Shown: positions 1-64,000, numbered from the stretch's first letter. The stretch: 64,000 nt of DNA from an uncultured bacterium (GCA_964588695.1 CAZPQK010000004.1:85129-149128), one strand, 5' to 3'. Program-made: numbers and translations. The notes: generated from the letters alone by a model not told the origin.

Positions 1-53
1 TGTAGAACATGCCCGGAGGCCGAAACAAAAGAAAAACTAACGACTTACGGCGC

Positions 54-137
54 AAGGGGTTATAACGACGACAACCGGTGGTTCGGCCGCCGGACACTGC
101 AAAGCTGACCTGAAAGCGGCGGCGGCTTGCTACCCCT
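54..137 (+). promoter_or_regulatory. Structured 5' leader upstream of cobO, candidate cobalamin-type riboswitch, possibly truncated by the window edge
   Basis: Nested complementarity: aggggt (55-60) pairs with acccct (132-137), enclosing a hairpin ggccgccgg (85-93)/cggcggcgg (117-125) whose loop contains GGACACTGCAAAGC resembling the B12-box region. Followed by RBS AGGAG 163-167 and a GTG start at 173. Confidence 0.3.
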
Positions 138-172
138 ATAAATGATTATAAATACGCAACTTAGGAGATTTT

Positions 173-745
173 GTGTCCGATTCCAAGCCCGATCAAAGCC
201 AAAAACGCAAAAAGAACCCCAAGGGCGAGCGAATTGGCCTGATTATGGTAAACACCGGTAACGGGAAGGGCAAGACCACGGCCGCCCTGGGAACCTGTAT
301 ACGGGCGCACGGTGTTGGCTTTCGGGTAAAAGTGATACAATTTATCAAAGGTTCCTGGGACTACGGCGAGCTTCACACCGCCGCCCAATTGGACAACTTT
401 GACATTGTTCCAATGGGTGAAGGGTTCACCTGGGAGACCAAAGACAAGGAGCGCGACCGCAAGGTCGCCTACAAGACCTGGGCAGCTTGTGAGCAAGCGA
501 TCGTAGACAACCAACACGACCTGTTGGTGTTTGACGAAATAAACAATACGATCGCGCTGGGCTACCTGGATGTTGAAGACGTGTTGGCGGGGCTGGCTAA
601 GAAGCATCCCGACATGCACATTATCCTGACCGGACGCGACGCCCACGAAAAGATCATTGAGGCGGCCGACCTGGTGACAGAAATGCGGGAAATCAAACAC
701 CCGTTTAACGAAGGAATCTATGCGCAACGCGGCATCGAATACTAA
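173..745 (+). CDS. cobO: cob(I)yrinic acid a,c-diamide / cob(I)alamin adenosyltransferase (CobO/BtuR/CobA family)
   Basis: P-loop GNGKGKTTAALG and overall similarity to the CobA/BtuR family. GTG start 5 nt after AGGAG. Confidence 0.85.
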   Translation: MSDSKPDQSQKRKKNPKGERIGLIMVNTGNGKGKTTAALGTCIRAHGVGFRVKVIQFIKGSWDYGELHTAAQLDNFDIVPMGEGFTWETKDKERDRKVAYKTWAACEQAIVDNQHDLLVFDEINNTIALGYLDVEDVLAGLAKKHPDMHIILTGRDAHEKIIEAADLVTEMREIKHPFNEGIYAQRGIEY

Positions 746-1244
746 TCACTCGCGACTCGGCTGGCTTGCGGCTGCCGTGTGTGCCGTGATGTTTGTATTT
801 GCGGCGCCGGTTCGCGCGACGTTGATATCTGGTACGGGAAGCACTTCCGACGGGTGGAACTTCGACACCGAGCGCGTGGTTACCGATCTGTCGCTGTCGT
901 CACCCGCCGACATCTTCTTCGTGCAAGTGATCACCGACTGGCGTATCCGCACTCGCGGATCGGCGACGCTAATGGCGCTGCCGGGGCAGATCTACGCCGA
1001 CCTGATTAGCGCCCCGTCCGACGAGTCCGGTTTTGCCGCCGATGTGCCCCTTCTGTTTAACACCACTTACGTGATCAAAACTCAGGAAGGCAAGTACGCG
1101 AAGTTCGTTATTACTGGCGAAAGCGCGGCCGCGTACACGTTCAACTATGTGTTTCAAGACGACGGCACACGCGTACTCGGAATTCCGGCGACACTTGACG
1201 AACAAACCTGGGGCCGGCTCAAGCGCCTTTATTCGCTCGACTAG
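720..1244 (+). CDS. hypothetical secreted protein (N-terminal signal peptide)
   Basis: ORF with n-region MRNAASNTNHSR followed by hydrophobic LGWLAAAVCAVMFVFAAPVRA. The first 26 nt overlap the end of cobO. Followed by a rho-independent terminator. Confidence 0.5.
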   Translation: MRNAASNTNHSRLGWLAAAVCAVMFVFAAPVRATLISGTGSTSDGWNFDTERVVTDLSLSSPADIFFVQVITDWRIRTRGSATLMALPGQIYADLISAPSDESGFAADVPLLFNTTYVIKTQEGKYAKFVITGESAAAYTFNYVFQDDGTRVLGIPATLDEQTWGRLKRLYSLD

Positions 1245-1288
1245 CCTATCGCAAAGGTTTCCCACCCGCCCAGCAGACTGAAATTCAA

Positions 1289-1326
1289 AGAGCCCGCCTT
1301 CGTAAGAAGACGGGCTCTTTTTTGTA
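1289..1326 (+). terminator. rho-independent terminator
   Basis: agagcccg...cgggctct hairpin followed by TTTTTTG directly after the 720..1244 ORF. Confidence 0.7.
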
Positions 1327-1346
1327 CGGGTGTTGGTTCCCGGCGC

Positions 1347-1526
1347 CTAGAATAGCGCGTAGATGAACGGCGCGAGTGCCGAACCCTCGGTAAACACAAT
1401 GAGTACACCCAGAAGTACCAAGAAAATCATAATCGGGCCCAGCCACCACTTCTTGCGGACTTTCATGAACTGCCAAAGCTCGTCCATGATGCTGAGTCGA
1501 TCTTTCATGTCTTGCCAGAGTCCCAT
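1347..1526 (-). CDS. DUF5989-family small membrane protein (59 aa), absent from the ORF track because it is under 60 aa
   Basis: Manual translation of the minus strand gives MGLWQDMKDRLSIMDELWQFMKVRKKWWLGPIMIFLVLLGVLIVFTEGSALAPFIYALF. This matches the conserved DUF5989 pattern (…LWxFLKVRKKWWLxPIIxxLLLLGxLIVxTxGSAxAPFIYxLF). Confidence 0.7.
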   Translation of the reverse strand: MGLWQDMKDRLSIMDELWQFMKVRKKWWLGPIMIFLVLLGVLIVFTEGSALAPFIYALF

Positions 1527-1703
1527 GCGTTCTCCTGCGATGCGAATACGAAAAAGTCGGGTGTGCTACAATGCCCTCGGCGGGCCAGCCGGGCTTTCGG
1601 CGCGGCGGCGCCCCGGCCTGGTTAACGCGCTATTATAACACGAAAACCCCGGCCGTGTCCACGGCACGGATATGTAACGTAAGTAACGACAAGGAATTAC
1701 TCG

Positions 1704-2501
1704 ATGGATTTGGGTATCAGGGGAAAGGTCGCGGCGGTGGCTGCGGCCAGTCAGGGCCTGGGCTACGCCACAGCTTTGGAGCTTGCCCGCGAAGGCGCAA
1801 GGGTTTCGATCTGCTCGCGCAGTAAAGACCGTATTGAGGCCGCGGCCGAACGCATTCGCCGCGAAGTCACAGACGCCGTGGTTGAGCCGATGGTGGTCGA
1901 CGTCACCAAAGAAGATGAATGCGTAGACTTTGTAACCGCGACCGCAAAAAAACTCGGGCGCATCGACATCCTGTTAACCAACACCGGCGGCCCGGTACCC
2001 GGCGCAATGGACGACGTGAACTTCTCCGACTTTCGCGACGGGGTTGACTCAACGCTAATGAACGCAATCGTCATGATGAAGACGGCCGCGGGCTACATGC
2101 GAGAACAGCGTTGGGGTCGGATCATCAACGTGCTTTCAATGACGGTCAAGCAACCAAAGGTAAACCTGCTGGTTTCCAACACCATGCGGCCCGCGATTTT
2201 AGGATTCGCCAAGTCAATTTCCTTTGAGCTTGCACCTTACAATGTAACTGTGAACAACGTCGCACCCGGTTACACCCGAACCGAGCGGTTGGAAGAACTC
2301 GCCGATCACGTCGCTGCCAGTGGATCGGGAGCAGAGAAATCCGACGTCTACGCCGAATGGGAACGCACCGTTCCCGCCAGACGTTTGGGAGAACCCGAAG
2401 AGTTTGCCGCGCTGGTTGCCTTTCTGGCCAGCGAACGCGCCGCATATATTACCGGAACCACGATTCAAGTCGACGGAGGCTCGACTCTGGGGCTGTTCTA
2501 G
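1704..2501 (+). CDS. SDR-family NAD(P)-dependent oxidoreductase
   Basis: N-terminal dinucleotide-binding motif GKVAAVAAASQGLGYATA and a typical SDR length of 265 aa. Confidence 0.8.
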   Translation: MDLGIRGKVAAVAAASQGLGYATALELAREGARVSICSRSKDRIEAAAERIRREVTDAVVEPMVVDVTKEDECVDFVTATAKKLGRIDILLTNTGGPVPGAMDDVNFSDFRDGVDSTLMNAIVMMKTAAGYMREQRWGRIINVLSMTVKQPKVNLLVSNTMRPAILGFAKSISFELAPYNVTVNNVAPGYTRTERLEELADHVAASGSGAEKSDVYAEWERTVPARRLGEPEEFAALVAFLASERAAYITGTTIQVDGGSTLGLF

Positions 2502-2598
2502 CGCCCCCATTGAAATTGCCGCCAGCCATTTAGTATCATTACACCCCCTGCACCCGGTTGGTCATCTGCTCGAATCCACGCTTTAAGAGGTCTGTTTC

Positions 2599-3735
2599 AT
2601 GCCCGCTTACCGCGCCCGTCTTGCCGCTTTGGTTGTCGCAGCCGTTTTGTGTCTGACCGCCGGTCTCGCCGACGCCAGTACTTGGATAATTCGCGCCGAT
2701 GGCAGCGGTGACTTTGCAACGATTCAAGCAGGCGTCACCGCCGCTACCGCGGGCGATACGATTCAACTCGAACCCGGCACATTCACCGGTGTCGGCAATC
2801 GTGAGATCGACACAATGGGTAAGGCGCTGGTTATCATTTCCGCGAGCGGCGCGGAGACTACCATCATCAATTGCGAAGGCATGGGGCGCGGACTTGTGTT
2901 CGCGAATGGAGAAAGTGATGACACCGAACTCATCGGCGTCACTATCACAAACGGAAGTTCGTCGGTCGGCGGCGCCGTCTACATGGATAACTCGTCGCCC
3001 GTCATTCGCAACTGTGTGATCACCGCGTGCAGTTCGAGTTTTGATGGCGGCGCCATCTACATGGAAAACTCCAGCCCAATTATCAACAACTGCGAGATAA
3101 CCGGAAACTTTGCCGGCGGCAACGGCGGTGCCATTGCCACCGAAAGCGGCGGAATAGCGACCATTACCGTCAACAACATCCACGGCAATACCGCGACGAT
3201 TAGCGGCGGAGGCGTTTACGCCCGACAAGCGTCACCCGACCTCAACACCAACAAAGTTTGGAACAACGGCGCCATTAACGGCGGTGGCATTTACCTGGAA
3301 AACTCGTTTGCATCTATTCAACGTACTACGGTGGTCGAAAATACAACTGTTAGTTCGTCCGGCGCGGGTTTGCTTTTGGTCGAGTCGCAACCCACCGTTG
3401 CCACCAGTATCATCGCGTTTAATAACGGCGGCGAAGGTATCACCTGCGCTGGGGTTAACTCATTGCTAACGATTTCGTGCTCTGTGGTGTTTGGCAACAG
3501 CGGCGGAGATACGATTTGCGGAGCGTCGGGTGGAAACAACCAGTTTGTTGATCCGGAGTTCTGCGGTGTTCTCGGCACCGGTAACTTGCTGCTGCAATCC
3601 GACTCACCGGCCTGGTCCGGTAACAACACGTGCGGCCTGATTATGGGCGCCGAAGGCATCGGCTGTTCGACCGTGTCCACACGCGAAACCAGTGTCGGCG
3701 GGCTCAAGGGACTCTTCCGCGGAAAGCGCAAGTAG
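2599..3735 (+). CDS. secreted right-handed parallel beta-helix repeat protein
   Basis: Signal peptide, then about 22-aa periodic repeats (GGAIYMENSSPIINNCEITGN...), typical of pectate-lyase-fold beta-helix proteins. Confidence 0.7.
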   Translation: MPAYRARLAALVVAAVLCLTAGLADASTWIIRADGSGDFATIQAGVTAATAGDTIQLEPGTFTGVGNREIDTMGKALVIISASGAETTIINCEGMGRGLVFANGESDDTELIGVTITNGSSSVGGAVYMDNSSPVIRNCVITACSSSFDGGAIYMENSSPIINNCEITGNFAGGNGGAIATESGGIATITVNNIHGNTATISGGGVYARQASPDLNTNKVWNNGAINGGGIYLENSFASIQRTTVVENTTVSSSGAGLLLVESQPTVATSIIAFNNGGEGITCAGVNSLLTISCSVVFGNSGGDTICGASGGNNQFVDPEFCGVLGTGNLLLQSDSPAWSGNNTCGLIMGAEGIGCSTVSTRETSVGGLKGLFRGKRK

Positions 3736-3919
3736 TCGCGCTCGCGCGGGCACACCACCGCTCCCCCACAACCCAACCTCGCAGACTTGTCACCCTTTGT
3801 TGACAACCCATCCAAAAAAACAGTGTTGCGCGTTGGCCATCAACCCACATGAATGTTAGAATCGCCCCTGCTAAGACGCAAGGGACGCAGCTCGCAACTC
3901 AACGAAACGGCAAAGCGTC

Positions 3920-4639
3920 ATGAAGACCTGGTCCGCGCTCATAATGGCAATCATCACGTCCACGTCTCCCCTGCTGGCAACTACTTCAGAAACCGATATC
4001 GCCCTTACCATCCGCTTCGTTGGCAATGCTGGCGTTGAACTAAGCGACGGACAGACAACCCTACTGGTCGACCTTCCATACGAGCCTGGCTACCTGGGCT
4101 ATATGAGCTACGACCTTTCGGACATCATGCCACGCGGCCGGACGGTTTGTTTGATTACCCATCGGCATCGCGACCATTTTCGTCCGGCCTGGTTCCATGG
4201 CAAAGACTGGGAGATTGTCGGCCCCAAAGAAGTGACCGACGAACTGCCCGAAGAGCGAGTGATTGCTCTGGAAGATACCGTGACCGTCGGCGCGTTCAGC
4301 ATTGTGCCTAGTCGCACGCCGCACGGCGACACCGAGCACTACTCGCACCTGGTGGTGTGGAACTCCAGCGAAGGTGGCACGCTGCGTTTTTTCTTTGTCG
4401 GCGACACCGAAGATCCCGCGAATCTGTTCAGCCAGAAAGACCTCGACATCGCGTTCGTCACCAGTTGGCTGGGGTGCGCTGCCAGCCGCGAGGGCGGTTC
4501 TATTGACGCCGAACGGGTTGTGCTTTACCACCATTGGCCGCAGCCGGACCGCGACCAGCTATGTATACCCATGGAGCGCCCACAACGCGGCGACGTTCTG
4601 TTGTCGGTGACTCGCGACGGTGCGGTCAACGGACAATAG
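3920..4639 (+). CDS. MBL-fold metallo-hydrolase
   Basis: HxHxDH motif (THRHRDH) and downstream His/Asp ligands. The gene ends 23 nt before ligD. Confidence 0.7.
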   Translation: MKTWSALIMAIITSTSPLLATTSETDIALTIRFVGNAGVELSDGQTTLLVDLPYEPGYLGYMSYDLSDIMPRGRTVCLITHRHRDHFRPAWFHGKDWEIVGPKEVTDELPEERVIALEDTVTVGAFSIVPSRTPHGDTEHYSHLVVWNSSEGGTLRFFFVGDTEDPANLFSQKDLDIAFVTSWLGCAASREGGSIDAERVVLYHHWPQPDRDQLCIPMERPQRGDVLLSVTRDGAVNGQ

Positions 4640-4661
4640 CAAGACGTGTTAAACTTATTCC

Positions 4662-6986
4662 ATGGCCAAAACCTCGCAGCGCGTTCAGGTCGGCAAGCGG
4701 AAGTTTGAGTTAACCAACCTCAGCAAAGTTCTGTGGCCGGAAGACGGTTTCGTAAAAGCGGAACTGATCGAGTACTACCTTCGTCTCGCCCCCACGATTC
4801 TCGCGCACGTTAAAGGGCGCCCGCTCACGCTCGTGCGTTTTCCCGACGGCATCCACGAAGAGACGTTTTACCAAAAGAACCGACCCAAGTGGGCGCCGGA
4901 ATGGATCGAGTCGATTAAGATCGGCGACGAGAAAAAAGTCGAATACATGCTGGCCACCGAGGAAGCGTCGTTGGTGTGGCTGGCCAACCTGGCGTGCATC
5001 GAAATGCATCAGATGCACTCGCGCGCACCCGACTACAACCTTCCCGACTACGTTGTCTTCGACCTCGATCCGCCCGACGACTACCCGTTTGTAGATGTCG
5101 TTGCGCTTGGTCTGAAGCTACGCGAGCACATCGAAGGTTACGGATACCATCCGTTCGTCAAAACCACTGGCCGCAAGGGGCTCCATATTGTGTTGCCCAT
5201 CGAGCGCCGTTGGACATTCGACCAGGCGTTCGCTGCTGCCAAAGACATCGCTACGCCATTTGTAAAAGCCAACGGTAATGTGGCCACATTGAACATAAAG
5301 AAAGAATCGCGTAAGGGTCGCGTTCTGGTTGATATCTATCGCAACCGCAACAGCCAAAGCATCGTTTCCGCGTACTCGGTGCGAGGCTTGCCGGGCGCGA
5401 CGGTTTCCGCTCCGGTGACTTGGGAAGCACTCGCCGAACTCGACACGCTTAAAGGGCTCAACATTCACACCGTCCCCGATCGTGTTCTCGCCGATGGTGA
5501 CCCCTGGGAAGGGATCGACGCATACGCGGTGGCATTGCACACCGATCGCCCCAAGCGTACGTCGCGACGCAAGCTTGGCCCCAACGAAAAGCACAAGACG
5601 CCCGAGCAACTTGCCAGCTACGAAAAAAAGCGCACGTTCGACAAAACACCCGAACCGACCGGCGGCGCCGAACTCGGCACCGGCAACGCATTCGTTGTGC
5701 ACCGCCACCACGCTTCGCGGCTGCACTACGATCTGCGACTAGAGCAAGACGGCGTTTTGAAGAGTTGGGCGGTGCCCCGCGGTATGCCACAACGGCCGGG
5801 GATTAAGCGCCTGGCGGTTCAGACCGAAGACCATCCAATTGAGTACCTTAATTTCGAAGGCGAAATACCCAAGGGTGAGTACGGCGGCGGTGATATGTGG
5901 GTGTACGCACGCGGTCGTTACGAGATTACCAAAGAGAAAAAGAAGGGTTTCTACTTTCGACTGCAAAGCAAAGAACTAAGCGCCGAGTTCCGCATGCACG
6001 AAACCAGCAACAAACAATGGATGCTGGAGCGCGTTGATAACCCGCAGATAGATTATCTTGCTGACCACATCGAACCGATGCTGGCGACACTCGAGAAAGA
6101 AGTCCCCGCCGACGACCACATTTACGAAGTCAAGTGGGACGGTATTCGCGCGCTCATTGCTTTCGACGACGGCCAACTAACCATTCGCAGTCGCAACCTA
6201 CGCGACATCACCGCCAACTTTCCCGAACTGGTGATTCCGGAGACGGCCTTTCGTGGGAGCTGCGGCTTGCTCGACACCGAGATAGTTGTTCTTGAACCCG
6301 ACGGCCGACCCAACTTTCGCAAGGTCATTAACCGTCTGCAACAGCGCACCGAAGGCGGTGTTAAACGCAGTCAGGCCAAGTACCCCGCGGTATGCTACGC
6401 CTTCGACTTACTGTATTTGGATGGACGGCCGCTGGTAAACGACGCGCTGGAACGACGCCGCGAGTACTTGCAAGACTTGATCAAACCGGGAACGCCGTAT
6501 CGGGTAAGCGAAGCGATTGACGACGGCGCCGGTCTTTTTGCTGCCGCCGAACAATTGGGCGTGGAAGGGATCATGGCCAAGAAGCGCGGAAGCACTTACA
6601 CACCCGGCAGGCGAAGCGCTGCCTGGCTCAAGATCAAGACCCGCCAAACAGCAGAGTGTGTCATTCTGGGGTACACTAGAGGAAAGGGAAATCGCGAGGG
6701 CACCTTCGGAGCCCTACATCTTGGGCAGGATGACGGCGGTCTACGATATGTGGGTAAGGTCGGAACCGGCTTTGACGACAAAGCCTTAGAAGACGTCTTG
6801 ACAGCCTTAGAGAGTATTAAAGAAGCTAAGAGACCCGTGGACGAGAAACCGGTGGACGACGCGAACAGCGTCTGGTTGGAGCCAAAGTTGCACTGCGAAG
6901 TGGAGTACGGCTCGCTCACCAGCAACAAAACGTTGCGCGAACCCGTTTTTGTTCGGCTACGACCGGACCTCGCCACAGAAGACTAG
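4662..6986 (+). CDS. ligD: multidomain ATP-dependent DNA ligase D (NHEJ), domain order Pol (primase-polymerase) - phosphoesterase - ligase
   Basis: N-terminal LigD polymerase domain (KVLWPEDGFVKAELIEYY...FVKTTGRKGLHIV). Central PE domain (FVVHRHHASRLHYDLRLE). C-terminal ligase with the adenylation motif EVKWDGIRA. Confidence 0.9.
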   Translation: MAKTSQRVQVGKRKFELTNLSKVLWPEDGFVKAELIEYYLRLAPTILAHVKGRPLTLVRFPDGIHEETFYQKNRPKWAPEWIESIKIGDEKKVEYMLATEEASLVWLANLACIEMHQMHSRAPDYNLPDYVVFDLDPPDDYPFVDVVALGLKLREHIEGYGYHPFVKTTGRKGLHIVLPIERRWTFDQAFAAAKDIATPFVKANGNVATLNIKKESRKGRVLVDIYRNRNSQSIVSAYSVRGLPGATVSAPVTWEALAELDTLKGLNIHTVPDRVLADGDPWEGIDAYAVALHTDRPKRTSRRKLGPNEKHKTPEQLASYEKKRTFDKTPEPTGGAELGTGNAFVVHRHHASRLHYDLRLEQDGVLKSWAVPRGMPQRPGIKRLAVQTEDHPIEYLNFEGEIPKGEYGGGDMWVYARGRYEITKEKKKGFYFRLQSKELSAEFRMHETSNKQWMLERVDNPQIDYLADHIEPMLATLEKEVPADDHIYEVKWDGIRALIAFDDGQLTIRSRNLRDITANFPELVIPETAFRGSCGLLDTEIVVLEPDGRPNFRKVINRLQQRTEGGVKRSQAKYPAVCYAFDLLYLDGRPLVNDALERRREYLQDLIKPGTPYRVSEAIDDGAGLFAAAEQLGVEGIMAKKRGSTYTPGRRSAAWLKIKTRQTAECVILGYTRGKGNREGTFGALHLGQDDGGLRYVGKVGTGFDDKALEDVLTALESIKEAKRPVDEKPVDDANSVWLEPKLHCEVEYGSLTSNKTLREPVFVRLRPDLATED

Positions 6987-7034
6987 CGCCGCGGCGGCGG
7001 CACACGCGCAAACGCGCCAACAAGGAGCAGTACG

Positions 7035-7943
7035 ATGCCAGCCATGCGTTCAATCTGGAAAGGCCACATCCGTTTTTCTCTGGTCACCATTCCGATTCGG
7101 ATTTACAACGCGGTCGACACCGCGCAAACCATCCGATTCAACCAGTTGCACGCCGAGTGTAGCGGCCGCGTCGGATACGAAAAAAAGTGCAAGAAGTGCG
7201 GCGAGACCCTCAACAACGAAGAAATCATCAAGGGTTACCAGTACGAACCCGACCAGTACGCGATCTTCGAAAAAGACGACTTTGAAAAGCTCAAACTAAA
7301 GAGCACAAAAGTCATTGAGATTGAAGGTTTCGTCGACGCGTCGGAAGTTGAACCAACGCTTTACGAGTCTCCCTACTACGCTGGTCCCGACGGCGACGTC
7401 GCCGCCAAACCGTACGCGCTTCTCGGCGCCGCACTTAGCAAGAGCGGCAAGGTGGGCGTTGGCAAAGTGGTATTGCGCGATCGTGAAGATGTCGTGCTGA
7501 TTGCTCCGCACGGCGAAGGCATCATGCTTTATCGCTTGCGCTACCCCGGAGAAATCCGAGCAATGGCAGATGTGCCACTAATCGAAGGTGCGCGAGCCGA
7601 CAAAGAACAACTGAAGCTAGCGGAGAGCTTGATCTCTTCGATGGAAACTTCGTTGGACAAGCTAACCTTAACGAACACGTACAACGAAGCCGTCCAGGAG
7701 ATGATCCAAGCCAAGATCGACGGTAAAGAAATCGTGGCACTGGAAGAGGAAGAGGCTCCGGTCGTGGATATCATGACGGCGCTTAAGGCCAGCATCGATC
7801 AGGCCAAGGGAAAGAAGAAGCCGATGGCCAAGGCCACCGGAAAAACCAAGGCCAAAGCCAAATCGAAAACCAAGACCAAGGCAAAAAGCAAAACCAAGGC
7901 GAAAGCAAAGAGCAAGGCCAAGGCCAGGCGCAAAACTGCGTAG
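7035..7943 (+). CDS. ku: Ku protein (NHEJ DNA end-binding) with a Cys-rich insertion and a lysine-rich C-terminal tail
   Basis: N-terminus MRSIWKGHIRFSLVTIPIRIY is typical of bacterial Ku. HAECSGRVGYEKKCKKCGE is a zinc-ribbon-like insert. C-terminal KAKAKSKTKTKAKSK low-complexity tail. RBS AAGGAG upstream. Confidence 0.9.
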   Translation: MPAMRSIWKGHIRFSLVTIPIRIYNAVDTAQTIRFNQLHAECSGRVGYEKKCKKCGETLNNEEIIKGYQYEPDQYAIFEKDDFEKLKLKSTKVIEIEGFVDASEVEPTLYESPYYAGPDGDVAAKPYALLGAALSKSGKVGVGKVVLRDREDVVLIAPHGEGIMLYRLRYPGEIRAMADVPLIEGARADKEQLKLAESLISSMETSLDKLTLTNTYNEAVQEMIQAKIDGKEIVALEEEEAPVVDIMTALKASIDQAKGKKKPMAKATGKTKAKAKSKTKTKAKSKTKAKAKSKAKARRKTA

Positions 7944-7984
7944 TTTTGCTGGCCACCACAACCAGTCCGGCGTAGATTCGAGCC

Positions 7985-8626
7985 ATGAGCGACTCCAAGA
8001 ACATCGACAACGTCATCCCGTTTCCGGGAAGCGCGCAGCCCAAGTTGGGTCTAAAAAAAGCAGTGCGCAAGAAGGAAGCGGTGATGGAGCGGCTGGGACA
8101 ACTCAGCATGTTCCCGGGCGACGAACCCGACACGGCTCCACGTCTGGCAGATGTACTGAAGCTTCCAACCAACTCCAGCGTGTTTGAAGAAGCACTCGTC
8201 ATGGACGAGCGCGGGCTCGACGAAGCCGAAGCGATGTATCGCAAGGCTATTGACGAAGACAACTACGTCGCCGATGCCTATTGCAACCTGGGAATCATCC
8301 AGCATCGCCGCGAAGAAACAGCCAAAGCCTTCGACAGCTTCACTCGCTCGCTGGAAGTTGACCCACGCCACTTTGAGTCGCACTTTAACCTGGGCAACTT
8401 GTACTTTGAAACCGGCGACCTGCGCCTGGCCAAGCTTCACTATGACCTGGCGTTAGAAGTCGACGACGAGTTTGCCAATCTGCACTTTAACCTGGGGCTG
8501 TTGTACGCGTTGGAAGAAGACTTTGGCGCTGCTTTGGTACAACTCAAACTTTACCGTGCGCAACACGAAGGCGACGATGCCGTCGCCGACGATTTAATCG
8601 CTCGCCTGGAGCGATTGGACGGATAA
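7985..8626 (+). CDS. tetratricopeptide (TPR) repeat protein
   Basis: Repeated AxxYxNLGxxY...A...F..AL TPR-like helices (NLGIIQH, NLGNLYFETGD, NLGLLYALEED). Confidence 0.6.
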   Translation: MSDSKNIDNVIPFPGSAQPKLGLKKAVRKKEAVMERLGQLSMFPGDEPDTAPRLADVLKLPTNSSVFEEALVMDERGLDEAEAMYRKAIDEDNYVADAYCNLGIIQHRREETAKAFDSFTRSLEVDPRHFESHFNLGNLYFETGDLRLAKLHYDLALEVDDEFANLHFNLGLLYALEEDFGAALVQLKLYRAQHEGDDAVADDLIARLERLDG

Positions 8627-8653
8627 CCTATCCAGCCAGTTAGGTAGTCGTTC

Positions 8654-9727
8654 GTGTCCACGACCGCTCGAATCCTGATTGTCGGCGCTGGTCCTACCGG
8701 GCTTACCGCCGCCGTCGAACTTGCCCGTCGCGGCATCGTTCCCGACATCATCGAAAAGCGTGCAAACGCGTCTAACCTTTCGCGGGCTGTTGGCATTTTG
8801 CCGTCGAGCATGGAAGTCTGGAAAGAGTCCGGCGTCGCGGTCGCGATCGACCAGGATGCCATCCCGTTTAAGCACTTTCGACTGGCACGCAACCGTCGTG
8901 TGTTAGCGAGAATCCCGTTGGAACTTCCGCATTCGCCGTACCAGCGGCTATTGGGGTTGGCGCAAGACCGTACCGAAGCCCACCTACACGAGGGCCTGGA
9001 GCGATTCGGCGGGCAAATTGAGTTTGGTGCAGAACTACAAACGCTGGTGGCAAAACCGTCTCACGTTGTTGTCACCATCAATGACGAGCAGCGCGAGTAT
9101 CACTACGTGGTCGGCGCGGACGGCGTGCGGAGTACCGTTCGTCAGCAAGCCGGTATAGAATACCGAGGGTTCGATCTGCCCGAACGTTGGTCAATAGCCG
9201 ATGTCGATTGCGCAGACTGGCACGACGCCGACGACTTCCACGTGTACGCGTGCGACAACGGCCGCGTTGTTGTGGTTGCCCCGCTGGAGATGAACCGCTT
9301 TCGAGTTGTATCCAACACCCCCGATGCGCTAGCGACATTGCCGGTCCCGATGGCCGTGACCAACGTCCGGCGGCGAGATGACTTCACGATATCCGTCCGG
9401 CAAGCCGAACGTTACCAGAGCGATCGAGTGTTCCTGGCGGGTGATGCTGCACACTGCCACTCGCCCGTGGGCGGACGCGGAATGAACTTAGGGGTTAGCG
9501 ACGCTGGCGATCTGGCGCGACGCCTGGCTGAAGGTGGGTTGGAGGGCTATCACGACTGTCGGCATCCCGTCGGGCGAAAGACCATCGAGCTCAGCGAGCG
9601 GGGACGAAGGGCCATCACCAACCAAAACGGGTGGGTGCGCGCCGCGGTGCTAACCGCGATCGATGTTATCGCTGCGGTTCCCCCACTGCGTCGCCGCCTG
9701 GTCGCCGCGTTAATGGCGTCTGAGTAG
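8654..9727 (+). CDS. FAD-dependent monooxygenase/oxidoreductase
   Basis: Rossmann motif ILIVGAGPTGLTAA and the FAD-binding GDAAHCHSPVGGRGMNLGVSDA motif. Confidence 0.8.
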   Translation: MSTTARILIVGAGPTGLTAAVELARRGIVPDIIEKRANASNLSRAVGILPSSMEVWKESGVAVAIDQDAIPFKHFRLARNRRVLARIPLELPHSPYQRLLGLAQDRTEAHLHEGLERFGGQIEFGAELQTLVAKPSHVVVTINDEQREYHYVVGADGVRSTVRQQAGIEYRGFDLPERWSIADVDCADWHDADDFHVYACDNGRVVVVAPLEMNRFRVVSNTPDALATLPVPMAVTNVRRRDDFTISVRQAERYQSDRVFLAGDAAHCHSPVGGRGMNLGVSDAGDLARRLAEGGLEGYHDCRHPVGRKTIELSERGRRAITNQNGWVRAAVLTAIDVIAAVPPLRRRLVAALMASE

Positions 9728-9729
9728 TG

Positions 9730-10998
9730 CTAGGTTTTTTGTGATCTTGCAATCGCGTACCACACTAGCCCGATTGCCATCAGCACGGTTCCGATTAGCC
9801 AGATCCTTGGTTCAACCCACCAGGCCAGAAACGCGCAGCCACACAAGCCGAAAACCGAAAACACTCGTGGGTACAGCCGCGCTTGTGCGGGCAAACGCAG
9901 CGCCGCCCAGTTGGTGAATGTGTAGTACACCAAAACCGTGAACGCGCTGAAACTCCACGCGATCCGAATGCTGCCAATCAGCGTAAGCGCAAGGATGATC
10001 GCGCCCACAATCAGGACCGCAACTACGGGCGAACCTTTTGTCGACACTTTCGCGGTGACCGAAGGCATGTCGCCGCGACGCCCCATCGCCAGCAGCACTC
10101 GCGACAATCCCAAAAGCAAGTTCAGGAGCACACCCGCCATCGCGGTAACCGCGCCGATCGCGATTACCTGCGGCAACCACGACACTCCGAACCCCCGCGC
10201 CACGATCTCAAGCGGAGCGCCTTTGCCTTCGGTGGCTTGCAGTAATCCTTCGCCACCGGTAACACCTATCGCGACGCAAACCACCGCCAGATAAAGAAAC
10301 GCGGACACAACTAGCGTCGACACTATAGCTTTAGGGATGGTCCGCACAGGATCGTGTACTTCTTCGCCGAGGGTTGCGACGCGGCCGTATCCGGTGTAGG
10401 CCACAAACATCAACGCAGTTGCTTCCAACAACGCACGCCACCCGGGACGTGGGCTACTGGCCACCGCATCCCAGTTGGCAATGGCGCGGGAGAAACCAAA
10501 TGTGACAAAACCTATGAGGGCGAGAATCGTTACCGACACAATTACGATATTCACGGCGTTGCTGCGTTTAACACCGCTTGCTACCAGAGCGGTTAGCATC
10601 ACAACCAACGCACCAGCCAGCCAAACGGGAACCGTAACCGCATCTGCATCCAGCGCATTAAGGACGTAGCCCGCAAAACCGAGCGCGGCTGTTGCGGCCG
10701 ACGCACTCTTAGCAAGTAAAAAGCTCCAACCCGCGGTGAAACCGGCGGCGGGATGAATCAACTCATAGCCGTACTCGTAGGTACCACCGCTGACCGGAAA
10801 GCGTGCGGCGAGCTGTGCGCTGCTAAGCGCGTTGCAAGTAGCCACGAAAGCCGCGACCAGCACAACCACCGGCGTCCAGACACCAGCCAGTCCAGCAACC
10901 AGACCAACACTAACAAAAACCCCGGTTCCCAGAATGGAACCGAGGCCAAGCATTGTCGCACTGCCGACACCAAGTTCGCGCTGCAGTCGCGGTACCAA
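9730..10998 (-). CDS. APC-family amino acid permease
   Basis: About 12 predicted TM segments. N-terminal SxxxLGLGSILGTGVFV motif typical of the APC superfamily. Confidence 0.75.
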   Translation of the reverse strand: MVPRLQRELGVGSATMLGLGSILGTGVFVSVGLVAGLAGVWTPVVVLVAAFVATCNALSSAQLAARFPVSGGTYEYGYELIHPAAGFTAGWSFLLAKSASAATAALGFAGYVLNALDADAVTVPVWLAGALVVMLTALVASGVKRSNAVNIVIVSVTILALIGFVTFGFSRAIANWDAVASSPRPGWRALLEATALMFVAYTGYGRVATLGEEVHDPVRTIPKAIVSTLVVSAFLYLAVVCVAIGVTGGEGLLQATEGKGAPLEIVARGFGVSWLPQVIAIGAVTAMAGVLLNLLLGLSRVLLAMGRRGDMPSVTAKVSTKGSPVVAVLIVGAIILALTLIGSIRIAWSFSAFTVLVYYTFTNWAALRLPAQARLYPRVFSVFGLCGCAFLAWWVEPRIWLIGTVLMAIGLVWYAIARSQKT

Positions 10999-11004
10999 CT
11001 CTGT

Positions 11005-11631
11005 CTACTCGCTCCCGAACACTTCAACAACTCCCAACTGCACGCTGTCCAACATTTTGTTGATGCGCTTTAGCAGACGTGCCTGCGAGCCCGCTGGAAT
11101 GCGCATGTTGTCCGGGAGTTCCACCGCAGCAGTAACCAGCGAGTCGCGAAACAACATCGACACGCGCAGCGCAGCCGCCACCGGCATTCCCTTTTCTTCC
11201 GCCGCCTGCCCGTAGCGTCGCCCAATTTCGCGCGCGCGCTCTACCAGTCCGTCGTCTTCGTCGGGCGCGGTAAGAAAGTTCAGTGTCAGTTCCATAAGCT
11301 GCTGTCCCATCTCGCGATGCTTACGACGGCTTTCTTCGTCGTGGTTCTGCAGCCACGAATCGTCGCGGCGCGCCGATAAGGCTTCGCGAGTTCGCTCTAG
11401 CGCATGGTCGGCCCAGATCCGCTCCACCGGTCCCAGTTGCCGTCCCGCCTGCCGCGCGGAAACTTGTACCACATCGGATGACGCGAACCGTCGGTGCCCA
11501 CCGGGCGTAAGCATGTACGGGATCTTCCCATCGTCGGCCCATCGGCGCAGCGTCGTCGGGTGGACGTTTAGCCGCTTGGAGGCCTCGCTAAGGGTCAACC
11601 ACTCTACTTTGTCGTGCTTGGGATGGCTCAT
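11005..11631 (-). CDS. MerR/excisionase-type helix-turn-helix transcriptional regulator with a helical C-terminal domain
   Basis: N-terminal LTLSEASKRLNVHPTTLRRWADDGKIP is an HTH_17/MerR-like motif. Lies 7 nt upstream of the permease gene. Confidence 0.6.
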   Translation of the reverse strand: MSHPKHDKVEWLTLSEASKRLNVHPTTLRRWADDGKIPYMLTPGGHRRFASSDVVQVSARQAGRQLGPVERIWADHALERTREALSARRDDSWLQNHDEESRRKHREMGQQLMELTLNFLTAPDEDDGLVERAREIGRRYGQAAEEKGMPVAAALRVSMLFRDSLVTAAVELPDNMRIPAGSQARLLKRINKMLDSVQLGVVEVFGSE

Positions 11632-11837
11632 GACACTCCCACGTAAACCCAGTCAAAAGCTAAGATTAGCCTGGTCGAACCAGCCTGAGGGGAGGCCCGG
11701 CCCAGAGAAGCTTCACTCTACGACGCCAGCGTCCGACCTCGCAACCCTCAGGGCCATTAAAACGAATCTCAGCCATTACTGGCACCATTGTTGATGCGGA
11801 TCCCCCAAAAGCGACCTAGTGCGCCCGACCGCCTGAC

Positions 11838-11853
11838 TTGTTATAATTAACAA
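11838..11853. promoter_or_regulatory. perfect 16-bp palindrome TTGTTATAATTAACAA overlapping a consensus -10 hexamer (TATAAT); candidate operator/promoter
   Basis: Read directly from the sequence. Lies 38 nt upstream of the 11891 start codon, in a divergent intergenic region shared with the MerR-like regulator. Confidence 0.5.
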
Positions 11854-11890
11854 TAGCCAGCCGGGTCCCCACGATCCCTAGAGGACCAAA

Positions 11891-13456
11891 ATGCGACTGT
11901 TCTGGATCATATCGATCATTCTAACACTTCCGATCTCTGTCGGCGCCCAAGGTCAGATTAACCTGCTGGGTCAGTTCACGCCTGCCAACTACGGGCGACT
12001 GTCCGACGTGTGGGGTTACGTCGATAACGGCACCGAGTATGCCGTCATCGGCGCGCTCAACGAAAAGAAGATATGGTTTATCGATGTGACCAACCCCGCC
12101 GCCCCATCGCAGGTGCAAGCACTCGCGGTCCCTAGTTTTGATTTCAAAATCCGCGGGAACTATTTGTATTCGGTCGACGGCGATCGCAATGGCACCGACG
12201 GTCGCATTACCAATATCGCAGATCTAATGTCCCCGATATTGGGGTCCGCTCTGGTGTCTTCGCATAACATTTGGATTACCGACGGCGGTGTCCTGGTGCA
12301 GTCCGACCCGGACATGACGTTGCGCTCGCTGGCCAACCCGGAAGTTCCGCTTTACCTGTGGGAGGTCGGCGGCGGCGCCACTGGCCACGATGCGTTTAGC
12401 GTGGGTACGACGCTTTACGAGTTTCGCGGATACACGGGAACGTTCATCTGGGATATCACCGACCCGTCGCAACCGCAGCAGCTCAGTCGTATCTTTTCCA
12501 GTGAGATCTTTGCCCATAGCGGATCGCCCTCCGAAGATGGTCGCTATGTTTTTGTTTGTAACGAACTCGCCGTTCATCCCACCGAAGACATTACCGTGTG
12601 GGATGTCATCAACCCGGCGGTCCCGGTTCGCGTGGCCAGTATTACTGATCCAACTGCAACCGTGCACAACCTCTACATCATCGACAATCTCATGTACGTG
12701 TCGTACTACACCGCCGGATTCAAAGTGTTTGACGTAACCGATCCGACTCAGCCGCAACTACTTGACACTTACGACACGTCGATCCTGACCGGAGAGGGAT
12801 TTAACGGCGCGTTTGGCGTTTACCCGTTTACCCCGTCGGGTAACATTTACATTAGCGACCAGGATGGACTGTTTGTATTTGAGTTCAGCGACCCGGTGCC
12901 GACACTGTTTTCTTCGGTCGGCGGAGCACAGCATAACCAGGACGTGCGCCTCTACTGGGATTTCTTTTCTGACGAAACATTGAGCCATTTGGAAGTCCGT
13001 CGAAAAACCAAAGACTCGATTGCTTTCAGCGTAGTCGCCAGCAACCTGCCCAAGGATGCTCGTGAGTGGGTGGACACCGACGTCCAGCCGGGCCAGGTTT
13101 ACGTGTACAAAATCCACGCCGTCGGCGATGGCAGCCCGGGCGGCTTTTCCAGCGAGTTCGAAGTGAAAGTTGCATCCTCCCAACCGCAACTGGCGCAGAA
13201 CTTCCCCAACCCGTTCAACCCGACCACGACAATCACGTTCGAGATCGGCCGTTCGAGCGCAATCGAACTGACGGTTTTTGATGCACAGGGCCGTGTGGTT
13301 CGCACGCTAGTCAACTCTCGCTACGGAGCTGGCGTATACAGTGTGGATTGGGACGGCACCACCAACACTGGCGAGTCGGCGTCCAGCGGTGTTTACTTTT
13401 ACAGACTGCAAACCAATTCCGGCGTGTTTACCCGCCGAATGACGCTGCTGAAATAG
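11891..13456 (+). CDS. secreted LVIVD/choice-of-anchor-B-like beta-propeller protein with a TIGR04183-type C-terminal sorting domain
   Basis: Signal peptide. LVIVD-like repeats (IWFIDVTNPAAP, ITVWDVINPAVP, FKVFDVTDPTQP). C-terminal FPNPFNPTTTITFEI...GVYFYRLQ...LLK. Confidence 0.65.
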   Translation: MRLFWIISIILTLPISVGAQGQINLLGQFTPANYGRLSDVWGYVDNGTEYAVIGALNEKKIWFIDVTNPAAPSQVQALAVPSFDFKIRGNYLYSVDGDRNGTDGRITNIADLMSPILGSALVSSHNIWITDGGVLVQSDPDMTLRSLANPEVPLYLWEVGGGATGHDAFSVGTTLYEFRGYTGTFIWDITDPSQPQQLSRIFSSEIFAHSGSPSEDGRYVFVCNELAVHPTEDITVWDVINPAVPVRVASITDPTATVHNLYIIDNLMYVSYYTAGFKVFDVTDPTQPQLLDTYDTSILTGEGFNGAFGVYPFTPSGNIYISDQDGLFVFEFSDPVPTLFSSVGGAQHNQDVRLYWDFFSDETLSHLEVRRKTKDSIAFSVVASNLPKDAREWVDTDVQPGQVYVYKIHAVGDGSPGGFSSEFEVKVASSQPQLAQNFPNPFNPTTTITFEIGRSSAIELTVFDAQGRVVRTLVNSRYGAGVYSVDWDGTTNTGESASSGVYFYRLQTNSGVFTRRMTLLK

Positions 13457-13492
13457 CGACCCACCTACTCGCTTTTTCCGATACCCATTAAG

Positions 13493-13528
13493 AAAAGCGG
13501 GATGCGCGTAACACGCATCCCGCTTTTA
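13493..13528. terminator. bidirectional rho-independent terminator between convergent genes
   Basis: gcgggatgcg/cgcatcccgc stem with a 7-nt loop, flanked by AAAA upstream and TTTT downstream. Confidence 0.7.
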
Positions 13529-13552
13529 GAGTGTCCGGTCTTGTCGGCGCCG

Positions 13553-13984
13553 CTAGCTCTTCTTGAGCGCGTCGCGAATTTCGCGAAGCAGCACCACGTC
13601 TTCCGGCGGAGCCGGCGGAGCCTTGGGCGCGGCTTCTTCCTTCTTCTTGAGGTTGTTAATCCAACGAACCATCATGAAGATGACGAAAGCAACAATCAAA
13701 AAGTCGACGACGTTTTGTGCGAACTGCCCGTACTTGACTACCGCCGCACCTGCTTCTTCGGCGGCGGCGAGAGTTTCGTAACTGCCTCCGTCGAGCGCGG
13801 CGAAAAGGTTGGTAAAATCCACGCCCCCGAGCAACTTACCAATCGGCGGCATGATGACGTCATTGACCAAGGAACTAACGATCTTTCCGAACGCACCGCC
13901 GATAATGATACCGACGGCCATATCCATCGCGTTACCCTTGACCGCGAAATCCTTGAATTCCTTCATCAGGGACATGCGGATCAC
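13553..13984 (-). CDS. mscL: large-conductance mechanosensitive channel MscL
   Basis: [49 protein letters not shown] matches the MscL N-terminus closely. Confidence 0.9.
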
Positions 13985-14139
13985 TCCTTTGCAATAAGTG
14001 TACGCTCTCGGTAGACGTAACTAACCTGCCCGGGCTTCGAGAGCGACGCTATAGTAGCTCTGCCCCGCAGGATTGTCGAGCGTTTACCGTATAGAGCGCA
14101 GTCGCTATTGCGGAGAGTTGTGGATAACTTGGTGCTGGC

Positions 14140-15372
14140 TTAGCCCACTTCGGGGAAGGCCGACACGACATCATCAATTGGGGCGGCGTCGGGAAAAAAA
14201 TCGAGCAATCGTACCAGCACTTCGTCGAGGATGGCGTCGGGGCAGGACGCACCGCAAGACACCACAATCTCCACCGGTCGCTTTGGCACAAGCCAATCAC
14301 TGGACGTTACGACTTCTTTCTGATGCAAATCAAAGTGGCGAATCTCGGTCGCCGAGCGAATTTCGTCGGCATCCTTAATAAAGTATGTGGGCATCGCGCG
14401 CTCGCATAGCTCAACAATGTGCGACGTGTTCGACGAGTTGTACCCGCCAACGACCAGGGCGGTATCGGCACCGCGCTCGATCAGCGCATAAGTCGCGTCC
14501 TGGTTTTCGTTGGTGGCATAGCACAATGTATCTGACGTATCTGCAAAGTGCTCGGACAGGCGATCTTCGCCGTATCGATCCAGCAATGCCTGGCGCAGCG
14601 TCTGTGCAATGGCATGGGTTTCGGTGGCCAACATCGTGGTCTGATTAACCACTCCAATTCGCCGCAAGTGGGCATCCGGGTCAAAATCCGGCGTGGATTT
14701 GTGGCCAAAGTACCGGTGGAAAGTCTCGCGATCGGCCTCGCCACGAATCACGGCGGCCAGGATATCAGCCTCGGATTGATCAAACAGCACCACGGTTGGT
14801 GCCGCCTGCTTGGAGTGCGAAAACGTCGCGCGCGTTTCTTCGTGAAGATGTTTGCCGTGAACAACCACCGTGTAGTCGTCCCTACCAAGTTGCTCGCTAC
14901 GCTTCCACACCTTCTCAACGAACGGACACGTGGTATCGTAGGTGTAGGGATCGATACCGCGCTCCGCCAGCCGTTGCTGCATCTCCAAGGTGGTTCCGAA
15001 CGCGGGCACTACGACGATGTCGTCGGCGGTCAACTCGCTCCATTCCACAAGCTGATCACCCGCGGGCGTAAAAATAAACCTCACGCCGCGATCCTGCAGG
15101 TCGCCGTTGACTCGCGGGTTGTGAATCATCTCGCTTAAGAAGAACACGCGTCGGTCGGGATTGTCATTGAGCGTGCGATACGCAATCTCCACCGCGTTTT
15201 CAACCCCAAAGCAAAACCCAAAATGCCGCGCGAGCACTACCCGCAGTGGCCCAAAGTCCAGGACTGTCGGCGAGAGGTCGCGCTTGCGCGGATCGGCCGC
15301 TTGTCGGGCTCGCTTTACGCGAGTAATAACCCGGCCGCGGTAGATAAGGGGTATGTCAAACTTACGCGCCAT
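14140..15372 (-). CDS. ispH: 4-hydroxy-3-methylbut-2-enyl diphosphate reductase (IspH/LytB), long form with N- and C-terminal extensions
   Basis: HFGFCFGVENAV matches the first Cys motif of IspH (GFCxGVxRA). 410 aa against about 310 for typical IspH. Confidence 0.75.
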   Translation of the reverse strand: MARKFDIPLIYRGRVITRVKRARQAADPRKRDLSPTVLDFGPLRVVLARHFGFCFGVENAVEIAYRTLNDNPDRRVFFLSEMIHNPRVNGDLQDRGVRFIFTPAGDQLVEWSELTADDIVVVPAFGTTLEMQQRLAERGIDPYTYDTTCPFVEKVWKRSEQLGRDDYTVVVHGKHLHEETRATFSHSKQAAPTVVLFDQSEADILAAVIRGEADRETFHRYFGHKSTPDFDPDAHLRRIGVVNQTTMLATETHAIAQTLRQALLDRYGEDRLSEHFADTSDTLCYATNENQDATYALIERGADTALVVGGYNSSNTSHIVELCERAMPTYFIKDADEIRSATEIRHFDLHQKEVVTSSDWLVPKRPVEIVVSCGASCPDAILDEVLVRLLDFFPDAAPIDDVVSAFPEVG

Positions 15373-15581
15373 TAGTCGCTAATCGTAAATCCCACTTTGA
15401 TGGTTACCTGCCAATATTCAATAGATCCGCCGTCGATGTAACCGCGCGTGTCCATCACCTGGAACCAGCGCATTTGCTTAACGGTCTTAGAAGCACGGTC
15501 GATTGCGTTTTCGATTGCCTGCTGGTAGCCCGCTTTCGAAGAGCCAGTCAGTTCGATTGTCTTGTAAACATGTTCCGACAT
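15372..15581 (-). CDS. dodecin-family flavin-binding protein
   Basis: 69 aa. HVYKTIELTGSSKAGYQQAIENAI...WFQVMDTRGYIDGGSIEYWQVTIKVGF is typical of dodecin. Confidence 0.8.
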   Translation of the reverse strand: MSEHVYKTIELTGSSKAGYQQAIENAIDRASKTVKQMRWFQVMDTRGYIDGGSIEYWQVTIKVGFTISD

Positions 15582-15601
15582 TGGAACCTCCTTGTTTCTA
15601 A

Positions 15602-16501
15602 CTATACTATCTTATCGCCGCTGGTGCGAACTTCGTCTCGGTACCAGCTGGCCACCTCGCGAGTCACGGCTCCTACGTTTCCCAACCCGATGGCGCGTCC
15701 GTCGATTTCCACCACGCCCGCTACTTCCCCCATAGTGCCCGTGCAGAACACTTCGTCCGCACGATAGAGCTCGGTCAACGAAATGTCGCGAACATCGCAC
15801 GTTCGCGAATGGCGTGCGGCCAGGTCAAGGACGGTCGCGCGGGTAATTCCCTCGGGACACGCGACGGCTCGGCTGGTTACCAAACGTCCGCCGGAAACCG
15901 CAAAGATATGCGTGGCGTTGGTTTCGGCCACAAACCCGCGAGTATCTAGCATGAGCGCGTCGTCGGCCCCGGCAACGTTGGCTTCTACCTTGGCCAGGAT
16001 CGATTGGATCAAATTATTGTGATGAATCTTGGGGTCGAGGCAGTCCGGGGGAAAGCGCCGCACCGAACTGGTCACCAACGAAAGCCCGGAGGTGTCGTAC
16101 ACGGGAGACTTGAATTCGGCAAGCACGATAACGGTCGGACCGGATTGGTTAAGACGCGGATCCATTCCCGACGTTATTTTTACCCCGCGGGTTAACGTTA
16201 AGCGGACATGCACGCCGTCATGCATGCCGTTGGCCATAAGCGTCGCACGAATGTGCTCCACCAACTCGTCGTCACTGGGAATCGTAGCAAACGCGAGCGC
16301 CTTCGCAGATCCCCGCAGGCGGTTCAGATGTTCGTACAGCTTAAAGATCTTGCCGTCGTAAAGACGCAACCCTTCCCACACCGCATCGCCTCCTTGTACG
16401 ACGCTATCAAAGGGGCTTACTCCCGCGGCTTCGCGCGGCACTTGCTTACCGTTAATTCCGATCTTGATGTCGCGGTTGCGTTCGTCAAACTGCTGCAGCA
16501 T
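15602..16501 (-). CDS. ilvE: class IV PLP-dependent aminotransferase (branched-chain amino acid aminotransferase-like)
   Basis: Fold-type IV aminotransferase pattern (…HVRLTLTRG…, ETNATHIFAV, EVFCTGTMGEV). Confidence 0.7.
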   Translation of the reverse strand: MLQQFDERNRDIKIGINGKQVPREAAGVSPFDSVVQGGDAVWEGLRLYDGKIFKLYEHLNRLRGSAKALAFATIPSDDELVEHIRATLMANGMHDGVHVRLTLTRGVKITSGMDPRLNQSGPTVIVLAEFKSPVYDTSGLSLVTSSVRRFPPDCLDPKIHHNNLIQSILAKVEANVAGADDALMLDTRGFVAETNATHIFAVSGGRLVTSRAVACPEGITRATVLDLAARHSRTCDVRDISLTELYRADEVFCTGTMGEVAGVVEIDGRAIGLGNVGAVTREVASWYRDEVRTSGDKIV

Positions 16502-16502
16502 G

Positions 16503-17237
16503 TCACACCACTAATCGATGAGGTTGGAGTTGGTCGTAAGCATCGCGACAAACCTGCAACACTTCTTCAAGTTCAGGTCGCACCACGTCGGATTTTTGTT
16601 GATACGGAGCAAAGCCGGTCGATGCCTCCACCGTGGCATACCAGTGAGGTGCCCAAATGCCATCGCTTTCGCGACGCCCCGGAGGCCACGATAACATACG
16701 CTCACTGAAAGGGACGCCGACGGCATCACATAGCGCAGACAACATTTCTCGTGGCCGCTGCAAAATGTCACGAGCGTCAATAACCAACGGCGGCGTGCCG
16801 GTTTGCTCGCGCAACCAATGAAACAAATCAACCTGTTGAGGCAACCCGGTGTCGCGAGCGGTGGGTTCGGTCAGCACTTTGTCCAGAGACGTTAACATTT
16901 CGGCGGGGTCGCGAATGAGCAAAGCGTTCACGCACTCCGCCATCCAATCGCGGCCGATCTGCGGCGCCAGGTGGTGTGCCATATGCTTCTGATAGAAGAT
17001 GTGAATGCCAGTCGGGAGCGGCGCCAGCAACCCTTCGACTACCGCACGCCAGTCCGTGGGTTGCGACGCGATCACCGCGTCCCGCCCGGGGTGGTCAAGG
17101 CCTGTGGCTAAAAGGTAATTGGCGTAGAACGGCTCGTCGCAAACGATCGTGTCGGGCCGGTTTTCCCAGCTTCGCATTAGGGCGGTGGAGATATTGCGCG
17201 GGCCCGACCACATCGCCACCCGGGTTGCGACTTGCAT
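16503..17237 (-). CDS. sulfotransferase-family (P-loop) protein; start probably internal to the ORF-track call
   Basis: MWSGPRNISTALMRSW...IVCDEPFYANYL resembles the PAPS-binding SGPRSGST motif of bacterial sulfotransferase-like proteins. Lies 1 nt from the aminotransferase gene. The start between 17213 and 17339 is uncertain. Confidence 0.5.
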   Translation of the reverse strand: MQVATRVAMWSGPRNISTALMRSWENRPDTIVCDEPFYANYLLATGLDHPGRDAVIASQPTDWRAVVEGLLAPLPTGIHIFYQKHMAHHLAPQIGRDWMAECVNALLIRDPAEMLTSLDKVLTEPTARDTGLPQQVDLFHWLREQTGTPPLVIDARDILQRPREMLSALCDAVGVPFSERMLSWPPGRRESDGIWAPHWYATVEASTGFAPYQQKSDVVRPELEEVLQVCRDAYDQLQPHRLVV

Positions 17238-17480
17238 GCTAACTCCCGTGTTTCCAACCAATACGGACAAAACGGCTATTTCGTATGTTACCAATTCGCG
17301 GGGCGTCATTCCACATTCCGCCGCGACTGGGCTCGGCATGAAAACTGCCTAACTCTTTGCGGCACAACAAGATTTAGTGTATACTTCGTGCCAGTCGGGT
17401 GGACCGCACTCACTCGATCACCAATCAGCGAATTTATAGTTCCAACGGAAATCTCAACTCTTCCCAAGGAGAAAACCCGT

Positions 17481-17864
17481 ATGAAACGAGCACTCGTGGC
17501 AACCGGAGCCATACTCGTTGTGGCGACGGTGGGAACGTGGATGCTCGGTGGGGGCACCAACCATACGGAGCCGGCCGAGGTCAACGCCGCACCGTCAATG
17601 GTGGTCCACATCGATCCCGCAACCGGTAAGGTCATCCCTCCCGCTGAAGGAGCGACGATCATACCGATCTCGCGCGAAATGTCCGAAGGCCTTAGCCGTT
17701 CGGAGGAAGGCCTGGTCCAGGAGAAAGGCCCTACCGGCGGCTACGTTGTCGACCTGCAGGGTCGGTTTCAACACACGCAAGTGGTCACCATGGACGAAGA
17801 TGGTAATCTTCGCACCGATTGTATCGACCACAACCCTTCCGACCTTGTTAACCACAACCACTAG
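17481..17864 (+). CDS. small secreted hypothetical protein (127 aa)
   Basis: RBS AAGGAGAAAA 6 nt upstream of ATG 17481. Signal peptide MKRALVATGAILVVATVGTW. The ORF-track N-terminus (from 17232) is antisense-overlap artefact. Confidence 0.6.
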   Translation: MKRALVATGAILVVATVGTWMLGGGTNHTEPAEVNAAPSMVVHIDPATGKVIPPAEGATIIPISREMSEGLSRSEEGLVQEKGPTGGYVVDLQGRFQHTQVVTMDEDGNLRTDCIDHNPSDLVNHNH

Positions 17865-17875
17865 AGGAGAATAGA

Positions 17876-19486
17876 ATGAAAACGATTCGCGTTCTAATGC
17901 TCCTCGCTGTGGGAGCTTTGATAGTAACGGCGCTGCCGACGGCAAATGCGCATGCGGCAGCAACCATTGTCATCAACAACGCCGATGGAGCTGGCGAAGG
18001 GTTTAACGATCCGACACCGGTGGCGCCCATCGGCGGCAACCCTGGGACAACCCTGGGTGCACAACGACTCAACGCGTTTACTTATGCCGCCAATATTTGG
18101 GCGGCGTGCCTGAACAGCAACGTGACCATCGTCGTTAACGCGCAAATCGATCCGCAGTTCTGTAGCGGCGGTTCGGCAGTGTTGGGGTCGGCGGGAACCA
18201 CGACCGTCCACCGCGACTTTACAGGCGCTCAGCTTGCCAATACCTGGTACCCGCAGGCGCTGGCCAACGCACAGGCCGGGTCCGACCTTAGCCCCAACCC
18301 CGACATTAACGCGACGTTCAATAGCAACCTGGGAACGTCGGGTTCTTGTAGCATCGGTTGGTACTACGGCTACGACATGTCGCCGGGCGGCGGTCAGATC
18401 GATTTCATTTCGGTAGTCACCCACGAAATCGGACATGGCTTGGGTTTCCAAACGTTCCAGAATTCAGTAGGTAACTGGTTCTACGGTATCCCCGACACGT
18501 ACGGCCGCAACATGTACTTCAACGGCAACTCGCCGCCAGACTATCCGTCGATGAGCGCGGCGCAGCGGGCAGCGGGCAACCTTGGCGACCCCAACCTGGT
18601 TTGGGATGGCTCGGGCGTGAATGCACAGATTCCGTTGGTCCCGATCGTTTCCGGTGTGACCAACAACCGTGTGCGTTTGCATGGACCAAACCCGTTCCAG
18701 AACGGGTCGTCGCTTTCGCACTTTAGTACCGCTCTGTTTCCTAACGAAATGATGGAACCGTCGTACACTGTTCCCATCCACGACCCGGCAGTGGGACTCT
18801 ACTTGCTGGAAGACATTGGCTGGGATCTCGACAAGTGTTCGGCAACCGAAACCACGGTGGATCAATCCGATACCAACACGGTGTCGCAAACTACCACACT
18901 ATGGACGTTCCAGCTTGAGGTTACCGCCAACGGCCCCGGAGACGCGATCAACACCAACGTGACGCTGACCAGCATCCCATTCTGGGCGTCGGCGCCGGAT
19001 CCGTTCTGCGCTTACGGCACCATCAACAACGGCACGTCATCGTTTGGTTTGGACGACTTCACGTTGGACATCACCAACTGGACGCCGGGAACCAGCTTCA
19101 ACGTCAACATCCAAATTGAATGGGAAAACGACTGTGGCGAGACGCGTAGCGAAATCGAAACCGTCACATTGCAGCCCGAGGATCAAGTTACTGCTGCCGG
19201 CCCTGCGTTGGGCGATAGGCTCGAGCAGAACTTTCCCAACCCGTTTAACCCGACGACGACGATCAACTACGCAGTGGCCGCCGATGGCCTGGTAGAGTTG
19301 AACATCTACGACGTGTCGGGCGCTCTGGTGCGTACCCTGGTTGACGAGACCAAAGAAGCCGGCACCTACAGCGCGACCTGGAATGGTGTTGCCAACAACG
19401 GCACCCGCGCGGCTAGCGGGGTTTACTTTTACACGATCCGTAGCGGCGAGTTTACCCAGACCCGCCGCATGGTCATGCTGAAGTAA
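17876..19486 (+). CDS. M8 leishmanolysin-like zinc metallopeptidase with a TIGR04183-type C-terminal sorting domain
   Basis: VTHEIGHGLGF matches the leishmanolysin HExxHALGF motif. Downstream SHF...NEMMEP matches the third-His/Met-turn region (SHIK...DELMAP). C-terminal FPNPFNPTTTINY...GVYFYTIR...MLK. Confidence 0.65.
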   Translation: MKTIRVLMLLAVGALIVTALPTANAHAAATIVINNADGAGEGFNDPTPVAPIGGNPGTTLGAQRLNAFTYAANIWAACLNSNVTIVVNAQIDPQFCSGGSAVLGSAGTTTVHRDFTGAQLANTWYPQALANAQAGSDLSPNPDINATFNSNLGTSGSCSIGWYYGYDMSPGGGQIDFISVVTHEIGHGLGFQTFQNSVGNWFYGIPDTYGRNMYFNGNSPPDYPSMSAAQRAAGNLGDPNLVWDGSGVNAQIPLVPIVSGVTNNRVRLHGPNPFQNGSSLSHFSTALFPNEMMEPSYTVPIHDPAVGLYLLEDIGWDLDKCSATETTVDQSDTNTVSQTTTLWTFQLEVTANGPGDAINTNVTLTSIPFWASAPDPFCAYGTINNGTSSFGLDDFTLDITNWTPGTSFNVNIQIEWENDCGETRSEIETVTLQPEDQVTAAGPALGDRLEQNFPNPFNPTTTINYAVAADGLVELNIYDVSGALVRTLVDETKEAGTYSATWNGVANNGTRAASGVYFYTIRSGEFTQTRRMVMLK

Positions 19487-19507
19487 CGTAGTCCTAGCAT
19501 ACGCTAA

Positions 19508-19542
19508 TAAAAAGGAGAGCCTTTTCGGCTCTCCTTTTTTTG
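19508..19542 (+). terminator. rho-independent terminator
   Basis: aggagagcc/ggctctcct stem with a 5-nt loop followed by TTTTTTTG. Confidence 0.75.
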
Positions 19543-19654
19543 TGCCGTCACCGACGTGCACCATGCGGTCAATTCGTGTTATGTTTTGTGCTTCGGATCT
19601 CTCCGGGCCGAACACTGACGTGCGGTTAGACTTACTACAATATTGGAGCAGGGA

Positions 19655-20131
19655 ATGGCGAAGAAGATCTTGATCGTAACCATGTTTGTGCTGAGCGCAT
19701 TTTTGGGTGGGGTATTGGTTGGACACGTTACCCAAAGTGCGCAAGCCGAACTTACCGAAGGCGGCGAAGAGCTAAGCGAGTACATGGGATTACTACAGCG
19801 ACACACACACAAGCTTGGCCTCGCGATTGCTGCAAAGAACAAAGGACTCGCAGAGTTTTACCTTCACGAAGTGGAAGAAACCAGCGCTGTAATTGTCGAG
19901 CGCTTTCCCGACTATGACGGGTTCAAGGTGGGCGCGCTGGCCAAGGCCATGATGGTGCCGTACGTTTTGACGTTGGATAAAGCGATCGACGGAGGAAACT
20001 GGTCGTCGGCTCGCACCGGTTTTACCAGTCTTGTTTCGTCATGCAACCAGTGCCATCAGGCAACCAAGCATTCCTACGTGGTCATAACGAACCCCGAGAC
20101 GAATCCCTTCAACCAACGGTTCGAGCCCTAA
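19655..20131 (+). CDS. class II cytochrome c (cytochrome c'/c556-like four-helix-bundle, C-terminal CxxCH)
   Basis: Signal peptide. Single heme-binding motif CNQCH near the C-terminus. GGAG RBS 7 nt before ATG 19655. Confidence 0.7.
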   Translation: MAKKILIVTMFVLSAFLGGVLVGHVTQSAQAELTEGGEELSEYMGLLQRHTHKLGLAIAAKNKGLAEFYLHEVEETSAVIVERFPDYDGFKVGALAKAMMVPYVLTLDKAIDGGNWSSARTGFTSLVSSCNQCHQATKHSYVVITNPETNPFNQRFEP

Positions 20132-21118
20132 CTAGTAGATTGCAACAACCGGATTCTTGGCGTCGTGGGTACCGTCCAACATCTCGCAGAACGTCCGTAG
20201 CGAAGTCCGCGCAGTTACGGCATAGCGGTTTATCGGCGACATGGGGTTGCCACTGGTTAAACGAACATTGGTGAGATCGTTCATTGCCACCATGCGTTGA
20301 AACCCGACGTGTGTTGCCACCGAATCGACCAGCGTCGATCCCGCCCCATACGGCCACGCCAGGAACTTTGACGTGGCGCCGATGGCGGCAATTCGGGTGA
20401 TCGACGTCGCGAGGTCTGCGCTCAGGCCCTCCTGCCAGGTAACCCCCAGGGGCACGGCTCCCCGGCTCGCGGCCAGGAACACCGGAACCATGTCTCCTGC
20501 GACGTCAACTTTGTAGTGCAGGTTTTCGGTATGCGACTCGACCGCAAAGACACCACTTTCCGCCATCTCTCGAATCTGCGGCCACGTTAGCATGTCGCGA
20601 CCATTCCACTGTCTCTCCATTTGTCCGGTGGTAACAAAAAGGGTTGCCGTAAAGCCGAACTCCTTGAGCATGGGAAACGCGATGTCGTAGACGCTGCGCT
20701 CGCCATCGTCAAAGGTGATAACAATTGGGCGTGACGGGAGTTGCTTTTCGCCACGCTGCCACGCGTCAACATCTTGCAACGTTACGGTCTGGTAGCCACG
20801 TCCATACAAGTAGCTTAGCTGCGACCGGAAGTTGCGGCGGGTAACGGTCCACTCATCGTCGTCAGGCAAAATCGGAAGACTTAGAACCACTGCGCCAAAC
20901 ACCCTGGCCACCTGAGCCGGGCTGTTGTCCCCAGAGAGATAGTGGTAACAGAGCACCGGAACGCGTTCGGTACTAACGGTGTCGGTAAGCGCAAGCGCGC
21001 GACGGGCCTCAATGTCGCGAGCGTCTTCGACCGCGACCAGGCTGGCAACAAAAAGCGTAAGGCTGGCCGATGCCAGTACAAATACACTTAGCCCAACTAG
21101 AACTTCGCGTTTCCGCAT
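20132..21118 (-). CDS. pgaB: polysaccharide deacetylase (NodB-homology, PgaB N-domain/IcaB-like), short form
   Basis: Signal peptide/TM followed by a carbohydrate esterase 4 motif ITFDDGERSVYD. The last gene of the pga-like cluster. Confidence 0.7.
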   Translation of the reverse strand: MRKREVLVGLSVFVLASASLTLFVASLVAVEDARDIEARRALALTDTVSTERVPVLCYHYLSGDNSPAQVARVFGAVVLSLPILPDDDEWTVTRRNFRSQLSYLYGRGYQTVTLQDVDAWQRGEKQLPSRPIVITFDDGERSVYDIAFPMLKEFGFTATLFVTTGQMERQWNGRDMLTWPQIREMAESGVFAVESHTENLHYKVDVAGDMVPVFLAASRGAVPLGVTWQEGLSADLATSITRIAAIGATSKFLAWPYGAGSTLVDSVATHVGFQRMVAMNDLTNVRLTSGNPMSPINRYAVTARTSLRTFCEMLDGTHDAKNPVVAIY

Positions 21119-22761
21119 TAGTTGTTAAACTCCGCGAAACGGTATTCCGTCATCAGATAGAAACCATTTGCCTCATAGCCACTTTGGCTGTCGAGTCGCG
21201 ATTCCGAAGCGTAATACCCTGCACCAATGCCCAACCCTTGAACCAGGCGAAACCAGATAGAGGTGTTAAACGAACCAACGGTAAACCAGTCGTCGGTTTC
21301 CTTTTCCCACCCCAAACGACCGCCGAGGTCAAAGATCACGCGAGAGGTTGGGTACGCAGTTACCGCGATCCGTTGGTAAACTGCAGTGTACTTGTCGGGG
21401 CTGTAGTAACCGTTGTCGTTGGATTCCGCAAAGTTCCAGTGCGCGATCCCGGTTGTCAGGTTCCAGCGATTACGAAAGCCCAGCGGAAACTGTGCCGCTG
21501 GTTGCCACAGTAAGCGTGTGTCGAGAGAAGTGCGACGGTTGTCGTCGCTGTAGTTTGCGTTGGCCGCTGACGCCGCTAACGTAATGTTGTATAGCGCGCG
21601 CCAGTCGATGCCAACGCTAGTCTGGTTGATCGCGATGTTACGGTAGATCGGTCGCGGATTCTCCAACGCGTCGCGATAGAACCCCACGTCCATTCGAACA
21701 CGGTCACCGGGGGTAACGGTAACGTAGCTGTCGATGACAAAGAGATCGAAACCATCGGACGCTTCCGAATCGACCGCGAGAATCCCGTTGTCGAAACGGT
21801 TGCTCTCCACGCCTGGCATGATCGTTGCCGCCAGCGCTTCCGAAAACCGATGCTGCACTTTGGCATAGAAGCGATCACGAGTAACCGGAAAGCTGCCAGG
21901 CTGGTCGATACTTCCGCGCGCGTAACCGGCGGTTATCCGCGACGGCCAGTCGACGTTTAGCGCGGCTTCGTAACGATGCCACCGTCGTTCGATGTCGTCA
22001 TTGTCGTCGTTACGGTCGAAACGATACGTCGCAGTCGGCGCTCGATCCTGCTCCAACGCGCGCCGCATGTGATTTGCATCGCTGAAGTTCTCGCTACGCA
22101 ACAGCCCGTGCGCATCTGCGTACATTCCCACATCGCGATGCGTGGCCGCCTTGCCGACCAAAGCGTCGCGATTCTCGCCACGCGAATGCAGGATATCGTC
22201 GTAGTAACCGCGCGCTTCCCGTGGGTCGTTCATCCAGCGAGTCACCTGCGCCAGCCCTAGCTGCGAGGGTTCGTGTCCCGGCGCGTCGACAAGGATGGAT
22301 TCGTACATCCGCTTTGCGCGCGGAAGGTCGCTCTTCCAGCTAACCACTTGTGCGAGGCCAGCGCGCGCGTCGTAGATTTCCCCACGGGGTGCGAACACGA
22401 TGGCGCGCTCGTACGCCAGCTCGGCCTCGTCAAGCTGGTCGTTCCAACTCAGCGCGCGTGCCAGTCCCATTTGTGCAGTAAAGTCGTCGGGACGGAAATC
22501 TATTCGTCGCTGATACCACACCACCGCCGAGTCCAACTGGCCTGACCAGGTGAACTGATGCCCCAGTTCGGTAGCCAGTTCCTTCGCAAGATACGGGTGC
22601 ATCTCGATAGCAGCACGATAGTTGTTGATCGCTTCCTGGTGACGGTCACTGGCAGCGGCTTCGCGAGCTTTGCGCAGCGACGCTTCGACCCCCTGGTGCG
22701 AGTAAACAGCCCCCGGCACCACAGCGACAAGTAACGCGGCAAGTAGCAAATGTTTTTTCAT
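21118..22761 (-). CDS. pgaA: PgaA-like outer-membrane export porin with periplasmic TPR domain
   Basis: Signal peptide MKKHLLLAALLVAVVPGAVYS. TPR repeats in the N-terminal half and a beta-barrel-like C-terminal half ending in F-x-x. The ATG at 22759-22761 overlaps the pgaC stop. Confidence 0.7.
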   Translation of the reverse strand: MKKHLLLAALLVAVVPGAVYSHQGVEASLRKAREAAASDRHQEAINNYRAAIEMHPYLAKELATELGHQFTWSGQLDSAVVWYQRRIDFRPDDFTAQMGLARALSWNDQLDEAELAYERAIVFAPRGEIYDARAGLAQVVSWKSDLPRAKRMYESILVDAPGHEPSQLGLAQVTRWMNDPREARGYYDDILHSRGENRDALVGKAATHRDVGMYADAHGLLRSENFSDANHMRRALEQDRAPTATYRFDRNDDNDDIERRWHRYEAALNVDWPSRITAGYARGSIDQPGSFPVTRDRFYAKVQHRFSEALAATIMPGVESNRFDNGILAVDSEASDGFDLFVIDSYVTVTPGDRVRMDVGFYRDALENPRPIYRNIAINQTSVGIDWRALYNITLAASAANANYSDDNRRTSLDTRLLWQPAAQFPLGFRNRWNLTTGIAHWNFAESNDNGYYSPDKYTAVYQRIAVTAYPTSRVIFDLGGRLGWEKETDDWFTVGSFNTSIWFRLVQGLGIGAGYYASESRLDSQSGYEANGFYLMTEYRFAEFNN

Positions 22762-24029
22762 TACGACTCCCCTCGTACCGGTTTCCACTTGACCGGTCCG
22801 CGATCGTCGGGCGACTGCAGAATCGCTTTCGGCGTTGAGATAGCAGTAATGACAGCCATCAACATCCAGTACAACAGTGGGTAAAAGATTGCCGTAAAGT
22901 AGTAGAGTGGAATTTCTGAATCGTATTTGCGATCCATCAGCATACCGGTCATTAGTTGAATCAAGCACATGGTGCCAATCAACATTCCCCACCAGTTAGG
23001 AATGGGCGAAGCACCCAGTGGTGGATAACCAATCCAGTAGCAGAAAATCCATAGCAAGGTTAGAACAACAAAGCAGTAGGCCCAGAATATTGACGCCCAC
23101 GCCTCGATGACCAGCGGCCATTGCCGACGCGTCTTCCAACCCATCGCCCGGCGGCCGTGACGGCGCAGCACCTGGCCCAAGCCGGTCGCCCAGCGCCGAC
23201 GCTGTCGCCAAAGACCGCGAAGGGTCGCCGGAACCCTCATCCACACCACGGCGCGCGGTTCGTAACGAATGTCGTAGAAACGAAGCTGTAGTTTCCAGGA
23301 CAGGTCGATGTCTTCGGTAGCCATGTCGGGACTAAACAATCCCACGTCAAAAATCGCGTTACGATGAAACGCACCCACGACACCGGACATGGTAAGGATC
23401 CGCCCCCACACGCGTTGCGCGCGTCGTTGCAAACTGACGATGGATGCAAATTCGATTACCTGGAGTTTGGCCAGAAGTGATTCGCGGTTAAAAACGCGCG
23501 GGTTTCCGGTAACCGCACCCACGCGTGCGTCGCGAAAATGCGGAACCATGTAGTGCAGAATCTGTGGGTCGGGAACGGCATCGGCGTCGATAATTAAGAA
23601 CACTTCGCCATTAGCGCATTGTAGTGCGTCGTTTAGCGCCATTGCCTTACCTTCGTTGGTTACCTTGCGAACCAGGCGAACCTTGCCAGCATCAACGAAC
23701 GGCTTCACCACCCCGGCAGTGTCGTCTTTGGAGCCATCGTCCACCACGATGACTTCGTAGTCTGGGTATTCGATCCGCAGGCACCCCTCCACGGTTTCCT
23801 TAATATCGTCGGATTCGTTGAACGCCGCCAAAACGACAGAGACCATGGGGACAAATTCGTCGCTGAATTCGGGAGTGTTGTCGCCTTTTTCTCGGCGAAG
23901 AAAAAACACGATGCTAGCGAAAACCAGAATCGCGCTGCTTACCAGTGGATACCAGGCAAAGAACGACAGCGTAAACAGGTAGAACGGGTTTCCCTCGATC
24001 GCCTGAACTATAGCGATAGCGTCAATCAT
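22761..24029 (-). CDS. pgaC: poly-beta-1,6-N-acetyl-D-glucosamine synthase (GT2 processive glycosyltransferase)
   Basis: GT2 motifs VDDGSKD, DADAV and QRRRW. Multiple TM helices. Similar to PgaC/IcaA. Confidence 0.85.
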   Translation of the reverse strand: MIDAIAIVQAIEGNPFYLFTLSFFAWYPLVSSAILVFASIVFFLRREKGDNTPEFSDEFVPMVSVVLAAFNESDDIKETVEGCLRIEYPDYEVIVVDDGSKDDTAGVVKPFVDAGKVRLVRKVTNEGKAMALNDALQCANGEVFLIIDADAVPDPQILHYMVPHFRDARVGAVTGNPRVFNRESLLAKLQVIEFASIVSLQRRAQRVWGRILTMSGVVGAFHRNAIFDVGLFSPDMATEDIDLSWKLQLRFYDIRYEPRAVVWMRVPATLRGLWRQRRRWATGLGQVLRRHGRRAMGWKTRRQWPLVIEAWASIFWAYCFVVLTLLWIFCYWIGYPPLGASPIPNWWGMLIGTMCLIQLMTGMLMDRKYDSEIPLYYFTAIFYPLLYWMLMAVITAISTPKAILQSPDDRGPVKWKPVRGES

Positions 24030-24397
24030 GTAGCATCGGGAGACGCGCGAAACACTTTACGACCCGACGTGGTGTCATCGTCTATGTGCACTTCAATGTA
24101 GCGCGCCGATTTGAGGAGTTCGTCGTCTGCCACAACCAACTGTCGGCCCAGAAAATCACTTGCCGACCGCTTGACTCCCGTGAGTCGTTGCTTGCGCGGC
24201 CCCTTGCGCCGATAGATCCCTTTGTTATGAAAGATCCAACCGGTCAGGAACAGGTAAACCCCCAGAACCATGGCGCCAACCACGATCAACGCAAACTTGG
24301 TGTGCTCGGACACCGGGCGTTGAAACACCAGATACCAGTAGTAGGCAAACACCACCCACAACAGGATCCCCAGCAGAATGTGGAGCACGAGGCGCAT
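24026..24397 (-). CDS. small two-TM membrane protein translationally coupled upstream of pgaC (possible PgaD/IcaD analogue)
   Basis: 123 aa with two N-terminal TM helices and a basic tail. Its stop overlaps the pgaC start (ATGA). A TATAAT-containing promoter-like sequence lies upstream. Confidence 0.45.
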   Translation of the reverse strand: MRLVLHILLGILLWVVFAYYWYLVFQRPVSEHTKFALIVVGAMVLGVYLFLTGWIFHNKGIYRRKGPRKQRLTGVKRSASDFLGRQLVVADDELLKSARYIEVHIDDDTTSGRKVFRASPDAT

Positions 24398-24511
24398 AGA
24401 ATATTTGGGTAGGGGAATGAGACGAGCGGATTGAGCTAACCAGGGTTTTGCAACCTCTGTGCCAGCCGTGGAGCGATAAGGTATTATAAGGAAGGCAGTT
24501 AGCGGGGCGGC

Positions 24512-25513
24512 CTAGAAACCGTCGGGCAAGTCATCGTTGGAACCAAGACGCTTGATCCATTCATCGATGCCGCGTTGGGTCGCGAAGCGTCGCACGCGTC
24601 GGAATCCTTCCCCATACACCGGGTCCTGGTCTTCCAACATATTGCGCACGATGTACTGGCCCTGGTCTTCTTCATATTTGCGAAGCACTAAATATGCTGC
24701 GTAATTGCAGCTGCCCTCACGAAACGCGTCGTCGGTATCCAGCCTTCCGCGGGTGAAATGCCACACGTGAGTAAGCTCGTGCGCGAGAGTTCCCACCATA
24801 TCCATGCGGGGTATGCCGTAGAGTACGTAAACATCTATCGTTCGTTTCTTAGAAAACCCCAAGTTCCATCGTCGTTCCCAAAAGTCAGTAAAGCCCATCA
24901 AGCTGTGCGACCGTCGGCCGGACAGTTTCTGCATTTGCTTAAGCCCCATCACGTGCAGGTGTACTTTGTCGAGATCGACAAACATCCCGAAGTCATCCAT
25001 CGCTGCGGCAACATCTTGCATAAGCGATTTGGCTTCCTTAATGTCGGTAATGGCATCGTTGCGGCAGATGCGACAGATCTCGCGTCCATCGCTGTAACGG
25101 GTACCACCGCCGGTGGTGTTCTCGGTAATAAACCGCCCGCAGTATTCACACGAAGGAATGTCACCCTTGTGATGGGTGTGATAGCTGTTTCCCCAGTGAT
25201 CGAGCAGGTACTCGCCAGAAATAACGCCGGCGCAAATGGCACAACGCAACGCGACGTTATGCTTGAAGCAATCGTTGTGATAGTTTTCGTCTCGAAAAGT
25301 AGTAAAGCGGCCGCGAATCTGGCGGTCGCAATGTTTGCACACCAGATGCTCGGGGTGATAGCACAGGCCTCCGACTTCGATACGCGACGTACCAATCGCC
25401 TTACCGCATGCTTCGCACGCGTCGCAGCGCTCCGCGCTGGAGATGCCGGCAACTCCGACGAGGGATACCAGGAGCAGCATCCCAAAAACATATGCTTTGG
25501 CGAGAACGTTCAT
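24512..25513 (-). CDS. LIM-type zinc-finger + DA1-like (HExxH) metallopeptidase, membrane-anchored/secreted
   Basis: Signal peptide/TM anchor. Two Cys/His clusters with LIM-like spacing (CDACEACGK...CYHPEHLVCKHCDRQI...NDCF and CAICAGVI...HTHHKG...CEYCGRFI...CRIC). The C-terminal region VYVLYGIPRMDMVGTLAHELTHVWHF...REGSCNYAAY aligns with the DA1-like peptidase core [21 protein letters not shown]...EEGICQVLAH. Confidence 0.65.
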   Translation of the reverse strand: MNVLAKAYVFGMLLLVSLVGVAGISSAERCDACEACGKAIGTSRIEVGGLCYHPEHLVCKHCDRQIRGRFTTFRDENYHNDCFKHNVALRCAICAGVISGEYLLDHWGNSYHTHHKGDIPSCEYCGRFITENTTGGGTRYSDGREICRICRNDAITDIKEAKSLMQDVAAAMDDFGMFVDLDKVHLHVMGLKQMQKLSGRRSHSLMGFTDFWERRWNLGFSKKRTIDVYVLYGIPRMDMVGTLAHELTHVWHFTRGRLDTDDAFREGSCNYAAYLVLRKYEEDQGQYIVRNMLEDQDPVYGEGFRRVRRFATQRGIDEWIKRLGSNDDLPDGF

Positions 25514-25534
25514 AACGAGATCGAAACCCGGAAT

Positions 25535-27343
25535 CTAGTTAATCAAGCTTTGTGCCAGTCGGGCAATACGACCGTTGGCTCCAACCAGGTAAATATGGTC
25601 GCTGCTTGCCCAGGCGCCAAGCCATGTTTCGGAAACACCGGTTTCGATTTCGAGCAGTTTTAGACGCTCCGATGGGTCAAACCGATAGAGGTTCCCGCGG
25701 GTAACCGCCACCCCAATGCCGTCGTCAATCACCGCTACTGAGGTTGCCGCCGCTGGTAGCTGAACTCTTTGCCATGCGCCCGTTCCGCGCCAGTAAAAGC
25801 CGCCTGTTTCGTCGATGGCGAAGGTTGCCGTCGCTCCGGCAGCGACATCAATCACATTATCGTTCGCAGATATTGCCATACGTGTCCATTGGCCTTGCGT
25901 TCGATGGAGAATGGTTCCTTCGGCACCCACGGCGTAAACGTTGTCGTCTCCAGTGCCGGAAACACCGTAAAGCGGAGGCGTCCCCGCGGGCAGCGATTCA
26001 ACTTGATAAGAAAGCCCATTGAAGTGAAGTACAAGTCCGGTGGTGTCGCCGCCGACAATATAGACGCTGGAGTCAAAAGGACCCCACACGTCGCGTAGCG
26101 CTTCGCCGGTTAGCGTCAGTTCCGCGTTCCAACTGGACCCGTTAAACCGAAACAACACACCGCCATCGGCGGCCGCGAAGACGTTACTGGGCTGAACCGC
26201 GAACACGCTATTGAACTGGAATGGACCCTGGTCGTCCGATACCCAGGTCGTGTCCGCCCACCGCAGTATTTCGCCATCGTCGCCACACGCAAACCCCGCA
26301 CCGTTGTCCGGGCTAAACCATACACTGGTAAGATCGGACTGCGTTGCCAACTCCACAACCCCGGCCTGAGGCGCCGGCGCGTAGTGAGCCAAAAACCCGG
26401 CCGATCCTGACAACCAGAAGTCGTCGCTAGCCGCGGCAAAAACATCGGTCAATTCCTCCGGGCCAGGCGTTATATCGACAGGGCTCCAGGTGGACCCATC
26501 GAAGTACCACAACGCCTCACCGCCGACGTTGGCATCGCCAGCGACAAGTATTGAGTTCGCGTTCACAACCGACACCGCATTGAAATCGGTCGCTGCAAAG
26601 TTATCGACCGTCGGACTGGGACCAAAAAGATCGCGAACTACCAAACCGTTTGCGCCGACAGCCACGACGGTCATGTTGTCCGACGCCACATCGTTGAAAC
26701 TTCCGCCAACAGAAACTGTGTCAATCGGATCGGGGCCAAACACGCCGGTGTCTAAGAACGCATTCCCCGCGGCATCGACCAGTACTTCCTGTCCTTGACG
26801 CAAGGCGATGCCGGTTATGGGCTCCGTGCTTATTTGAATTGGCTGATAAGTGGTCAGGCCAACGCCGCGATCACGCTGGTGCAGAAATCCGCCGGCGTCG
26901 CCAAAGTAAACCGACGTGTCGGCGCCGAACACCGTGATTACATCGTTGGCCGGATTCAAAGTTATGGGCCACCACGTACCGTTGTAGCGCTCCAGGACCA
27001 CGCCGTCCTCGCCACCTGCGACAAACCCTAGCGGGGTTCCAGTCGCGTCCAACCAGCGGCTGTCGGCATGCTGACCACTGGAGTACCGCCTCCACACGCC
27101 GCCGTCCTGATAAAAGAATCCAGCACTCAACGACGTAACTGCGAGCCCGGTTGGAGTGATGGCCAGTGCGTTGATGTCATGGCCGGTGGGCAAAGGCGAG
27201 TCGAACTCCACAGCGACAAAGACTGTGGTAACCGAAGGCGGGTGATCACCAACCTTCGGCGTATCCGGTCTCTCGCATGCGCATAAAGAACAAACGGCGA
27301 CCGCCAAACCGATCGCCGTTGAATGCCAACCTTTCGCGAGCAA
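25535..27343 (-). CDS. large repeat-rich (beta-propeller-like) putative lipoprotein
   Basis: About 600 aa of degenerate Gly/Asp/Trp repeats behind a signal peptide with a Cys-containing lipobox-like segment (AVAVCSLCAC). The ORF-track start at 27403 overlaps the upstream gene by 50 nt, so a TTG start near 27343 with GGAG upstream is proposed. Confidence 0.45.
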   Translation of the reverse strand: MLAKGWHSTAIGLAVAVCSLCACERPDTPKVGDHPPSVTTVFVAVEFDSPLPTGHDINALAITPTGLAVTSLSAGFFYQDGGVWRRYSSGQHADSRWLDATGTPLGFVAGGEDGVVLERYNGTWWPITLNPANDVITVFGADTSVYFGDAGGFLHQRDRGVGLTTYQPIQISTEPITGIALRQGQEVLVDAAGNAFLDTGVFGPDPIDTVSVGGSFNDVASDNMTVVAVGANGLVVRDLFGPSPTVDNFAATDFNAVSVVNANSILVAGDANVGGEALWYFDGSTWSPVDITPGPEELTDVFAAASDDFWLSGSAGFLAHYAPAPQAGVVELATQSDLTSVWFSPDNGAGFACGDDGEILRWADTTWVSDDQGPFQFNSVFAVQPSNVFAAADGGVLFRFNGSSWNAELTLTGEALRDVWGPFDSSVYIVGGDTTGLVLHFNGLSYQVESLPAGTPPLYGVSGTGDDNVYAVGAEGTILHRTQGQWTRMAISANDNVIDVAAGATATFAIDETGGFYWRGTGAWQRVQLPAAATSVAVIDDGIGVAVTRGNLYRFDPSERLKLLEIETGVSETWLGAWASSDHIYLVGANGRIARLAQSLIN

Positions 27344-27353
27344 CAAAGAACTC

Positions 27354-28031
27354 CTAGTCGTCTTCGAATCGAAATCCGATAAAATCGAATGGGTTGTCGA
27401 CACTGGAAATAATATTTAACAAATGCGCGCACACCCGCTTTAAGTATCGAACGTATACTGCGGTTGCAGCAGCGTCGCTGGCGGTCATGCCGTGATCGCT
27501 GCTGGTGACGACGCTTTCGAGAATCTCATCGCACTTCTTTAGCACCCACCAGTGTTCCTCGCGAAGCGCCTGTGCTCTGGCTTCATCTTCGGTCTCCATT
27601 ACCGGTTCGGTCTCGGCAAACAGTGCTTTGATGGACCGCTCAATGCTGCCGATGTCGGTCTCCCATTTTCCGCACTTCAAGTTGTTGTCCATGAGCTTCG
27701 CAAGGTCCATGATGTTCTTGCAGTAGTCTCCCACGCGCTCAAAGTCGATGACAATCGAGGTCAGAATAAGGCCGGGAACCATGTTGTGCGCCCCGGTAAT
27801 GGCCAGGTGTTTGACGATGCGGCGGCGAACCTCTCGCTCGAATTCGTTGACCTTCTTGTCCATCGCAAAAACATCTACGCTGCTGTCGACCATGTCTCGA
27901 TACCGCAAATGCGCAACCGAAGAGTCAAACATGACCGTCGTATGCGACAGCATTTCCCTCGACGCGGCCAGAGCTTGATTGAGAGCACTGTCCTGACGAA
28001 AAATCTCGATTAGTTCTTTGAACGAAATCAT
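27354..28031 (-). CDS. PhoU-domain protein (Na/Pi cotransporter-associated regulator-like)
   Basis: Two PhoU-like helical repeats. Lies 2 nt downstream of the Na/Pi cotransporter gene, the arrangement seen when the NptA C-terminal PhoU domains are split off. Confidence 0.6.
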   Translation of the reverse strand: MISFKELIEIFRQDSALNQALAASREMLSHTTVMFDSSVAHLRYRDMVDSSVDVFAMDKKVNEFEREVRRRIVKHLAITGAHNMVPGLILTSIVIDFERVGDYCKNIMDLAKLMDNNLKCGKWETDIGSIERSIKALFAETEPVMETEDEARAQALREEHWWVLKKCDEILESVVTSSDHGMTASDAAATAVYVRYLKRVCAHLLNIISSVDNPFDFIGFRFEDD

Positions 28032-28033
28032 GT

Positions 28034-29068
28034 CTACAACCTACTGAGCGTGATCAACAACAACGGCAACCCAAAAAATAGAACCAGAATGTAAATTAGC
28101 GGCACGGCCCGCGACCGAATTGAGAGCGCGGCAAGTCGTTCGGCCAGAAACACAGGAACGCCTCTCATTGGCCATATTATTATAGCGCCAAACACATTGA
28201 ATAGAACATGGGCAAACGCGACGATCATCGCCGACGGTTCGCCGGTAACCATCGCCGCCATCACGCCGGTTATAGTTGTTCCCAGGTTGGCGCCGATCGT
28301 CAGTGGAAAAATCTGCTTGAGGGTCAGTACCCCTGCCCCGGCCAGTGGCACCGCCATCGACGTCGTTATGGAACTACTTTGCACCAGTATCGTCAGCACC
28401 AGTCCAAGCATCATCGAACGCGCCGCGCTCTTGAACAGGCGTTCGGTGAAGAATTCTTCGACCTTACCGATCACCAATGCGTTCAGGTTGACCACAATGA
28501 ACCGAAGCGAAATGAACAACAAGACCAGGGCGATGACCAGCATGATCCAGCCGGAGTCCCCGGTAACGTGTTGGATCTTGCCGACCGCTGGCTTGACTAT
28601 GAGTTTCAACGGACTGGCGTACTTAAAACCTCCGACACCTTGAAACGCGTGAGCTAACCACGTCGCGGCTCGTCCCAGTATGTTCGCGGATAGCTGCAGC
28701 GGCAGAATGGCAACGACGGCGATGATGTTAAAGAAGTCGTGCACCGTTGCCGCGGCCATCGCTTTGCGGAACTCCGACGGACGCGACACGTGCCCCAACG
28801 ACACGATTGTGTTGGTGACACTCGTTCCTATGTTGGCACCGATCACAATCGGTATCGCGTTGGTAATGTTCAGCGCCCCCCCGCCCACCATGCCGACCAC
28901 AATGGATGTGGTGGTAGACGAGCTCTGCACCAGCGACGTGGCTAACACACCGATGAACAGACCAACAAACGGGTTGGATGTTGTAGCAATGAGACTTTGC
29001 GCGAAATCTTTACCGAAGAATTTGAACGATGCCCCTATCAGCGAGATGCTGACAAAGAACAGATACAT
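28034..29068 (-). CDS. Na+/phosphate cotransporter family protein (NptA-like membrane domain)
   Basis: Duplicated Na/Pi-cotransporter repeats (SSSTTTSIVVGM...GANIGTSVTN and SSSITTSMAVPL...GANLGTTITG). Confidence 0.8.
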   Translation of the reverse strand: MYLFFVSISLIGASFKFFGKDFAQSLIATTSNPFVGLFIGVLATSLVQSSSTTTSIVVGMVGGGALNITNAIPIVIGANIGTSVTNTIVSLGHVSRPSEFRKAMAAATVHDFFNIIAVVAILPLQLSANILGRAATWLAHAFQGVGGFKYASPLKLIVKPAVGKIQHVTGDSGWIMLVIALVLLFISLRFIVVNLNALVIGKVEEFFTERLFKSAARSMMLGLVLTILVQSSSITTSMAVPLAGAGVLTLKQIFPLTIGANLGTTITGVMAAMVTGEPSAMIVAFAHVLFNVFGAIIIWPMRGVPVFLAERLAALSIRSRAVPLIYILVLFFGLPLLLITLSRL

Positions 29069-29340
29069 TAGTCCTAGCAGAATGGCGAACCGCAGAATTG
29101 GATGAACGCGTCGAGTCTGAATGGCGGTTCCTCCGAGGGATGGGGAGCGACGCGCTAGCGTAGCGAATTGGCGACCCGTTTGTCAAACTTCTAACACTAT
29201 ATTTAACAGCAATATACACAGCCAGTGTTCGGTATCTCGACCCAACTTCAGAATCATACATGGTATAATTTCGGCCACGAGGCGGGCACCGAGCGAACCT
29301 CTCGCGTTTGGACGAGAGCACACATTTTTAGGGGGCAAAA

Positions 29341-30339
29341 ATGCGTACCTGGCTAGTCGCGCTAGCGACGCTTGTGGCCATCGGCCCGGCGACGGCTTCG
29401 GCCGATGTCGTGGTGCTGCAAGCGACGCAAGACAACACGCTTTATCAAACTCCGGCGGTTTCTGACCTTAGCAACGGCGCCGGCCAAAGCATCTTCTCCG
29501 GCCGTACCGGCCAACTCCAGGGTGCGATTCGTCGCGCGCTGGTACAGTTCGATATCGCGGGTAACTTGCCCGCGGGCGCAACGGTAAATAGCGTTACCCT
29601 TACGCTGAATCTAACCAAGACTGCGTTTACCCACGGCACCCAAACCGTAAACGTTCATCGGGTCACCACCGAATGGGGCGAGGGCAACTCTGTGGCGGTT
29701 AACCCGGGCACCGGACAGGAAGGCGGCGGCACGACACCAATTGCCCCCGACGCTACCTGGAATTTTGCCAAATTCAATACCGATAGTTGGACAACAGGCG
29801 GCGGCGACTTTGTTGGTGCGGTTAGCGCTAGTCAAACAGTTAGTTCGTTGGGCGCCTACACCTGGAGCGGAACCGGCATGGTGGCCGACGTGCAGGACAT
29901 GCTCGACAACGGAGGCAACTTCGGTTGGATCGTGCGCGGAAACGAAGTAGATGCCCGTAGTGCAGAGCAATGGGCATCTCGACAAAACGGTACTATGGGC
30001 ATGCGCCCGTCGCTGACGATCGACTTTACTCCGCCGGCGACCGCGGTGGTCAGTGCCCGTCAACCTTTCGTGCTGGCCCAGGCGGTTCCTAACCCGTTTA
30101 ACCCAACGACTACCATTGCCTTTGACCTGACGATCGCTGGCAACGTCGATGTTCGAATCTACGACACCCGCGGCGCACTTGTCCGCCAACTCGCCAGCGG
30201 TGCATTCCCCGCAGGACAAAGCCAGATTGTGTGGAACGGCACCAACGACGCGGGACGCGCGTTGGGATCTGGAGTCTACTTTGTTCGCGCGGTTTCGCTG
30301 GGAGTGGAACATACGCAGAAGATTGTGTTGATCAAGTAG
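29341..30339 (+). CDS. secreted protein with a DNRLRE-like N-domain and a TIGR04183-type C-terminal sorting domain
   Basis: Signal peptide. ATQDNTLYQ...TEWGEGNS...GWIVRGNEVD. C-terminal VPNPFNPTTTIAFDL...GVYFVRAV...LIK. Paralogous to the N-domain of 36339..37352. Confidence 0.55.
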   Translation: MRTWLVALATLVAIGPATASADVVVLQATQDNTLYQTPAVSDLSNGAGQSIFSGRTGQLQGAIRRALVQFDIAGNLPAGATVNSVTLTLNLTKTAFTHGTQTVNVHRVTTEWGEGNSVAVNPGTGQEGGGTTPIAPDATWNFAKFNTDSWTTGGGDFVGAVSASQTVSSLGAYTWSGTGMVADVQDMLDNGGNFGWIVRGNEVDARSAEQWASRQNGTMGMRPSLTIDFTPPATAVVSARQPFVLAQAVPNPFNPTTTIAFDLTIAGNVDVRIYDTRGALVRQLASGAFPAGQSQIVWNGTNDAGRALGSGVYFVRAVSLGVEHTQKIVLIK

Positions 30340-30354
30340 TCCACGCCAGCATCG

Positions 30355-30400
30355 CAAAAAGAAAACGCCGCGTTGATTGAGGTCAGCGCGGCGTTTTTGT
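30355..30400. terminator. bidirectional rho-independent terminator
   Basis: aacgccgcg/cgcggcgtt stem with a 14-nt loop, flanked by an A-run upstream and TTTTTG downstream. Lies between convergent genes. Confidence 0.6.
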
Positions 30401-30414
30401 TGATTGTACCCCGA

Positions 30415-30912
30415 CTACTTATCGTACTCGTAACCACCGCACGACTGGTCGGGATGAATGGCCACAAATGCAGCAACCAGCAATACGGTTTCCAGGCCTT
30501 CGCCTTCCATTCGCGGGCGTTGGACAAGCTTGCCTTCAATCGTCGCCAACACCTCGGCGCCAGCGCTTCTTCGAGCCGCAAGGTAAGCGCGCTCGAGAGT
30601 CGCGTGGTCGCCTTCAAAGGTCACCGGGTAGACATAGCCCGACTCGCAATCGCGAAACAATGCGGCATCAGCGTAGTACGAATAAAGCCCTTGCATGGTC
30701 TGCGCGGACCGCGACGCGTCAGCGACACTAACCTCGCTCTCGCCGTTGCTGGCGAGCGCATCGCCGCCGCCGATGTCAGCGGTTGTCGTTTGCGGGATCG
30801 GGTGAGCATAGGCAGTTTCGTCTGGTGCCGACCGCCAGTCCCGAGCGGCAACGACCACTACCAGAATTGCCGCCGCCAACGCTCCAACTCCAATGAGTAA
30901 CTTCCGATTCAT
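30415..30912 (-). CDS. hypothetical membrane-anchored protein
   Basis: N-terminal TM anchor MNRKLLIGVGALAAAILVVVVA. No confident family assignment. Confidence 0.4.
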   Translation of the reverse strand: MNRKLLIGVGALAAAILVVVVAARDWRSAPDETAYAHPIPQTTTADIGGGDALASNGESEVSVADASRSAQTMQGLYSYYADAALFRDCESGYVYPVTFEGDHATLERAYLAARRSAGAEVLATIEGKLVQRPRMEGEGLETVLLVAAFVAIHPDQSCGGYEYDK

Positions 30913-30928
30913 TGTTCCCCCTTATGGG

Positions 30929-31624
30929 TTAAGTGAGTCCGTCAAACAGGTCGGCGGTTGGTGGTGAGAAGTCTTCCATAAAAAACTCAAAAGCCGCTGG
31001 CGACTGGACCTTATCTTTGATTCCGGTCGCATCCAACACGGCTTGAAAAGACACGTAACAATCCAGCGCGCGTCGCGCGGTCGCAATATCTTCTGGTGAT
31101 ACTTCATAAAGGCAATCAATTAGTTCGTCGGGTGAAGCTTGAATGTTGTAGGGCGATTCACCCACTTGAGTTTCGGTCAGTACTTGAAACGCCAGGCGCC
31201 GCGGCCCCGTTCCTTCGTCGCGGAGCTCGCAGAAAACTCGCTTCGCCACTGCATGCATCACCAGGTGGTCATGAAAACCGCTAATGCCATAACACGCGTA
31301 GGTTACAACCACGTCGGGTTTGACTCGCAACAGTTGCGCTTTGACGACCGACTCAATCTCTCGCGGATCCATCTCCTTGAGCCCGCTATCGGGCAGGTCC
31401 AAAACCACCATCTCGGTCAGGTCTAGAACTTTCTCGACATTCAGCATTTCTTTGAACCTGACGTCGCCCATTTCTGCTATCGAATAGCCGAACTTGTGCC
31501 TTTGGCGTGTCGCCCCACCCTTGGTAAGCGTCAGCAGATAGACTTCATGACCTTCACGCCGCAGACGAGAGATTGTATGAGCTGCGCCAAACGACTCGTC
31601 GTCGGGATGCGGATAAATAAACAT
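30929..31624 (-). CDS. PIG-L/LmbE-family N-acetylglucosaminyl deacetylase
   Basis: MFIYPHPDDESFG matches the PIG-L zinc-binding motif. The ATG at 31622-31624 lies 8 nt after the upstream stop. The longer ORF-track N-terminus overlaps the neighbouring gene. Confidence 0.7.
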   Translation of the reverse strand: MFIYPHPDDESFGAAHTISRLRREGHEVYLLTLTKGGATRQRHKFGYSIAEMGDVRFKEMLNVEKVLDLTEMVVLDLPDSGLKEMDPREIESVVKAQLLRVKPDVVVTYACYGISGFHDHLVMHAVAKRVFCELRDEGTGPRRLAFQVLTETQVGESPYNIQASPDELIDCLYEVSPEDIATARRALDCYVSFQAVLDATGIKDKVQSPAAFEFFMEDFSPPTADLFDGLT

Positions 31625-31632
31625 AACCCGCA

Positions 31633-32613
31633 CTAGTGATGCCCCCAGTTTTTCTCGCCGGCAGTTACCGGAAATGGAAGTACATTGTCCGGCGACGGCA
31701 GCGGACACGTAGCGTATGGCGTAAACACGCACGGTGGGTTGTACGCTTTGTTAAAGTCCACGACAACTTTGCCGTTCTCGGGGATGCCCGTGTAAACGAA
31801 CCGGCCGCCACCGTAGGTGTCGCGACCACTGGTCTCGTCCGCAAATACCAGAAATAACTCGTCGTCCCACATGCCAAGCGGTTCTAACCGATGCGTGCTG
31901 CCTTGCCACTCAAATACGATGGCGCCGTGGCATTCTTCTTCGTTGTTGTGTCCCAGCACGTCGGGAACAATTACTTTCTTGGGTGGAATGTAGCGTTCGT
32001 AGTCGGCAACGATTCGCCAATCGGATTGCACCGGATAACGATCGATTCCGGTGAAGCGCTTGCGCACTTCGGATTCGCGGTCTTTGACCCGAAGCAATAC
32101 TTTGTCGCCGCGTTGAATAACGTAGAAATTAAACCGACCGACATCGACTTGCGTTGGTCCATCGTCGGCGGCATCGCTCAGCAGCACGGCGTTGGTAACC
32201 GATGCGTCGTCGATGGTGGCTTCGCCGGAAAGCATCACCAACGTGAAGGTATCACCCTTGCGAGTAATAACCCCCGCGCGTTCCGGTCCAGACGGAAACT
32301 GCATGGTGTTGTTTTCGGAACTACCAAATGTGTTGTCGCCCTCGTCCAACGGATGCAACCCAACCAGCGAAAGCCAGCCAGTCTCGCGGCGAAGCCGATC
32401 TTCCCGCCCCTGGTGCCATTCGTCGATACCAGCGGTGTAGTCGCCATCGGTCCCGGCATCGCGCGTCTGACCGGCGACGACATTCAACTCCGTCTCGTTG
32501 CCGGGGGCCGCGTCGGCACGAGCGAACATGGTTTTGCTTAAGTAGACCGAGAAGACGGTCAGCGCCAGAAAAGCGAGGGCCGCTAAAGCGCCGCTTCGGG
32601 TGGACGATGTCAT
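31633..32613 (-). CDS. DUF1684-domain protein with N-terminal signal/TM
   Basis: C-terminal GGGRFVY...AYNPPCVFTPYATCPLPSPDNVLPFPVTAGEK is the conserved DUF1684 signature. Confidence 0.65.
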   Translation of the reverse strand: MTSSTRSGALAALAFLALTVFSVYLSKTMFARADAAPGNETELNVVAGQTRDAGTDGDYTAGIDEWHQGREDRLRRETGWLSLVGLHPLDEGDNTFGSSENNTMQFPSGPERAGVITRKGDTFTLVMLSGEATIDDASVTNAVLLSDAADDGPTQVDVGRFNFYVIQRGDKVLLRVKDRESEVRKRFTGIDRYPVQSDWRIVADYERYIPPKKVIVPDVLGHNNEEECHGAIVFEWQGSTHRLEPLGMWDDELFLVFADETSGRDTYGGGRFVYTGIPENGKVVVDFNKAYNPPCVFTPYATCPLPSPDNVLPFPVTAGEKNWGHH

Positions 32614-32644
32614 GTTTTATCTCCGAGTTAACAGGTGGGTTACC

Positions 32645-33694
32645 TTAAAGGTTGTAAAATGATTCCAAATAGTCAACTACCTCGTTGCGATCGTACTGTT
32701 TTGCCCAGTCAAGAGGAGTCGCTTGATAAAGTTCATCTTCAAATTCCAACGCGGCACCAGCTTCGGCCAGTGCGCGCACAACTTCGACATGCCCATAGCT
32801 GCACGCGGGATGCATGGGCGTGACCTTTGTTGCCCAATACGAAATCATCAGATTGGGGTCGGCGCCAGCCGCGAGTAAACTGCGTGCCGGTTCCAGCCAT
32901 CCGCGCTCCGCGCAGCAATGAAGCAGGCGATGATACGCCCCGCCCGGTTCCAGCTCGTGATCGGACAGCACAACCTTCCCGGTAGTAAACAATCGAGCGC
33001 TGGCATCAACCTCGGCGCCAAAGCCTGCCAACAGCTTTTCCATACCCGGAATCAGTTCCGCGCGAGCCGTTGCCAGTGGACTCAGCCCTAGCCAGTTTAT
33101 ACGGTTTATGTTCGCTCCGGCTTCCACCAACACTTGTACACCTTCTTCGAAGCCAATCGCGATGGCGTCGTGTAGCGGAAGCTGAAAGTGATTGAACTTT
33201 CCTTGCGTCTCCTCGGCAACCTCCGGACGCCGCGACAATAAATCGCGCAACGCATCGGCGCGCCTAAACCGAAGCGCCGCCAGCACGGTCCACTCGGCGC
33301 CCGCATCCAATAGCACCTGCGCCACTTCTTCATGGGGCCCATCCATAGACGCCCACCCCAGAGGCCCCCAGCCATGAACGTCGGCACGGTCGTTAACGTC
33401 GGCGCCTTTTGCGATGAGCAACCTGGCCACGTCCGCGTGCCCCAGACCCGCCGCCAGATGCAGCGGCGTCACGTTGTCGGCTTGCACAGCATGGTTGCGG
33501 GCGTCAATTCTGGCACCCGCGGAAATCAAGAGCGCGGCAATGTCGACGTGACCGCACATGGCTGCGACGTGGAGAGGAGTGCTTCCATCCCATTCGGTCG
33601 TTAACGACACCCACTTTGGGTTCTTGCGCAGCCCGTCGTCAACTTCGGCCAGGTTACCGTCATCGACGGCCTCAAAAAAAGTTTGTGGATCCAT
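32645..33694 (-). CDS. ankyrin-repeat protein
   Basis: At least eight consecutive ankyrin repeats (TPLHVAAMCGHVDIAALLISAGARIDARN, TPLHLAAGLGHADVARLLIAKGADVN...). Start taken at MDPQTFFEAV. Confidence 0.75.
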   Translation of the reverse strand: MDPQTFFEAVDDGNLAEVDDGLRKNPKWVSLTTEWDGSTPLHVAAMCGHVDIAALLISAGARIDARNHAVQADNVTPLHLAAGLGHADVARLLIAKGADVNDRADVHGWGPLGWASMDGPHEEVAQVLLDAGAEWTVLAALRFRRADALRDLLSRRPEVAEETQGKFNHFQLPLHDAIAIGFEEGVQVLVEAGANINRINWLGLSPLATARAELIPGMEKLLAGFGAEVDASARLFTTGKVVLSDHELEPGGAYHRLLHCCAERGWLEPARSLLAAGADPNLMISYWATKVTPMHPACSYGHVEVVRALAEAGAALEFEDELYQATPLDWAKQYDRNEVVDYLESFYNL

Positions 33695-33732
33695 GAGCCA
33701 AGTATAGCGGGTTCCAGACCGAACGATAAGAA

Positions 33733-35745
33733 CTAGCGCAGTGACCCGACCCGCACCTGCACGGCGAGTTTGAGGTCGAAGCTCGCGCCCATGGGGTGGT
33801 AGCGAACGGTTTCGTTGAGCAAGTTGTAGGCGAGAATATCGGTGGCGATACGGTTGCTCCACCACGTTAGCGACGCGGTGCCGTTAACGGTCGTGCTGGC
33901 AGGCACGGTGGAGTCATAACGGACCGGAAAACCGTCGACGAAACAGATTTCTCCATCGATCGGGTCATACTCGGGCCAGTGAGTCGCGCGCTGCCACTGG
34001 GCGTTGACCGACAGCGTTGCACGCCGGCTGGGACGGTAGGTTGTTTCCAGTCGCAAGCGTTTGCGGGGAAGCGGAGCCCACTGGCGATCGAAGGCGGCGT
34101 TGCCGTCGACAAGTTGCAGTGCGCTGAACCAACCGGAAAGCGTAATGAAGCTACCGATGTTACGCCGGAGGCTCACCGTTTGCACAAACGTGTTGCCTTG
34201 CGAATCGAGCGTCGTGACGCTGTCGACTGTTGCGATGCACACTTCGCGACCCTGGATAAACTCACCGGTGTATCCAAGATGCCGACTGTAGCAAGTTCCG
34301 TCGTGATTACGCCACGCGACTGCAAGCGTTGTATTGAACCCCAACCGCTCCGGCAACCGCCACTGTGCATTAAGGGCCGTGGTAGTCGACGGCGAAACAA
34401 GCCTGTTGGTCTCGTCCAACGCCGGGTTTCCCAAGATCGCCACCGAGCGGTTCACCCAGTACCAGATTCCTTGGGTTTCTGAGCTTGGGGTTTGCCGGTA
34501 CGACGCTCCAACTTCCAATCGATGTTCGCCGAGGCGCATGACAGCCACACCCCCGATGTCGCTCCCCGGTGAGTCGTCTAGCGTGCGACTGCGGCCATAC
34601 GCGGCGACGTAACCCCAGGACAGGTTAAACCGGGAACTAACCGCTAGTGATCGCTCGTAAAACTCGCGTTGCTCATCGGCATTTGCCAAGATGAACTGTT
34701 CGTCGGCTTCATAGTAATATGGAAAATTGGCGACGCCTCGCCCTTCTACTTCAAGCCGCAACCTCCCGATCTCGGTAGCAACGGCCAGTTCCGCAACGCC
34801 ACTAAGCTTTCGCCATTTCAGACCCGCGCCGTTCGACTCCTCCGCGTCTTCCACGTAGGTCCGGGAGACCTCGGTTCGGCCGCGAATATCGAGGTGCGAA
34901 TCGTGCGGCTTACGAAAATCCATTCCAAACCGAAGCTTCGAAGGATCCACGGCCCGCTCGACACCCGACGTTTCGATTGGAAGGTAAAGTTTGCGAGACT
35001 TTCCGTACCAGGCGTACAGCCCAAACACGCCTTCGGGAGAGTGATACCGACGATCGACAAACCAACCGATTTGTCGCATGCCCGGCCACTCGGGTTCGTA
35101 GCCGATGTCAAACAACCCGGTGTCATTGGGTTCGGCACTCAGTTGCATCCGCGTACGGTTTAATTGTGCGCCGTCGGTAAAGTAGTGGATCGCGTACTTA
35201 AGCCCAATCGTCGTACGCCATCGGTGAGACTGATTCCGAAACAAATAGCCCACGTCTGGTCCTTGTGCATCGACGTTGGGCGATGTCAGGCTGGTGTAGC
35301 GGTAGGGCCCGGGGTCACCGGTTTCGTTTCCAACCCACAACCGAAGGGCGCTGCCAAGCTGCTCGCGCGACGAAGCATATGTGTAGATACGAATTGTGGG
35401 ACGTCCAAAGCGATCGGGGTCGGCATCCGCCACGCGAACCATTCGAACCATGGAGATGTCGATGGGCAAGGCGTTAAGGGCGGTGCGATCAAACCAGCGC
35501 GCATCGACAAGCGCGTCGTCGACAAACACATCCAGCACATCCCGCCCCCACGGCGATACGCCCCAGGCGCTGGCTTGCCAGTTGAAACCATCCACTGTGT
35601 TCGCCGCGAACTGCGGGAACACATTTAGAATGTCGCCAATCCGCGTTACTCCGGCCGCCCTGAGTTGCGGCGCGGTATAGCTGGTAGTTAGCGCGTCGGT
35701 TGAGCCGGGCATAACCAGCAACAACAACACCAACAGTCGCCTCAT
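33733..35745 (-). CDS. TonB-dependent-receptor-like outer-membrane beta-barrel protein
   Basis: Signal peptide MRRLLVLLLLVMPGSTDA followed by a plug-like region (TSYTAPQLRAAGVTRIGDILNVFPQF). Long beta-rich body ending in an aromatic-rich C-terminus. The ATG overlaps the upstream stop (ATGA). Confidence 0.55.
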   Translation of the reverse strand: MRRLLVLLLLVMPGSTDALTTSYTAPQLRAAGVTRIGDILNVFPQFAANTVDGFNWQASAWGVSPWGRDVLDVFVDDALVDARWFDRTALNALPIDISMVRMVRVADADPDRFGRPTIRIYTYASSREQLGSALRLWVGNETGDPGPYRYTSLTSPNVDAQGPDVGYLFRNQSHRWRTTIGLKYAIHYFTDGAQLNRTRMQLSAEPNDTGLFDIGYEPEWPGMRQIGWFVDRRYHSPEGVFGLYAWYGKSRKLYLPIETSGVERAVDPSKLRFGMDFRKPHDSHLDIRGRTEVSRTYVEDAEESNGAGLKWRKLSGVAELAVATEIGRLRLEVEGRGVANFPYYYEADEQFILANADEQREFYERSLAVSSRFNLSWGYVAAYGRSRTLDDSPGSDIGGVAVMRLGEHRLEVGASYRQTPSSETQGIWYWVNRSVAILGNPALDETNRLVSPSTTTALNAQWRLPERLGFNTTLAVAWRNHDGTCYSRHLGYTGEFIQGREVCIATVDSVTTLDSQGNTFVQTVSLRRNIGSFITLSGWFSALQLVDGNAAFDRQWAPLPRKRLRLETTYRPSRRATLSVNAQWQRATHWPEYDPIDGEICFVDGFPVRYDSTVPASTTVNGTASLTWWSNRIATDILAYNLLNETVRYHPMGASFDLKLAVQVRVGSLR

Positions 35746-36326
35746 CGCAACACCGCCCGAATCCAGTGCGGCGTGCTCATCGACCGCGACGCTCCAACGA
35801 ACACCAGCACCTGTTGCAACTCGGTGTGCGTGTGCACAGTGTTGATGGCGCTGGCGGCAAACAAGCTCCAACGGTCGGAGACTTTCATGGCCAGCGATAT
35901 GCCGAGTTCGTTGGTAACTTCGAGCTCCGCCGCCGTCGCCGCGCCTTGTCCGCCTCCTGAAAGCATTTCTGTCGCACCAACGGCAAAGCCAACTCTACCG
36001 GTGAATTGTTGGTTGAACTGTTTTTGTACGCCAATGGTGACAAAGGCGAAAATGCCGGTAAAGTCCAGACGGGGATCGTCACCCAGCCGCGGATCGCTCG
36101 CATCGTAGTCGGCTATGCGGAGGCCGCCACCAAAGAACGACCACTTTTGTGGAAATAAAACAAAAAGACCCACCGCTGGCGATGGGTCCCATTGATCGTA
36201 GAAACTATTTCCCGCGACGGTCGCGGCACCGTCAACAGCGATCTCCATTCGCTCCTGCTCGGCAAAGACCGGCCCAGCGACCGCAGCCACAAGAAGCAGG
36301 GGAAGAAGCGCCTTGCGAATGAACAC
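35742..36326 (-). CDS. small outer-membrane beta-barrel protein (OmpW/OmpA-barrel-like)
   Basis: Signal peptide MFIRKALLPLLLVAAVAGPVFA. Alternating hydrophobic beta-strand pattern ending with an aromatic residue. Confidence 0.5.
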   Translation of the reverse strand: MFIRKALLPLLLVAAVAGPVFAEQERMEIAVDGAATVAGNSFYDQWDPSPAVGLFVLFPQKWSFFGGGLRIADYDASDPRLGDDPRLDFTGIFAFVTIGVQKQFNQQFTGRVGFAVGATEMLSGGGQGAATAAELEVTNELGISLAMKVSDRWSLFAASAINTVHTHTELQQVLVFVGASRSMSTPHWIRAVLR

Positions 36327-36338
36327 TATGCTTAAGCT

Positions 36339-37352
36339 TTACGGTACCGTATACATGACCGTTAGTCGTGGCCGCGAATCAGTCGTCATACTTTCGCGCG
36401 AATCAAAACGAACCGCCGTTCGGTCCAGGTCTTCTCGGCCTTTAATCAGGACACCAAAGTTGCCAGCTGGCGTATCCAACCAGGACTGAACAAGCGCTTT
36501 AAGCGCATCTCCGGTAAACTTCACGTCGGTGAAACTCGCGCCAACAGTTACGCTGTCTAACGGAACCGCATCAAAATCACCGCCACTGTTGCTCCACATG
36601 GTCGTGTTGAAGAACGTGTGAATCCAGGTGGCGTCTCCGGTTAGCGACAGGTCGCCGCCTCCTTCTTCGCCAAAAGCATCCGATGCCCCTTCGCCCCAGT
36701 CCTGTTGCAACCGATGTAGCGTTAGCCATTTGGTCGACGTTGTGGACTGCTTGTTAACCCGAAGCTCCAGACACACGCTGTCGATGGTCGAGCCCGCAGT
36801 AATCGACGAAATGTCGAACGCTAGCACCGCACGCCGGCTTTCCGCCGGTTGCGAGTTGCCGCCGACATTTGCGGTCATTCCCGCAAACAGATGCTGTCCC
36901 GATCCATTACTGAACGCACCGTTGGTATCTTCGATTAGGGTATTGTCCTTCGACGGATTCAACGTTGCCGTCATCTTGTCGGTGGTCGCGTTGATATAAT
37001 TGGTTTTGGTTTCGACATTACTGCCGCATGAATCGGTTACCGTGAGCCTCACGGTGTACATGCCCGGCGTTGTGTAAACGTAGATCGGACTTTGCGCCGT
37101 CGACGAGCCGCCGTCGCCAAAATTCCACGACCACGACGTCGGGTTGCCGGTCGACTGGTCGGTAAAGGTAACGCTTAGCGGCACATGACCCGTGGTGGTC
37201 GAAGCCGTGAACTCGGCATCGACTTGCGGAGTGCAACCCGGCTGCATAGGATCACTGCCGTCATCGCCGCAACCGGTAATCGTCAGCGCGACTGCCGACA
37301 ATATTCCCAACACGCTTAACAGCAACTTGTTAGCAGAACGACGTGAACGCAT
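36339..37352 (-). CDS. lipoprotein with a PKD domain and a DNRLRE-like domain
   Basis: Lipobox LTITGC. PKD signature WSWNFGDGGSS...YTVRLTVTD. C-terminal domain paralogous to 29341..30339 (KDNTLIED...WGEGAS...GVLIKGREDLD). Confidence 0.6.
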   Translation of the reverse strand: MRSRRSANKLLLSVLGILSAVALTITGCGDDGSDPMQPGCTPQVDAEFTASTTTGHVPLSVTFTDQSTGNPTSWSWNFGDGGSSTAQSPIYVYTTPGMYTVRLTVTDSCGSNVETKTNYINATTDKMTATLNPSKDNTLIEDTNGAFSNGSGQHLFAGMTANVGGNSQPAESRRAVLAFDISSITAGSTIDSVCLELRVNKQSTTSTKWLTLHRLQQDWGEGASDAFGEEGGGDLSLTGDATWIHTFFNTTMWSNSGGDFDAVPLDSVTVGASFTDVKFTGDALKALVQSWLDTPAGNFGVLIKGREDLDRTAVRFDSRESMTTDSRPRLTVMYTVP

Positions 37353-37490
37353 AGAGCCTCCGATAGGGGTGGTTTCGCCTGGGAACCCGATCATACTAGG
37401 CAAGCCTGTCTCCGACAAGGCCTTTACCTGCGATGACGGTAACGCGATTAGGGTTGGCGTGAGATTCGGCTTCGGGTAGTTGTTAGAGAC

Positions 37491-38222
37491 ATGTCGCTGG
37501 TCTCTTTTCGCAATTGCTGTAAGTCTTATCCCGACGCCATCGCGCTAGACAACGTTTCTTTGGATATCGTGGACGGCGTCACCACCGCAGTTGTTGGGCG
37601 TAGCGGTAGCGGCAAGTCTACTTTACTACAGATGATCAACGGGCTGATTCGCCCCACACATGGAACCGTTGCCGTTTTTGGCAACAAGCTCGACTACAAC
37701 AACCTCACCAACCTGCGGCGTGCCATCGGATACGCCGTTCAGGGCGTCGGGTTGTTTCCCCACCTGAACGTCGAACGCAATATCAGCCTTCTTGCGCAAC
37801 TCGAAGGTTGGGACTCTACACGAATCACCCAACGCTTGGATGAACTGCTGTCGCTGGCAGAAATTCCACGCGGGTTTCGATCGCGCTACCCGCACGAGTT
37901 AAGCGGCGGCCAACAGCAACGCGTAGGCCTGTGTCGTGCACTTATGCTCGACCCCGACGTGCTGCTGCTCGACGAGGCCTTCGGAGCACTCGACGCCATT
38001 ACCAAGACCGACGTCTACACCGAGTTCCTGAACATGCAGTCACTTCGCCCCCGCACCACTGTCCTGGTAACCCATGACGCACGCGAGGCGGCGCGACTTG
38101 CGCAGCGAGTGATTGTGCTGGAGAAAGGCGCCGTTCTGCAGCACGACAAGTTCGGCGATGTAATGAGCAATCCGGCCAGTGACACGGTGACACGGCTCAT
38201 CCACAGGCAGCTGGAGTCGTAG
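37491..38222 (+). CDS. ABC transporter ATP-binding protein (osmoprotectant/glycine-betaine type)
   Basis: Walker A GRSGSGKST. ABC signature LSGGQQQRV. Walker B LLLDEAFGALD. Confidence 0.85.
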   Translation: MSLVSFRNCCKSYPDAIALDNVSLDIVDGVTTAVVGRSGSGKSTLLQMINGLIRPTHGTVAVFGNKLDYNNLTNLRRAIGYAVQGVGLFPHLNVERNISLLAQLEGWDSTRITQRLDELLSLAEIPRGFRSRYPHELSGGQQQRVGLCRALMLDPDVLLLDEAFGALDAITKTDVYTEFLNMQSLRPRTTVLVTHDAREAARLAQRVIVLEKGAVLQHDKFGDVMSNPASDTVTRLIHRQLES

Positions 38223-39694
38223 TGAAAACGTTGTTGCTTGCACTTGGTATCTGTCTGACTGCCGCCATGGTTGTGCACGCGCAAAGCGAACCTATTGTGG
38301 TCGGGTCAAAGAACTTCACCGAAGGCTACGTTCTTGCCGAGCTAGTTGCGCAAACTTTGGAAGCACATGGTATCCCGGTTGAACGGCGGTTCGGCCTGGG
38401 CGGAACGCTGGTTTGTTACGAAGCACTCACCACCGGTGAGATCGACGTTTACCCCGAATATTCCGGCACGTTGGAGCAAGCCATTCTAAAACTTCCGCGC
38501 TCGGTGGGCGTTGACTCGCTGCGCGTACTGCTTCGGAAAAGGCATCGACTGGACTTTGTGGCGTGGTTGGGATTCAACAACACATATGCCATCGCGCTAA
38601 AGTCCGACCTTGCTCGGAGTCGCGCATTGCGATCAATAAGCGATCTTGCCGGCCACCCGGACTTGCGCCTGGCGTTTAGTCACGAATTCAATCAGCGCGA
38701 GGATGGTTGGCCGGGGCTGAAACAACGGTACGCTTTGCCGCAGACACCGGCCGGAATCGAGCACGGGCTGGCTTACCAGGCCATCGAACAGAATAAGATT
38801 GATATCACCGACGTGTATTCGACCGACGGAGACATCGAAAAGTACGGCCTGGTAACGCTGGCTGACGACCGCAACTACTTTCCGCAGTACCTTGCCGGTG
38901 TAGCGATTCGCGCCGACCTGGCGCCGCGCGTGATCACCGCGTTGAATACTCTCGCGGGGAGTATCGACGAATCCACAATGATCGCGATGAACGCGGACGT
39001 CTTGCTCCGCGGAAAATCATTTGCTGAGGTGGCAAAGACTTTCCTGGCACAAACGCACAATGTCGAGACATCGGTCGCAAGCGAATCGCGCTGGCGGCAG
39101 CTCCGCCGTCGCACCATTCGCCACCTGTTGTTAACCGGTATCGCGTTGGCAATGTCCATTCTCATCGCGGTACCACTCGGCATCGTGGTCTATCGCGCGG
39201 GTAGGGGCGCGCAAGTAATCACGTATGTTGCGGGGGCAATGCAAACCATCCCGTCAATCGCGCTGCTCGCCTTCATGATCCCAATTTTGGGCATTGGCGT
39301 CGCGCCCGCAATTGCGGCGCTGTTCGTTTACGCGCTTCTCCCAATTTTGCGCAACACGACGACCGCGCTGCAAACCGTCGACCCAGTTGTACGGCGTGTT
39401 GCCGAGGGAATGGGACTGAGTGTGATTCAGCGTCTGCGCCATGTCGAGTTACCACTCGCGGCACCAACTATTCTGGCGGGGGTAAAGACCGCAGCTGTCA
39501 TTAACATTGGGACCGCTACGCTCGCGGCGTTTATTGGGGCCGGTGGTCTGGGAGAACCTATTGTGACCGGCCTGGCGCTTAACGATACCCGGCTGATTCT
39601 TGAGGGGGCGGTACCAGCGGCGGTACTAGCAATCGCGACCGAACTCTTGTTTGACGCCATCGAACGCGTAAGCATTCCGGCGCACTTGCGCTAG
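38222..39694 (+). CDS. fused ABC substrate-binding domain + permease (OpuAC/OpuBC-type glycine betaine/choline uptake)
   Basis: Signal peptide + OpuAC-family SBP (PIVVGSKNFTEGYVLAEL...). C-terminal TM permease domain with the EAA-like loop. Start overlaps the ATPase stop. Confidence 0.75.
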   Translation: MKTLLLALGICLTAAMVVHAQSEPIVVGSKNFTEGYVLAELVAQTLEAHGIPVERRFGLGGTLVCYEALTTGEIDVYPEYSGTLEQAILKLPRSVGVDSLRVLLRKRHRLDFVAWLGFNNTYAIALKSDLARSRALRSISDLAGHPDLRLAFSHEFNQREDGWPGLKQRYALPQTPAGIEHGLAYQAIEQNKIDITDVYSTDGDIEKYGLVTLADDRNYFPQYLAGVAIRADLAPRVITALNTLAGSIDESTMIAMNADVLLRGKSFAEVAKTFLAQTHNVETSVASESRWRQLRRRTIRHLLLTGIALAMSILIAVPLGIVVYRAGRGAQVITYVAGAMQTIPSIALLAFMIPILGIGVAPAIAALFVYALLPILRNTTTALQTVDPVVRRVAEGMGLSVIQRLRHVELPLAAPTILAGVKTAAVINIGTATLAAFIGAGGLGEPIVTGLALNDTRLILEGAVPAAVLAIATELLFDAIERVSIPAHLR

Positions 39695-39801
39695 CCGTGA
39701 TTGGCTTCCCGCCGGAGTCGCTTTTCTTTTCGAGCCAGCAACGCGACGTACACAATGAACGTTCCCCAAACAATTGCGTAGGCACTAAGTAACCAGGCCA
39801 T
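39691..39801 (-). CDS. ccmD: heme exporter protein D (CcmD), 36 aa, absent from the ORF track
   Basis: Manual translation gives MAWLLSAYAIVWGTFIVYVALLARKEKRLRREANHG, a single TM plus basic tail typical of CcmD. AGGAGG RBS 6 nt upstream. Lies directly downstream of ccmC. Confidence 0.7.
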   Translation of the reverse strand: MAWLLSAYAIVWGTFIVYVALLARKEKRLRREANHG

Positions 39802-39810
39802 ACTTTCCTC

Positions 39811-40503
39811 CTACTGCCCCTGGTCGAACCGAGACTGTTCGACTTGAATCTTAAGCCGACCTATGCGAGCGCGCCATCGAATCAACAATATCATCAACGC
39901 GCAGAAAGCAAAAAAACTTACGTACAACGTCGTCGCCATTCGCGGATCCAATCCCGATCCCTCGCCGCCCAGAATAACCGGCTGCGGATGCTGCGTGCGC
40001 CACCAGCGGATGGCAAAGTACACCAAAGGAACGTTCACGAAACCCAGAATTCCAACGACCGCCGACAATGTTGCCCGCTTTTCCGACTGATCGAGATAGT
40101 GACGCAACATCAGGTAACCCGCGTAGATTAACCACAGCACAAGGGTCAGGCTTAAGCGAGCATCCCAGGTCCACCACACGCCCCACACCGGCTTCGCCCA
40201 GATCGGCCCGGTGATTAGCACTAACGACGTGTAAATAACACCAACCTCGGCGGCCGCTTCCGCCCAGACATCGAACCCTTGCTTACGTGTTGCCAGGTAG
40301 AGAAAACTGCACAGGAATACAATAAAAAACCCCAGAAACGCGTTCCACGCGGTTGGCACGTGGTAGTAGAAAATCTTCTGAACGATTCCCATTTCGCGCT
40401 CAATCGGAGCGTAAGAAATAATCAGGTAGTGGGTTACCGCCATCAGCGCGATCGTAACCACGAGCAACGTGACGTCAGCGGGTGACATTCGTTTTGCGGA
40501 CAT
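39811..40503 (-). CDS. ccmC: heme exporter protein C (CcmC)
   Basis: WWD/tryptophan-rich motif WGVWWTWDARL and conserved His residues. Six TM helices. Confidence 0.9.
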   Translation of the reverse strand: MSAKRMSPADVTLLVVTIALMAVTHYLIISYAPIEREMGIVQKIFYYHVPTAWNAFLGFFIVFLCSFLYLATRKQGFDVWAEAAAEVGVIYTSLVLITGPIWAKPVWGVWWTWDARLSLTLVLWLIYAGYLMLRHYLDQSEKRATLSAVVGILGFVNVPLVYFAIRWWRTQHPQPVILGGEGSGLDPRMATTLYVSFFAFCALMILLIRWRARIGRLKIQVEQSRFDQGQ

Positions 40504-41168
40504 TATTCCTCCAGAACGTATCCGAAGATCAGAAACGACGTAACCAGACCGATCACATCATAAACAATCAACAACCGCCACCAAAAGGTGGCGTCGCTTG
40601 CGGCACCCGCGGCATCGGCGGTGGTTTGTACCGCCGCGATTAACGCTGGTAGCACGGCCGGCAAGAGCAGCACTGGTAGTAGCAGTTCCCGCATCCGCGT
40701 TTGAAACGCTACCGCCGCGAACACCGTTCCCACCGAAGAGAATGCCACCGCGCCCAACAAGAATGACGCCGCCAACTTCAGCCATCCGTCAACAAACGAC
40801 ACGTCAAAGAACACGACGAACAAAGGAAGTAAGAACAACTGTGCAAGCAGCATACTGACGACGCTGGCCGCAAACTTTCCCAAGAAAACTCCACCGCGAT
40901 CGACGGGCGCCATGACCAGACCGCGTGAACACCCGTTGGCAAGTTCAAGCGCCGAGCTTCGGTTAAGCGACAACGTTCCGCCAAATGCAAAGGCCACCCA
41001 GAAGAATGCTGGCGCAAGCCGTCGCGCGTCGGCGGTAGAGACATCCAATGTAAAGTTAAAGATGGTCAACACCATCGCGCAAAACACAAACGAACCGGCG
41101 AGCGCTTCTTTGGTACGCAGTTCGATGCGCAGGTCTTTCCACAACACTGCCCTGGCGGTGGACAACAC
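40503..41168 (-). CDS. ccmB: heme exporter protein B (CcmB)
   Basis: Six-TM ABC-2-type permease with CcmB-like N-terminus (LWKDLRIELRTKEAL). Lies between ccmA and ccmC. Confidence 0.85.
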   Translation of the reverse strand: MLSTARAVLWKDLRIELRTKEALAGSFVFCAMVLTIFNFTLDVSTADARRLAPAFFWVAFAFGGTLSLNRSSALELANGCSRGLVMAPVDRGGVFLGKFAASVVSMLLAQLFLLPLFVVFFDVSFVDGWLKLAASFLLGAVAFSSVGTVFAAVAFQTRMRELLLPVLLLPAVLPALIAAVQTTADAAGAASDATFWWRLLIVYDVIGLVTSFLIFGYVLEE

Positions 41169-41872
41169 TAGCGAATCTCCTCGCCGCGATACAGACGTCG
41201 CACTTCGGAAACAGCAACTCCGTCGGCGAACGCCCCGGCCACACTGCCTCGGTTCAACACCACTACGTGGTCGGCCATTTGCACGCCACGTTCCACCTGA
41301 TGGGTTGCAACAATGGCCGTCCCTCCGTCTGCCGTGTGCTCAACCAGAAGGCTCAACAAAACATCAATTGCAGATTCATCAAGACCGGAGAACGGTTCGT
41401 CGAGTAGCAATACTTTTGGTTGATGCAGCAGCGCGCGAGCGATACTTACTCGCTGTTTCATGCCGCGGCTAAGCGAACGAACCGGCTTGCTGGCGTGGTC
41501 AATCATTCCGACACGCGCAAGCAGCACCTCAATCTGGTTGGCGTCGCGGACGCGATACAACCGGGAGTAGAAGCGCAGGTTCTCGCGACCCGACAGATCA
41601 TCGTACAGAAGGCTATCGTGTCCCACATAACCAACCACCGCCCGGTCACTGTCGTCGCGCTTGCGAACGTCCAGCCCGGCGATGGTTACGGTGCCGGTAA
41701 AAGAGGCCGTTACGCCGGAGATTATGTTGAGGAGTGTGCTCTTGCCGGCACCGTTGGCGCCAAAGAGGACTGTGGTTTGTCCGGCCGAGGCCGTCAGCGA
41801 AACGTCGCGTAGGGCGGTTACCGGACCAAATCGCTTGCTAACGTTGTCGGCTTGAACCGTGGCTTGTGCCAA
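41168..41872 (-). CDS. ccmA: heme ABC exporter ATP-binding protein CcmA
   Basis: Walker A GANGAGKSTLL. Signature LSRGMKQRV. Walker B LLLDEPFSGLD. Confidence 0.85.
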   Translation of the reverse strand: MAQATVQADNVSKRFGPVTALRDVSLTASAGQTTVLFGANGAGKSTLLNIISGVTASFTGTVTIAGLDVRKRDDSDRAVVGYVGHDSLLYDDLSGRENLRFYSRLYRVRDANQIEVLLARVGMIDHASKPVRSLSRGMKQRVSIARALLHQPKVLLLDEPFSGLDESAIDVLLSLLVEHTADGGTAIVATHQVERGVQMADHVVVLNRGSVAGAFADGVAVSEVRRLYRGEEIR

Positions 41873-41886
41873 CGTCGCCCCCGAGA

Positions 41887-43143
41887 TTAGCGACCCGTTC
41901 CCGACGGATTCGTGCCGGTCGCTTCGTGGTTGGAACTGGTCGTTGTGTCGCCTGCGTCCGCCGAGCCCTCACCTCGGTTTGCCTCGGCGAGCTGTTGCAG
42001 CACCACCGCAAGTTGGGCCTTGGTATCGGCGCGTTGGGCACGATAGACGTCGTTACTAACCACGCCGGTGTCAGACAGGCTGTCGAGTGTGACCAGCCGA
42101 TTGAGCAATCGCTCGCGGTGCCTGGTTAGCGACGCCAACCGTTCGCTCGCCGGCGTCGGCGTTTTCACAACCATAAAAACAAAACCCAGAAGCACAAACA
42201 ACAACGCCGCCATCGCGATCAAAGACACGTTGTTTGACGGGTCGGGAATCAGCACCACACTGTGGCCTTCTCCGTGTTCGGTGCCCGGCGAAGCCGCCAG
42301 TTGCTTGCTTCCACCAGTAAATGTAACGGCGAACTCGGTGCCCGCCGCGATGTCACTAGCGGTGTGCCCAACCATACCGTGAGCGCCCTCCGCCTGTCCG
42401 AACATGTCCGTCGGCGCAAACTCCAACGCCATGTCGGGGTCAACCTGAAACACGGTTAGTTTCTTGATCGGGTATAGTGCAGTTTCGGTCAACGTAATGG
42501 CATCGCCGGTGTACGGAACCACGTACGAAATCCCAATACGCGTCATCCCCGGACGCAGCGGATAGTCGACGCGATAAACATTGGCTTGCTCGGTGGGAAT
42601 AGCCGACCGCTCAATGGGAACACCCAAGGATGAAACAAACACGCCAGTGACTTCTTCCATTTGCGCGGGCAAGTGAAAGCGAAAGTTTCCAGCCTCGCCG
42701 GCCACCGTGACCGGTGGCTCGGTTACGTTGATCACTTCGTGCACGCGCATTAGGACCAGGTGGTCGCCTTCGCGTCGCGCGCTGTATTGTGGAACCGAGA
42801 TTTCCAGCCCATCGGTCGATGTCGTTTGTTCGTAGATCGTAAGCGTAACGTCGACCTGTGGCTTCTGTTCGTAGCGCACCGGCGTTGTATAGGTAACGCC
42901 TTCGTAATCGACGCGGAGCAAGTAGATGGTGGTGGCTTCGCTCAGGCCCTCAACCGTAAAACGACCATCGACAATGTCGAACGTTTGCTCGGTCGCCATG
43001 CCGCCGGCAGGGTTCACCAACACGCCGGTCATTTGCGCTGGCACAACTCCGTTAGTGCCGTTTTCGACGGTCCCATCCAGGGTGTAGGCGCTCGCCGAGG
43101 CTGCGCTGAGCAGAAGGAATATCGCGATCAAAAAGCGGCGCAT
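41887..43143 (-). CDS. hypothetical bitopic protein encoded inside the ccm operon (periplasmic about 300 aa domain, C-terminal TM and coiled-coil tail)
   Basis: Signal peptide MRRFLIAIFLLLSAASASA. TM LIAMAALLFVLLGFVFMVV near the C-terminus. No CxxC or TPR motif seen. Position between ccmH-region and ccmA. Confidence 0.4.
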   Translation of the reverse strand: MRRFLIAIFLLLSAASASAYTLDGTVENGTNGVVPAQMTGVLVNPAGGMATEQTFDIVDGRFTVEGLSEATTIYLLRVDYEGVTYTTPVRYEQKPQVDVTLTIYEQTTSTDGLEISVPQYSARREGDHLVLMRVHEVINVTEPPVTVAGEAGNFRFHLPAQMEEVTGVFVSSLGVPIERSAIPTEQANVYRVDYPLRPGMTRIGISYVVPYTGDAITLTETALYPIKKLTVFQVDPDMALEFAPTDMFGQAEGAHGMVGHTASDIAAGTEFAVTFTGGSKQLAASPGTEHGEGHSVVLIPDPSNNVSLIAMAALLFVLLGFVFMVVKTPTPASERLASLTRHRERLLNRLVTLDSLSDTGVVSNDVYRAQRADTKAQLAVVLQQLAEANRGEGSADAGDTTTSSNHEATGTNPSGTGR

Positions 43144-43145
43144 GC

Positions 43146-43493
43146 CTAGCCTTTGCGGCGAGCCTTTACTTCGGCTTCGATGAGTTGTTCGATATCACGA
43201 CGCACTTCGGCGGCATCGATTTCGGAGGTTAGTTCGGCCGCTTCTGCCAGCAGACCGTTTCGTAGTTTTTGATGGTCTTCCACCGACAACTTGCCCAAGT
43301 CAAACTCGTTGTCCAGATCTCGAATATTGTCATAGACCAGATTCTTTTTCGACCGCAGATGAAACAAGGTCTTCTGGTCGCCCGATGCCAACGCGTCTTC
43401 CAGGTAGTACATGTCGCGATTGCTCGACATCAATGGGTACGCGACATAGGCAAGCGCTAGAGTCGAAAGTATTCCTACAACAATTAGTTCCAT
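43146..43493 (-). CDS. small single-TM coiled-coil protein in the ccm operon
   Basis: MELIVVGILSTLALAYVAYPLM TM followed by a charged helical tail. The ATG lies 1 nt after the ccmH stop. Confidence 0.4.
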   Translation of the reverse strand: MELIVVGILSTLALAYVAYPLMSSNRDMYYLEDALASGDQKTLFHLRSKKNLVYDNIRDLDNEFDLGKLSVEDHQKLRNGLLAEAAELTSEIDAAEVRRDIEQLIEAEVKARRKG

Positions 43494-43494
43494 A

Positions 43495-44004
43495 TTAATC
43501 CTCGCGTGCGGCCAACTCGGCTTCCAGCCGCTGGCGCATGCCATCATCTACCGCGTCGGCATCCGCGCCGGGAACAATTTCGACCGCTTTGCGTCTACGA
43601 ATGAAACTTCCCACGTAATACGCCACCAAAAAAACACCGACAATCAGTGCGAAGCCGGGCATCACCCACGCGGCCAGGTTAAACCCATCTACCGGCGGCG
43701 ACGATAAAATTACCTCTCCGTACTCCGCGACGAAACCCGCGATGATCGAATCGGCCGGCGCGCCCGCGATAATCTGCTTTTCGATTTCGCGGCGCAGTGG
43801 GATGGCGGACGGGCAGTTTTCATGGTTGCAAACGCGGAGAATCATCTGACAGCCGCATTGGCAAACCAGCGCGTCAGATATTTCGTTGAACAAAACTGCT
43901 TGCTCGCCTTCCAGCACCATCGACTTGGCCGACTGCGCGGAAGTTTCTGACGCCACCGTCGTCAGCGCGACAAGAACAGTAAATACAACTACAAACGTTC
44001 TCAC
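43495..44004 (-). CDS. ccmH: cytochrome c-type biogenesis protein CcmH-like (variant CxxC motif)
   Basis: Signal peptide VRTFVVVFTVLVALTTVA. LVCQCGCQM...CNHENC in place of the canonical LRCPVC. C-terminal TM. Proposed GTG start immediately after the ccmF stop. Confidence 0.5.
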   Translation of the reverse strand: MRTFVVVFTVLVALTTVASETSAQSAKSMVLEGEQAVLFNEISDALVCQCGCQMILRVCNHENCPSAIPLRREIEKQIIAGAPADSIIAGFVAEYGEVILSSPPVDGFNLAAWVMPGFALIVGVFLVAYYVGSFIRRRKAVEIVPGADADAVDDGMRQRLEAELAARED

Positions 44005-46031
44005 ACGCGCTCCGCTGTTTTTAGCAGTTGCTCGATGGTCTTTTCTTGCTTGCGGATTCGAGACTCGCGACGATTCGGAAGCACCGTAACAATGGTGCCA
44101 GCAGCCAGAACAATCCCGCCGATCCAAACCCACATCACCAGCGGGTTAATCCACACTTGAAAGATCCCTTTGCCGTCGTCTTCGTTGACGCCCGAGAAAA
44201 CCAGATAGACGTCTTCCTTTAACGTGTTATGAATGCGAACTTCGCTGGTGGTTTGCTCACTAGCGGGATAGAAACGCTTCTCGGGCGCCAGCGTAGTGAC
44301 TTCCTTGCCGTCACGCAACACCGCTACCGTGGCCATTAATCCCGCGTAATTGTTGGTTCCAGACTCTTCGATGCTATTGCAAACAAACTCGTAACCACCC
44401 ACGGTAAAGCGCTCTCCCGGGCTGGCTTCGCCCCATCCTTCGCTGGTAAACGCTTTACCCGTGAAGCCAACAATGAGCATGACAAAACCCAGATGGACAA
44501 TGTAGCCGCCGTATCGCCGCTTATTAATGGCGACGATGTTAAAGAGCGCAGTTGCGATGTTCTCGCTTGTGTTCTTAACCCGTGCCCGAATAGCACGCGT
44601 GTATTCCGAAAGCAGCGTTGCCGTGACAAAGCCGACCAGCGAAAAAGACACCAGCGCATAAAAGTCACGAATACCGCCGACCAGGCAACCCACCAGCGTT
44701 GCGATTCCTGTCAACGTTGGCCAGAAGAAAATCTTTGCCATACTGCTTAACGAAGTCTTGCGCCAGGCCAAAAGCGGACCGACGCCAGTAAGAAACAGCA
44801 TGAACAAGCCGATCGGAACATTAATCTTATTAAAGTAGGGCGCGCCGACAGTCACCTGGCGACCTTGAATCAACTCGGAGATAACCGGAAAGATTGTCCC
44901 CCACAGCACAGCGAAGCACGAAGCCAACAGGATCAAGTTCTGAAACAGAAAACTGGCTTCGCGCGATGCGTACGAATCGAGCTCATTGTCGCTGCGCAGG
45001 AATTTTAGACGCGTAAACAGCAAGTACAAACAAAACGCGCCCATCAGAGAAAGGAACACGACAAAGTACGTTCCAATCGAAGACTGCGCGAACGAGTGGA
45101 CCGACGACACGATTCCACTTCGAGTAAGAAACGTACCGAAGATGCTTAGTAGATAGGTGCTTAGAATCAGCACAACGTTCCACACTTTAAGCATGTTCTT
45201 GCGTTCCTGGACAATAACGCTGTGCAAGAACGCGGTACCGGTTAGCCAGGGAAGCAGCGAAGCATTCTCGACCGGATCCCACGCCCAGTAACCGCCCCAT
45301 CCCAACTCAACGTACGCCCACTTGCCGCCTAACAAAATTCCGGTTCCTAGAAACAGCCACGCCCACAACGTCCAACGCCGGGTAATCTTGATCCACGTGT
45401 TACCCAACTCGCGTGCCATAAGGGCCGCCATGCAAAACGAAAACGGCACGACGAAACCGATGTAACCCAGGTACAACATTGGCGGGTGAATTACCATGGC
45501 CGGGTGCTGTAGCAGTGGATTAAGTCCGCGCCCGTCCTGCGGTGCAAATGGTTGGGCCGCGTCACCGCTGCCAATTGCGAGAATCTCAAACGGGTTAGCC
45601 GCGAAGCGGTTAAGGATTAAAAAGAAGGCGGATGTAATACTGATAATCGCCAGCGTATAGGGCACTAGCTTTCCGGGCATTCGCCGGTTATAAAACGCAG
45701 TCAGCGCACCGTACAGCGTCAGGATCCACGACCAAAACAGAAGTGACCCCTTCTGGCCGCCCCACAACGCTGCCACCTTGTAGAACAACGGCAAATCGCG
45801 GTTGCTGTAGCTGGAAACATACTCGACCGAAAAGTCACTGCGAATGAGCAGAATAGAAAGCGCAACGGTCGCCAATGTGACGAACGCGAAAATCATGTAG
45901 ACGGAGTTGATTCCGCTTTTGACAAGTTCGCGGCGCCCGGTTCTGGCGCCGTAGAAAAGCGAAAAGATGGCGTAGACGGTAAACGCTAACGCCATCGTTA
46001 CAGACAGGTTACCGATGCTGGTAAATTGCAT
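44001..46031 (-). CDS. ccmF: cytochrome c-type biogenesis protein CcmF (heme lyase subunit)
   Basis: About 15 TM helices. WWD domain WAYVELGWGGYWAWDPVENASLLPWL. 676 aa. Confidence 0.9.
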   Translation of the reverse strand: MQFTSIGNLSVTMALAFTVYAIFSLFYGARTGRRELVKSGINSVYMIFAFVTLATVALSILLIRSDFSVEYVSSYSNRDLPLFYKVAALWGGQKGSLLFWSWILTLYGALTAFYNRRMPGKLVPYTLAIISITSAFFLILNRFAANPFEILAIGSGDAAQPFAPQDGRGLNPLLQHPAMVIHPPMLYLGYIGFVVPFSFCMAALMARELGNTWIKITRRWTLWAWLFLGTGILLGGKWAYVELGWGGYWAWDPVENASLLPWLTGTAFLHSVIVQERKNMLKVWNVVLILSTYLLSIFGTFLTRSGIVSSVHSFAQSSIGTYFVVFLSLMGAFCLYLLFTRLKFLRSDNELDSYASREASFLFQNLILLASCFAVLWGTIFPVISELIQGRQVTVGAPYFNKINVPIGLFMLFLTGVGPLLAWRKTSLSSMAKIFFWPTLTGIATLVGCLVGGIRDFYALVSFSLVGFVTATLLSEYTRAIRARVKNTSENIATALFNIVAINKRRYGGYIVHLGFVMLIVGFTGKAFTSEGWGEASPGERFTVGGYEFVCNSIEESGTNNYAGLMATVAVLRDGKEVTTLAPEKRFYPASEQTTSEVRIHNTLKEDVYLVFSGVNEDDGKGIFQVWINPLVMWVWIGGIVLAAGTIVTVLPNRRESRIRKQEKTIEQLLKTAERV

Positions 46032-46050
46032 TGCCTGGCCCTAGGAAAGC

Positions 46051-46476
46051 TTAATAGTCAGATGATTCGGCGGACTCGTATTCGGCTTCGTACTTGGACG
46101 CACACTTGGCTTGAATGTGGTCGGCTTCGAAGACACCGTCGGGACGACGGTACCCTTCAACCACCGCATCAACGCCATCTTTAAATGTGTCGGGAACCGG
46201 CCCCGACCCGGTGTAGTGAACTTTAAGTGAGTGACCGTCCTGCCCAAGTTCAAAGGTGACTTCGGTACCATCACGGACGATAGTGCCTTCGCGAACAAAA
46301 CCAGCAACCCGAAGCCGTTCCTGTTGAGAGGATGCGGGTAGCGCGTCAAACTCTTCGAGCGTGGTGTAGTACGCCTTGCCTTCCTGATAACCAGAAACGG
46401 CCAGGAATCCAAGCGCCGCAATTACGACGGCGATCCCAACTGTAAAACGAACTTTTTTGGCTGCCACGAATCTCAC
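46051..46476 (-). CDS. ccmE: cytochrome c-type biogenesis heme chaperone CcmE, CxxxY variant (Cys replaces the canonical heme-binding His)
   Basis: N-terminal TM anchor and OB-fold core (RVAGFVREGTI...FELGQDGHSLKVHYTGSGPVPDTFKDG). DHIQAKCASKYE aligns with E. coli LAKHDENY. GTG start with GAGGTGAG RBS. Confidence 0.8.
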   Translation of the reverse strand: MRFVAAKKVRFTVGIAVVIAALGFLAVSGYQEGKAYYTTLEEFDALPASSQQERLRVAGFVREGTIVRDGTEVTFELGQDGHSLKVHYTGSGPVPDTFKDGVDAVVEGYRRPDGVFEADHIQAKCASKYEAEYESAESSDY

Positions 46477-46580
46477 CTCATAACGTTAAACGGGCTGGCC
46501 CCTTCAATATACCTTAGCCCGCTAGGCCGGTGAACGAAAATCGGGGTCCAAAGCGGTGGTCGCACGACCCGTGCCCAGAC

Positions 46581-47945
46581 CTAACCGATCTGGACCTTCT
46601 CACGGTACTCTGGGGTATCAGCCTCCCAATTGAACCGGCGCTTTAGATGCATCCGAAACGCATCCGCCGCCACCGGCTCACCATGAGTAATGAATACGCC
46701 TTTTGGCGGTTTCTGGACGTGGCTTAGCCAACCAAGCAGTTCCTCGTAGTCGGCGTGCGCAGATAGATTGTCCAGGTCGACGATTTCGGCCCGCACCGGT
46801 ACTTCCACGCCGTGGATAGTGATTTCCTCTACGCCGCTTTGAAGGATCTGCCCGCGAGTGCCGGGCGCTTGAAACCCGGCGAAAAGTACGGTGTTGTTGG
46901 GGTCGGGCAGCATATTGCGAAGATGGTGCACGACTCGACCTCCGGTTGCCATTCCACTGGCCGAGATTATCACCGCGGGCCCCTGAATTCCATTAAGCGC
47001 GCGTGATGCATCTGCACTACGGACAAACTCGGCGATGCGAAACATGTCTTCGCACTGATCGTCAGAGATTCGGTGCTGAAACCGATGTTCGCAAAACAGT
47101 TGGGTCGCGTTAATGGCCATCGGCGAGTTCAGATAGGTCGAAACCCGCGGAATTTGCCCTTCGCGACGCAGTTCAGACAGCAGGTGGAGAATGGTTTGCG
47201 CGCGCCCAACCGCGAACGCCGGGATAATCAGAATTCCGCCGCGATCAAAAGTTCGGTTAAGCACTTCGCACAGCTCTATCTTGGGGTCGTCCCCCTGGTG
47301 CAGACGATCGCCATAAGTGGACTCCACAACCAGATAATCGCAATCGCTAAACGGCTCCGGCCCTTTCATCAGTGGATCGTCGGGGCGACCGATATCGCCA
47401 GAGAACACGATCTTCTTGTCGCCGAACTTCAAGTGCACTGACGCCGCGCCTAGAATGTGACCAGCGGGTCGGTAGAGAAACGCCATGTCACCGCCTAGTT
47501 CGTGCCACTGTTCCCAATCCACAGGCTTTAGCAAACGGAGCGAACGCTCGGCGTCTTCCTGAGTGAACAAAGGCAACGCCGGGTTGTGCTTCGAATACCG
47601 TTTGCGGTTGGCGTATTTGGCTTCTTCTTCCTGCAAATACCCGGCGTCGGGAAGCAGAATCTCGCACAGGCCCTTGGTCGCATGCGTGCAATAGATGGGA
47701 CCCTTGTATCCGTGCTTAACGATCAACGGCAACAGTCCAGTGTGATCAATGTGCGCGTGTGTGAGTACCACGGCGTCGATCGATTGGGGGTCAAAAGGAA
47801 GTTCATCCCAGTTACGCTGTCGGATTTTCTTGATGCCTTGAAACATTCCGCAGTCGAGCAGTATTCGTTTGCCCTTGAAGGTCAGTAAGTACTTCGAGCC
47901 GGTTACGGTACCCGCAGCTCCCAGAAACTGTATTTCCACACTCAC
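46581..47945 (-). CDS. MBL-fold beta-CASP family nuclease/hydrolase
   Basis: HAHIDHTG metallo-beta-lactamase motif plus beta-CASP motifs (…VVESTYGDRLH…, …HADYEEL…). Confidence 0.75.
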   Translation of the reverse strand: MSVEIQFLGAAGTVTGSKYLLTFKGKRILLDCGMFQGIKKIRQRNWDELPFDPQSIDAVVLTHAHIDHTGLLPLIVKHGYKGPIYCTHATKGLCEILLPDAGYLQEEEAKYANRKRYSKHNPALPLFTQEDAERSLRLLKPVDWEQWHELGGDMAFLYRPAGHILGAASVHLKFGDKKIVFSGDIGRPDDPLMKGPEPFSDCDYLVVESTYGDRLHQGDDPKIELCEVLNRTFDRGGILIIPAFAVGRAQTILHLLSELRREGQIPRVSTYLNSPMAINATQLFCEHRFQHRISDDQCEDMFRIAEFVRSADASRALNGIQGPAVIISASGMATGGRVVHHLRNMLPDPNNTVLFAGFQAPGTRGQILQSGVEEITIHGVEVPVRAEIVDLDNLSAHADYEELLGWLSHVQKPPKGVFITHGEPVAADAFRMHLKRRFNWEADTPEYREKVQIG

Positions 47946-49141
47946 TCCTCGTTGTTTAACGGTCTGGTAAGACCTGACTCGGCTGTAGTGTCCGGCAACG
48001 CCAAAAATCCCAAACGGTCAATGAACGCTTCGCTCAACGCCGCGTGCCCAGCGGGCGTAAAGTGGTCATAGTATACCTCTTGTCCCGAGTCGCGACGGGC
48101 GATGAGTTCGGGCGACGGGTCGACCAGGCCTATCCCACGGTCCAAACAAAACTCCCGCAACCACGGCAGCCACGAATCTTGTTGGTCTTCGGGCTTACCC
48201 AATTCGCGCTGGCTTGGTACGTACATGATCACAAAACCCCGCCCCGCGGTAACCACCTGGTCTCGCCAGGTTTCAATTACTGCGGCGGTCAGGCGACGCG
48301 CCTCGACAAGCAAGTCGCGGTTAGGCCAGGTTGAAGGGCCCGTGCCCGGCGCTCGCACACCAGCCTCGTTGACTCGATCCGCCTGGGTAACCTGGGTTTT
48401 GATTCCGTGGGCGCGCAACAACTTGAGTCGCGAATGAATGGTGCTTGCCAGAAGCGATTTGGAACGCGTGCGCTGCCAGAGCTGGTGAAGCGGTTTCTTT
48501 TTATAGGCATAACGCTCTCGAAAACTAGTGTCGACAACGAACGAGTCTCCAACGGCCACAACGTACGGAATCGAGTCAGCCTTCTTTATCTCCCGAATCT
48601 GATCGCCGGGATCGTTCTCGCAGAATACGTACACCACCATGTCGAGGTCCGCTTTGGTCAGCCAGCGCTGGCACTCCAGATAGGATTGAACAGTACTGCG
48701 TCCGCCGATCCCAAACGCGAGCGTCTCGGTAGGATGCCCAACCGCCGAAGCATTGTCATTGAGACGCTTTTCGATGCGCCGAAAGAAGGTCTGTTCGAGC
48801 GGAACCTGCCTGGACTCGGTGTACGAGTCGCCAAAGAAACCGATCCGCATGGTTCCCGCAGGTGCAATCGGCTTGTGTTCCTCGTCCAAAAACCCCCAAC
48901 TGTTCGCGCGCCGTTTGACCACGTCCCCGCGATCGTTTCGGTAGGTGAAAGTTGACCCCGGATAGAACAGGCCACCGGTAAGTTCGTCGTAGTAGAAGGT
49001 GTTGGCTGCCACACCCGGTATGGGTAGAACCCGGAGAAGCACCTCGCCGATTACGAACCCCGCGACCAGAACGATCGCGGTCATCAAAACCAGCAATCTC
49101 CAAGTCCGTGTACGTTTTTGTTTAGCGGAGTTCATGCTCAC
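47942..49141 (-). CDS. membrane-anchored SGNH/GDSL-family hydrolase (acyl-esterase/O-acetyltransferase-like)
   Basis: N-terminal TM. GDSYT block I motif (FFGDSYTE). Start overlaps the upstream gene's stop. Confidence 0.55.
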   Translation of the reverse strand: MSMNSAKQKRTRTWRLLVLMTAIVLVAGFVIGEVLLRVLPIPGVAANTFYYDELTGGLFYPGSTFTYRNDRGDVVKRRANSWGFLDEEHKPIAPAGTMRIGFFGDSYTESRQVPLEQTFFRRIEKRLNDNASAVGHPTETLAFGIGGRSTVQSYLECQRWLTKADLDMVVYVFCENDPGDQIREIKKADSIPYVVAVGDSFVVDTSFRERYAYKKKPLHQLWQRTRSKSLLASTIHSRLKLLRAHGIKTQVTQADRVNEAGVRAPGTGPSTWPNRDLLVEARRLTAAVIETWRDQVVTAGRGFVIMYVPSQRELGKPEDQQDSWLPWLREFCLDRGIGLVDPSPELIARRDSGQEVYYDHFTPAGHAALSEAFIDRLGFLALPDTTAESGLTRPLNNEE

Positions 49142-49280
49142 AGTGTGGTGATTCTACCACACGACGGAGAACTACGATATTCTCACCGCCCCACAAATAA
49201 AATGAATCAACTCCGCAACGTTTGCCGTACACTTTCGGTCGAAAGAATTTTTGCATGCCCGAACCTTAGAAAGGACGACC

Positions 49281-51815
49281 ATGTTGTTGCGCGCGTTGTT
49301 GGGCCTCATTGCTGTGGTCGCGGTGACATACATCGCCGCACCAGCGGCGGCGACCGAGCCCAGCCAAATTCCATCGTACTATCAACAACTCGACTTTAAC
49401 TTAACGTCGCCGTCTGCTTTTGGGTCGGCGGTGGGCGGTTTTGCCAACCCGGCGATGTATGCGTTAACGCCTGGAGCCGAGCTGGAATATTTTCGTGACA
49501 AACGCGACGGACGCGCCTGGGATGTTGCCGATCACTGGGGACTTTTCGCCGGGCTTCGCGGCCTGGGCTTTGGGGCCGTCTACAACCGCGCCGCCAACCT
49601 TCCCGGCGGAGGAGAACTGAGCGTAACCGACTATCGCCTGGCGTTGTCGGGTGGAGACCGTCGTGGCGGCTTTGGAATTGCCTACGGCTGGTCGCGCGGC
49701 GACACCGACCAGTTTGGTAGAACCAGTGTGGTCCAGGTAGGCGCGTCGGAACGCATCGGTCGCTACGCCGCCGTCGGCGCAACTGGAACCTTCTCCACCG
49801 AGAAAGACGACCAGTCTGGCTTGTTCGATCTTGCCATTCGGCCGTTGGGCGACGAACGACTCACCGTGTTCGGCGACTTTGAACTAGCCAAAAACGTCTC
49901 CATCGAAGACGTGCCCTGGAGCGCCGGGGCAATGCTTGAGTTGGTACCGGGCATTCGGCTAACCGGCCGCTACTTCGGCGATCCGCGAGATGACGCGCGC
50001 GACGGTAGCTTCGCGCTGGGCTTTTCGTTTTCCGACGTATCTCCGTACAACGGCGGCATGTCGCGAACCACGTGGAGCCCACGCTTCGACGCCGACAATA
50101 ATAGCAACAACAGCATCTACGGTTATCGCGTCGGCTTTCCCGAACGAAACCTGGGCGATTGGATATTTAAAGAGCAACAGTTCGTAAAAATGCACTTGAA
50201 AGGCCCCATCAAACACGCGCGTTACCGGTACTTCGACAGCGGGTACACGGTACTGGGATTGATTACCGCGCTCGAAAACGCGCGACACGACGCGAGAGTC
50301 TCGGGAGTGGCGATTAACCTTTCGGGAACGCGCGTTTCTCCAGGTAACGCGTGGGAATTGCGCGAAAAAATCAAGTCGCTGCAGAACGACGGCAAGAAAG
50401 TCATTGTGTACGTAGACGAAGCCAGCATGACCACCTACCACCTTGCGAGTGTGGCCGACCATGTCGTCATGGACCCGGAAGGAATGCTCATTCTTCCGGG
50501 CTATGCGCTGGGACGGACCTTTATTAAAGGGACGTTGGACAAGTTGGGAATCGGCTTCGACGAATGGCGATTCCTCACCTACAAGTCTGCGGTGGAGGTG
50601 CTGTCGCGCGAGAGTATGTCGGATGCCGACCGCGAGCAACGCGAAGAGATTCTTGACGCCTACTTTGATACGTGGGTTGGCGACGTAGCCGCGAGTCGAG
50701 ACGTTTCTACCGCGACGGTCACCGATTGGCTCAACGAAGAAACCTTGTTCAGCCCCAGTGAAGCCGTGGATATGGGAGTGGTGGACGCAATTGGTCGTTG
50801 GGATGATCTCGACGAAATGGTTGAAGAAGTAACCAACAAGCGCAGGCAAATGGTCGGCGCGGGCTCACTCGCTCGCAGTTATTACCCAAGTCGACAGTGG
50901 GGTAACCCGCCGCAAATTGCGGTGGTCTACGCGCTTGGTCCGTGCGCGATGGATTCCGGAATTAACGCGCGTCGCCTCGAAGCGACGCTGCACGAACTAA
51001 CCGACAACCCTGCGGTGAAGGCAGTGGTCCTGCGGGTGAACTCGCCCGGGGGATCGGCGCTCGCGTCGGATCTGGTGGTTAAGGCTCTTGGGAAATGCGG
51101 AGAAAAGAAGCCGGTAGTGGTTTCGCAAGCCGACGTCGCCGCTTCGGGTGGCTATTGGTGTTCGATGTACGCAGACGAGATCTGGGCCCAGCCCACGACG
51201 ATTACAGGGTCAATCGGCGTCATTTCCGGGTGGGTTTATGACAACGGCGCCTCGGAAAAAATCGGCTTCAGCGGTGACGTTGTGCAACGCGGCGATCGCG
51301 CCGACTTGTTTTTTAACATCCGCGACCCGTTGTTGGGTATCGGAATTCCCCATCGGCGACTAACCGACGACGAACGCGCCGACGTGCTTGACGATATGAG
51401 AGTGTTTTACCGCGGTTTTGTGGAGAAGGTTGCCAAGGGGCGGGACATGGCCCCCGACGATGTTGAAAAGATCGCCCAAGGCCGGGCCTGGTCGGGACGC
51501 TCTGGGTTGAAGATCGGCCTGGTTGATCGACTCGGCGGTCTGGCCGACGCAATCGATTCGGCCGCCGAGCGCGCCGGCATCGATCGCGACGAAGTGGAAA
51601 TTGTGGAACGAGGCACCCCGGGCTGGTTCAATCTGGAAAACCTCAACCCGCTTCCGTTTCGATGGTTCCATCGCAACCACGTAACCGAGCCGGAGTTCGA
51701 TCTGTTTGACGGTTATTCGCTGCGTTACGTTCGCACGATTGCGGACAGCAACGGGCGACCGCTGTGTCTGTTACCCGCTGATATCGTGCCATCGGTAGGT
51801 GAGGGAATCCGTTAG
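49281..51815 (+). CDS. sppA: signal peptide peptidase SppA (S49, two-domain 67K type) with an extra N-terminal domain of about 300 aa
   Basis: Two S49 ClpP-fold domains including VLRVNSPGGSALASD and the catalytic Ser/Lys context. RBS AAGGA before ATG 49281. Confidence 0.75.
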   Translation: MLLRALLGLIAVVAVTYIAAPAAATEPSQIPSYYQQLDFNLTSPSAFGSAVGGFANPAMYALTPGAELEYFRDKRDGRAWDVADHWGLFAGLRGLGFGAVYNRAANLPGGGELSVTDYRLALSGGDRRGGFGIAYGWSRGDTDQFGRTSVVQVGASERIGRYAAVGATGTFSTEKDDQSGLFDLAIRPLGDERLTVFGDFELAKNVSIEDVPWSAGAMLELVPGIRLTGRYFGDPRDDARDGSFALGFSFSDVSPYNGGMSRTTWSPRFDADNNSNNSIYGYRVGFPERNLGDWIFKEQQFVKMHLKGPIKHARYRYFDSGYTVLGLITALENARHDARVSGVAINLSGTRVSPGNAWELREKIKSLQNDGKKVIVYVDEASMTTYHLASVADHVVMDPEGMLILPGYALGRTFIKGTLDKLGIGFDEWRFLTYKSAVEVLSRESMSDADREQREEILDAYFDTWVGDVAASRDVSTATVTDWLNEETLFSPSEAVDMGVVDAIGRWDDLDEMVEEVTNKRRQMVGAGSLARSYYPSRQWGNPPQIAVVYALGPCAMDSGINARRLEATLHELTDNPAVKAVVLRVNSPGGSALASDLVVKALGKCGEKKPVVVSQADVAASGGYWCSMYADEIWAQPTTITGSIGVISGWVYDNGASEKIGFSGDVVQRGDRADLFFNIRDPLLGIGIPHRRLTDDERADVLDDMRVFYRGFVEKVAKGRDMAPDDVEKIAQGRAWSGRSGLKIGLVDRLGGLADAIDSAAERAGIDRDEVEIVERGTPGWFNLENLNPLPFRWFHRNHVTEPEFDLFDGYSLRYVRTIADSNGRPLCLLPADIVPSVGEGIR

Positions 51816-51853
51816 AAAAAAGAACCCGCGCTGCAAACGCGGGTTCTTTTTTT
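51815..51853. terminator. bidirectional rho-independent terminator
   Basis: gaacccgcg/cgcgggttc stem with a 7-nt loop, flanked by AAAAAA and TTTTTTT. Lies between convergent sppA and the lipoprotein gene. Confidence 0.8.
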
Positions 51854-51934
51854 ACCAAAGCTTAGCGACATTACGAGTTGACTCTACTCGCGACCCGGGG
51901 CTTAGAAGGTCTTTGTCGCGGCTCGATGTCTTGA

Positions 51935-52519
51935 CTAACCGCCAACGTCTTCCGCGTAGCGCGAAAAGTGATCGATCTGCGCGCGAGCTGTGTTCGAACT
52001 CGGCGGAGAATCCATCTCTTGCGATTCCCACATGAACGTTGCGGGATTGTACCAGTAAGTCGTTACGCCACTCGCGTTGTTTGCTGCGGTCGTGCCTTCC
52101 AGGTTCCAGTCCAAGAACACCGGCTCAGCAAAAGCTAACCCGGCTGGTGTAAAGTCGGCGATCAAAAGTAACAGGTCCGACTCTTCGACACAAATGTTCA
52201 CAGTTGACGACAAGGCGCCTGCCGGAACGGTTAGCGTTACCCGGCCCGTGGTGATGGAACCACCGTCGGCACCGATGTCACCGCATACGGTAACTGGCGT
52301 TCGCAAGGTGGTTTTGTCTACGACTTCAACGTGATTGATCTCCGCTCGAACGATAGTGCTGTTCAAAGTGGAAGCGTCGCCGGTTGTGGTCGCGACTTGC
52401 GTCGGACCGTCCGCACACGAAGTGACAAGACCACCAACGACCAGTAAAATGAGGGCTGCGGACAGAATTGAACCGGCGGTCGTAGATACACGACGACCGT
52501 TAAAGCTGCGCAGGTACAT
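51935..52519 (-). CDS. hypothetical lipoprotein
   Basis: Signal peptide with lipobox LVTSC. Thr/Gly-rich beta-rich body. Confidence 0.5.
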   Translation of the reverse strand: MYLRSFNGRRVSTTAGSILSAALILLVVGGLVTSCADGPTQVATTTGDASTLNSTIVRAEINHVEVVDKTTLRTPVTVCGDIGADGGSITTGRVTLTVPAGALSSTVNICVEESDLLLLIADFTPAGLAFAEPVFLDWNLEGTTAANNASGVTTYWYNPATFMWESQEMDSPPSSNTARAQIDHFSRYAEDVGG

Positions 52520-52666
52520 GAGTGCCTCCTCCTGCGGATGCTATCCGTGGATTGTGGATGTTGTGGGCAGGCCCGTGCTGGGTGTAGAAGTTGTGCAGGC
52601 CTCCCCAAGCCCCGTGTGAGCAGATACTGTGTAGCAGTGCCCTTTATTGAAAACTATATCGTTAAC

Positions 52667-55600
52667 ATGAAATGTCAAGAGGCCCCGACATATTTCACCG
52701 GTAACCACGCCACGTATCGACTCGGTACTCCCCTAGGTGCGGGCGGAGGTGCGACGGTTTTAGCCGCGACTAATGTTGCGACCAACGAACCCGTTGCGTT
52801 GAAACTCTTGAAGGCCGAAACCGCTCACAATCACCGTGCGGTGGAACGACTTCGACAGGAGTTTCGGCTGTTGTATCAGCTGGAACACCCAAACCTTCCA
52901 GCCGTGTATGACTTCGCGTACTCGCCCGACAAGAGACCTTTTATAGCGATGGAGTTTGTCGATGGAGAATCCATCGACATCACGCTGGCAAACCAGCGTG
53001 ACAACGTCTGGTTTGTTTTACACCGCTTGTGTGAAACACTTTCCTTTGTTCACAGCCAAGGGCTCCTGCACCTGGACATCAAGCCTCGCAATGTTCTTGC
53101 CAAAAGAACTGGCCCGCGTTTTACCCCGGTGTTGATTGACTTCGGAATGAGTCATACCGCAAAACGAAAAGCCGGTTATCTTCTTGGAAGTCCCGCGTAC
53201 ATGCCGCCGGAAATGATTCGCGGCGCGCAAAGGCTTTCGCGCGTGGCCGATTACTACGCGTTGGGAGTTTCGATTTATGAGCTGGTAGAAGGCCGGTTAC
53301 CGTACGAAGGACCACGTGCACATGTCATCGAGCAACATCTGCACGGGTACCCAGAGTTCTCTGCCTCCGACCATCTCGCCGTCGAGTTGCGAGACACGGT
53401 TTCCGGACTGATGAATCGCGACCCGGCCGTTCGAACCCGCACATTTGTCGATTTACGCCGCTATTTAGCTGCTCGCACAGCGTCGCTCGACAAGTTCGGA
53501 CGCGACTATGCTCGTAGCGCTTTGCAATCCATCGGCGCAATTGACAAGGACCACGCCTGGCCCGCCATCGTTGATTGGCTGGACGGATTGTCAAACCGTG
53601 TCGACAGTTTTGAGGGAGACGCGTTGGTTGTTCGCGGCCCACGAGGGTGTGGCAAGACCTTCATGCTGTCAGAAGCGCGGCGCGAGTGCTGGCTGCGGGG
53701 TCTCCCGACCGCGGAGATCTTTAAGGACGACCAGGACGTTTATCGGGCAAAGTTTCGCGGCCAAAATATCGACCTGAGCGACCTTAACGAAGCTTGCGAA
53801 AAAGACCCGATCGTCATCATCATTGACAACCTTGACGCACTACCCGTCGAGGACCGTCACAGACTGTACGCACAAATGGTTATGCCCAACGCCCGACTCG
53901 CCATGCTCGCATCCGCGCAAACGACGTGGACCAGCGATCGCGATTTCAGCGAACCCAGCCTATTGCTGCATCCGCCGACGACAGTCACTAAAACAGAGCT
54001 CGTCAAGGCCTTCTCTGGGGACAGTGACTCCAGCGAAACGATTCGCGCACGAATGGAGCAACTTCTGACTGGCGCAGACGCGTCAATGCGATCGCTGTTT
54101 GAAGCGCTGAGTCGGGCTGTCGACAACGATGCGCTACGATGGGAGGACGGTCAATGGATGGTGGCTCCCGACGCGCAATCACCTGCGGTACAAGAAACCA
54201 TCGATGAAGCTTTTTTTACCTACCAGTATGAACAACTTACCCCCATTCAACAGAATGGACTGGTTGCTGCCGCTTGCTCTCCCGCACCGCTAACCACCGA
54301 CTGGATGATGACCGGAGCAGATGCCGACCTGGGTTCAACCGAAGCCGCGATAGCGATTCTGTGTGAGCGCCGACTCCTTACCGAAACGCCAACCGCGTTT
54401 GCGCTGGCCACGGATGCGCTACGTCGACTGCTGTTGGCAACCCACGCCGCGCCAATCGTCGCCAAGCGCCTTCTGAATCGTCGCCTGGATGAAAGCCAGG
54501 ACGATCCAATTGCAATCGATCACCTGAGTCTGCTTCGGGCATTGGTCGGCGACCTGGAAGACTCATTGACGCTACGTATTGACTGGCTGCGTAAACGCGG
54601 CAAAGAGCTATCCGCAGCGGATCTTCGTCGCTGGTGCGACAGCGGCTTAGCCGTCATCGATCAACTCGAGCGCAGCGACCCCGCAGGCTTGCAACGCGCG
54701 TTTTGGAAACTCCGCCTGCAAAGAGAAAGTGAGCGAGGAAACGCGCGAGCAGTAATCGACATGGCGGATCGGTTTGGTTTAGAGGCGTGCAATAGCGATG
54801 CGGTCAAAGCGTGCTTAGCCGAGGCGTTTGCGTACGCGGGCGACTATCCCCGCGCGAACACTTTGCTTGCTGGACCGGAACAGGTTCCGTGCGGAACGGA
54901 CGCGCGCGTCATGCGTCTAATGGCGCTACGTTGGATTGCTAACCCATACTCGCCACGCGGCAATGAACTGTTGGCAAAAGCGCAGAAACTGGTTTCCCGG
55001 GCCAGTTCTCGGGTAGCGAGCATGGTTACCGTACGTTGCTCGCAACAGCTCACGCTCGAACAACTCGACGCAGAGATTCCCAAGCTTTACGACGCTGGCC
55101 ACTACGCGTTTTACGCGCAAGCGTTGGCTAGCAAGTCGACCAAGCTCATCCACGCCGCCGAACTGGACGCCGCCGACGCTACCATCGATGAACTCACGAC
55201 TGTCAGCCACCAGTACGAACTTCTGTCGCAGCTTGCCGACGCGCACATGGCAAAGTCCAGCGTGTCCTACGAGCGCGGCAACATTACCGGCGCAATGGAT
55301 TCGTTGGAACAAGCGCATCGCGAGGCGTTGGGTGCTGGTCAAACCTATCGCGCGCTTTTCTACCGTGCACGACTACCGATGCTGCTAAAACGCGCGTCGC
55401 GTTTTGGCACCGCAATAGCAACGGCGCGTGCGGCGCGTGCACAAGCCCACGCTTTGGACATGGAAAACATTGTTCATCGCCTGACTCTGGTGGAGTACGA
55501 ACTACTTAATGATCTCGAAGCTGCTGACACCAACGACGCTCGGCAGCGCGCGACGAAGCTACTTAGCAACACCAATTCTCCAGTGCTGCGAACCTGGTCG

Positions 55601-56137
55601 CTATTCGAGCTAAGTCGCGACTATGCGGCGCGGGGAAAACTTGACGACGCTCTGCGCGACGTGGCGGCGTCTATTGATGCCGCACGTGAGGCAGGATTAC
55701 TTGACGACGAAACCTTTGGGTGGCTGCATCAGGTCGAAATTCATCGGCTGCGGGGCGACGAGGATGCTGCTCGGGATAGTCTTGCGCAGGCCACGTCGTT
55801 AGCAAAGTCACTCGAATCCTCCGAACTGCGTCATCGACTTCGGGTCGCGCAGATTTCGCAGGATGCCCGCGATGGCCAGTTTGAACTCGACGACGTCCTG
55901 CAGTTTTCCGAAAACCTTCTGGAACTGGACAACCAATGGCCGGCGTTTGACCTTATTCCACGGCTCGCGGTGATCTTCGTCGACAACGGTCACGAACCAA
56001 TCGCCGAGCGGATTTTTGAGCCCTGGACGCAACTCGCGCGGATTGTTTTTAGCAACGTCGAAACCGAACTCGAACCCAGCCTCGCGCAGTTAACCACGGT
56101 GCAACAGGCCGCGATGACCCGCCTGCAAGCTACTTAA
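52667..56137 (+). CDS. Ser/Thr protein kinase fused to a STAND-type P-loop NTPase and long TPR/helical repeat region (1157 aa)
   Basis: Hanks kinase motifs (GAGGGATV, VALK, HLDIKPRNVL, DFG, SPAYMPPE). Downstream Walker A VVRGPRGCGKTFML and Walker B-like IVIIIDNLD. Long alpha-helical repeat C-terminus. Start set at ATG 52667. Confidence 0.75.
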   Translation: MKCQEAPTYFTGNHATYRLGTPLGAGGGATVLAATNVATNEPVALKLLKAETAHNHRAVERLRQEFRLLYQLEHPNLPAVYDFAYSPDKRPFIAMEFVDGESIDITLANQRDNVWFVLHRLCETLSFVHSQGLLHLDIKPRNVLAKRTGPRFTPVLIDFGMSHTAKRKAGYLLGSPAYMPPEMIRGAQRLSRVADYYALGVSIYELVEGRLPYEGPRAHVIEQHLHGYPEFSASDHLAVELRDTVSGLMNRDPAVRTRTFVDLRRYLAARTASLDKFGRDYARSALQSIGAIDKDHAWPAIVDWLDGLSNRVDSFEGDALVVRGPRGCGKTFMLSEARRECWLRGLPTAEIFKDDQDVYRAKFRGQNIDLSDLNEACEKDPIVIIIDNLDALPVEDRHRLYAQMVMPNARLAMLASAQTTWTSDRDFSEPSLLLHPPTTVTKTELVKAFSGDSDSSETIRARMEQLLTGADASMRSLFEALSRAVDNDALRWEDGQWMVAPDAQSPAVQETIDEAFFTYQYEQLTPIQQNGLVAAACSPAPLTTDWMMTGADADLGSTEAAIAILCERRLLTETPTAFALATDALRRLLLATHAAPIVAKRLLNRRLDESQDDPIAIDHLSLLRALVGDLEDSLTLRIDWLRKRGKELSAADLRRWCDSGLAVIDQLERSDPAGLQRAFWKLRLQRESERGNARAVIDMADRFGLEACNSDAVKACLAEAFAYAGDYPRANTLLAGPEQVPCGTDARVMRLMALRWIANPYSPRGNELLAKAQKLVSRASSRVASMVTVRCSQQLTLEQLDAEIPKLYDAGHYAFYAQALASKSTKLIHAAELDAADATIDELTTVSHQYELLSQLADAHMAKSSVSYERGNITGAMDSLEQAHREALGAGQTYRALFYRARLPMLLKRASRFGTAIATARAARAQAHALDMENIVHRLTLVEYELLNDLEAADTNDARQRATKLLSNTNSPVLRTWSLFELSRDYAARGKLDDALRDVAASIDAAREAGLLDDETFGWLHQVEIHRLRGDEDAARDSLAQATSLAKSLESSELRHRLRVAQISQDARDGQFELDDVLQFSENLLELDNQWPAFDLIPRLAVIFVDNGHEPIAERIFEPWTQLARIVFSNVETELEPSLAQLTTVQQAAMTRLQAT

Positions 56138-56243
56138 CCTCGTTACCGAACCCGTTTCGCGGGGGCTATTCTGCCCTTCGGTGCTCGTGACCGCTATGCT
56201 ATACTCAGCGGGCATGCTGCATTACGGGTTCCAGGAGGAGCCA

Positions 56244-56636
56244 ATGCCCGTTGAAATTCGAATAAGTACCGAAGAGCACCTGATTACCTACATCGCGACC
56301 GGCGAGATTACCATCGAAGAGATGAAGGCCGCGTTTGACAGTGTGTTCGATCACCCCGATTTTCGCTCGGGGATGAACGCTTTGTGCGACGCCAAGTATG
56401 CATCGTTTCCTTCGGTCGGCCTGACTCAAATAAAAGATCTGATTGGCGCGCTAGAACTGCGAAGCTCCGAACGCGGGCGTGACTATCGGGTCGCCATCCT
56501 GGTTCGTGGGAATCTTGAGTTTGGCGTGTCGTCGCTCTTCGAAATGCATGCGTACGGAATGCCGTTTGAAGTCGCCGTTTTTCGCAACAGCACCGATGCC
56601 CGCGAGTGGCTGGGCGTGCATCAGCCTGACGCCTGA
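56244..56636 (+). CDS. small STAS/SiaC-like alpha/beta protein
   Basis: 130 aa, AGGAGG RBS 6 nt upstream. Alternating beta/alpha pattern (VEIRIS...ITYIATGEIT...MNALCDA...RVAILVRGNLEFGVSS) reminiscent of STAS/partner-switch domains. Family assignment tentative. Confidence 0.4.
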   Translation: MPVEIRISTEEHLITYIATGEITIEEMKAAFDSVFDHPDFRSGMNALCDAKYASFPSVGLTQIKDLIGALELRSSERGRDYRVAILVRGNLEFGVSSLFEMHAYGMPFEVAVFRNSTDAREWLGVHQPDA

Positions 56637-56650
56637 CCGCAGGAGCACAC

Positions 56651-57361
56651 TTGACCTCCATCGATATCGCCGGCGCCCTCCGTTACGGCTGGCTCACCTT
56701 CAAAGAAAATGCAGCGTTCCTGGTGGGCGTTGTACTCGCGGCTTCGTTCCTGAACGCAGTGGTGAGCCTGGCGTTGGATATTGCGCCGGATGAGTTTCTC
56801 CCGCAGGCGGTTCTCTACATTATTAATGCGATCGTTTCGATCTTGCTGGAGATCGGTCTCATTCAGATTGCGCTGAAGTTTGTCGACGGCGAACAACCGG
56901 AGTTTTCCAACCTCTTCGATCGCCTCGCACTGGTTCCGCAGTTCTTCTTGTTTCGACTACTCGCCGCTTTGCTCATTCTGGTCGGGTTCGCTGCGCTGAT
57001 CGTTCCCGGGATCTACTTGCTCGCGCGCTTGTGCCTGGTCGGCCCGCTCATGGTGGACGAGCGCGCCACTCCGTCTGCCTCGATTGAGGAAAGCTGGCGG
57101 CACACCCGCGGCCATGTAATGGAGCTGGTTGTATTCGGCCTGGTGATCGCCGGACTGAACCTGCTGGGAGGATTCGCTCTATTGGTTGGCATGCTGGTCA
57201 CGATCCCCGTTTCTCTGGTTGCGATCGCGCACGTCTATCGTCAACTGTGTCCAATCGAGGGCCAGGAAGTACCTCATTTTGGGATCGCCGCCAACGCTGA
57301 GTACGATTACGATAGCGACCACTCTTCGACCCCACCACAAGACGACTCCACCGCCTCTTGA
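56651..57361 (+). CDS. DUF975-like polytopic membrane protein
   Basis: Five or six TM helices. TTG start 5 nt after AGGAG. Acidic C-terminal tail. Confidence 0.5.
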   Translation: MTSIDIAGALRYGWLTFKENAAFLVGVVLAASFLNAVVSLALDIAPDEFLPQAVLYIINAIVSILLEIGLIQIALKFVDGEQPEFSNLFDRLALVPQFFLFRLLAALLILVGFAALIVPGIYLLARLCLVGPLMVDERATPSASIEESWRHTRGHVMELVVFGLVIAGLNLLGGFALLVGMLVTIPVSLVAIAHVYRQLCPIEGQEVPHFGIAANAEYDYDSDHSSTPPQDDSTAS

Positions 57362-57406
57362 GGCTTTCTCATCGTTGCTCATTGCGCTCGGCGTGAGGTT
57401 TAGCGG

Positions 57407-57452
57407 CCACACCTGTGCCCCGCAACCACACCTTTGTCACCCGCACCTGTCC
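57407..57452 (+). promoter_or_regulatory. three direct repeats of a CACCTGT-like motif upstream of a TAATAT -10-like element
   Basis: ccaCACCTGTgcc (57407), ccaCACCTTTGTcac (57426) and ccgCACCTGTcc (57441), then ttgTAATATaagc. About 110 nt upstream of the lipoprotein gene start. Confidence 0.4.
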
Positions 57453-57564
57453 TCGTAATCTATTGTAATATAAGCATTTACAGGTTCATCCGAGTGGCAC
57501 GCGAGATGCTTTAGCCGGGGTGAGACCGGATAGAGTTATTGAAAAGCCTAAGGAGGGCAATGAC

Positions 57565-58437
57565 ATGAAATCCAACACCAAAATGATGCTAACGATGCTT
57601 GTGATCGTTGCCATGGGAGCCTTGTTTGCCGGATGCTCCGGTGACGACAGCGGCACCGCGCCGACGGAAGCGTCGCTTAACAGCGCGCCGAAACTTCCGT
57701 CGGTAGAGACCATGACCTTCAACCTCGATTTCTTTGGGGCCGACATGCCGAGCCCGGACGCACAGTCTTTGATGACCGGCAAGGCCAGTGACGACCTGCA
57801 AGCCGCCGCCGGCGACCGCACAAATTTCATCAACGCGATTGTTCGCGCTCTGTTTGTCCAGTTGCTGATGTACGACGCCCTGGAAGAGCCGATCGGCGCG
57901 TTTGCGCTTGCCGTGCACTCGGTTCCGCAAGAACAAAACGATGGTTCTTACCTGTGGACGTACATCTTTGTTGAAGACAACGTCGAGTACAGTATTTTTC
58001 TCTACGGTACTCCGCAGGTCGGAAGCGTCCTGTGGCGACTCGAAGTATCGACCGACGATGGCGCGCTTAATCACTTCGTTTGGTTTGACGGCGAGTTTCA
58101 GGAAGACGATACCGGTGGTTACTGGCAATTCTACGAGCCGGTTACCGCAAGCACCGGCGATCCGGTTGTTCGTATCGATGTTTCCAACACTGGCGGTGTT
58201 GAGCAATTGCGCGTGACCGTCAATAGCTTAACCAGTGAGGACAGCGGCGACATTCTGACCTTTACCGAAACCGACGACGAAGGTTCGATCACGTTTCTCG
58301 ACGCCAGCACATTGACCACGGATGAGATTCGCTGGTACGTCGACGGCACCGGTTACATTGACGTGAGCGATTATAACAATGGCGAACGCGGCTGCTGGGA
58401 CGACAAGCAAAAAGACACCATCTGCCCACAACCGTAG
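57565..58437 (+). CDS. hypothetical lipoprotein
   Basis: AGGAGGG RBS. Signal peptide with lipobox LFAGC. The ORF-track N-terminus is trimmed to the RBS-supported ATG. Confidence 0.6.
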   Translation: MKSNTKMMLTMLVIVAMGALFAGCSGDDSGTAPTEASLNSAPKLPSVETMTFNLDFFGADMPSPDAQSLMTGKASDDLQAAAGDRTNFINAIVRALFVQLLMYDALEEPIGAFALAVHSVPQEQNDGSYLWTYIFVEDNVEYSIFLYGTPQVGSVLWRLEVSTDDGALNHFVWFDGEFQEDDTGGYWQFYEPVTASTGDPVVRIDVSNTGGVEQLRVTVNSLTSEDSGDILTFTETDDEGSITFLDASTLTTDEIRWYVDGTGYIDVSDYNNGERGCWDDKQKDTICPQP

Positions 58438-58460
58438 ACCACACGACATCTAACAAACAA

Positions 58461-58493
58461 ACGGGCGGCCCTTTCACGGGTCGTCCGTTTTTG
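58461..58493 (+). terminator. rho-independent terminator
   Basis: acgggcggcc/ggtcgtccgt stem (2 G-U pairs) with an 8-nt loop followed by TTTTTG, 24 nt after the lipoprotein stop. Confidence 0.65.
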
Positions 58494-58580
58494 CTTGGGC
58501 TTGTGAAGCAAATCACCAGGAGCAACCGGGAACCTTTTCAGCGCCCAGCCGTATCAATAATTGAAACCTCTCCTTAGTGC

Positions 58581-58646
58581 GAACCGGCTTTGAGATTGCA
58601 CCTCGCGCCTCCCTAGGACATAGCATTCTCAAAGCCGGTTTTTTTG
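58581..58646 (+). promoter_or_regulatory. long-loop hairpin + T-run (terminator/attenuator-like) 40 nt upstream of the next gene
   Basis: gaaccggctttgag (58581-94) pairs with ctcaaagccggtt (58628-40) over a 33-nt loop, followed by TTTTTTTG. Confidence 0.4.
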
Positions 58647-58685
58647 TGGCCAGCCGCGTCGCTTTCCCGTAGTTCTTTCTCTTGC

Positions 58686-60656
58686 ATGACACACCTGTTT
58701 ACCTCGAATCGAACCACCTGGGGCCTGGCATTGCTTACGCTCGCCCTTCTGTGGGTACCCCACCCGGTGCCTCGTGTGCTGGCGATGGTTTTAGCCGCGG
58801 TTGCGATTTGGGGAATCGTCCTAACACCACAACGCCTACCGTTTGATCTGCGCCTGGCCACCGCCATCGTGGGCGGCCCGATGTGTCTTGCCGTGTTCGC
58901 GGCACTGGGGTTTGCCGTGGGCGTTGCCAGTGTTTTTATATCAGTAATTCTCCCAACCGTTGCGATCCTGATACTGACGCGGCAATCGGCATCGGAAAAC
59001 ACCCTGCCCGATTCCACGCCCGATCGACCGCTCCCATGGACTGCCCTGTTGGCACTGTTGGTAGTTGGTGCAACTCTCGCGCTGTACCTTCCCGCGACCG
59101 AATCGTGGTGGCGTTATCGCGAAGACAGTTGGTTTCACGCCGCGGTGATCGAAAAAATAATTCGCTCGGGCGTGCCGCCCACCGACCCGTACTTCTCAGG
59201 ATTATCGCTACGTTACATGTACATGTACCACGCGATCCTTGGGCTCACGGTTCAACACTCGGGCTGTTCGCCGTTCGCGGCGATGATGGCGTTCAACGTT
59301 GTCGCCATCGCCGGTCTCGTCGCTGGGTCGTACTCACTCGCCAGTGTGTTCACCAACTCGCGACGTGCACAACTGCTGGCAACCGCGCTTGCCACGTTCG
59401 GACTGAACGGCGGATTCTTTCTTTACTATCCCATACGGGTCGCGCGCTCTCTTGTGGGCGAATCAACTGGGGTCGCACAGCTAAGTCAGTTCTTCGCAAC
59501 CACACCGCCCAGCCACGACACCGCGTGGAACCTGGTGTCGATCGCCGGCAACCAGGCATTGCTGATCGACAAGTTTATGTTGGGCACCGCGATATCACTT
59601 ACGTTCGGCGCGATATGTGTAGTCGTACGGTTAATTGCAGAACCAACGGAACGCCGCACCACGGCACCCCTGCTGGCCGTGCTAAGCGCCGGCATTATGC
59701 TGTGGCACGTTGTGATTGGCGCCGTTGTGTTTGCCGCAACCGCAGTCGCTCTAGCGGTAATGGCGACTCGTGACCGCCGACGGGGTTTGTCCGGACTGGC
59801 CGGGATAGCGGTCGCGGCATTGCTTGTGACACCGTATGTATTTTCGGTGTTGCGCGGCGGCGAGGGTACGTCTTCGATTCGGTTCGACTTGCAAGCCAAC
59901 CAGCTGGTGGGCCTGGCGGCGGCGATCACTCCGGTTGGCCTGTTTTCGCTATGGGGATGGCGAGCCGTGGGCGGCGGTCAGGTTCAGCGAACCGTCGTAG
60001 TCGCGTGGATTGTTACCGCTGTCGTACTGGGTGTGTTCATTGACCTACCCACTAACAACGAAACCAAGTTTGCTTTCCCGCTACACCTCGGACTAGTCGG
60101 GTTTGCCGCCGCCGGCATTGCGGCGGGCCTTAAGCGACTGCGTGCGTTTACAATTTTCGCGGTGCTTGCGTTTACTATACCGCTCCATGTGACCTACTTT
60201 GCAATCGCTAGCCGCGACGCCCATACCTTTCACCTCACTCCGGAGGAATCGAGCGTTTATCAGTGGATCCGCAGTTCCACCCCTGCCGACGCAGTTTTTC
60301 TGGAAGCCCACGACACCGTGCGAATTCCGGTGCTGGCGCAGCGCGATCTCTATTGGGGAACGGCCACCTACGCAAACAATTGGGGATACGCGCGCGGCGA
60401 AATGGCCACCCGGCGCACGCTGCGCGACAATGTGTTCGAAGAGATCCCGCTACTGCCCGATCAGTTTGATTTGGTGGTGGCAGACGGTCGGCCGTTTTAC
60501 ATTCTGATGCGCGACATCCACACCAGCAACGGCGTTCTTTACGATCTCCGCAACCAGTTGGGGTTTCTGGAGGGCAGATACGTTACAGAATCTTTCGTGG
60601 TGTTTGAGGTGAACGCCGACAAGGTGCGTTCGGCATTACGCCGAACCCGCGACTAA
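58686..60656 (+). CDS. large polytopic membrane protein, GT-C-like glycosyltransferase candidate
   Basis: At least 12 TM helices over about 480 aa followed by a soluble C-terminal domain of about 170 aa. No RBS visible, so the start (58644 to 58686) is uncertain. Confidence 0.4.
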   Translation: MTHLFTSNRTTWGLALLTLALLWVPHPVPRVLAMVLAAVAIWGIVLTPQRLPFDLRLATAIVGGPMCLAVFAALGFAVGVASVFISVILPTVAILILTRQSASENTLPDSTPDRPLPWTALLALLVVGATLALYLPATESWWRYREDSWFHAAVIEKIIRSGVPPTDPYFSGLSLRYMYMYHAILGLTVQHSGCSPFAAMMAFNVVAIAGLVAGSYSLASVFTNSRRAQLLATALATFGLNGGFFLYYPIRVARSLVGESTGVAQLSQFFATTPPSHDTAWNLVSIAGNQALLIDKFMLGTAISLTFGAICVVVRLIAEPTERRTTAPLLAVLSAGIMLWHVVIGAVVFAATAVALAVMATRDRRRGLSGLAGIAVAALLVTPYVFSVLRGGEGTSSIRFDLQANQLVGLAAAITPVGLFSLWGWRAVGGGQVQRTVVVAWIVTAVVLGVFIDLPTNNETKFAFPLHLGLVGFAAAGIAAGLKRLRAFTIFAVLAFTIPLHVTYFAIASRDAHTFHLTPEESSVYQWIRSSTPADAVFLEAHDTVRIPVLAQRDLYWGTATYANNWGYARGEMATRRTLRDNVFEEIPLLPDQFDLVVADGRPFYILMRDIHTSNGVLYDLRNQLGFLEGRYVTESFVVFEVNADKVRSALRRTRD

Positions 60657-61633
60657 CCCATCATTTCCCGGCAGGCTTTTACAACACGTTTGATCACTTC
60701 GTCCAGTGTACCGCGCATGCGCATTCCGGCCGCCATGCGATGGCCACCTCCACCAAAATGGTTCGCGATTTCGTAGGCGTCGGCCGGTCCGTTCGACCGC
60801 AGGGAGATTTTGACCAGGCCCGGATCGGTTTCCTTAAAGAACAAAACCAGGTCGACACCCCGAATACCCCGCACCAGATCGGCGAACCCGTCCATGTCTT
60901 CGTAGGTCGCGCCCGCCGTTTCGATCATCTCACGAGTCGCGCTTACCCATGCAATGCGACCATCGTCGGTTGTCGAAACTGTACTCATCACGGGGCCTAA
61001 CAGCCGGGCAGCCGCCCAAGTTTTCTTGCCAAACGCCTCGCGATGCGATTCAAACGCGTTAACTCCCAAGTCGATTAACTCCGCAGCGACTCGCAGGGCG
61101 CGCGCATCGGTATTGGAAAAACGAAACGTACCGGTGTCGGTGATTAATGCCGTGTACATGGCGTTCGCAATGTCCAACGGAATGTCTTTGCCTGCAGCCC
61201 TGGTCAGTTCGTAGGTCAGCAACCCGGTTGCTGCGGCCGTCGTGTCACTGGCAATGACGTCGGCAAAATCGTCAGCCGGCTTAACGTGATGATCGATACA
61301 CGCACGCGGAGGTAGTCGATTCTCGTAGAGGAGTTTTCCCAAACGGCCCAAGTGTTGAAAATTGTTCACGTCAACTATGACAATCGCATCGACCTGGTCC
61401 AACACTTCGTCGCCGACATCTTGCTCATACACGTCGACAACGTTGTTAGGATCGAGGAAAGCCAATGTCTCCGGCGTGGGACTGGAGTTCACCACCATCA
61501 CATCTTTGCCCATCTGTAACAGAAGCGAGCGGATGGCCATTTCGGAACCCAGCGCGTCGCCGTCGGGGTTGACGTGCGTGGTTACCAGAAATGATTGATG
61601 GCGGTCAAAGAAGTCGAGGACGGGTTTCCACAT
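60653..61633 (-). CDS. nrnA: DHH-family phosphoesterase NrnA (bifunctional oligoribonuclease/pAp phosphatase)
   Basis: DHH motifs (HVNPDGDALGS, VDVNN, IDHH) and DHHA1 GGGH motif (FGGGGHRMAAG). Confidence 0.85.
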   Translation of the reverse strand: MWKPVLDFFDRHQSFLVTTHVNPDGDALGSEMAIRSLLLQMGKDVMVVNSSPTPETLAFLDPNNVVDVYEQDVGDEVLDQVDAIVIVDVNNFQHLGRLGKLLYENRLPPRACIDHHVKPADDFADVIASDTTAAATGLLTYELTRAAGKDIPLDIANAMYTALITDTGTFRFSNTDARALRVAAELIDLGVNAFESHREAFGKKTWAAARLLGPVMSTVSTTDDGRIAWVSATREMIETAGATYEDMDGFADLVRGIRGVDLVLFFKETDPGLVKISLRSNGPADAYEIANHFGGGGHRMAAGMRMRGTLDEVIKRVVKACREMMG

Positions 61634-61636
61634 GTG

Positions 61637-61984
61637 CTACTGGCTGCTTTCCAGGGCGTCCAGAAACTCGACCGCGCGTCGCAGGTGCGGAATCACGATC
61701 GAACCCCCAACTACCAATCCAATGCTAAAAATCTCGAAGAACTGTTGTTTGGTCACACCCGCTTGATGACACTCTTGCACGTGGTAACGAATACAGTCGT
61801 CACAACGCAGCACCATCGACGCGGCCAGTCCCAACATTTCTTTGGTGCGCGCGTCAAGCGCGCCGTCTTCGTAGGCACGGGTGTCCAGGTTAAAGAACCG
61901 CTTCACCACGAGATTATCCTCGCTCAGTATGCGATCGTTCATGCGGGCGCGATAGTCGTTAAACTCTTCAACCAGATCACTCAT
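61637..61984 (-). CDS. carboxymuconolactone decarboxylase/AhpD-like family protein
   Basis: CxxxH-type motif CDDCIRYH in a 115-aa helical protein. Confidence 0.7.
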   Translation of the reverse strand: MSDLVEEFNDYRARMNDRILSEDNLVVKRFFNLDTRAYEDGALDARTKEMLGLAASMVLRCDDCIRYHVQECHQAGVTKQQFFEIFSIGLVVGGSIVIPHLRRAVEFLDALESSQ

Positions 61985-62095
61985 GTCTCACTCCAAAAGG
62001 TAATATCCAAGTTTACCCTTACTGGTGAGCGCTTGCAAACCCTTAGGTTGTGGAAGGAAGAACGCTCCAAGGGGAATACGTGGTTGCAGGAACTA

Positions 62096-62890
62096 CTAGA
62101 GGCTTACCGCGTCGCCCAAACGCGCAGACCGAATCAGGTCGTACTTGCAGGCGAGGGTTTCGAGGCTCAGGATGGATTGTTGGGAGTCTGCGGTGAGTTC
62201 ATAGTCCCAAGAATTGGCCAGGAATTCGTAGGACACTTCGCTTCCAATACCTGCTTCGCGGGCCACTTCGTCGGCGATTTCTGACAAACGCGAAACACCA
62301 GCATTGCGTGCGGCGGTTACTATCGCGGTGGCGCGTTCGGCCATGGTTTCGTCGCGATACACCCAAAGCGCGGATACCAACGGGTGTCCGGTAAGGTCCG
62401 ACCACCACTGCGTGATATCGTAAGACTCGGCTCCGTCTCCAACATCGGTGCGGGCGGTTATCTGGCGATCTCCAGAAACCAACACAGCATCGTAGCGATC
62501 CCGCCAATACGGCGTAACATTCTGTTCAACCAACATATCAGGAAACACCGAGTATTGCTCCGCGAGCACGATTCGTAGCACCGCCAGCCCGGTTCGGCAA
62601 TGTTCGGCCACGGCGATTCGATTGAGTTCGGTGATCGGTTTCTGTGCAAGCAACGAATGACTCAGGCGGCCGGGTTTTGCCACCAGTGCAGGGCCGCTAA
62701 CATAGTCGCTACCCACTCCGCGTAGATACTCGATCGTGGGAACCAGCGCGACATCGAACTCGCCCATGCGAAAGCGCTCAGCGAGAACAGCGGGATTGTC
62801 TTCGGCTACAGAGATATCCTGTGGCGGGGCGGTTTGTAGTTGGTTTACCAGCGGTCGAAAGCAGAAAAGCCGAGTGATGCCGAAGCGCAT
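62096..62890 (-). CDS. MqnA/MqnD-family protein (futalosine-pathway menaquinone biosynthesis, periplasmic-binding-protein-like fold)
   Basis: N-terminal MRFGITRL...GEFDVALVPTIEY pattern and length typical of chorismate dehydratase MqnA / 1,4-dihydroxy-6-naphthoate synthase MqnD. Confidence 0.5.
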   Translation of the reverse strand: MRFGITRLFCFRPLVNQLQTAPPQDISVAEDNPAVLAERFRMGEFDVALVPTIEYLRGVGSDYVSGPALVAKPGRLSHSLLAQKPITELNRIAVAEHCRTGLAVLRIVLAEQYSVFPDMLVEQNVTPYWRDRYDAVLVSGDRQITARTDVGDGAESYDITQWWSDLTGHPLVSALWVYRDETMAERATAIVTAARNAGVSRLSEIADEVAREAGIGSEVSYEFLANSWDYELTADSQQSILSLETLACKYDLIRSARLGDAVSL

Positions 62891-63071
62891 AGTTCTCCCA
62901 AATTGTTAGCAAGAATGCCCCCCCACTGTTCCTAAATAGCACTGGCGCCGAAACCCCGGCAAGCAAAACCTCGACGCCCCCAACCGATTGCCAGAAAACA
63001 ATTTGATAGACTTTTCACAAGCGAGCGGGTACATCTTAAGTCTATCCTGAACACCCTTGCCGAGGAGTGCC

Positions 63072-64000
63072 ATGCCCCAGTCGGCGGCAACTCACAAACT
63101 CATCTCTATGGCAAAGACCCTGGGCCTGCTAATCGCGCTCGTTGGGTTGGGCATCGCGTTCTTTGCGCCTGCCGTTTCCAACAATACGTTCTGGCACTCC
63201 GGCGACTACCAGTACCTCGAGCGCGCCATCGCGTCGGACAGCGACTGGGCGTCGGTGTTTAAGCCACGCACAGGATTCGACTATCAGCCGCTGGTCGATA
63301 CCGTGTTCCTGGCCGAGTTTCGGGCGTTTGGACTGAATGCATGGTATTACTACTTGTTCAACATTTTGCTGCACGGCATTAATGCGTTCATGGTGTTCGC
63401 GATTGTAAATACGCTGCTGCGACACCAGTGGATTGCAATTCTGTCCGCAATGTTGTTTGTGTTCGCCGTGGGTAATTATGGCAAGGCGGTGATGGTGGTG
63501 TCAGGCGTCAGCGACTTGATGATTACGTTTATGACGCTGTTGACCCTGTGGTTTTACTTCACCAACGAATTACACAAATCCGGTCGGGTATTGTCACCCT
63601 GGTTCTTGGCCTGTGCGGTTGCTTTTGCGGCGAGCCTGCTAACCAAGGGAACATCGTTTAGCATTCTCGGCTGCATGCTCGCGTTCAACATCTTCTTTAA
63701 AGAACAAACCGGCCGGCGGATCTTTCACAAGAGTTTTCTGCTGTTGACTGTGTTCGCGGCCGCGGTGGTGATTGGAAAGCATTTGTGGTTACCGGAGAGC
63801 ACGACGGGAACGCAAGCGGAGTGGTTGGGGTTCGAATCACTGCGGATTCTTGCCGGTTATCTGGTGCGAATGCTGTTTCCAATTCACGTGTCTAATATCG
63901 TTCAGGACTCTGGCCCGGTGGTCGAGTTTATCTATCGCCTTGCGACTCAGATTCGCGTGCTAATCTTTATGGTCATCCTGTCGTATTCCTTCTTTGGTGT
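63072..64000 (+). CDS. polytopic membrane protein (TMTC/PMT-like GT-C N-domain candidate), 5' partial; continues beyond the window
   Basis: GAGGAG RBS 5 nt before ATG 63072. Open frame with no stop to the window end. Eight or more TM helices. Confidence 0.55.
   Translation, partial: MPQSAATHKLISMAKTLGLLIALVGLGIAFFAPAVSNNTFWHSGDYQYLERAIASDSDWASVFKPRTGFDYQPLVDTVFLAEFRAFGLNAWYYYLFNILLHGINAFMVFAIVNTLLRHQWIAILSAMLFVFAVGNYGKAVMVVSGVSDLMITFMTLLTLWFYFTNELHKSGRVLSPWFLACAVAFAASLLTKGTSFSILGCMLAFNIFFKEQTGRRIFHKSFLLLTVFAAAVVIGKHLWLPESTTGTQAEWLGFESLRILAGYLVRMLFPIHVSNIVQDSGPVVEFIYRLATQIRVLIFMVILSYSFFG

Follow-up and report, generated by a model that had tools for sequence, protein, structure and literature searches.

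System I* denotes a variant Ccm (cytochrome c maturation) system, described from Desulfovibrio and archaea (PMC3601427 and PMC9084895, summarising Allen 2006 and Goddard 2010). Its Cys-type CcmE has been published under this name, and a CcmH is reported for about one third of the bacteria that carry it (PMC3601427). Hence, the absence of CcmH, which belongs to the 2006 description, is not defining for System I*. In this system maturation is enhanced by CcmI, which is not absolutely required (PMC3601427). CcmI comprises a membrane/cytoplasmic part and a periplasmic TPR apocytochrome chaperone, and forms the CcmFHI complex (PMC3884852). In the canonical CcmFHI systems of R. capsulatus, P. aeruginosa and E. 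coli, membrane-anchored accessory proteins come after CcmF and a CcmH-fold protein, and the locus described here is arranged likewise.

The stretch of DNA that was analysed (the window, 64,000 nucleotides) carries on its minus strand, at 39691-46476, a ccm operon of nine tightly packed ORFs in the order ccmE-F-H-p115-p418-A-B-C-D, neighbouring genes abutting or overlapping by 1-4 nt throughout. The first-pass annotation had described the operon as a complete System I that has a CcmE of the CxxxY type and two additional members, and this description holds: the nine ORFs lie as follows, with p115 and p418 between the ccmH-like gene and ccmA.

ccmE: 46051..46476, minus strand; Cys-type heme chaperone (PF03100, 83 bits, E 2e-23)
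ccmF: 44001..46031, minus strand; heme lyase core of 676 aa (PF16327 and PF01578)
ccmH-like: 43495..44004, minus strand; protein of 169 aa (PF03918, 59.5 bits)
p115: 43146..43493, minus strand; protein of 115 aa, N-terminal membrane helix and cytoplasmic helical segment
p418: 41887..43143, minus strand; protein of 418 aa, signal peptide, three periplasmic beta-sandwich domains, membrane helix and cytoplasmic helical hairpin
ccmA: 41168..41872, minus strand; ABC ATPase (TIGR01189, 148.4 bits, cut-off 131.6)
ccmB: 40503..41168, minus strand; ABC permease (PF03379, E 2e-31)
ccmC: 39811..40503, minus strand; heme-handling WWD protein (PF01578, E 2e-31; TIGR01191, E 1e-43)
ccmD: 39691..39801, minus strand; 36-aa member of an alternative CcmD family (TIGR04391, 24.1 bits, cut-off 24)

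The start of the ccmH-like gene was set to the GTG at 44004, overlapping the ccmF stop, and that of p115 to the ATG at 43493, with GAGGA just 5' of it; with these refined starts, both products have identical sequences in the public protein collection. According to the family profile matches, the CcmABCD heme-delivery module is present, CcmA scoring above the TIGR01189 cut-off and CcmD at that of TIGR04391. Besides, CcmF matches T. thermophilus CcmF (6ZMQ) with an E-value of 4e-90 and its WWD motif, WGGYWAWDPVENAS, is intact. CcmF and the CcmH-like protein also score on the NrfE and NrfF models. The locus differs from an NrfEFG heme lyase, with scores far below the cut-offs, neither nrfA nor a TPR NrfG nearby, and general ccmABCDE genes in the operon. 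Judged from its sequence, it is best explained as a functional System I* operon for cytochrome c maturation, and its host as a bacterium related to Krumholzibacteria.

At the position of His130 in E. coli CcmE, the window CcmE has a Cys (KCASKY versus KHDENY). Using phmmer, its AKCASKY segment was aligned with the E. coli AKHDENY in solved CcmE chains (8ce8_E, 1sr3_A), and also with TKC in 2KCT (2kct_A), the CcmE of D. vulgaris, which is of the Cys type. In this OB-fold heme chaperone, PF03100 membership is combined with a covalent-binding residue four positions before the Tyr that is Cys and not His, as had been claimed from the sequence. This CcmE had been called a rare variant known from archaea and sulfate reducers; it is indeed known, as the published System I*, but it is not rare in this lineage, since K-C-[AS]-S-K-Y is found in 63 of the 64 CcmE genes adjoining related operons. 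Like System I*, the operon also lacks ccmG. It differs from it in the CcmE motif, CASKY here against a majority CPSKY, and in its CcmH-fold protein with five cysteines, whereas Desulfovibrio and archaeal System I* lack CcmH.

In the CcmH-like protein, a signal peptide is followed by a periplasmic domain of three helices, a single membrane helix and a short helix in the cytoplasm. Family and fold are those of CcmH, as seen from the PF03918 match and a 2HL7-like fold, the AF2 model reaching target TM-scores of 0.69 and 0.67 against 2HL7 and 2KW0, respectively. The redox motif differs: the canonical LRCxxC is replaced by the five-cysteine cluster CQCGCQMILRVCNHENC (LVCQCGCQ...CNHENC), as the first-pass annotation had noticed in calling the motif odd. 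The pattern CxCxC-x6-C-x4-C is kept in 120 of 121 close homologues, with a neighbouring invariant His (CNH), and a five- or six-cysteine version also occurs in acidobacterial copies. Such a motif on a retained CcmH fold is a new observation for this operon type. Cysteines 1 and 3 of the cluster align with the redox pair of canonical type in 2HL7 if one additional residue is allowed for. The cluster would be the sole thiol chemistry encoded in the operon. Its probable role is to maintain the CxxCH cysteines of the apocytochrome in the reduced state, and it may act as an extended relay that receives reductant from a transporter whose gene lies elsewhere in the genome. A possible but clearly less probable reading is that the cluster forms a metal or iron-sulfur site, structural or redox, instead of a thiol-disulfide relay. 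The conserved pattern and its His, the persistence of the cluster in acidobacterial copies and an odd cysteine count unsuited to simple disulfide pairing are all consistent with a metal site, and the low-confidence loop that AF2 gives for the region (pLDDT 53-76) is what a missing cofactor would lead one to expect. However, besides the alignment with the 2HL7 pair, the CcmH domain lies in the periplasm, a compartment in which clustered cysteines mostly form disulfides, and no metal-binding family appeared among the Pfam/NCBIfam matches of the protein.

It had also been claimed that the 64-kb window encodes neither CcmG nor a TPR CcmI, and the searches bear this out. A [WFY]CxxC motif is absent from all window ORFs of 90 aa or more, E. 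coli CcmG found no match among six-frame window ORFs (best E 0.64), and no thioredoxin, DsbD or CcmI family was detected in Pfam scans of the 40 flanking ORFs. Likewise, no CcmG adjoins any of 80 related operons. A TPR CcmI or a CcmG/CcdA may still be encoded in another part of the genome.

The larger of the two additional proteins, p418, starts with a signal peptide followed by beta-sandwich domains at about 19-103, 113-221 and 226-277, a membrane helix (302-327) with positive residues after it, and a cytoplasmic helical hairpin (332-394). In the AF2 model (mean pLDDT 89) the periplasmic part is entirely beta-strand, and the Foldseek matches of the fold are generic beta-sandwich arrays. The family comprises 4004 representatives at E <= 1e-3, and 26 of 64 relatives have a CarboxypepD_reg-like first domain. 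Curated Pfam/NCBIfam families assigned no function to p418, Pfam scans of the window copy and its relatives returned no TPR, and the relatives compared have neither a conserved Cys or His nor a Met suggesting heme contact. The smaller protein, p115, has one membrane helix, as against two in CcmI, followed by a cytoplasmic helical segment with the motif N-x-R-D-L-x2-E-x3-G-K-x-S-x2-D; family profile scans gave no Pfam or NCBIfam match above cut-off. Because its orthologues from Acidobacteriota end in a zinc ribbon, which holds the only cysteines of the family and is absent from the window copy, the C-terminus of p115 is placed in the cytoplasm.

The two proteins share one module. Indeed, the C-terminus of p418 is homologous to p115 (hhalign probability 96.9%, E 1.4e-10, 59 columns), so that the membrane helix and cytoplasmic helical segment that make up p115 also end p418, after the three beta-sandwich domains. 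In both families, the NCBIfam model matched by the largest number of members is TIGR03142, the CcmI N-terminal domain, always below its cut-off of 29.3 bits. It is the only family matched by all 16 p115 relatives (best E 3.3e-5, 24.2 bits), and it is matched by 18 of 64 p418 relatives, the alignment spanning the membrane helix and the next helix (profile positions 4 to 69-86 of 118). The window p115 itself reaches E 0.1 and 12.9 bits, and the C-terminus of the window p418 gave no match. As GvpG and SHOCT-type helical families match the shared-module motif about as well as TIGR03142, the motif may be a generic oligomerisation motif. Moreover, E. coli CcmH, whose C-terminal half is CcmI-like, showed no similarity, the hhalign probability being 0.2% or less.

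Compared with a canonical CcmI, p115 and p418 score below the curated cut-off, are devoid of TPR and have one membrane helix each instead of two. The first-pass annotation had left both proteins unassigned; profile searches and structure prediction found no curated family above cut-off for either and gave p418 as a beta-sandwich array plus module, and what changes is that the two have a module in common, with the CcmI N-terminal domain as its best sub-threshold match. No canonical CcmG or CcmI domain was found in them, the CcmI signal staying sub-threshold.

A scan of genomes with the p418 profile retrieved 80 loci, from Acidobacteriota, Krumholzibacteria and a few unclassified MAGs, which together with one metagenomic contig made 81. 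In all 81 loci, p418 lies within a ccm operon, and p115 is directly upstream of it in 75 of 76. The commonest order is ccmE-F-H-p115-p418-A-B-C (43 loci), and metagenomic contigs have the identical gene order. Within 2.6 kb after p418, ccmA (67) or ccmE (4) was found in 71 of 74 loci, ccmE having been relocated downstream of p418 in four loci where the cluster otherwise stays together. Loci with p115-p418 also carry the K-C-[AS]-S-K-Y CcmE (63/64) and a multi-cysteine CcmH. Operons of this type thus contain p115 and p418 as conserved and obligate members. Their status as fixed operon members sharing one module is new, and the System I* literature cited here makes no mention of the pair. The hosts, Krumholzibacteria and Acidobacteriota, also differ from those listed in the 2011 System I* survey (delta-proteobacteria, Chloroflexi and Firmicutes).

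Taken together, p115 and p418 probably replace CcmI at the CcmF/H heme lyase without the use of a TPR domain, and we put the probability of this whole explanation, including the System I* assignment and the role given to CcmH, at roughly 55%. By homology, CcmABCD load heme onto CcmE, which holds it via the Cys of CxxxY and not via a His, and CcmF is the heme lyase, accompanied by the CcmH-fold protein. The two accessory proteins may pair through the membrane and cytoplasmic modules in which they are paralogous, and may attach to CcmF/CcmH, thereby occupying the place that CcmI has in the canonical CcmFHI complex. In place of a TPR domain, the p418 beta-sandwich array would then be the periplasmic platform on which unfolded apocytochrome, and perhaps CcmE as well, is kept at the lyase. 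Canonical CcmI has two membrane helices and a C-terminal periplasmic TPR domain, whereas p418 has a single helix with the triple beta-sandwich N-terminal to it; a CcmI-like function would here be split over two proteins with one membrane helix apiece. One point against the CcmI-substitute reading is that the Desulfovibrio and archaeal System I* function without p115 and p418.

The same observation on these Cys-type systems counts against a more doubtful explanation, in which p115 and p418 act between the two halves of the pathway, as a bridge or as regulators. The pair would handle Cys-linked holo-CcmE, helping it to leave CcmABCD or to be passed on to CcmF, and would be adapted to a thioether-type CcmE-heme bond instead of serving the apocytochrome. 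The position of the pair exactly between the ccmFH and ccmABCD blocks would suit such a role, as would its occurrence with a Cys-type CcmE in 63 of 64 loci and the four loci with ccmE immediately after p418. Besides, canonical CcmI is reported to bind apo-CcmE in addition to apocytochrome (PMC3884852). However, p418 has no conserved residue of the heme-ligand type, and nothing directly separates holo-CcmE handling from the apocytochrome-chaperone reading.

A distinctly unlikely reading relates the p418 family to ribophorin I/OST1, as a bacterial counterpart that would offer unfolded secreted polypeptides to a membrane-embedded modifying enzyme, here the CcmF/H lyase, and would constitute, with p115 and the five-cysteine CcmH, a third System I subtype. 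The AF2 model of p418 resembles these proteins in overall architecture, with extracytoplasmic beta-sandwiches, one membrane helix and a cytoplasmic helical domain, and RPN1 and Ost1 are the top Foldseek PDB matches of p418 (E 7e-8, about 390-470 aligned columns); however, the TM-scores are only 0.22-0.29 and the rmsd is > 26 A. A weak match was also obtained between the p115 profile and the cytoplasmic domain of Asgard OST1 8WHN (E 0.094, 14 bits). The p418 profile found no ribophorin chain in the PDB, and Ribophorin_I was not matched in Pfam scans of the window ORFs (E <= 0.1) or of p418 relatives. Reports of OST1 are confined to eukaryotes and to TACK and Asgard archaea (PMC11417166). Convergence may account for the resemblance. 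If the relationship were true, the operon would represent a self-contained third System I subtype, widespread in Acidobacteriota and needing neither CcmG nor a TPR CcmI, in which p418 would serve the CcmF/H heme lyase as an accessory subunit in place of oligosaccharyltransferase.

That p115 and p418 are unrelated envelope proteins travelling with ccm genes, with no role in cytochrome c maturation, is very improbable. Such passengers would agree with the generic beta-sandwich fold of p418 and with the silence of curated families on function, but not with genes that abut or overlap within the operon, ccmH on one side and ccmA on the other, with an adjacency in 75 of 76 loci across two phyla that survives ccmE rearrangement, or with the consistent, though sub-threshold, similarity of the module to CcmI.

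Of the functions first suggested for the two proteins, apocytochrome handling or a scaffold is plausible, and thiol-redox activity is unsupported because p418 is without conserved Cys or His and p115 cysteines occur only in the acidobacterial cytoplasmic zinc ribbon. A CcmG-like contribution from either, suggested by the lack of CcmG in the window and beside the 80 related operons, is close to refuted, as p418 has no conserved cysteine, the window p115 lacks the zinc-ribbon cysteines and neither protein is thioredoxin-folded. The window does encode TPR proteins, at 7985-8626 and 21118-22992, both 20-35 kb from the operon and in unrelated contexts, next to Ku and within a Pga-like polysaccharide cluster.

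The ccm operon comprises nine open reading frames (ORFs) on the minus strand (39691-46476), whose boundaries abut or overlap. Profile searches named seven of them unambiguously, and the two remaining products, p115 and p418, matched nothing when run as single queries against Pfam and NCBIfam.

Genes of the ccm operon, in operon order (39691-46476, minus strand)
ccmE (-): CcmE (PF03100, 83 bits)
ccmF (-): CcmF (PF16327 and PF01578; end-to-end alignment to Thermus thermophilus CcmF 6ZMQ, E 4e-90; WWD motif kept)
43495-44004 (-): CcmH-family protein, 169 aa (PF03918, 59.5 bits)
43146-43493 (-): p115
41887-43143 (-): p418, 418 aa
ccmA (-): CcmA (TIGR01189, over the cut-off)
ccmB (-): CcmB (PF03379)
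ccmC (-): CcmC (PF01578 and TIGR01191)
ccmD (-): CcmD, 36 aa (alternative family TIGR04391)

The start of the CcmH-like gene was refined to a GTG at 44004, overlapping the ccmF stop and yielding 169 aa, and that of p115 to an ATG at 43493 after GAGGA, yielding 115 aa; both exact sequences were found in a public protein collection. Upstream, a scan of the operon for promoters and terminators returned a single weak promoter-like site 5' of ccmE (46534-46506), not above chance.

In alignments to the solved chains 8ce8_E and 1sr3_A, the QAKCASKYE segment of CcmE matches LAKHDENY of E. coli residue for residue, and its Cys is also aligned with the TKC of the Cys-type Desulfovibrio vulgaris CcmE (2KCT). 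Since this Cys falls at the heme-binding His position and the Tyr four residues after it is retained, the central observation of the first-pass annotation, a Cys in place of that His, is correct. The variant, which it had also described as rare, is indeed the already known Cys type of CcmE, published as System I*, but it is not rare in this lineage, the motif being K-C-[AS]-S-K-Y in 63 of 64 cases at the related p418 loci. System I* was first reported from archaea and Desulfovibrio, without CcmH and CcmG (PMC3601427, PMC9084895), and experiment showed that CcmABCEF alone suffice in the archaeal system (PMC9084895). According to a 2011 review, CcmH occurs in about one third of the bacteria with a Cys-type CcmE, the majority motif of this type is CPSKY, and maturation by System I* is helped by CcmI while not strictly depending on it (PMC3601427). 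Compared with the System I* thus described, the operon differs in its host lineage, in having CASKY instead of CPSKY, in its five-cysteine CcmH and in carrying the p115-p418 pair with no TPR-type CcmI.

p115 and p418 belong to the ccm operon. A word-indexed homologue search gave only five p418 relatives, so that an exhaustive profile search was needed to reveal the family, which counts 4004 representatives (50% identity) at E <= 1e-3 and 301 at E <= 1e-30; for p115, at least 7999 clusters at 90% identity were found among 8000 candidates scored. Scanning one genome per species for p418 gave 80 loci, or 81 with one metagenomic contig, and all nine window proteins were mapped onto them. The closest loci are from Krumholzibacteriia (40% identity), and nearly all others come from Acidobacteriota (Bryobacterales, Terriglobia and others), with a few unclassified MAGs. 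The commonest order, ccmE-F-H-p115-p418-A-B-C, was complete in 43 cases, the remainder being mostly broken by contig ends. p115 lies immediately 5' of p418 in 75 of the 76 loci with enough upstream DNA, and ccmA follows p418 within 2.6 kb in 67 of 74, with ccmE found there in four more; in these four loci ccmE has been relocated behind p418, and the cluster is still intact. The same neighbour genes accompany p418 relatives on metagenomic contigs. One acidobacterial MAG contig (CAVWUV010000003.1, loci L069 and L070) holds two whole variant ccm operons in tandem (ccmE-F-H-p115-p418-A-B...C), approximately 10 kb apart. At another locus (L039, 7590-9014), p115 and p418 form a single 475-aa ORF in which the zinc ribbon of p115 is broken. 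A frameshift in this long-read MAG is the most likely cause, a true fusion being less probable.

In p115, a membrane helix at the N-terminus precedes some 90 helical residues, and the protein bears a nearly invariant motif, N-x-R-D-L-x2-E-x3-G-K-x-S-x2-D. Most acidobacterial orthologues (loci L006-L081; e.g., 7591-8001 of locus L011) possess an extra C-terminal zinc ribbon (CPHCGA.F...KFCGECGK), which is missing from the window copy and from the Krumholzibacteria copies. Because orthologues end in this ribbon, the C-terminus of p115 is taken to be cytoplasmic. In public sources, relatives are listed as hypothetical or, after the zinc ribbon, mis-named Nob1 or NudC, as JGI does for some of them. 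For p418, an AF2 model built from an alignment of 64 sequences (mean pLDDT 89) predicts a signal peptide, three beta-sandwich domains, a membrane helix (302-327) followed by positive charges, and a helical hairpin (332-394). The first beta-sandwich domain is CarboxypepD_reg-like in 26 of the 64 relatives, and longer relatives add further CarboxypepD_reg domains only, with no informative fusion. Homology links p115 to the C-terminal module of p418 (hhalign probability 96.9%, E 1.4e-10, 59 columns). No conserved Cys or His occurs in p418, and its profile retrieved nothing meaningful among PDB sequences.

When relatives were scanned one by one against NCBIfam, TIGR03142, the N-terminal domain of CcmI, was the only model matched by all 16 p115 relatives and the family with the largest number of matching p418 relatives (18/64), the alignments spanning the membrane helix and the next helix. 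All these matches lie below the curated cut-off of 29.3 bits (best 24.2; window p115 12.9), and the window p418 itself gave none. The shared motif gives matches to GvpG and SHOCT-type families as well. Compared with the CcmI-like half of E. coli CcmH, the p115 and p418 C-terminal profiles gave no match (hhalign probability 0.2% or less); given this dissimilarity, only the sub-threshold TIGR03142 matches connect the pair with CcmI. They weakly suggest a CcmI-N-like character, as a consistent signal and not as family membership. p115 and p418, left unassigned at first, indeed receive no canonical CcmI assignment, but they are not wholly unplaceable. As for CcmI proper, that of R. capsulatus has a leucine-zipper-like motif in its cytoplasmic part, which P. 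aeruginosa CcmI lacks (PMC3884852).

The top Foldseek matches of the p418 model in the PDB were ribophorin I/Ost1 chains of oligosaccharyltransferase (E 7e-8, approximately 390-470 aligned columns), with TM-scores of only 0.22-0.29. The likeness lies in luminal beta-sandwiches, a single membrane helix and a helical domain on the cytosolic side. Independently of this result, the second-best PDB match of the p115 profile was 8WHN, the cytoplasmic domain of an Asgard OST1 (E 0.094); this fragment scored 14.2 bits against the p115 profile, reached by none of 2000 shuffles, and 8.7 bits against the p418 C-terminal profile, reached by 4 of 2000. The p418 profile found no ribophorin chain among PDB sequences. 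The resemblance could reflect convergence on a common architecture, and a true evolutionary link between p418 and ribophorin I/OST1 appears improbable.

For the CcmH-like protein, AF2 predicts a signal peptide and three short helices ahead of a membrane helix, with a short helix on the cytoplasmic side; the periplasmic part superposes on CcmH of P. aeruginosa (target TM-score 0.69) and of E. coli (0.67). Its LVCQCGCQ is aligned over LRC-PKCQ of 2HL7, so that the first and third cysteines occupy the canonical pair's positions, spaced one residue further apart; two more cysteines (CNHENC) follow. The unusual motif noticed in the initial reading is a real and conserved feature, as 120 of the 121 closest homologues carry CxCxC-x6-C-x4-C; these homologues bear the plain label CcmH in Krumholzibacteria and Latescibacteria MAGs. 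All related p418 loci that have the CcmH-like protein encode a multi-cysteine motif, with five or six cysteines at slightly different spacing in acidobacterial copies. The cluster could be a metal site or an extended thiol relay, and the loop bearing it is modeled with low confidence. The cytoplasmic tail (43495-43640) ends in a conserved helix (consensus DPxLRxRIExELK; D153, R159 and E163 invariant), which may offer the modules of p115 and p418 an additional contact on the cytoplasmic side.

By homology, CcmABCD are expected to load heme onto the Cys-type CcmE, and CcmF with its CcmH-fold partner to attach it to apocytochromes. p115 and p418 would pair via the membrane and cytoplasmic modules in which they are paralogous, and would dock on CcmF/H at the place of CcmI in the CcmFHI complex. 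The periplasmic beta-sandwich array of p418 would then be a platform holding unfolded apocytochrome, and perhaps CcmE; in CcmI, the TPR domain is credited with this task (PMC3884852). Within the operon, thiol chemistry would fall to the five-cysteine CcmH only. Alternatively, p115 and p418 could act on Cys-linked holo-CcmE on its way between the two halves of the pathway, CcmABCD and CcmFH. That p115 and p418 are mere passenger genes is unlikely because of their conserved synteny with the ccm genes. Of the two functions initially put forward for them, apocytochrome handling is plausible, and a thiol-redox role is rejected because neither protein has conserved cysteines.

The lack of CcmG and of a TPR-type CcmI in the window was likewise confirmed. 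No window ORF of 90 aa or more contains a [WFY]CxxC motif, E. coli CcmG found no match among six-frame ORFs (best E 0.64), Pfam scans of 40 other ORFs (spread from 0.2 to 61.6 kb) revealed no thioredoxin, DsbD/CcdA or CcmI family, and no thioredoxin-type ORF lies near any related p418 operon. Two TPR proteins (7985-8626 and 21118-22992), both far from the ccm operon, were ruled out as distant CcmI by their context and the lack of a CcmI-specific match. The first, of 213 aa, directly follows a Ku homologue (PF02735, E 2e-45), the two genes together spanning 7035-8626 on the plus strand. The second, of 624 aa, is not a CcmI and stands between a polysaccharide deacetylase and a family-2 glycosyltransferase; this gene row (20132-24029, minus strand) looks like an exopolysaccharide cluster of the Pga type.

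Acidobacteriota rank with the most abundant bacteria in soil and produce many c-type cytochromes, and the actual roles of CcmH and CcmI are a long-standing question of System I. In the library searched, no paper connects ccm genes with Acidobacteria or Krumholzibacteria. p115 and p418 represent two large families that lack annotation and are linked to the maturation of c-type cytochromes in a major phylum of soil bacteria; they provide annotators with two new family definitions. With a beta-sandwich protein putatively replacing the TPR chaperone, a five-cysteine CcmH motif and an operon devoid of CcmG, the variant system offers a natural and direct comparative test of the essential features of System I.

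Besides, the sole CxxCH motif of the window is at residue 134 of a 162-aa ORF without Pfam match (19643-20131, plus strand), which may be a small, so far unrecognised c-type cytochrome or carry the motif by chance. In a 333-aa ORF with five CxxC motifs (24512-25513, minus strand), a LIM domain (PF00412, E 1.5e-9) occurs together with a DA1-like peptidase domain (PF12315, E 7e-11), a combination of eukaryotic type although the contig is bacterial. The window also encodes a 1199-aa Ser/Thr protein kinase with about 900 unannotated C-terminal residues (52538-56137, plus strand) and a 406-aa ankyrin-repeat protein (32645-33865, minus strand). FlgD_ig and Por_Secre_tail (type IX secretion sorting) C-termini were found at 17876-19486 and 29341-30339 (both plus strand); the Por_Secre_tail proteins and the Krumholzibacteria-like nearest relatives fit an organism of the FCB group.
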